NCBI GenBank assembly: GCA_049999805.1
Contig: JBNGIO010006316.1
Span: 117,221-149,557, forward strand
Origin: Folioceros fuciformis
Taxonomy: Eukaryota
Direction: 5' to 3'
Length of the DNA: 32,337 bases
Made by a program: the position numbers and the translations under genes. The first letter of the stretch is position 1. Every line of letters starts with the position of its first letter. Positions 1 to 32,337 of the stretch are shown piece by piece. The notes under the pieces were generated by a model. It worked only from the letters and a program-made list of their open reading frames with translations, ran no database searches and was not told where the DNA came from.

Positions 1-2
1 CT

Positions 3-3000
3 CCTCCGCCTCTCCCTACTTCCCTGCTTCGGGACGAGGCCGCCTCCCTCGCTTCTTCTTCTTCTTCCTCCTCCTCTTCCTCCGCCATCGCCAGCAGCAG
101 CTCCTCCAACGAATCCAGGCGGAAGCGGCAGCGCACGTCCGGGGAGCTGGAGGAGGAGGAGGATTTTTCCGAGATCGCCACCTTCCCGGCTCGGACCGAT
201 CCTCTCGGCCTGCACTCCGCGCTGCATGATAAGGTCGGGGTTTCGGGACCGGGAGCCCCACCGCAGGACCGCCTGGTGATCATCAAAGGCCGCCTGGCTC
301 TCAAGGTCGGATCCAGGAGGTCGCTCATGCACAAGATGCAGGCCCGGGACCGGGACGGCTTTCAGGACAATGCTATTGCTGCGCCTCTGGCTGCTGCTCA
401 GGAGCAATGTGCCGTACCGCTGCTCGCTGCTACTCCTTCTGCTCCCAACGCAACGTCCCCTGTCTTCTCCTCCTCGCCTCCGGAGGTTGTTGCTGCTGCT
501 ACAGCCACTGCTGCTGCAACGGTTTCCACGGACAGCCCTATTTCCGCCTGCTCCAGCTCCACTGCTGCCGTTGCATCCGGGAGCGGGACCTGGATTTCGG
601 CGTTTGCCAAGCCCCCTGCTGGTGCCGCACCAATTGACAACGGGCTGCAACTGGCCCAAACGCCGCACTCTGCAACTGCTGCTGCTTCTTCTTCCACGCA
701 CCTATCCCTCTTTGCAGATGGCGACCTTGTGCCAGCTCTTGCTGGCCCCGTGTGTCTGGGACCAGGCAATGGCGGTATTTTGCCACTGCACCCGCCTCTC
801 TTCACCTCCTCCAGGGTTCCTGACGACAGGCCCAGGCTGCCTGTGTGCCGCTGCCAAGGAAACTCACATTCTGATTCCAAATTTCCTTCTTCCCACTCGA
901 CCTTAGCGGTCAGCTGTCCGGCACCGGCCAAGGGTCTTTGTCCCTCTACACATGTGCAGTCGGACGACATGGATCTTGGGTCACACAGGGTTGGAGGGGC
1001 AGGTTTGGGTGTGCAAGCACAGGCAGGTTATGGTTTTACCATTACAGCTGGGCGAAGTGATGACGGCGGAGACCAAAATAGCCCAGGCTCTGCAGGCATG
1101 CATCATGCCGATGATGACGATGAGGAGTTGCTTCATGCCGTCCAAGGACATGGCCAGCACCCTCGATTAGCCGAGGCGAAGAAGGAGGAGCTCGGCAGCA
1201 AAGGTAAAAGCAGTTTTCATGGAGTCGGCTTATCTGATCAAGCAGTTGCTCCAGCTGCTCCGCTCTGTGTGGTGAACAGGGAGGATGAGGAGGAGGAGGA
1301 GCTGTCCGCCGCGGCTGAGCTTGACAATATCGCTGAACCGTCCTTGGTGAGCAAGAAAGCAAAGAACCGGAAGCAGGGTGACAGAGACCAAGAGCAGAGG
1401 AGAGAGCCAAGCTCGTCCGCAGGCAGAAATAGCTCTCCGTCAGAAGACAGGCAACGAGATGGGATAGATGCTTTCTCATTGGCAAAGTCGGTTGGCCTAT
1501 CTGATGTTGTAGCTGCTGGCTGCAATGCTCTTGACAAGTTAGCAGCCTCTGCATTGAGAGGTAAAGCTACTAGAACAGGTGGTAAGATGGCAGCTGTCAC
1601 GGGGGTGGCAGGTGGGAAAAAGGGCAAGGCATTATCTGCCGAGGTCTATGTTGCACTCACGGAGGCTTTCGTGGACATGATTCAGGTTCTCAAAGAGCAT
1701 GTTACCCTACTGACCTGGTGTTTGGACTGCCTTGGGAGCATCTTGCCGCCCAGCAGCAGCGATCGCTCTTCCTCCGCAGGGGAGGCCTCCAGTTCAGTAG
1801 CTGGTAACATTGGACCCTTCATACCTTCTGGAAAAGATACTCCTAAGGGAAGTTTTGCAAAGGCAGGGAAGCCTGATAGTGCATGTGGAGCCACTAAGCT
1901 CCAAGGGACTCAGAATGGCCCTCAGTTGGGCATTGCAACTGATCAATCGGTTGCGGCAGACCAGGACCACAGCTCCTCCAAAGCTGCATTGAAATCTGCA
2001 CGGATTGGCAGTTATGCTGCGGCAGCTGTAAGTGCAGGCACTGGCAAAAATGGTGGCTTATCATCATCTTTTTGCAATGGATTCGCCTCTGAGTCTGCAG
2101 CGAGCTCAATTTCTGCCCTTGCTGCAGTTGCATATGCTGCAACGGTACCTATGCTGGCGGAGAAGGCTGTTAAAGCTGTGCTGCATGCAATGCAAGCATG
2201 TGACATTGAGGCACATTCTACCCAGGCTGGTAAGCAGGTGTATGTGAAGTTGTGAAGGTCATGCATGCAGAGCAGGGAGGAGCCATGTCTCCATGATGCT
2301 GTATCAATCAGGCTGCACTGTCACCTGCTTGCTTTCGCGTCACTGCTATTTTCGTAACCATGATAATTTCAAACATAAATATGCTGTAAATATGCCTTTG
2401 TCTTTCACTCTGCTTGCTTCTGATCTAGCCTCGTTTTTTTCTCATGCTTCTCCAGCTCTTCGAGCCCTCTCTGCTCACCTCTCTTCAACGAACTCAAAAT
2501 ATGTCTGTGACGATGCATTCGCATTCATCATAGCTGCAATGCGTGAGTTTGTAAGTGATGCTGAGATGCAGGCAGAAAGCTGCATGGCTCTTGGCTCTCT
2601 CACAAGGGCAGTCAGTGCTGCCACAGGCCATGCAGCTTGGGCTGCCATCACAATTTCCATGGATCATCATCGAACTAACCTTATGGTTCAGGTAAATACG
2701 TTTGCTTGGGACAACGTCTAGGCACTTCGGTGCATCATCCTTTTCCCCTCTAATCTACTGAAATTGTCTCGAAATCAGTTTTCGTTTTTGGAATCCTGGT
2801 TTCTTGGAGGTCAGGGCTTTTGTTGATTGGTACCTCTTGAGTTTGCACTCTTTCTGTGCATGGACTGAGGGTGTGAGACCTGTGGATTTGCAGAGGGCTG
2901 GCTGTGGTGCTTTACAAGTGCTTTGCACCCGCACTGGTCTTGGTGTGCCAGAGTGGGGAACAGGCAAGCGTCCTCTTCGAGCATCAAGGGATGCTGACAG

Positions 3001-6000
3001 AGAGGCTGGCGTTCGAGCGCTTTATTCTGCAATGACAGCCTTTCCTGAGGATGTAAGAATACAATGGCATGGTTGCAGCACGCTTTGGACTTTAGTGCAT
3101 AGTGCAGGTATCAAGAGTGTCACCAATATGGTGAGAAATGGAGCAGTTGCTGCAGTGATTGGAGCAATGTCTGTCTGCCGGATGAATGAGATGATTCAGC
3201 AGGAAGGTTGCAATGTCCTTGGTACGATGGCTAGGACATTGGCAGAGAATGGGCACGAAGTGGGACCTCTTATACTGCCGATTGTTGCTGGAGACGACCT
3301 GAACAGGTCAGCTGGTTTCTGTGCTGAGGGGTCTGTTAACATCTCCAAGACGTCAGTGGGAAGTAGCAAGAAGTTGGCTTCCAGTAGCACCCGCAGTGAC
3401 AGAAAAAGTGGGGCCCCTACAACTCCAGATGAATGGTGGGCGGCTCTGTGGGCAGTTGTTACTGCCATGAAAACGTTCAGCAAATCAAAATCTCTTCAGA
3501 GTAATGGCACGTTCGCCCTTGGATGTATATTGAAGGGCTCTGGTGAAACTTTTCAGTCAGGCATGTCAGCCTCTGGAATGTCCCCCTCACCAGGTATGCC
3601 CCTCAGTAACAGCAAACCTGCCGAGGTCCAGAGCGAGCAGTCTTCTAGAACCAGGCTTTTGTCAGCAGAGCCTCAAATTACTGGAGTCGGTTCTGGACTG
3701 CAAGGAATGATCGCTGGTCAGTTAGTGCCAAACACGTTCCCTGGTAAGGATGTGGTGGATGATGTGGAGAGAATGAATGCTGCGGTTGAGGTTACAATGG
3801 CAGCCATGCGTGAGTTCCAGAAAGTGGAAACTGTCCAGGTGTGGGGATGTGCTGTCCTTCAACAAGCTTTTCTTGCTTATGTGCACTATGCAAAGAGACT
3901 GACACCAGTTTCAATGGGGCTTGAAGCCAGCTTATCTGCAGCTATGGCTGCTTCAGCGGTTTCGCCTTCCGTCCCTTCAAGCTCTGGCTCATCAGCGTCT
4001 CCAGCTTCACCCGGGGGCACTGCAGGTGATCCAACGTTTTCTGGAGAATGTGATGTGTCCTTTGTCGAACCCAGATCATCTTCGTATTCCAACCATTGCA
4101 GCTCTCAAGGAGGGAGCCATTCGTCTATGCTGCCTTCAATCTCACTCCCTGATTCAACAACAGATATTACTGGAGACGAGATGTCTTTAGGCCATTCATG
4201 CTTGAGCTTGTTGGATGCTTGTTTGTCCCAAGCTTCCAGTCCCGGTAGAGGCCCAGCTGCAACGTCAGAGACACCAGCTCCATGCAAGAAGGCAGAGGTC
4301 TTAGGCTCTCCACCCTCATCTTTGGCAACCAGTGTGGTTCCTTCGCCCTCAGATGCGCTTGCGAATCTCATCCTTTCCCAAGCAACTTCAGCAATGTGTA
4401 TGATCTCAGGAACCATGGCTCTTTCATACAACAACGGCACAACCGCAAATCAGGCTCAGTCAAAAGGCGTGACTGGTCTGCAAAAGAATGTTTCAAAGCC
4501 TCCAATGAACAAACCTATGTGCACAAGATCCCAAAACTCTAATCATTCTTTTGCTTCAGTCAGACAGAGCTGGTGTGCAGCACTGGGTGCCATTGGGGAT
4601 GTATTCGGGCACCTAACCAGGAACTCGGAAGGTGCAATTGGGAAATTTCTGTCGACGGGAACAGATTTTCTTGAATCCTTCCAATCCACCAATCCTTCTT
4701 ATCACCGTGGCCTTGCAGACATATCATGGGAAAGTCTGCTCTGGAGCCAACGTAGGCATATGTTTGAAAGAGATGAGTTGCAGTCCTTCAGTGAAGAAGA
4801 TAAGGGTGCTACTCTTGAAGCGTTGTCCTTTTGGACTCAATCTTTGGCTGTATCTAGCACGCGGCATTCTGCATCTGACGAACAGTCCTGTCTGGACAAG
4901 TTACTGCAGCAGTACAAATGCAGGGAGAAGGAGCTGACAAATGATGCCACACTCGCTTCTGAACTGTGGAACCTAGGAGACCAGAGTGAGCACAAAGACG
5001 TCGACAAAGATGCTATTGCCTTGAGTTCAGTGTCACAGCAACAGGCTGTTCGAGATATGAAGGCCTGGCAAGAGGCCACAGAATCAATGGCTAAGATAGC
5101 AGAAAGAGTGGGGTTTCCAATGTCTGTGAAAAATGCAATCCTTGCCATTAGGACGGTTCTTTACAAGTTGGATGATGCAGAGACTGTTATCTGGGCATGC
5201 CATGCTCTTGTAAGTCTATACCTGACTTGGGAAAATGTGCACTTATTCAAACCTGGATCTGAGTGTGATCGTGAAGAGTACAAGTCAAGAGTGTGGCCTG
5301 GAATTGAGAGTGATCGTGAAGAGTACAAGTCAAAAGCTTGGTAGGTAACAATTTCAATTTGCTTGTTTGAGCTCTTGGGATGTTGGTCGTGTAAGTAGTC
5401 CATCGTTAGCAGGGAAAGTATGCATGAAGTGTTCTTGTTGGTCTCAAGGTTTTTCTTGTGTGCAGGGGTGAAGGTGAAGCGGGAGTTTCCCAGCTGGTTG
5501 ACCTCGTGGTTCATTGGACGAACCAAAGTAGGCCAGATGTGACATGTCTGGCACTGCAAGCCCTCTACAGCGCTTGTGTGTTTGCTGCAACTGTCCGCGA
5601 GATTGAAGAAGTGTTCTGCTTGGGTGGATGCGGTGCCAGGGCAATCCTTGGGTCCATGCAGAAGTCACTGACCTCTGGGGGCAGTGCCCTCCAGAGGAGG
5701 AAAGTTGTTCAGCAGGCTTGTTGTGTCTTGACGACAGTGTGTTGCTACAGTATGCAGGCTCAGCTGGCCATTGCAGCAGCAGGAGGAGCGGACATTATTC
5801 TTGCTGCTCTAGATCGCTATGACGAGGACAATCAAGTACAAATTGACGGTCTACACGCTCTTGGGCTGGATTCACGACTGCAACCAGAATTTGATGCCCT
5901 TTGGAACGCTGCCATTTACAGGAACACTCCAGGAGTTACAGGTCGCTGCAGTCGGAGGAGGAAATCAGGTTCAGCAACTGGATCAATGGTGGTGGGCCTA

Positions 6001-9000
6001 ACACATATTTACAGAGAGGGAATAAGGGTTCCAGAAGCTAATGGTGCTGAACCTGGTCGAGAATCTTCGTGCAATCCAGGAAACCAGGATTCTTGGACTT
6101 CTGATTTGGAAAAGCTTGTACTAGATGGTGGTGCTCAGTTGGGCCTCTTCCGCACTGGGCTGATTGCAAGCCCTGGATGTGGTGGCCCACCGTTTGCAAT
6201 TGAGCTACTTAGACGGCTCCTTAGGGACTCCTGCCATAAAGAATCGGCAATGGAAATGCAGGCCCAAGTCTGCCTTCTTATTGGTCACATGGCCGGACAT
6301 GATGCTATCTGGCGGAAGGAATTTACTAATGTAGGTGCAATATGTGCAGTTCTGATTGTCTTGGAACGTGCCAGTGGCTGGAGGCAACAGGACCTTACAA
6401 CATTTGGTCTTGTCCTTGAGGGTGTAGAGACAGAGATACAATGTACCGCTCTATTTACATCTCCTGCCTATCTGGACTGTCACGAAAAGGCTTCGACTGC
6501 AATCCCAGACTCTTGCCCTTGTGGGAAGAGCTGCTCGGGCTGTCCCATAGGGGATAGTGGTGCTTCCGTGCCAGCTAGAGCAGGTTATGTGATTGATAGT
6601 AATGGAGCTCCTTTATCGGATGAAGGGTTGAAGGCACGCTTGCAATATGCTGGATGTTGTGCTCTTGCTGGACTAGTTAAGGAGGGATTCTCATGTAGTT
6701 CTGCTATACTGCCCTTTATTGTAAAGGTAAGTTGTCTGCCTTCATCTACGGTTGCACTTGAGCTATACGATGTACTGTTTCTGATGTGGGAAAAAAAACC
6801 GAAAAATGGTATTGACGTGTGTCACTTGATGAACCAGGCTCTGGCAGTTTCTCTGTTCAAATTGGAGAGCCTTGCATCCCTTCATCTTCAGGATGAGAGA
6901 AAGGATAAAGCACGGCCTGAAGTCTGCTCGCCTGCTAGAGTAGCCCTTGGAAGACTCGGTGTTTTCAGGTGTGTATCAACTTAAACTAAGGTTTCTCTTC
7001 TGTTCTTGTTTGGCCGTATGTATGTCAGGAAGGAGTTGACATCACAATCGTCTGAACGTGGGCTGTTCAGGATTGGGAGTCATGAGGATGGCAAGTCTTT
7101 GCCACGTCTTGCTGCAGAGGCAGGGGATACGTTATGCCTGGAGGCACTTGCCAGCAGAGGGGTGGATTTGCAGAAGACTGACCAAAATGGTCGCACTGCG
7201 TTTTGGTATGCGGAAAGAGCAGACCAAGTGAAAGCGGTTCAGTTCTTAAAAGACCAGGCCCAACTTCAAGTGAGGAGGAGAGCTCGTGAAAAAGCCAAGG
7301 CAAAGGGGGCCCGGAAGGTCAAAGCAGTCATTGCTGTCTCTCCTCCCGTCGAGATTCAGATGTCTACATGTGAGAAAGCAGGTGCAGGAGAGGGGCATGC
7401 TGGTAAGTTGCACACTCCTCTACAATTGGAAGCGTTGAGGAATCCAGAGATGGAAGGTTGGACGAATGAGATGGATCCAGACAACCAGTCATCTTATGCT
7501 GGTGACAGCAAGGAATGTGCAAGCGTAATGCCAGAGCAGGGTGAGAAGACACCCATTTTGCAAGCAAATGTGGACGATGTTCCAGATCATGCGACACGTT
7601 TTACTTTGGAGTTGGATACACATGCCACAGTTGATGAAGCAGAAAATTCAGGGGAGTCTTTGGATACAGAGAAAAAAGAGACCCTCACTGTGGAATCAGA
7701 ACCAGCAGAAACTGTCACAGTTCAGGAGCCCATTGTTGTAAGCGCACCTGAGGCTGGAAAGGATCACGTGCCCAGCCCCAGCTCCTGTGATGACGTCTCC
7801 ACTGCCGGATGCCAAACTCTGCCCGATTCACATAGACTGAAGGAGCAAGAGAACACATTGAATGATGCACTTCGTGAGTCGATGTCTTCTGGCGATGTTG
7901 ATAAGATGCAATCTGCTCTTCAAGCTTGTTCCTATGTGGGATGTAGGGTAGATGAGCGTCTCGTGAAGAGAGTCAAAGCCGCTCTGGCGAAGAGGCTGAA
8001 GCGGATTGAGAAGGGTGCTCTACTCCAGGAAGAGCTTCTCGTTGCTATGGCGGATGGTGAAAGCGTCCGTCTAAGTGCCGCTATAGCAGCTCTTGAAGCT
8101 GTGCCGAGGTTTGCAAACATCTTCCAGGGAGAGCTTGCTACAGCTCGAAGTTTGCTGAGTAGCAAAGATGATGAAATTGAACATGTTAAGGTGAATGCAT
8201 CCTCAGAATGCAGCAGCAGACTCTCAGACCAGCTTGAAATCCATGTTGGGGAGAACGAGGCAGAAAAGGGACCTTCAGGTCGGTTGTTCCTGGAGGAAGC
8301 TGAGAACGTTGTTAGGGTGGAGGGGATTATTGACCAGGTTTCTGACCCCGATTTAATGGATCAAACCAGTTGGACAAATGTCTCTAAAGGAAAACGGCGG
8401 AAGGAGAAAGACACTTGTGATCCTGGACGCAGTGCTTCCAGTCAAATACAGCCTAGGGGTAGAAGGGAGAAGAGCAGCAGGCTGAGGCGACAGAAAGGAA
8501 CAGCTCAACGGCAACAAGCGTCAGGTGGAGATACTACTCAAATCGGATCTGGGCGCAGCAGGGGGTTTAGATGCGCAGATGTGCATGATTATCATGTCTC
8601 TGGAGAGGGCCGAGCATCTCCGTTCTCAGGACCTCCAGAGATGCCCCCTTTACTTCCGACCCCCTTAAGATGCCGCTCCTCGGTTTTACCAGTTGGACCA
8701 TCTTCTCGGTCAGTTATCATGCCTCCCCGATCTGCAGGAAGGGGTGTGCCTTCCCCCACATCTCATGATCCAATAACTCCTCAGCTGTTTCCAGAATCTC
8801 GCCTGCCATATAGCTGTGACTCACCTGTACCTGTTAGCATAGACGGTGATTTTGGTGCTGAGGTTGAACCTCCGGACTCAGGCCTTCTTCCTTTGTCCCT
8901 ACTTTATGCATCCTCCTGGGCCTCTCCAAAGCTGTCAAATTACAGGAACGGATTTATGAAGGACGAGCAATCATGGGATTTGCAAGGTCAGGATGGAAGC

Positions 9001-9699
9001 CCTTCGTTGGATAGTGTTGGACCCTTTGCACCTGCTCTGGCTTCATTCCTGTCATCTGACACTCTGGTGTCATCATCCTCAACCCTCTTCAGTGCATCTC
9101 TGGGCGAATTCCCAACCTCATCAATTCTTGCTGAGGTACCTTCGTCCAAAAACACTTTCCTTGCTGAAGCATTGGTGCCTCCAGCTCCAACACCTATGCT
9201 GAATGTCCACGCCCAACCTTTTCTGCCTGCAAGCACCACTCAGCGGAGTTTTCCGTCTGTGGATAACCATCAATCTGATGCTGGCGACAGTGTGTCCGGC
9301 GCTGAATCAATAATGGCAACTGACGCTTCTTTGCAACAGCTTCTATCCGATTGTGTGGGCCAGTTCCCGACGGCTTTCTTGGAACCGGGGTTTTTCTCTG
9401 ACAGCAAGCACTGTGATGTCTATGAAGCTGTTCCTTTTGAAATGGACCCAGATTATTGTGGGGTGATGCCTTCCCTTTATGAACCAAGCTTTGAAGACAA
9501 ATCACCTGCCGAAGAAGCATTGATAGCAGCTTCCTTAGAGGAATCGTGTTGTATCTGCTTTGACTTGCCGAAAGATGCTGCCCTGATTCCATGTGGGCAC
9601 CGAATGTGCAAGGGCTGTGCTGAGGAGATGCATCGAATCCGGCATCAGTGTCCAATATGCAATCGCACCATAGATGCAGTGCTTGCCCTCTATGGGTGA
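3..9699 (+). CDS. Giant ARM-repeat + ankyrin + RING (C3HC4, IAP/MEX3-like) protein, putative E3 ubiquitin ligase; 5' end lies outside the window; >=2990 aa
   Basis: The frame is open from base 3 (PPPLPTSLL...RRKRQR...). Phase-consistent exons: <3-2229, 2456-2691, 2894-5340, 5466-6726, 6838-6968, 7029-9699, all introns GT-AG. Recurrent motif [VI]xxAMxxFxxxxx[VIM]QxxGCxAL (e.g. AAMREFVSDAEMQAESCMALGSL, SAMTAFPEDVRIQWHGCSTLWTL, AAMREFQKVETVQVWGCAVL). Ankyrin pair GKSLPRLAAEAGDTLCLEALASRGVDLQKTDQNGRTAFWYA at about 7085-7255. Terminal RING CCICFDLPKDAALIPCGHRMCKGCAEEMHRIRHQCPICNRTI. Confidence 0.85.
5252..5341 (+). repeat. In-frame 45-nt tandem duplication inside the coding exon (PGSECDREEYKSRVW / PGIESDREEYKSKAW)
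   Basis: Two copies of cctgga...gtgatcgtgaagagtacaagtcaa directly before the 5341 splice donor. Confidence 0.9.
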
Positions 9700-10753
9700 G
9701 ATTGGTCTCCTTGGCCCTTTGGTGCGCACGTTTGTTACCAAAGAGCATGTGCTAGCATGCTGTCGTTATAAGAGGTTAGGAGTTCCAGGTAAAGCAGATA
9801 TTTCTGTTGTCAATTCTACATTCATCAGCAGTGTTGTGATAGAAGATAGGCGACCTATGATTGAGCATGATCTGAAGAACTGAAGGCTGTGTGTGTCAGG
9901 GAGACGAGTGACTTATGGGCTCATGACTGTGCTCCTTTTATGGGGACCTGGATGTGCAGTAATGAGTCGCTTCGTGTGTAACGCTCATGTCTGAATTTGG
10001 TGGCTGCGTGTGTTTGGCAGCTGGGGCGTCTCGAGACAGGCACGGTAGTCGGCATCCTAGATAGGGTGCTTTAATGTCACCTTGTGGAGGCAGCTTGTTG
10101 TGGCTACACATGGGTTTTCCCTGTACGTGAGTCCCATGTCCTTTTCAAGCTGTCGGGTGACCGGTCGCATACAGTTTCTATCTAGGCTAGCTCTCTCTCA
10201 CGTTGCATCTCCTCATCCCTGCCTTTTCCACACTACTGATTAAACTGCCTGCTTTGATGCCTGTGATGTCACAGATGACGTGTATGTTGTTGGGGATTAA
10301 AGCAAGTGTGTCCTGTACGTGTGGTCGGGGCTTTTGATGGAGGTAAGTGATGAATCAGTCTGACGTGACCAACTGCTGGGATTGTTGTTGCCGCTGCATT
10401 TGCTTGTGCCGAAGCCATTCGTCCATGCTGAAGGGCTCCCCTGCATTTTTGGGTCTAACAATCTGTCGTCTGTTGTAACTGCAGTGAACAAGGATTCCGG
10501 AAAGGTAGCACCGCCCCAAATTTTGTTTGTTGGAGTTGAGCACGACGCTTTAGTTTCGAAGCTGTAGACCGTTGTCCCTCTTGTAACGTAACCACGGGCT
10601 GGATATGGGCTCTAGCAGTTCACTCCACAGTCTGAGACGTGGAATTTTTTTTTCTCATTGTACTTCACCATTTTTTGTTCTGGCCGTGTTCGGATTCTTG
10701 AACACCTACCGTTCCTGTGCCCCAAGGGAAAGCTTAATCGGGTAACGTCCAAC

Positions 10754-11036
10754 TAATTGTTTTTGGAAGAATGTGAGAAATTGTTGTTGGAAGAATGTGA
10801 GTAATTGTTTTTTGAAGAACGAGAGTAATTGTTTTTTGAAGAGCGTGAGTAATTGTTTTTTTTGAAGAACGTGAGTAATTGTTTTTGGAAGAATGTGAGT
10901 AATTGTTTTTTGAAGAACGTGAGTAATTGTTTTTTGAAGAACGTGAGTAATTATTTTTTGAAGAACGTGAGTAATTGCTTTTGGAAGAACGTGAGTAATT
11001 GTTTTTGGAAGAACGTGAGTAATTGTTTTTGAAGAA
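10754..11036. repeat. 24-nt minisatellite (consensus TAATTGTTTTT[G/T]GAAGAA[C/T]GTGAG), about 11.5 copies
   Basis: Direct head-to-tail copies visible; they produce the KTITHVLQ repeat in the minus-strand ORF. Confidence 0.95.
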
Positions 11037-11465
11037 GGGAAGCTCAGGGAGAAAGTGGGTGACAAGGTTTGGGTGAATTAAAGCACTTTGCAGGACCTTA
11101 AGGATTACCTAAACTTTGGATTTCCTTGTTCCCAAAGTTAAGGCCTAAGTATGGAGGTCCTTTTGTATTTTTGAAGCACATTGGGAATGTGAATGTGACT
11201 TACAAATTACAATTGTCTAATTGGATCTTATCTCATGATGTGTTTTATGTCTCTTTGTTGAAATTGATTATGATTTTGAAAGAGAATGAAGACATGAACA
11301 TGGAAAGACTATGTCATTCGAAAGAGAATGAAGACATGAACATGGAAAGACTATGTCATCCTAATTCAATATAACCATAGTCTGTAGAAGATAGTTGAAT
11401 TCCTAGCAGAAAGAGAAGTGCCTTCTATCCGTGGTAATGTTCTAGAGTATCTAGTAAAGCTTTGT
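11037..11465 (+). mobile_element. Degenerate Ty3/gypsy (chromovirus) integrase C-terminal fragment: GPY/F module and start of chromodomain
   Basis: KVGDKVWVN ... FPKLRPKYGGPF...IGNVNVTYKLQL....SHDVFYVSLLK, then KIVEFLAEREVPSIRGNVLEYLVKL (chromodomain VExIL...EYLVKW-like). Stops and frameshifts present. Confidence 0.85.
11278..11359 (+). repeat. 42-nt tandem duplication (KENEDMNMERLCH x2) within the gypsy fragment
   Basis: gaaagagaatgaagacatgaacatggaaagactatgtcat occurs twice in tandem. Confidence 0.9.
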
Positions 11466-11521
11466 GAACGTGAGTAATTATTTTTGGAAGAATGTGAGCA
11501 ATTGTTTTTGGAAGAACGTGA
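11466..11521. repeat. Second block (about 2.3 copies) of the same 24-nt minisatellite
   Basis: gaacgtgagtaattatttttggaagaatgtgagcaattgtttttggaagaacgtga matches the 10754-11036 unit. Confidence 0.9.
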
Positions 11522-11673
11522 AGTTGCACTTTCATGTACATACCTACTACTGTTTTTGGACAATGGTTTTTTGTCAATTGTTATCAAAGCACACCAAACC
11601 GGAGAGGGAGTAACGCCCCTTCCTTCCGCAATGTAAAAGGAAGCAATGGCCTCGAATCTCGTCTATGCTCCAT

Positions 11674-11747
11674 TTACAAATCACTCACTCCCTCTCACAT
11701 GTCTCAGCACTTACAAATCACTCACTCCCTCTCACACGTCTCAACAC
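11674..11747. repeat. 37-nt tandem duplication
   Basis: ttacaaatcactcactccctctcac[at/ac]gtctca[g/a]cac occurs twice. Confidence 0.9.
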
Positions 11748-12859
11748 TAGCCTTCGAGTAGCCCGCCATCCATTGACGACTTGCAAACCACCTCCTCTAG
11801 GTGCTGCTCTTTGTTCAAGATACTTACAAAAGAGTCTGGCAATCTACACCCCACTGACTACTACCCTAGACTCAATTTGACAAGCTTGATCTTCAAGCCC
11901 TCCACACCTATGTTTCAAGACAAGACTTCTCACTGTCTACCTCTCTATATCTTTTGTGTCCATTCTCAAGGCCTTAGCACTGGCCTATTTATACTCTATA
12001 GCTAAGCCACTACTAAAGCTGGAAATAATACACACCACTCATCTCATAATACTAGTGGTCATTACAACTCCATCCTTCTTAGGAGGTTTTGTCTGGAACA
12101 CACATCGTGTTTCGAAAGGCAGCAAGAAGCATACTTGCTTCTTCATTAAGACAGCTCTAGATTTAGCTTTCACCTTTCTACTTTTAACTTTCACCTTATT
12201 TCACTTGTGCCATTACTCTCTTCCCCTCCTAGGTGTCATTGTCCTCAATGACATGCAATATAACGTAAGATCATCCATGATCCTTGTTGCATGTCTTAAA
12301 ATGAAACCTAGTTAGAATCGATGACTGAGCTAGATGAAGAGTGCATGCATGTATAATTTTGCTTGTAAACTTCACTTTTTGATGCCCAACTATGGCTATT
12401 GGCAAGAAAGAATTCGCTAAACGGCTTATGAGGTGAGTACCCCTTAATGTTGTCCCTCATTAGAACATACTTGTTCACTTAAAAGTGAGAGTTGGACAAT
12501 AGGACTGATACTTAGATGTGGCATAGCTCCAGCATGTCGACGCCCTCTATAGGTCTCTATTCTCTAGAGACCTGACTACACACGATTTGGGCACCCTGCA
12601 TCCGGAACTAAACCATACTCGTGTACTCCTTGTTTGAGAAAAAGATGAATATTATACTGACTTATCACCAGGAAGGATGAGCTGACATGGGTGTTGTTTA
12701 TGCATAATTTACCAATGTGCAAAATTCTACATAATTTGCCGATGTGCAAAGTTCTACATCCATGACTGTAAGGTCCATCTACCCCGTGGCAAGGGGAACA
12801 ACCCGCAATGGGGAAAAGCCAAGAAAGGGGGCCTAACCCCTCGTCTGTTTAGCTTGTAA

Positions 12860-13930
12860 CTCCTTATCGCCCTTAAGATCTCACATGCAGGTATGAGGTA
12901 TGGCCTACTTACTACCGGGGTTGTTGAAGCCGTATTCGCCTCACTTGATGTTGTCCCAAAAATTGCGTTTGCCAAGGCCTTTTGTGACGCAATCGAAATT
13001 AGTTGCCTGAAAAATGCCACCACACTTGATAGGGGAAGCCTTACGCCGCTCCTGTTGACGTGATGGGCCTTCACGCATGTCTTTTAAAACCTGGAAAAAT
13101 CCTTACCCATAGCCTCATGCATTTCAATAGCAAGGGGGATGAACAAGTGACCTTGCTGCATGGCCTATACTTGCAAGTCTTCTTTATCGAGCTTCCTTCT
13201 ACCGCCCAACCCGGGGGGTTGATAATGACATGCTCGCTGATGGTTGTCTTAGTGGGGTCTGTGACCACCACATCCGCTATGGAAACCTGGTTCCCCTTGG
13301 TCGAGAAAAGGTCTACAATGAGGGAGACGCCATTTAGCAAGGTATATGGGCGCTCCTTGTAGGGGAAGAAGCCATCCTCCTTGGCCAAAGAAAACGTAAC
13401 GTCCCTCACTGCATTATGGGTGGCGATGCACTGCCTGCCGATAGGGCAACGTGCCAGGTGGCTCCCGGGGTCATCGAGGGGGACTCCACAGCTACAAGAA
13501 GAGAGAGACCAGACCAGCAGGTGGACCAAGCCTAGGCGGAACCTCATTGCGGTAGAGAAAGAAGCTGGTGCAATTCAGCAAGCCTAGATGCATGGACATG
13601 CCAACAACCAAGAGCCAATGCCCTTCCCCGAACAAGATCGAAGGCGTGCTTGAGCCTACTTGTCAGAGGAGGAATCTAGCATGAGGGCCTACAACTCTTG
13701 CCCATAATGCTATTCCATGAGGGTGGCCTGAAGCCCCCTCATACCCCGATAAAGGGAGGAGGAAAAAGAAGGCATGACCAATCGAGCTTGTGAGGATAAG
13801 AGATCCCGGGCCCTCCTCAAGGACTCCTGGAGGGGGAATGGCCCCTCCTCCACTCTCGTGACAAAACCCTCCAAAACGCCCTAATTTCCGATGGAGAAGC
13901 GAGTCACTAAAGCTGGGACAAAGAGCGCCT
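12860..13930 (-). mobile_element. 5'-truncated, degenerate non-LTR retrotransposon 3' ORF with zinc knuckle and restriction-like endonuclease (CRE-like / RLE clade)
   Basis: The minus strand reads ALFVPALVTRF...ARLRSCSGKGIGSWLLACP...FSTAMRFRLGL...CSCG...DDPGSHLARC...HNAVRD...VDL...ADVVVTDP...KKTCKY, then after a frameshift GHLFIPLAIE...FRQLISIASQKALANAI. Several in-frame TAG/TGA stops. Confidence 0.8.
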
Positions 13931-14451
13931 TACTACTAAGACAAGCAGCTGGCGCCGAGGCAAAAGAATGGAGAGAAGTTGTGGACAGTGAGTATAACTC
14001 CCTCATTGCCAACAAAACATGGATTATTACTCCTCTACCTCCTAGAAGGAAGTGCATCTATTGAAGTGGACTTTCAAGATCAAGTGGAAGTCTAACAACA
14101 GCATAGAGCGCTACAAGGCAAGGCTGGTGGGGAAAAGGTATTCGTAGATTCCAGGTGTGGATTACATAGATACCTTCTCTTATGTTGCAAAGATAGCCTC
14201 TATCCGAGCACTCCTTGCTGGCGCTGCTGCTTTGGATATGGAGATACATCATATGGATGTCCAAACTGCTTTTCTAAATGGAGATCGGAACGAAGAGATC
14301 TACATGGAGCAACCCGAAGGATACATGGTACTTGGATGTGAGGACGAGGTATGTAAGCTACAAACGGCCATTTACGATCTTAAGCAATCTGCTCTTACAT
14401 GGTATTGTAAACTTGATGATCATTTACAGTCTAGAGGTTTCAGGAAGATCA

Positions 14452-15497
14452 ATGCTGATTGGAATATTTATCTGAAGCGAGTGGGAGCTTCTATCGTCAT
14501 CATTGCCGTATGCTGATTGGAATATTTACGTGAAGTGAGTAAGATCTTCTGTCGTCATCATTGCCATATGCTAATTGGAATATTTATGTGAAGCGAGTGG
14601 GAGCTTCTATCGTCATCATTCCCGTATACCGATTGGAATATTTACTTGAAGCGAGTGGGAGCTTCTGTCGTCATCATTCCCGTATGCTAATTGGGATATT
14701 TACTTGAAGCGAGTGGGAGCTTCTATCATCATCATTGCCATATGCTCATTGGAATATTTACTTGAAGTGAGTGGGAGCTTTTGTCGACATCATTCCCTTA
14801 TGCTGATTGGAATATTTACTTGAAGCGAGTGGGAGCTTCTGTCGACATCATTGCTGTATGCTAATTGGAATATTTACTTGAAGCGAGTGGGAGCTTCTGT
14901 CATCATCATTGAGGTATGCTGATTGGAATATTTACGTGAAGCGAGTAGGAGCTTTTGTCGTCATCATTGCCCTATGCTAATTGGATTACTTACGTTGCTG
15001 TATGCTGATTAGATTACTTATGTGAAGCAAGTGGGAGCTTCTGTCGTCATCATTGTCGTATGCTGATTGGAATATTTACGTGAAGGGAGTGCGAGCTTCT
15101 GTCGTCATCATTGCCGCATGCTGATTGAAATATTTACGTAAAGTGAGTAGGAGCTTCTGTCGTCATCATTGCCGTATGGTATGCTGATTGGAATATTTAC
15201 TTAAAGCGAGTGGGAATTTCTGTCGTCATCATTGCTGTATGTGATTGGAATATTTACGTAAAGCGAGTGGGAGTTTCTGTCGTCATCATTGCCGTATGCT
15301 GATTGGAATATTTACGTAAAGNNNNNNNNNNTTCTGTCGTCATCATTGCCGTATGCTGATTGGAATATTTACGTAAAGGAGTGAGAGCTTATGTCGTCAT
15401 CATTGCCGTATGATTGGAATATTTACGTAAAGCAGTGAGAGCTTCTCGTCAATGATCATATTTACGTAAAGCACTGAGAGCTTCTCGTCATCATTGA
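14452..15497 (+). repeat. 58-nt tandem array (ATGCTGATTGGAATATTTAC[T/G]TGAAGCGAGTGGGAGCTTCTGTCGTCATCATTGCCGT), about 17 units plus fragments, derived from copia RT coding sequence
   Basis: Units start at 14452, 14510, 14568, 14626 and onward (period 58). Unit 1 is in frame with the RT (ADWNIYLKRVGASIVIIAV). Confidence 0.97.
15322..15331. other. Assembly gap (10 N) inside the 58-nt array
   Basis: Run of N characters. Confidence 1.
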
Positions 15498-16073
15498 TGT
15501 AATCATCGTTAACAATGATCGTCATCATTAACGTATATGTGGATGATTTAATCATCGTTAACAATGATCAAGAACTTCTGACTTTAGCAAAGGGAGACGT
15601 TAGTGAAAGGCCTACACTACTTAATGAGGAAACCTGCTTTACTAGTTAATTCAACAGTCATGTTTGTTACACCTCAGAATTGAACCCCGTTGTGGAGGGG
15701 AAGCAGATTCCAGGAATCAGGGTTGCCGGCAAACGGTCCCGGTACCATCGTCCGGCAACGGACACGGTCGCTAGTCCACTGTGCCGTGTGGCGGCCGTTG
15801 GGGTTGGGCTGGAGACGCAGGAGATGAGGAAGTATCTACATCCGCGGAAGCTTGATTCGCATCAGCAGTTTCATTTGGCGGCAGCTGGCGCGCGGTGCAT
15901 CCAGTGAACCCTGGTGTTCAGCCCGGGCCACCTAGGCGGGCACGAGAGTGGATGGACGGGAAGGAAGACTGCTTGATCATGAGATGACCACTCCACACCT
16001 GTGGTCTACTCCACTCCACCCCACTCCACTCTCCTCTGCTCTCCACTCCACTCGACTCACAGGGCGGAGCGTT

Positions 16074-17752
16074 ATGACGGTAGCGCCGACGCTTACGCCG
16101 CCCTTGGGGCTAGATGCTACCACGGTCGACGAAGACAGCCTCCTGAAGCGGGTGCTAGACTCGTTTAAGGGCCTGCGACCGGGGGCCGATCTTACATCTC
16201 TCCGAATTCCTGCGCAGTTCAACCTTCCGAAATCGCAGCTACAGTTGTACGGAGAGTCCGTGTACTGCTCCGCTCACGACCTGTTGGCCCAGTGCGCGCA
16301 GGCCCCCACGGCTTTGGATCGCTTTCTAGCCGTTGTTCGATGGCACGTTTCCACCATCAGGCCTCCGGTTTTCCTCAGAGCTCCTTACAATCCTGTGCTG
16401 GGGGAAACGCACCACGTCACCGTTGGTGATCTCAATGTCCTGCTGGAGCAGGTGCTTATGGCTCTTCGGATCCTCAACCTTGAAGTGGCGCTGATAGTAT
16501 AGGATGGGATAGGATGTGTTGCAGCAGCCTGATCATCATCATGATGCAGCTTGTCAATGATGCATTTTGGTGACCAGGCTGGGAAGAGTTGAATCATGCC
16601 GTCATGCTCACCCTGACCCGTTTTCGTGCCCAATCCACGACTGGCAACAGGTGTCTCACCATCCGCCTGTCACCGCCCTGCACGCCACCAATGAGGAGCG
16701 GGGAATCGAGCTTTCGTGGTGGCAGCGACCGGACCCTCGCTTTTATGGTCAACACTCTAGATCCATGCCGCCTTGTAACTTGCATTGCCTGAGGAAGTTT
16801 TTTGGCGATGGCCGTGCAGGCCAAGCATCAAATTTAATTCTCATGTGCCTGGACGTGCCAAATGTAGGAAGCAACATGGAGGTATCGATAGTGGGACCCC
16901 GACTCTTGGTGTTGCGGCGGAAGCAAGAAGAGTACGAATCACGTGCTCCCAATCTTAGCTTTCGCTTCTTTCCCCGCCCGGGCGCGGAATGGGTTGGCCA
17001 AATCACTGTCTCCTGCGCGCAGTCCGGGTTCGAGGCCACCGTCAGCTGCCGATCCAGGAGCTTGTTCGGCCTGCTTGGAGCTTGCAATCGGGTGCAGGGC
17101 AAGGTCTGGGACACCCGCACTGGCCAGACTCTCTTCGACCTCAACGGCAATTGGGACAAGTATGCGTCACTCTCTCAGCTCGCTCGCCCTCACCTTCGGT
17201 CTCGCTCTCGCTTTCTTGCTCGTTGCGACCTGGCTTGCTGTTGTCAGCCCTCAACCACTTGCTTCAGTCCAGTGCTTCTCCTTTGCTGCTTAGCCTCGTA
17301 CGTCGTCGGGCGCAGGATTGTGTCCATAAAAGACAGGCGCACAGGGAAAGCCAGTGTTTTCTACGACGGTAGCAGAGCACTGTCGGGCTTGCCGACACCC
17401 GCTTTCGAGAACGACAAGGTGGCGTTTTTATTCACGTTATCAGGTTCCTTTGTCATGTGGAGACAGACGCTCATGCTGATTGCTGATGCTGCAGGAATTG
17501 CTTCACACGGAATCTGTGGTAGTCTGGGCCGCGCTTACTGACGCCATTTTGAAGCGGGATTGGGACAAGGCCAGAGAGGCGAAGAAAATCGTCGAAGAGC
17601 AGCAACGGCAGCGCCGGACGGAAAGTGAGGACTGGAGCCCTAAGTATTTTGTCAGGTCCCCAAAAGGAGACTGGAGATGGCGGCAGAATGGGCAGCCCGT
17701 TCCCCGGGCTCCCATCGTCGTTCCTCCTGCTCCTCGATCCAGAAAGCCTTGA
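16074..17752 (+). CDS. ORP4: Oxysterol-binding protein-related protein, short ORD-only ORP4-like, about 375 aa
   Basis: Exons 16074-16451, 16651-16747, 16868-17159, 17316-17418, 17495-17752. The OSBP signature EQ|VSHHPP is split by intron 1. Also PGADLTSLRIPAQFNLPKSQLQ, PYNPVLGETH, and ESVVVW...A.EAKK.VEEQQR...W.PKYF. An AG acceptor just upstream (about 16062) hints at a further 5' exon. Confidence 0.92.
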
Positions 17753-17870
17753 TGACAAAGCGACACTGCCGTCAATCGTGCTGCAAGGCAGCAATTCATG
17801 TCTGTGTCACCATCTTTATAAAACAACGTGGTAGTAGTATACGTGTAAAAGGCTGCCCTTCTTCTACCAC

Positions 17871-18584
17871 CTAGTACACCTGTGCATCAGCAGCGTCTGC
17901 CACAATAGGCAGCCTTGGGGTCTTGCCCAGAATGCAGGAGGAGACCCCGAAGAGAAAGCAGGCCACGAGGAAGAGGAAGACGGTGTTGTCCAGAATCACC
18001 AGGATCTGGAATCCGAGGCCCCCGGTGGGATGGAAGGTGCGCTCCACCACGGACGGCAGGATGAGCAGCACGTCCAGCACCACAGCTTGCATGCTGTTGA
18101 AGCGCACGTAGCGGCTGAAGCTGGGGTTCCTCACCACCGCCAGATACAGGGTGAAGAAGGCGATGAGGTTGGAGTAAGGGAAGCTGCTGTAGAGCTGCAA
18201 CAGCGGGAAAAGCGGCTGCAGCAGAAGCTGGGATTCCGGGAATTGTAGGAAGAGGAAGCGCCCGAACTGCACCCCGTCCAGGAGCGGCAGCAGGTATCCA
18301 GACGCTGCCACCAGCCGTTCCACAGCCGCCACGGACCCATCTCGCCCTGCCTGCCTCCTGCTCTTGCTCCTGCTCACCACCTGGCGGCAGCCCAAGCCCA
18401 AACCCAAGCCCGATTCCAAGTCCAAGCGGGATCCCGGATACTTCCACCCTCGAGCCCCGCAACTGCTAAGACTGCTGCGCAGCGTCCTAGCCGCACGTAA
18501 GCCCGCGGACCCCTGCTCTCGGCCCGCTACTCGGATTCCGCCGCCCGGTACTGGCACAAGCAGCGCGGGGAGAAGCAGTGCCAT
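17871..18584 (-). CDS. TIC20: Chloroplast protein import channel TIC20, group 2 (TIC20-V/II-like), intronless, 237 aa, with a transit-peptide-like N-terminus
   Basis: ERLVAASGYLLPLLDGVQFGRFL...FFTLYLAVVRNPSFSRYVRFNSMQAVVLDVLL...TPRLPIVADAADAQV. First ATG at 18584; Arg/Ser/Ala-rich N-terminus. Confidence 0.93.
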   Translation of the reverse strand: MALLLPALLVPVPGGGIRVAGREQGSAGLRAARTLRSSLSSCGARGWKYPGSRLDLESGLGLGLGCRQVVSRSKSRRQAGRDGSVAAVERLVAASGYLLPLLDGVQFGRFLFLQFPESQLLLQPLFPLLQLYSSFPYSNLIAFFTLYLAVVRNPSFSRYVRFNSMQAVVLDVLLILPSVVERTFHPTGGLGFQILVILDNTVFLFLVACFLFGVSSCILGKTPRLPIVADAADAQVY

Positions 18585-18740
18585 TGCCCGCGCCTTCTGC
18601 ACCTCCGCTCACACCGTGAGCCTCGCTCTCGCTCTTTCCGTGTCCGTCTGGCCTTTTCGACCACAGGCTCCGGAGTGAGGAAACAAAACTATTTCTTTTT
18701 GGTTCTGCTACCACGCCAAGCTGCCGACGTCTGAAATTCC
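18585..18740. promoter_or_regulatory. Putative bidirectional promoter (156 bp between the divergent TIC20 and PAHX start codons)
   Basis: Head-to-head ATGs at 18584 (-) and 18741 (+). Inferred from geometry only. Confidence 0.55.
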
Positions 18741-20287
<1,547 letters not shown>

Positions 20288-20532
20288 TAGACTGGAATGA
20301 GGCTATAGCTTGTGGGTACATTTCCCATCAATGGGAAGTTGAGCAGTTTTTCATTCTCAATTTGTATAAACGTGGACAGCGAGAATGAGGACTCCCATTC
20401 GCCATCTGTCGGCTGTTGAATCATAACTGGTGATGCAGAAAGTAAATTGTGAACTCCATGATTCAAGAAATATGTGCTCCGGCTGCAAGCCTACTTCCGC
20501 AGACCTGCGATGTATTCCAGACTCCTCTCTGA

Positions 20533-21870
20533 CTAGGAAAGACTGAGGCCCAGATCATCGCCATTGTCTGATAAATCCTCCTCATCTGAAGAAACTTCTA
20601 CGTAACTGCAACCAAGAACGTGGAAGCAAGAAGATAACTCAGGCTGTCGGCACTTCACCACCGAGAAAAGGAGTAGAGAAGGCAACGGTCCATACCTGAG
20701 CTTTCGGCCGGCTGTCCGGGCCGACAACCTTAAGGGGGTAGACTTTGAGGGGTCGTCCTCCGCATCCTTGTTGGTATCTTCATCCAAAGGCTGCTGCTTA
20801 GGCGGGGAAAACTTCACATCACCCGGTTCGTCGTCACCCGCAATTGGTCCGCTGGTATTAACAACAGAAGCTCCGTCTGTCACGGCGGGTGTTGCTTCTC
20901 CTTTTCCTGCTGATTGACGCTGCTCCGAGCTCTGCTCCTCATGCGCAGAAGAACAGCTATGACGGAGGCGAGGCAGTCACAGTTACGCCCAGGGAGCCAC
21001 AAGAAGCATCACAAGATACCTTGTTCAAACTTGACGGCATCTCAAGCTGCTCCTCGTCCGGGTTTTCATCCTTGGTTCCGATCCACCAAGCTGTGGAAAA
21101 GACAACCTACAAATTGAAATCTCAATGGCACAGGCGCTGGAGAAGAAACAAGACACCCGTAATGCACAAACCAGTAGCTCTTCTCACCAAACTGTCAAAA
21201 CAGTCCTCACAAAGGATGTTGCCTGCTCCCCGCTGGAAATGCAGAGTGAGATACTTGTTCTTCGGGTACACGATGGTTCCAAAAAATTTCAAGCGTCCCT
21301 GCAGGACTCAACCAACCAGTCGACCGATTTACATGGCCGTTCAAGTAGTAATACTCCAGAAGAGCAATGCAAGACCCAGCAGAGCTGCAACCTGAGGGAA
21401 GTTCATGTAAAGAACAGGATTTTTGGAATCCAATTGCGCCAGCTCTCCGAATCGACCGCTCCCTACAGGTGTCACCAGCCCTGGAAAGGCGAACAAGAAC
21501 TTGGTTTTCCGATGTCCCCGTTTCACGATGTCTTTGCCATCGCACTTAGCCAGAGCTGCACGCAACACAGCCACGATGTGTCAGGAGCAAAACACAAAGG
21601 CAATTGTCTGAGACGAGGGCCAAAGGAGACACACTCTTGGCTGGCTGCAGGAAGGAGGCAGGCTGCGCAGGCGTATCCGCCACAGGCTTGTAGCTGAGAG
21701 CCATGCTAGCTGACCTTCCTTCCCGAGGCGACCTGGTTCCCCGCGCTGTTTTGCACAGTACAGTATCGGAACACATGTCTTAAGAGAGAAGATGCATGTC
21801 TCCAGTACTGTAGGTTGCTAGAGAGATGATTGATACCGGAAGTAAGGTGGGCCTGCCTTCGTTCGTCCAT
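20533..21870 (-). CDS. RHL1: DNA-binding protein RHL1 (ROOT HAIRLESS1, topoisomerase VI accessory subunit), about 271 aa; start codon uncertain
   Basis: Minus-strand exons 21870-21837 (tentative), 21745-21635, 21555-21392, 21298-21188, 21106-21020, 20931-20696, 20605-20533. Motifs KCDGKDIVKRGHRKTKFLFAFPGL...LDSKNPVLYMNFPQGRLKFFGTIVYPKNKYLTL...VVFSTAWWIGTKDENPDE...RLSARTAGRKLSY. Confidence 0.9.
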
Positions 21871-22018
21871 TTGCGCCTCCTTTTTTTGTGTTGGGCTCTG
21901 GGCTCCGATGACGTGAAGGCGAGGAGTAGATATTAGCATCTCAAACACTCAATGCAGCTTGGGATAGATCATTCCGAGTCCGCTCTGCTGCGCTTTGCCA
22001 CTCCAGTTTCACGCTCGG

Positions 22019-25000
22019 ATGGCCAGGAGCGGCCCTTCATTTGCCCGCGCCCGACAATCGCTGCCAACTGCTGCGTGCAGAATTAGATCCTGGTGCAACC
22101 GCTGGTTGTCGCTTTCCACGAATGTGCACTCCACAGCCACCTTCGTGCACGATGAAAGCCTCAGCTGTGCCATCGTCCTGTGGCCCGTGGTCGCCAACTT
22201 ATACAAGCTGGAGGTTTTGTTCCCCGTCGCAGGGCCAGGTCAGGCAGACTTGGCAGACGAGGCTGCTCCGCTATCGTGCTTCTCTGTTGACAGATGGTTC
22301 CTGTGCCGCCGGGGTTTCCTTCTGTCTGTTGCCAAAGCCAGTATAGACCTGCAATCTGAGGATCTTCTATTTGGTCTCGAGTTGGATGACAATGCAAGTA
22401 AGGAGACATGCTGCTGCATGAGTGTCTCAATGGAATGGTGTTTCCTGAGCTTTGCAGGTTTCTGTTCCACGTTTGACTTCAAGGAACGTGGCTTGACACA
22501 ATTATGCAACAGTTGCTGTCACTCTTATCCTTCGCTCAATCCTATTCCTCTGTGCTTCTGGATGAAGGGGTGAGATTTAGGGCACATGGTCATGGCTACC
22601 TCACTACTGATGACAAAGGTCGCTTTTGGAGTGGCACGAAGACGGCAAGAAAATGGGAGTCCTTCAGTTTGCACGAGGAGGCTATGGAAGGGCCTTCGTC
22701 AGACAGCAACCTGTACGTCCTTAACCTGCTTCCAAGACCCCTACCTTCTTGCCTTCAATTCTAGTTGAGCATTTTTGTGTCGGTCTGAACATTTCTCTTT
22801 TCACAGCATGGCGGTGCGAGGTCCTGTTCGGGTAACTCTCAAGGCACACAATGGGAAATATTTGTGTGCTTGCATGCCTGTTGTCAGTGCTCGTGCTGAG
22901 GTATGCCAGTCGCAAGCATGTCATAGCCTTGTCGCATCATTTGCGTCTGTAACTCTGTGGTTCACGTTTCTGCACGTTATTCAGGCCTGAGAGTGCCTCA
23001 AACTGTTTACAGAGCTGCGTTCATGGAACCTCTCTCATCTATTGCTGACGGTGGATCGTTCCTAATGTGTGCAGGCCCCTTGCTGCTGTGAGGAACTCCT
23101 TCTTGATTTGGTATTTCCACCGCTTGTGCCCTCCAGGCAGCATGATGCAAGAAAGACTGCCTTGGATACGAACCAAGATGTGTTCCGACCAGCCAGGGAC
23201 AATATGAAGGAGAACGGGCAGGAAACCAGGAATAGAGGCTGTGATAATAATCATTTGTCGCACCCTACTTTTTGCACTATCAGAACTGCAGATGGCTCCC
23301 GAGTGGTGAGTATTTTCACATCTGCATGATACTTATGCCTCCTGCCACTAGCAAGTGGAACTCTAACCTCCAGCTTGCCCTGTCGCTATCTCACGGATGA
23401 CCTTGTTCTGTGTTTCAGCTGAGCGCCGAACCAGATGGGGTGGTTTGTACAGAACGTCTAGATCAAGTTCGTGGGTTGGAAATGTTCACTCTGCAGTTGG
23501 AGCATTGTGAAAGAGTTCCTAAAGTCAGCATTCATCCTTTTCAAAGGGGAGGGCAAATACCTAGGGAGCTCCCAAGGTATATATCAATCGAGCCCTCTGG
23601 TACAGTGCTATGCAATGGCCTGCATTCAAAGAAGTCAGAGCACTTTTATCTGGAGCTGGCAAATGGGTCAAGAGTTTTAATCAAAAGTGTAATGGGAGGC
23701 TGCCTGGCAGCGGACCCCGAGGCAACTGAAGAAGACACCACTTCTCCTGTGAATGGGAGGGGTCCCACTTCAGATGACAGTGCGCCCAAGCGAAAGCTGT
23801 GTTCCTGTGTTATTCGTACTAGGAAAGAGGTGGAAAATGTTGGGGCTTGGCAGTTAAGATATCATGGAGACTCGCTGTATACATTACTAGCTGTACCTTC
23901 ACCAAAGGATGGAGCTGATGTCTACATGTTTGCAGACTCAACTGGCCGTATTTTGCAGGTCAAGCACTTTCCATTGTCTTGTGGTTTTCCTTGTTTCATT
24001 CTAGGGGAGTCCTACGGTTGTTCTGGAAGTGTTTGCATCCCCTGATTTTGTTATTAGCTGATAGCATGGTTCACCACTGCCCCTGCATTGTGCAGTCGAA
24101 TGAACCAGCTGTGCACTTTCCCGCCTTGACTTCTTTGTTTGAGATCAAACCTGTATCAAGCTCTGTATTGAAGCGAGCAGCTTGTGCCTTTCATGAAGGC
24201 AGTGTTTTGGATAGGAGCATTGCTGGTTTCACTATTCAAACTGTACGGAAAATCAGTGGTAAAAGGTCAGATAGCTATGTTGCTTGAGTATTTGTTTTAA
24301 ACGTTCACTGGGCTCTGGTATACGAGGTAGAACCGACCTGAGTGGTCGAGCGAGGTGGTAATGTGGTGTGTCTTTGACAGGCGTTTTCTAAGTGTGGAGC
24401 CCTGTGGAAGCGTGCGGGCAGTCCGCACTGTCCCTACTCGATGGGAAGTGTTCCATTTGATTGATGTGGATGCTGCAGCCGCAACAGCTGCCCCACATAA
24501 TTTTGTCTGTCTGGCGGCTGCTAGCCGCTGTGAGCCAGCTGTGAGTCACGCTTCCGGTTCCAGACGCCAACTGGGCAGCACATTAGGCATGCAGATGTTG
24601 CGTGCGCCAGGATTTAGAGGCAGGCAAAGTATTGATCCTACATCAGCAGGACCTCCACGCACTGCAGCTGAAAGCATACAGAGGTACATGAGTTTTCCGT
24701 CTACCCTTTTTGGTACGGTCCTCCAGGGTGATTGTTTCTCAAGGCATGCCAATTCTTTCTGATGGTCATCTTTGGTGTGTCATGAAGGGCTGCTGGGGTA
24801 ACTCTGCATTCTTTGGAGCTTGGACAAGCAGTTCCACACAGGACACCTGCCTCCCTGCAAGACCTCTGTTCTTCCTACGTGTGCTGGAATGCATCCGAAG
24901 GTGCTGCAGTCTTCACGTGTCTCAGTTGATGCTTCCCTGGGATTTCAGATGACTGTCTCCTGTTTCATTGTCCTGCGTGAGGTGTGGGTCTGGTTGTCGC

Positions 25001-25352
25001 AGTAGGTTAGGGTCTTGGTTTTGCATATTAGATTTTGGCGTGCTGAGTCCACTTCCCAATCTCTGTGACACCGAAGTATAATGTTTAAAATTGGTTAACT
25101 GTAGCTGTAAGGTTGGGTACGTCGCATCACGTTCAAATCAAAATGGTCAAACAGGGTGGTCTCATCAAAATGAGAGATTCTGAAGCCCAGGGGGGAGCAA
25201 ATAGTGAGTTCATGGAGTTGGTGGGTGTATTGAGTTCATTGGCAAAGCCTGGGAGCACGTTTTCAAGCAGTGGCATTCACAGTCTGATAGCATACAGCAG
25301 CCTGACGCTACCAGATGATTTGCTTTGCAAAGTGTTCTCTTTATGGCGGTAA
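22019..25352 (+). CDS. Uncharacterised fascin/actin-crosslinking-like beta-trefoil repeat protein with C-terminal BC/SOCS-box-like motif, about 740 aa (may extend to about 25905 via another intron)
   Basis: Phase-consistent exons 22019-22397, 22568-22712, 22807-22900, 23075-23305, 23419-23958, 24096-24265, 24381-24683, 24788-24900, 25105-25352. Repeats VRFRAHGHGYLTTDDKGRF...KWESFSL, VTLKAHNGKYLCA, RYISIEPSGTVLCN...SEHFYLE, RFLSVEPCGSVRAVRTVPTRWEVFHL. PASLQDLCSSYV at 24846 and LPDDLLCKVF at 25308. Confidence 0.72.
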
Positions 25353-26203
25353 GGATGACTACCATGGCCTGTTGCAAGGATGAAGACCACGATGCCCAGA
25401 GATAACTTGGAGACGTATCTGTGCATGACTTTGTCGCAGATCAAGGCAGCATCCGCAACACTCATGCAAGTGGTGGCCCAGTACGTTTGTTCCCTTCTCA
25501 TACAACACCGGTGGAGCACAGGGCCGTCCCTTACCCAACAATGGGCGTGTTTTCGCGCATGCAGGACTGCAACACGCCCAACGGTTGAATGCGCTGGACA
25601 GATCTTTGTGGGCAGGCACAACAGAAGGTTGGCACTGCAGCTCCTGTGACAGCGGTGGAGTGCTCAACATGGATCCGTCTGTAAATCCAGGTAATTCTGC
25701 TTTTTCTGCACGAGGCGAGGCCCCTTTGTCGGTCCTGCTTCTCTTTGCCGAAACTTCAGACAGCGCCCAGCTGTTAAACCAGGGTGGTCTCCGTGTGTGC
25801 GACATGCAGCCCATCACAGATACTTGGAGGTGCAATACCATGCGTTCAGCGGGGCACACCAGCCATCGGGTGTACTTTGGAACGCCATCTCCTTCATTGG
25901 TATAAGGTCAGTGTTGGTACAAGGGCAGGTTGATGTAGTCTGGCTTGAGGAGATGAAAAGCCTGCGACTCATCTGCAGGATGTTGCTCTTGCTGTTGCTG
26001 TTTCCCCTGCAGCATTATGACCACAGCCTTCTTCTTCCAAGCCAAAGCCAGCGCTGGACGTCGGAGCGGAAGGCCTTGACAGACATGCTTGCCGTGTAAT
26101 TATCATTAGGTCCAGGTCCGTCCATTAATTGATTGATGAATTGGAATTAAAGTAGTCTAGTGTGTTTTAGCTCATTATTGGTTTGTGGAGGGAGCCTCAT
26201 CAA

Positions 26204-26365
26204 CTGTACATATGTACAGCAGTACAGCAGATACGTGCACACGTATGTAGGTTGTCGTCATATATTCGACAGACTATTAGCACACAGCATCCCACGTGTG
26301 GTAAGATACCCCCGTGTACCCACACACTGAGAGTGCCTCGTTAACGACACATGTACATGTGTACC
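26204..26365. other. Cluster of palindromes and GTAC motifs upstream of PGAP1
   Basis: Perfect 16-bp palindromes CTGTACATATGTACAG (26204) and ACACATGTACATGTGT (26347), near-palindrome ATACGTGCACACGTAT, six GTAC and one CACGTG. Confidence 0.6.
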
Positions 26366-26617
26366 CCAAGCCTCTTTGGTTTTCGTAAGTGGCGACGAAT
26401 TTAAGAAGGGAGACGTGAGTGAAGGGGTGCCTGGCGGCAGGAGACGACTCCTTTAATGGTGTGAAACTCCTCTGTCTACAGCTCCTAATCTGAGCGAATT
26501 ACAGTAACGTGGAAGTCGCAGCGGGCGGGAGATGTTCAGCATGCGCTTTTTGTCATTCCCTTCAATTCTTGGGACCTCACTGCCAGCTGCGGCTGCTTGG
26601 CGTTTCTGTGGAGAACA

Positions 26618-29600
26618 ATGGGCGCCCGCCTGCGAGGCGCAGGAGCTGGCGCATGCCGGGCGGCGGAAATCGCCTTCGCCTGCGGGCTTGCGGTGGCCGC
26701 TGTCTTCGGTCTCTCCACTCTGCCTCTGCACAATGGCTGCAAAATGACCTACATGTACCCCACGTACATACCCCTGCCACCTCCCGCCAACCTCACGACC
26801 AAGTACGGGCTCTACCTTTATCACGAGGGGTGGCAGAAAATCGATTTCGACCTGCATCTGCTCAAGCTGTCGGGCGTCCCAGTGTTGTTCATTCCGGGAA
26901 ACGGTGGCAGCTACAAACAGGCAGGATCTGTATTTTGTTGCACAATCCACTGGCCAGATCCAGGTTTTGCTCACTCGTAGCTGGCTCCTCTGAGCAGGTT
27001 AGATCCATAGCCGCTGAGTCGCAACGGGCATTCAGTGGCGGACCTCTCGAAGAAAGTTTTTTCCGCGAATCTTCGCTGTCGCCGAGGGAGTTAGGATGGA
27101 GGCAACCGGGAGAGGCTGGCAAGATGAATTCTTTGGTAACCGACCAGAATGGCAGGGCGTATCCCAATCACTTGGACTGGTTTTCCGTGGATCTGGATGG
27201 TGAGCATTCCGCCATGGACGGAAGGATTTTAGAAGAGCATACGGAGTATGTGGTCCAAGCTGTTGACAGGGTATTAGCTCTTGCTACTGTGTCCCCTGTC
27301 CCAAGTTCTGCTCTTTGTCGGGTAGAGCTCAGGAAAATGTTCGAGGTGTGTATCAAATGTGGGGTATTTTGCACAGATTTTGGATAGATATCAAGAATCT
27401 TTTGCTGCACGGTACAAGGCTGAGGCTGGTTTGGGTGAGAGACCCCCTAAGACCGTCATCCTGGTGGGCCATTCTATGGGGGGTTTTGTCGCAAGGGCGG
27501 CAGTTGTCCATCCTCGCCTCAGGAAGGGATCGGTAGAAACCGTGCTCACCTTGTCCAGTCCTCACCGGTAAACCTGGGCTCCAGCTGTGAACCTGGTTGT
27601 CCTAGTCCTTTGCACCCTAGGACCGGCTTCTTTGACCAGCTGTTTGTGTTCTTTGTCAGGTTACCTCCACTAGCTCTGCAACCGTCGCTTGGGCTCTTTT
27701 TCTCAAGTGTCAACGAAGCATGGAAGAGGGGTTTCTCCGTATCCAGGACGAAATCGAAAGGAGTCAAATCAGGCCCACTGTCTAAAGTGATCGTTGTGTC
27801 CATATTCGGAGGAACACGTGATTACCAGGTGACCAGATGGTAGAGTAAGACCGTTACGTATGTTCTATGTAGATCAGATTCAAGGAAGGGATCGCGCATT
27901 GTGTGCAGAAAGGCTGAGTCCACGAAAAACTCCTCATATTGACCATGTGGTGGCCTCAGGTCCGTGCTAATCTTGCCTCCTTAGAAGGTATTGTGCCCCC
28001 AACAAATGGGGTGACTATTGGAGCTCCAGAGATGCTGAACGTTTGGCTTTCCACAGAACATCAGTCTATTTTATGGTGCAACCAGCTTGTCGTTCAGGTG
28101 GCTTCTTAGCTTTGATAAGTTTGTCTTTCAGTTTAGCTGTCATCTTTGTAGGTGAGATGTACGCTCTCATTGCCCACTCTTGAACCTGACGTTTCTGGCA
28201 GGTTGCTCACACTCTTCTGCATTTGATAGATGTGAAATCTGGTCAGCCTGTATCCAACCCTCAATTAAGGCTTCACGTATTTGTATCAAAGCTACGGACT
28301 GCCCTTGCCGAAGCGTTTGACTGGCCACCCCCTGGAACTTCTCTTCGACTCTCCACTGCTGCAGCAGAGGGCTTGAAAGACAGTACGCCTGTGTCCCACA
28401 AACATGCTGTAGTTGATGTATGGGCTTTTGTTTTTCTGTTTGCGCCTTTGGGAAAGGTGGACAAGTGAATGAGTCTTTTGATGGGCGGTGAAACTGCAGG
28501 AATGCAAGAAGCATATGCCCATGGAGAAGGACAATTTGCTTGTCCGAAGTCAATACAGTGGTCTGTCGAAAGTCAAGAGAAGGACTTGTATATTGAGTCG
28601 CAAATTGTTACCATTCTTGCAATGGACGGAAGAAGGCGGTGGTTAGATATCAAAAGAATGGTGAGTGGGCTAGGTTTGTATCAGCCCAGTCTTTGCGGCT
28701 CAAAAATGCATACCGATAACTCAGAGTTCCCGGAATTTCGCCAATTTTCTGTGCCCAGTGCATTTTCTGTGCTTATGGAGATACTTGGCTACATATGTTG
28801 TGAACCGTTTCTAGTTCGTGACTCATGCTGGTTAATGTTTTTAAATGTTAAGTGGGAAAGCACCATCAGCATCAAGTTTGCTTAGTAGCCATAGGACCGC
28901 TTGGTTGCTTTCTGGCTACCGCCCTAGGAGGCCCTGACAACTTTAAATCATCGGTTCGTCTGCTGTTTTCAGGTTGCTGCTGGGAGAGATTGGTTTGTTA
29001 TGGTCACTAATCTCGCACCATGTACCGGAGTTAGGCTGCACCTTTGGCCTGGAAGGGATATGTCACTTGGCAATGGTGAAGAAGCAGTAAGCCATCGCAT
29101 CAAGGAAGTGACCATGAAGTTTGTTCAGCTTCCTGCAGGGCCGGCACCACTTCAGGCAAGATATTTTGCTCGTAGAACTGCACAAGTTCAACGTTTCTCT
29201 TGCAGCACTGCCACAAGCCTTGCTGTTCCTCATCTAAGTTAATCTATTATGAATTGGCGGTGGTGTGTACAGACTGAACCGGGAGGGCAGTCTGAGCAAG
29301 CACCTCCATCAGCCATTATTAGACTGAGCCCTGATGAGCTACGAGGATTTCAGTATCTTACGATTTCTGTGGCCCCACAGCCGGTATGATCCAAAATTGC
29401 TGTGTTCAGTTTGGATCCTGAAGCTGTAGGTCTCATAATGCGTCTCTTAGCCATGTCATCTGCTATTGCATGTGGTCAGAGCCTTTCTGGACGGCCTCCT
29501 CCTGCTGCATCCATGGCCCTTGGACAGTTCCTGAACTTTGGCGATGGGAGTGTCATCTCATCCTCATGGCTCGCCTCCTCGTTCTTCAAGCAACGGGTAG

Positions 29601-32012
29601 GATTTGGTTGCAAATATGGGTGGCTTCATCCAATGTTGTTCCGTGACCCGGACGATACTCCACCATTGTGGCAGTAACAACACAATTAGTTGTTGAATCA
29701 AAGTAACCAGCCTGTCGTTCCTGTTAATTTTTTTCTTGATTTGGGGACGTGGGATTCTAATGCAGGAGGTGACTTTACGAGAAAATCATCCATTGGTAAC
29801 GAAGTTAGCAGTTGCGGGCAGCTTAGGGATGTTTCCGTTGTCAGTTTCTATGAGAACTGCAAGCTGTGGTATGACTGAACCTCCACAAGCTGAAGGAGAT
29901 CACTCAAGTAAGGCTCGGATCTCATTCACCAGAATTATGTTCTTCCCCTTGCAAGTTTGTCTAAGTCATCCTCTCTAGCGATCGCTGCGGGAAAACCTGA
30001 TAGTGGTCCTCGTTCTGCTCTTTCCAGACATTTGCAAACTGCGCTGCTTTCCACCAGTCGCTCTTGTCTGGGATGCCTCTTCTGGCCTTTTAGTTCTTCC
30101 AAGTCTGAACTCAGAGACTATGTCTGTGGATTCCTCACCAGCAATCTGGACACTGAACGGAGTGGAAGGAACAAGCATTGTTTTTGTGGTAGGTGATGGA
30201 GGTGACATTTTTAAGTGGCTTCTTAAGACTGTGGGAAGGGTAGTTGACCTATATGAGTAAACTCTTGCAGGCAGATCCTCATTGTGCGTACAACGTAAGT
30301 ATGAAGATATCTGTGCTTGCAGCTGCAGGCAGGTTCTTTTTGACTTATGGACTCCAGGTACACTCTTTAACTTGTTGCAACCTTCTTTTCACGTACTAAA
30401 GTCCAATGTAAGCCAGTATGTCATGGCACACCTCTCTTCAACTGCAGATCTCGGGTTTTGCGGTTGCACTGGTTCTGTTCTCCTTGATGCGCCAGGCACT
30501 TGCATGGGAACAAGATCAACCATTACCCTCCATCTTGGCTTGTCTAGAGTCCAACCTCCTACGGCCATTATCATTCTTACTCTTATGTTTTGGTCCTCTG
30601 CTAGTGTACCTCACAGTCACTACCCTACAGAACAAAGGCTTGCCACAACTTTTTAGTTTCCTGTTGACATCCTGTCTCTGTTATGCATTCGCTACTGGAG
30701 CCATGATGGCTCTGGCTCTCGCCATAACAGTGGTGTTCCACGCTTCAGCTTACCTTCATTTTCATCTGAAAGCCAGGTACTTGTTAGGTCCCTTGTAAAT
30801 TTTGATGAGCCGCCTTCTCGTTTGCATTGCCAATTTTGGGCCGTAAATCTTGTAGATGGTGCACTTGGCAAGAGAGTCAGTATGCGCGATGGCTCCACAG
30901 ATTACTCGGCCGCCTCTCATTGTGCTCGTCTTCCCAGGTAAAACTCTCAAAACCTTCCCTCGTCTTTCGAACCAGTTCAGATCTACTCCCTGTGAACTTG
31001 TTAGTACATGCAGCTTGAGTAATATCTAAGTTTTTGTCTGTTCAGGTAGTGAGGAAAGTTCGTGGAAAGCCGACTTTAACAGTGGCTGTACTAGCTATTG
31101 TATTAGTGCTGTTTGTGCATCCCGCTTTGGGACTCCTTGCGTTGTGCGTAACACATGCGTGGCGATGCCATTTGTCTCTTTTGAGGTAAGGCTGGGTCGT
31201 TGAGGTGGGGAGTAAATAGCAAGGTTGTCACTGCATGTCCTCATTGTGCTGTTTCTCTCGTTGGCAACGTTTGTTAGTTCCTTTGTTGGTGCTGTTGGAG
31301 TGGGGAAATCTTGTGACCAGGCGTGCTCCTGCAGACATCATGGGAGTCTCCAGAGGAATAAATGGAAAAACGAGCCAGCTTCCTCCAACGGCGATGTGCC
31401 AACGAGCCCATGGCCGAGGGTTGCAGTAATTGATGGTTGCTCAACTGCAGAGCCTGATCTCAGCTGTGGCGACACACAGTTGGATCTTTTCAATCATACT
31501 GAGGGACTGCTTCTTTTGCATCTTTGTGCGACGGCCATGATGTTTCCGTCCCTCGTGGCATGGGTACAGGTGAGCTGTTGCCTGGTGCCCTTTTTCCCTG
31601 AGAAGTCAAACTGGTTTGATCGTTACTCATATCCGTATGATTGGTCGTTGTTTGTACGCAGAGGCCTGGTTGGGACCGTCCATTGCCATCTCTTGTTGAC
31701 TCGGTTCTGTCTGTGGGGTCGATTGTTCATGGCCTTTACGGGGGCAGTCTGAATGGGAACACCCTCGACATGTTGGCTATCCCATATTTTAAAATGGGTA
31801 CTTGCATTAGGGACATGGGCCTCAGCGCCGTGTACTTGTGCGCAGGCTTCTGTTGTTATCTGGCTGGACTGACATTCGTCCCGTACAAGGTTTTCTATGT
31901 CATGGGAGCTCTAGGTTTGCTAACAGCCATATGCAGAGCGCGTGAGCGGGTGAGAGGGAGGGGGGAACAGGCTGGGAAAAGGCGGCATAGCCGCAAGCAT
32001 AGACAGTTGTAG
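26618..32012 (+). CDS. PGAP1: GPI inositol-deacylase PGAP1/BST1-like, about 1117 aa, 18 exons, multi-pass C-terminus
   Basis: Exons 26618-26920, 26998-27270, 27377-27567, 27660-27828, 27960-28097, 28202-28382, 28500-28660, 28973-29155, 29273-29383, 29480-29596, 29766-29907, 30028-30188, 30271-30357, 30448-30776, 30856-30937, 31046-31185, 31335-31569, 31662-32012. Motifs CKMTYMYPTY, KYGLYLYHEG, PVLFIPGNGGSYKQ|VRS, lipase elbow GHSMGG, EHQSILWCNQLV. Confidence 0.93.
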
Positions 32013-32337
32013 GAGGTGGGTTTCCTGGTTGATTATAAATACGACTTCGAAATCGTGCGCGAGTGTCCGTCGAAGTTGGGATCGCTGGGTTTTCCCCATC
32101 GTGACGCCTTGTTCGACAAACATGGTGTGCCATCGGCTATTTCGTGCAGACCCGCGATTTCATCAAAGTTTGGATGAGTGGGGGTTCGGCTCGTGGGCAG
32201 GCGCTGTATGTGGACTTGCACACTGAACTCAGAAAACCAATTTGTGGAACACAATGGCCCGGACGCTATAGAAGGAACCAGAACTAGGGAAGGAGCGATT
32301 CGTGCCGCAGGTGTCTAAGGGCCAGGAGCGATTCGTG

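Follow-up and report, generated by a model that had tools for sequence, protein, structure and literature searches.

A giant ARM-ANK-RING protein of Folioceros fuciformis belongs to an ancient land-plant family of E3-like proteins

PUB (U-box/ARM) and ARABIDILLO/aardvark (F-box-ARM) proteins act in ubiquitin ligases, where their ARM repeats bind the substrate; the ARABIDILLO/aardvark F-box precedes these repeats. Makorins are small and bind RNA via CCCH fingers. Many active RINGs carry an arginine after the last cysteine. LRR and kinase domains mark LRRK2 and the Roco proteins, which are defined by a Roc-COR tandem (PMC6337361). PAM2 is a motif of 12 residues with a hydrophobic residue at position 3, a polar one at 4, P or V at 5, A at 7, F at 10 and P at 12 (PMC2854688). 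MKRN1 is described as a RING E3 that binds PABP (10.1101/516005) and is listed among the MLLE partners (PMC4574140). The latter surveys plant MLLE partners, and neither 'RING' nor 'armadillo' occurs in its main text.

The window analysed here is a stretch of 32,337 nucleotides of Folioceros fuciformis. In keeping with a hornwort, the genome gave an LCIB match above the cut-off; among land plant genomes, PMC8075897 reports LCIB from hornworts only. Positions 3–9699 of its plus strand hold long open frames interrupted by short, A+T-richer introns. Six exons and five GT-AG introns, joined at phase-compatible sites, give one open frame (Table 1). The joints were checked by comparing window positions 1–10400 with contigs of four public runs (of 22 listed), which come from four studies and carry four organism labels (A–D); all four were labelled RNA by guess only, and none is on record as RNA. 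A single contig of 10,076 nt (run X1, record 1) was identical to window positions 97–9788, with no differing letters, and skipped exactly the five introns. It ran from the ARM region through the RING, and the same held for one contig each of X2 and X14. The contigs of X2, X5 and X14 were ~8% divergent from the window and had the same five joints. Among the 40 listed of the 1037 substitutions in the divergent contigs, 25 were at third positions and 26 were synonymous.

The first-pass annotation had joined the six exons into one chain of at least 2990 aa. The exons and the single chain were confirmed at all five joints, and the length had to be corrected. The contigs of all four runs spliced intron 5 at 7070 and not at the AG at 7027–7028, so acceptor 7028 was rejected and the chain within the window is 2976 aa (vs 2990 with 7028). 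That two or more adjacent genes were fused by prediction, or that the frame arose by chance, has a negligible probability. A contig across two genes would not by itself establish one transcript, but the joints are in frame and common to four organisms, and each orthologue of Marchantia, Selaginella and Adiantum (see below) is annotated as one chain from ARM to RING. As had been claimed, this is one real gene. Two ARM pieces used as queries each matched only their own locus in the same genome, and thus no paralogues were found.

The gene is 5'-incomplete, since a run of 5000 N immediately precedes window position 1. The X1 contig extends 1150 letters past window position 97. A 91-codon frame beginning MPTRS sits just ahead of the 5000-N run. 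The motif RKRQRT lies at aa 257–327 in orthologues beginning MPKR vs aa 39 in the window. Hence, about 220–290 N-terminal residues are presumably missing upstream, and the full length would be ~3200–3300 aa. A conserved N-terminal helical block, present in nine of ten orthologues, was not visible in the window sequence.

Table 1. Features of the gene and its product (window coordinates; aa positions refer to the chain within the window)
Feature	Position	Strand	Details
Exon 1	3..2229	+	5'-incomplete; long Ser/Ala/Pro-rich region
Basic NLS-like motif RRKRQR(T)	117..134	+	aa 39-44
Exon 1, conserved helical block	about 1485-1770	+	
Exon 1, start of best-conserved ARM block	from about 2100	+	
Intron 1	2230..2455	+	GT-AG, 226 nt, phase 1
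Exon 2	2456..2691	+	two ARM repeats, aa 765-832, the first clear motif units; second continues into exon 3
Intron 2	2692..2893	+	GT-AG, 202 nt, phase 0
Exon 3	2894..5340	+	ARM helices split by low-confidence, poorly conserved inserts
Exon 3, ARM helices	about 2984-3277, 3419-3547, 3740-3913, 4337-4441, 4538-4630, 5003-5263	+	pLDDT mostly 70-96
Intron 3	5341..5465	+	GT-AG, 125 nt, phase 2
Exon 4	5466..6726	+	more ARM-like repeats (first 150 residues confident), conserved PGCGG motif, then insert
Intron 4	6727..6837	+	GT-AG, 111 nt, phase 0
Exon 5	6838..6968	+	conserved connector from ARM array to ankyrin repeats
Intron 5	6969..7070	+	GT-AG, 102 nt, phase 2
Exon 6, coding part to stop codon	7071..9699	+	
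Two ankyrin repeats	7096..7260	+	Ank_2 E 7e-6, 26.9 bits, just below 27.3 cut-off
Basic segment downstream of ankyrin repeats	7273..7323	+	
Conserved two-unit helical region	7858..8157	+	nothing above the Pfam cut-off
Conserved short motifs in disorder	8644..8793	+	PPLLPTP, SVIxPP, PITPQLFP
PAM2-type motif	9193..9228	+	aa 2809-2820; L3, N4, V5, A7, F10, P12
C-terminal C3HC4 RING (zf-C3HC4_3)	9538..9678	+	all eight zinc ligands; Pfam E 7e-12
3' UTR	9789..10275	+	joints resembling UTR introns at about 9789-10021 and 10123-10275 (contigs)

Searching with residues 1–340 of exon 3 identified ten orthologues among 2436 candidates of 1428–4075 aa. They come from Marchantia polymorpha (MPTK1_4g05100, 3412 aa), M. 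paleacea (Mapa_005600), Selaginella moellendorffii (SELMODRAFT_420896) and two Adiantum species (GOP47_0016854 and L7F22_007059), with five further sequences. The orthologues were 2049–3412 aa long and 34–50% identical to the window protein; for the named ones, identity was 37–50% overall, reaching 83% within the ARM core. Identity peaked at 70–83% at aa 700–900 and fell to near 10% in the inserts. Across the ten orthologues, conservation was restricted to the helical blocks, the short motifs and the RING. The Marchantia, Selaginella and Adiantum proteins have the same domain order as the window protein along the entire length. Their descriptions say only 'hypothetical' or 'RING-type domain-containing'.

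When exon 3 was compared with 1.84 billion representatives, 142 matches were obtained. The six below 1e-30 all belonged to the orthologue family, and four short fragments were members as well. P0013, used as a query, recovered only itself, and a metagenome scan gave 85 pattern matches with no relatives among them. No orthologue named as angiosperm, moss or alga was found among the 2436 candidates or among the 1.84 billion representatives, the latter carrying no names. An angiosperm-wide family would be expected to give many strong named clusters; hence, absence from angiosperms is likely, as judged from these searches. The earlier statement that the protein matches no named angiosperm gene thus held in these searches, and no full-length angiosperm orthologue of known function appeared.

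Three of the orthologues (P0008, P0009 and P0011) formed a long-branched, AT-rich clade. Their GARP/FYMINK ratio was 0.89–0.97 vs 1.27–1.98 in the other members, which hints at an AT-rich genome. A placement of this clade with Marchantia was not rejected (p-AU 0.077), and a placement with the ferns was supported only at 57/21. The clade may be gymnosperm or moss; its composition, together with its absence from NCBI, makes us lean towards a conifer as a guess. If it is a conifer, the family would not be restricted to non-seed lineages, as had been suggested earlier.

No description of this ARM-ANK-RING family was found in the open-access literature, and searching it with the Marchantia and Selaginella gene identifiers gave nothing. 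This is an undescribed, ancient land-plant family of E3-like proteins, whose parts are known and whose arrangement was not found in the open-access literature. In the best explanation, it dates to the base of land plants.

Pfam scans of the window protein were run on single exons. The ARM_LRRK2 model matched exon 3 above the cut-off (E 2.4e-7). We also built a repeat-unit profile from 390 units of the [VI]xxAMxxF...QxxGCxAL type of unrelated proteins. It identified six units at ≥8 bits, all in aa 765–1144, and three weak ones more; on 200 shuffled sequences it never scored above 3 bits. Structure models backed additional, divergent helical repeats in both exon 3 and exon 4. The first-pass annotation had counted about 12 repeats of this type. 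That number did not stand, whereas a dozen or more helical repeats of any type are plausible from the models.

All models were made for single exons from 11–12 sequences, with a mean pLDDT of 56–59. The AlphaFold2 model of exon 3 (12 sequences, pTM 0.55) showed six confident helical blocks with inserts of about 30–150 residues between them. Its residues 37–778 superposed on the designed protein 4rzp_B, whose repeats are contiguous, at 238 of 242 positions (Z 18.2, rmsd 3.2). The ARM repeats of APC, Vac8 and importin-alpha were matched with Z 15–16. Overall, Z was 15–18 across 238–297 residues, as in a solenoid of the armadillo-repeat type. The exon 4 model showed ARM-like repeats, with Z reaching 16.8 across 140 residues. 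Foldseek searches with the exon 3 and exon 4 models yielded no match at E ≤ 0.001, and a PDB sequence search with the ARM piece gave no match at E up to 10. Searches of the ESM Atlas led to generic ARM clusters. In the models, the scattered ARM helices form one solenoid from which large disordered loops protrude. A solenoid whose repeats are split by hundreds of disordered residues would be an unusual scaffold design.

In the structural comparison of exon 3, an axonemal chain (9fqr_Xr, Z 18.5) shared the top rank with a designed protein, and flagellated sperm is common to all named carriers. The protein might accordingly belong to flagellated sperm or to the free-living gametophyte and have been lost with these in angiosperms. 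We consider this quite improbable, as axonemal ARM chains are frequent among generic matches and no named orthologue from a moss or ciliated alga was found in the searches. Moreover, the P0008 clade, if conifer, has no flagella.

The first-pass annotation had seen the layout of the LRRK2 N-terminus in this protein. As a true relative, it would bind Rab GTPases on membranes with its ARM and ankyrin repeats and ubiquitinate trafficking proteins with its RING. ARM_LRRK2 was the best ARM model in all ten orthologues, and the ankyrin repeats directly follow the ARM array. However, the match was short (profile positions 121–220 of 638) and lay where the profile is most generic. The same model matched at least 31 of 33 non-family proteins (among 36 proteins scanned from the exon 3 matches), where it often accompanied kinase, BTB, RCC1 or ART domains, and unrelated ARM proteins scored far higher. 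Nor was the fold closer than that of generic ARM proteins: LRRK2 came 50th in Foldseek (E 0.096), after designed ARM proteins, and was not among the best 50 rows of three other fold comparisons with the exon 3 and exon 4 models. The missing PDB match of the ARM piece and the mere two ankyrin repeats point the same way. Pfam gave no match to an F-box, U-box, LRR, Roc, COR or kinase domain, either in the six exons or in the ten orthologues, several of them complete. Specific LRRK2 homology was therefore rejected, and a kinship with the LRRK2 N-terminus is very improbable; what the two have in common appears to be a promiscuous repeat subtype of ARM, not a relationship of the whole proteins. A special link to aardvark, whose repeat style had also been compared earlier, was not supported; no F-box was found in the window or in the orthologues with complete N-termini.

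The remaining domain order of the earlier description (ARM, two ankyrin repeats, basic segment, helical region, terminal C3HC4 RING) agreed with Pfam, alignments and models. Ank_2 was found at E up to 0.1 in eight of ten orthologues. The look-alikes of the two-unit helical region in the ESM Atlas were protist clusters with low recognition. Between this region and the RING lies a stretch of about 460 residues that shows little conservation apart from short motifs.

The zf-C3HC4_3 model matched nine of ten orthologues, and the same number had all ligands; the tenth (P0007) ends before the RING. Eight zinc ligands in C3HC4 spacing, a feature of RING-HC E3 ligases, were present in the window and in these nine. 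Compared by sequence with the PDB, the RING matched RING domains, mostly from E3 ligases. All ten RINGs have asparagine after the last cysteine. The conserved terminal RING with intact ligands supports the earlier reading as an E3-like scaffold, and judged from sequence an E3 scaffold is probable. A candidate ubiquitin-binding motif just upstream of the RING was judged by eye and dropped, as its spacing departs from the consensus. In the same genome, there were ten other RING matches, 34–42% identical.

Two short motifs bear on the cellular role; both were absent from the first-pass annotation. The core RKRQRT was invariant in the window and all ten orthologues (11/11), and by consensus it reads as a putative nuclear import signal. 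The second motif fits every defining position of PAM2 and lies ~105 residues ahead of the RING. It was aligned in the same columns in the window, both Marchantia species and one fern-side protein (P0002, P0003 and P0004 aligned, the last being the fern-side protein), in flanks that are otherwise about 20% conserved among the four sequences. Among the named orthologues, only the Marchantia proteins have it. It was thus present in 4 of 11 sequences and missing in six of the nine orthologues with a C-terminus (Selaginella, Adiantum, P0006 and the P0008 clade). With this patchy occurrence, PAM2 cannot be the core function of the family. The pattern occurred in 16 of 10,000 shuffles, a figure that flatters because the pattern was chosen after the motif had been seen; the shared alignment position would be the stronger argument. 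A looser pattern was found in none of 136 other fetched proteins. Pfam reported no family for the 26-residue PAM2 piece, with weak matches filtered out. The same genome encodes a PABP-type MLLE domain. Provided that the protein is an E3 scaffold, a working PAM2 tether to PABP is slightly favoured.

A nuclear E3 or scaffold unconnected to RNA would have its ARM repeats and short motifs bind chromatin or transcription regulators, with PAM2 as a relic or a lineage-limited extra. The NLS-like motif in 11/11 sequences vs PAM2 in 4/11 speaks for it, and PPLLPTP and PITPQLFP are more widely retained than PAM2. However, a 10-residue PAM2 motif kept across the window genome, liverworts and a fern-side lineage amid diverged disorder would be hard to obtain without selection. 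We regard such a purely nuclear role as unlikely.

The best explanation overall is a single-copy, single-chain RING-HC E3 of ~3200–3300 aa, possibly tethered by PABP to mRNPs, with a probability of roughly 60%. The asparagine after the last RING cysteine and the patchy PAM2 were counted against it. The ARM-ANK solenoid would bind substrates or partners, with disordered inserts, the longest of about 150 residues, modelled as looping out of it. The C-terminal RING, at the tip of a long flexible arm, would recruit the E2. The invariant basic motif would permit nuclear import. In this genome, in Marchantia and in one fern-side lineage, PAM2, lying close to the RING, would bind the MLLE domain of PABP and so dock the ligase there. 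If so, its substrates would likely be proteins of mRNPs or of translation, by analogy with MKRN1.

More tentatively, and with considerable doubt, the first land plants may have had a giant single-chain E3 with a protist-type ARM solenoid and extreme disordered inserts that moved between the nucleus and poly(A) mRNPs; the PABP tether would later have been lost in several vascular lineages and the gene in flowering plants. If the PABP-tethered reading is true, the ligase would be specific to plants and serve quality control of mRNPs or translation, and PAM2-ARM-RING proteins would be a class outside the described plant PABP partners. Single-copy, conserved ligases of ~3000 residues are rare. Plant E3 catalogues are mostly based on angiosperms, which appear to lack this ligase. 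The single Marchantia orthologue makes genetics and interactome work directly feasible, and the PAM2 match offers a one-residue test of the mechanism.

With the LRRK2 N-terminus, the window protein shares the ARM subtype scored by Pfam as ARM_LRRK2, followed by ankyrin repeats. It differs in having no LRR, Roc, COR, kinase or WD40, in its two ankyrin repeats, in the huge solenoid inserts and in the terminal RING. Ankyrin repeats and a C3HC4 RING are shared with the XB3/XBAT ankyrin-RING E3s. However, RING_XB3-XBAT31 scored 18.4 bits on the window RING, below its cut-off of 50 for the XB3 type, ~760 residues separate the ankyrin repeats from the RING, an ARM solenoid of over 2000 residues stands in front, and there are only two ankyrin repeats. 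Unlike PUB and ARABIDILLO/aardvark, the protein has its E3 module in a C-terminal RING, with no U-box or F-box. The plant CID proteins, which carry PAM2, share this motif with it. Unlike the makorins, it has ARM and ankyrin repeats and no RNA-binding domain by Pfam; what it may share with MKRN1, by analogy, is the proposed working mode of a RING E3 recruited by PABP.

In the tree of protein relatives, P0013, a 277-aa fragment of the ARM-ANK-RING family encoded on a 1.1-kb contig, had a long branch on the fern side. It is a second divergent lineage or a paralogue within this family.

At the end of exon 3 of the ARM-ANK-RING gene (window 5260–5340), a segment of ~15 codons was doubled (DREEYKS twice). 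This segment was single-copy in orthologues outside the lineage of the window gene. Closer to the start of the exon, at ~3316–3320, a second contig in each of the public sequencing runs X1, X2 and X14 matched briefly and then departed from the stretch. The loose ends of the departing contigs were alike across the three runs, and the branching contig is perhaps an unrelated gene sharing a short word.

Downstream of the gene lay a repeat island (window 10754–11521, 11102–11371, 14148–14513 and 14452–15446), which contained a 24-bp and a 58-bp tandem array together with an SH3 fragment of Tf2 type and an RVT_2 fragment of copia type. The 58-bp array apparently arose by amplification of part of the element adjoining the RT.

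Beyond the island, the oxysterol-binding protein gene and the TIC20-like gene were arranged tail to tail, with their ends ~120 bases apart. For the four multi-exon genes found by eye (18900–25900), a Pfam scan of single-frame pieces gave no match; the first of them resembles a phytanoyl-CoA dioxygenase.

Features in the window and at other loci of the same genome (G000)
Feature	Location	Strand	Basis
Oxysterol-binding protein gene	15936–17750	+	Pfam match
TIC20-like gene, without introns	17874–18608	-	Pfam match
Multi-exon gene	18900–20300	+	By eye
Multi-exon gene	20500–21700	-	By eye
Multi-exon gene	22800–24900	+	By eye
Multi-exon gene	25300–25900	-	By eye
PGAP1-like gene	26494–32010	+	Pfam match
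Divergent PABP-like frame, without introns	L013:1462–3162, G000:C5800	-	
LCIB-family exons	L014, L015 (G000:C1919:3950–4891)		

Elsewhere in the genome, the PABP-like frame comprised multiple RRM-like units along with a degenerate MLLE, the poly(A)-binding protein domain proposed as a dock for the main protein; this frame is possibly a retrocopy. LCIB-family exons were also present, and among green plants, according to PMC8075897, LCIB is a marker of hornworts and algae.
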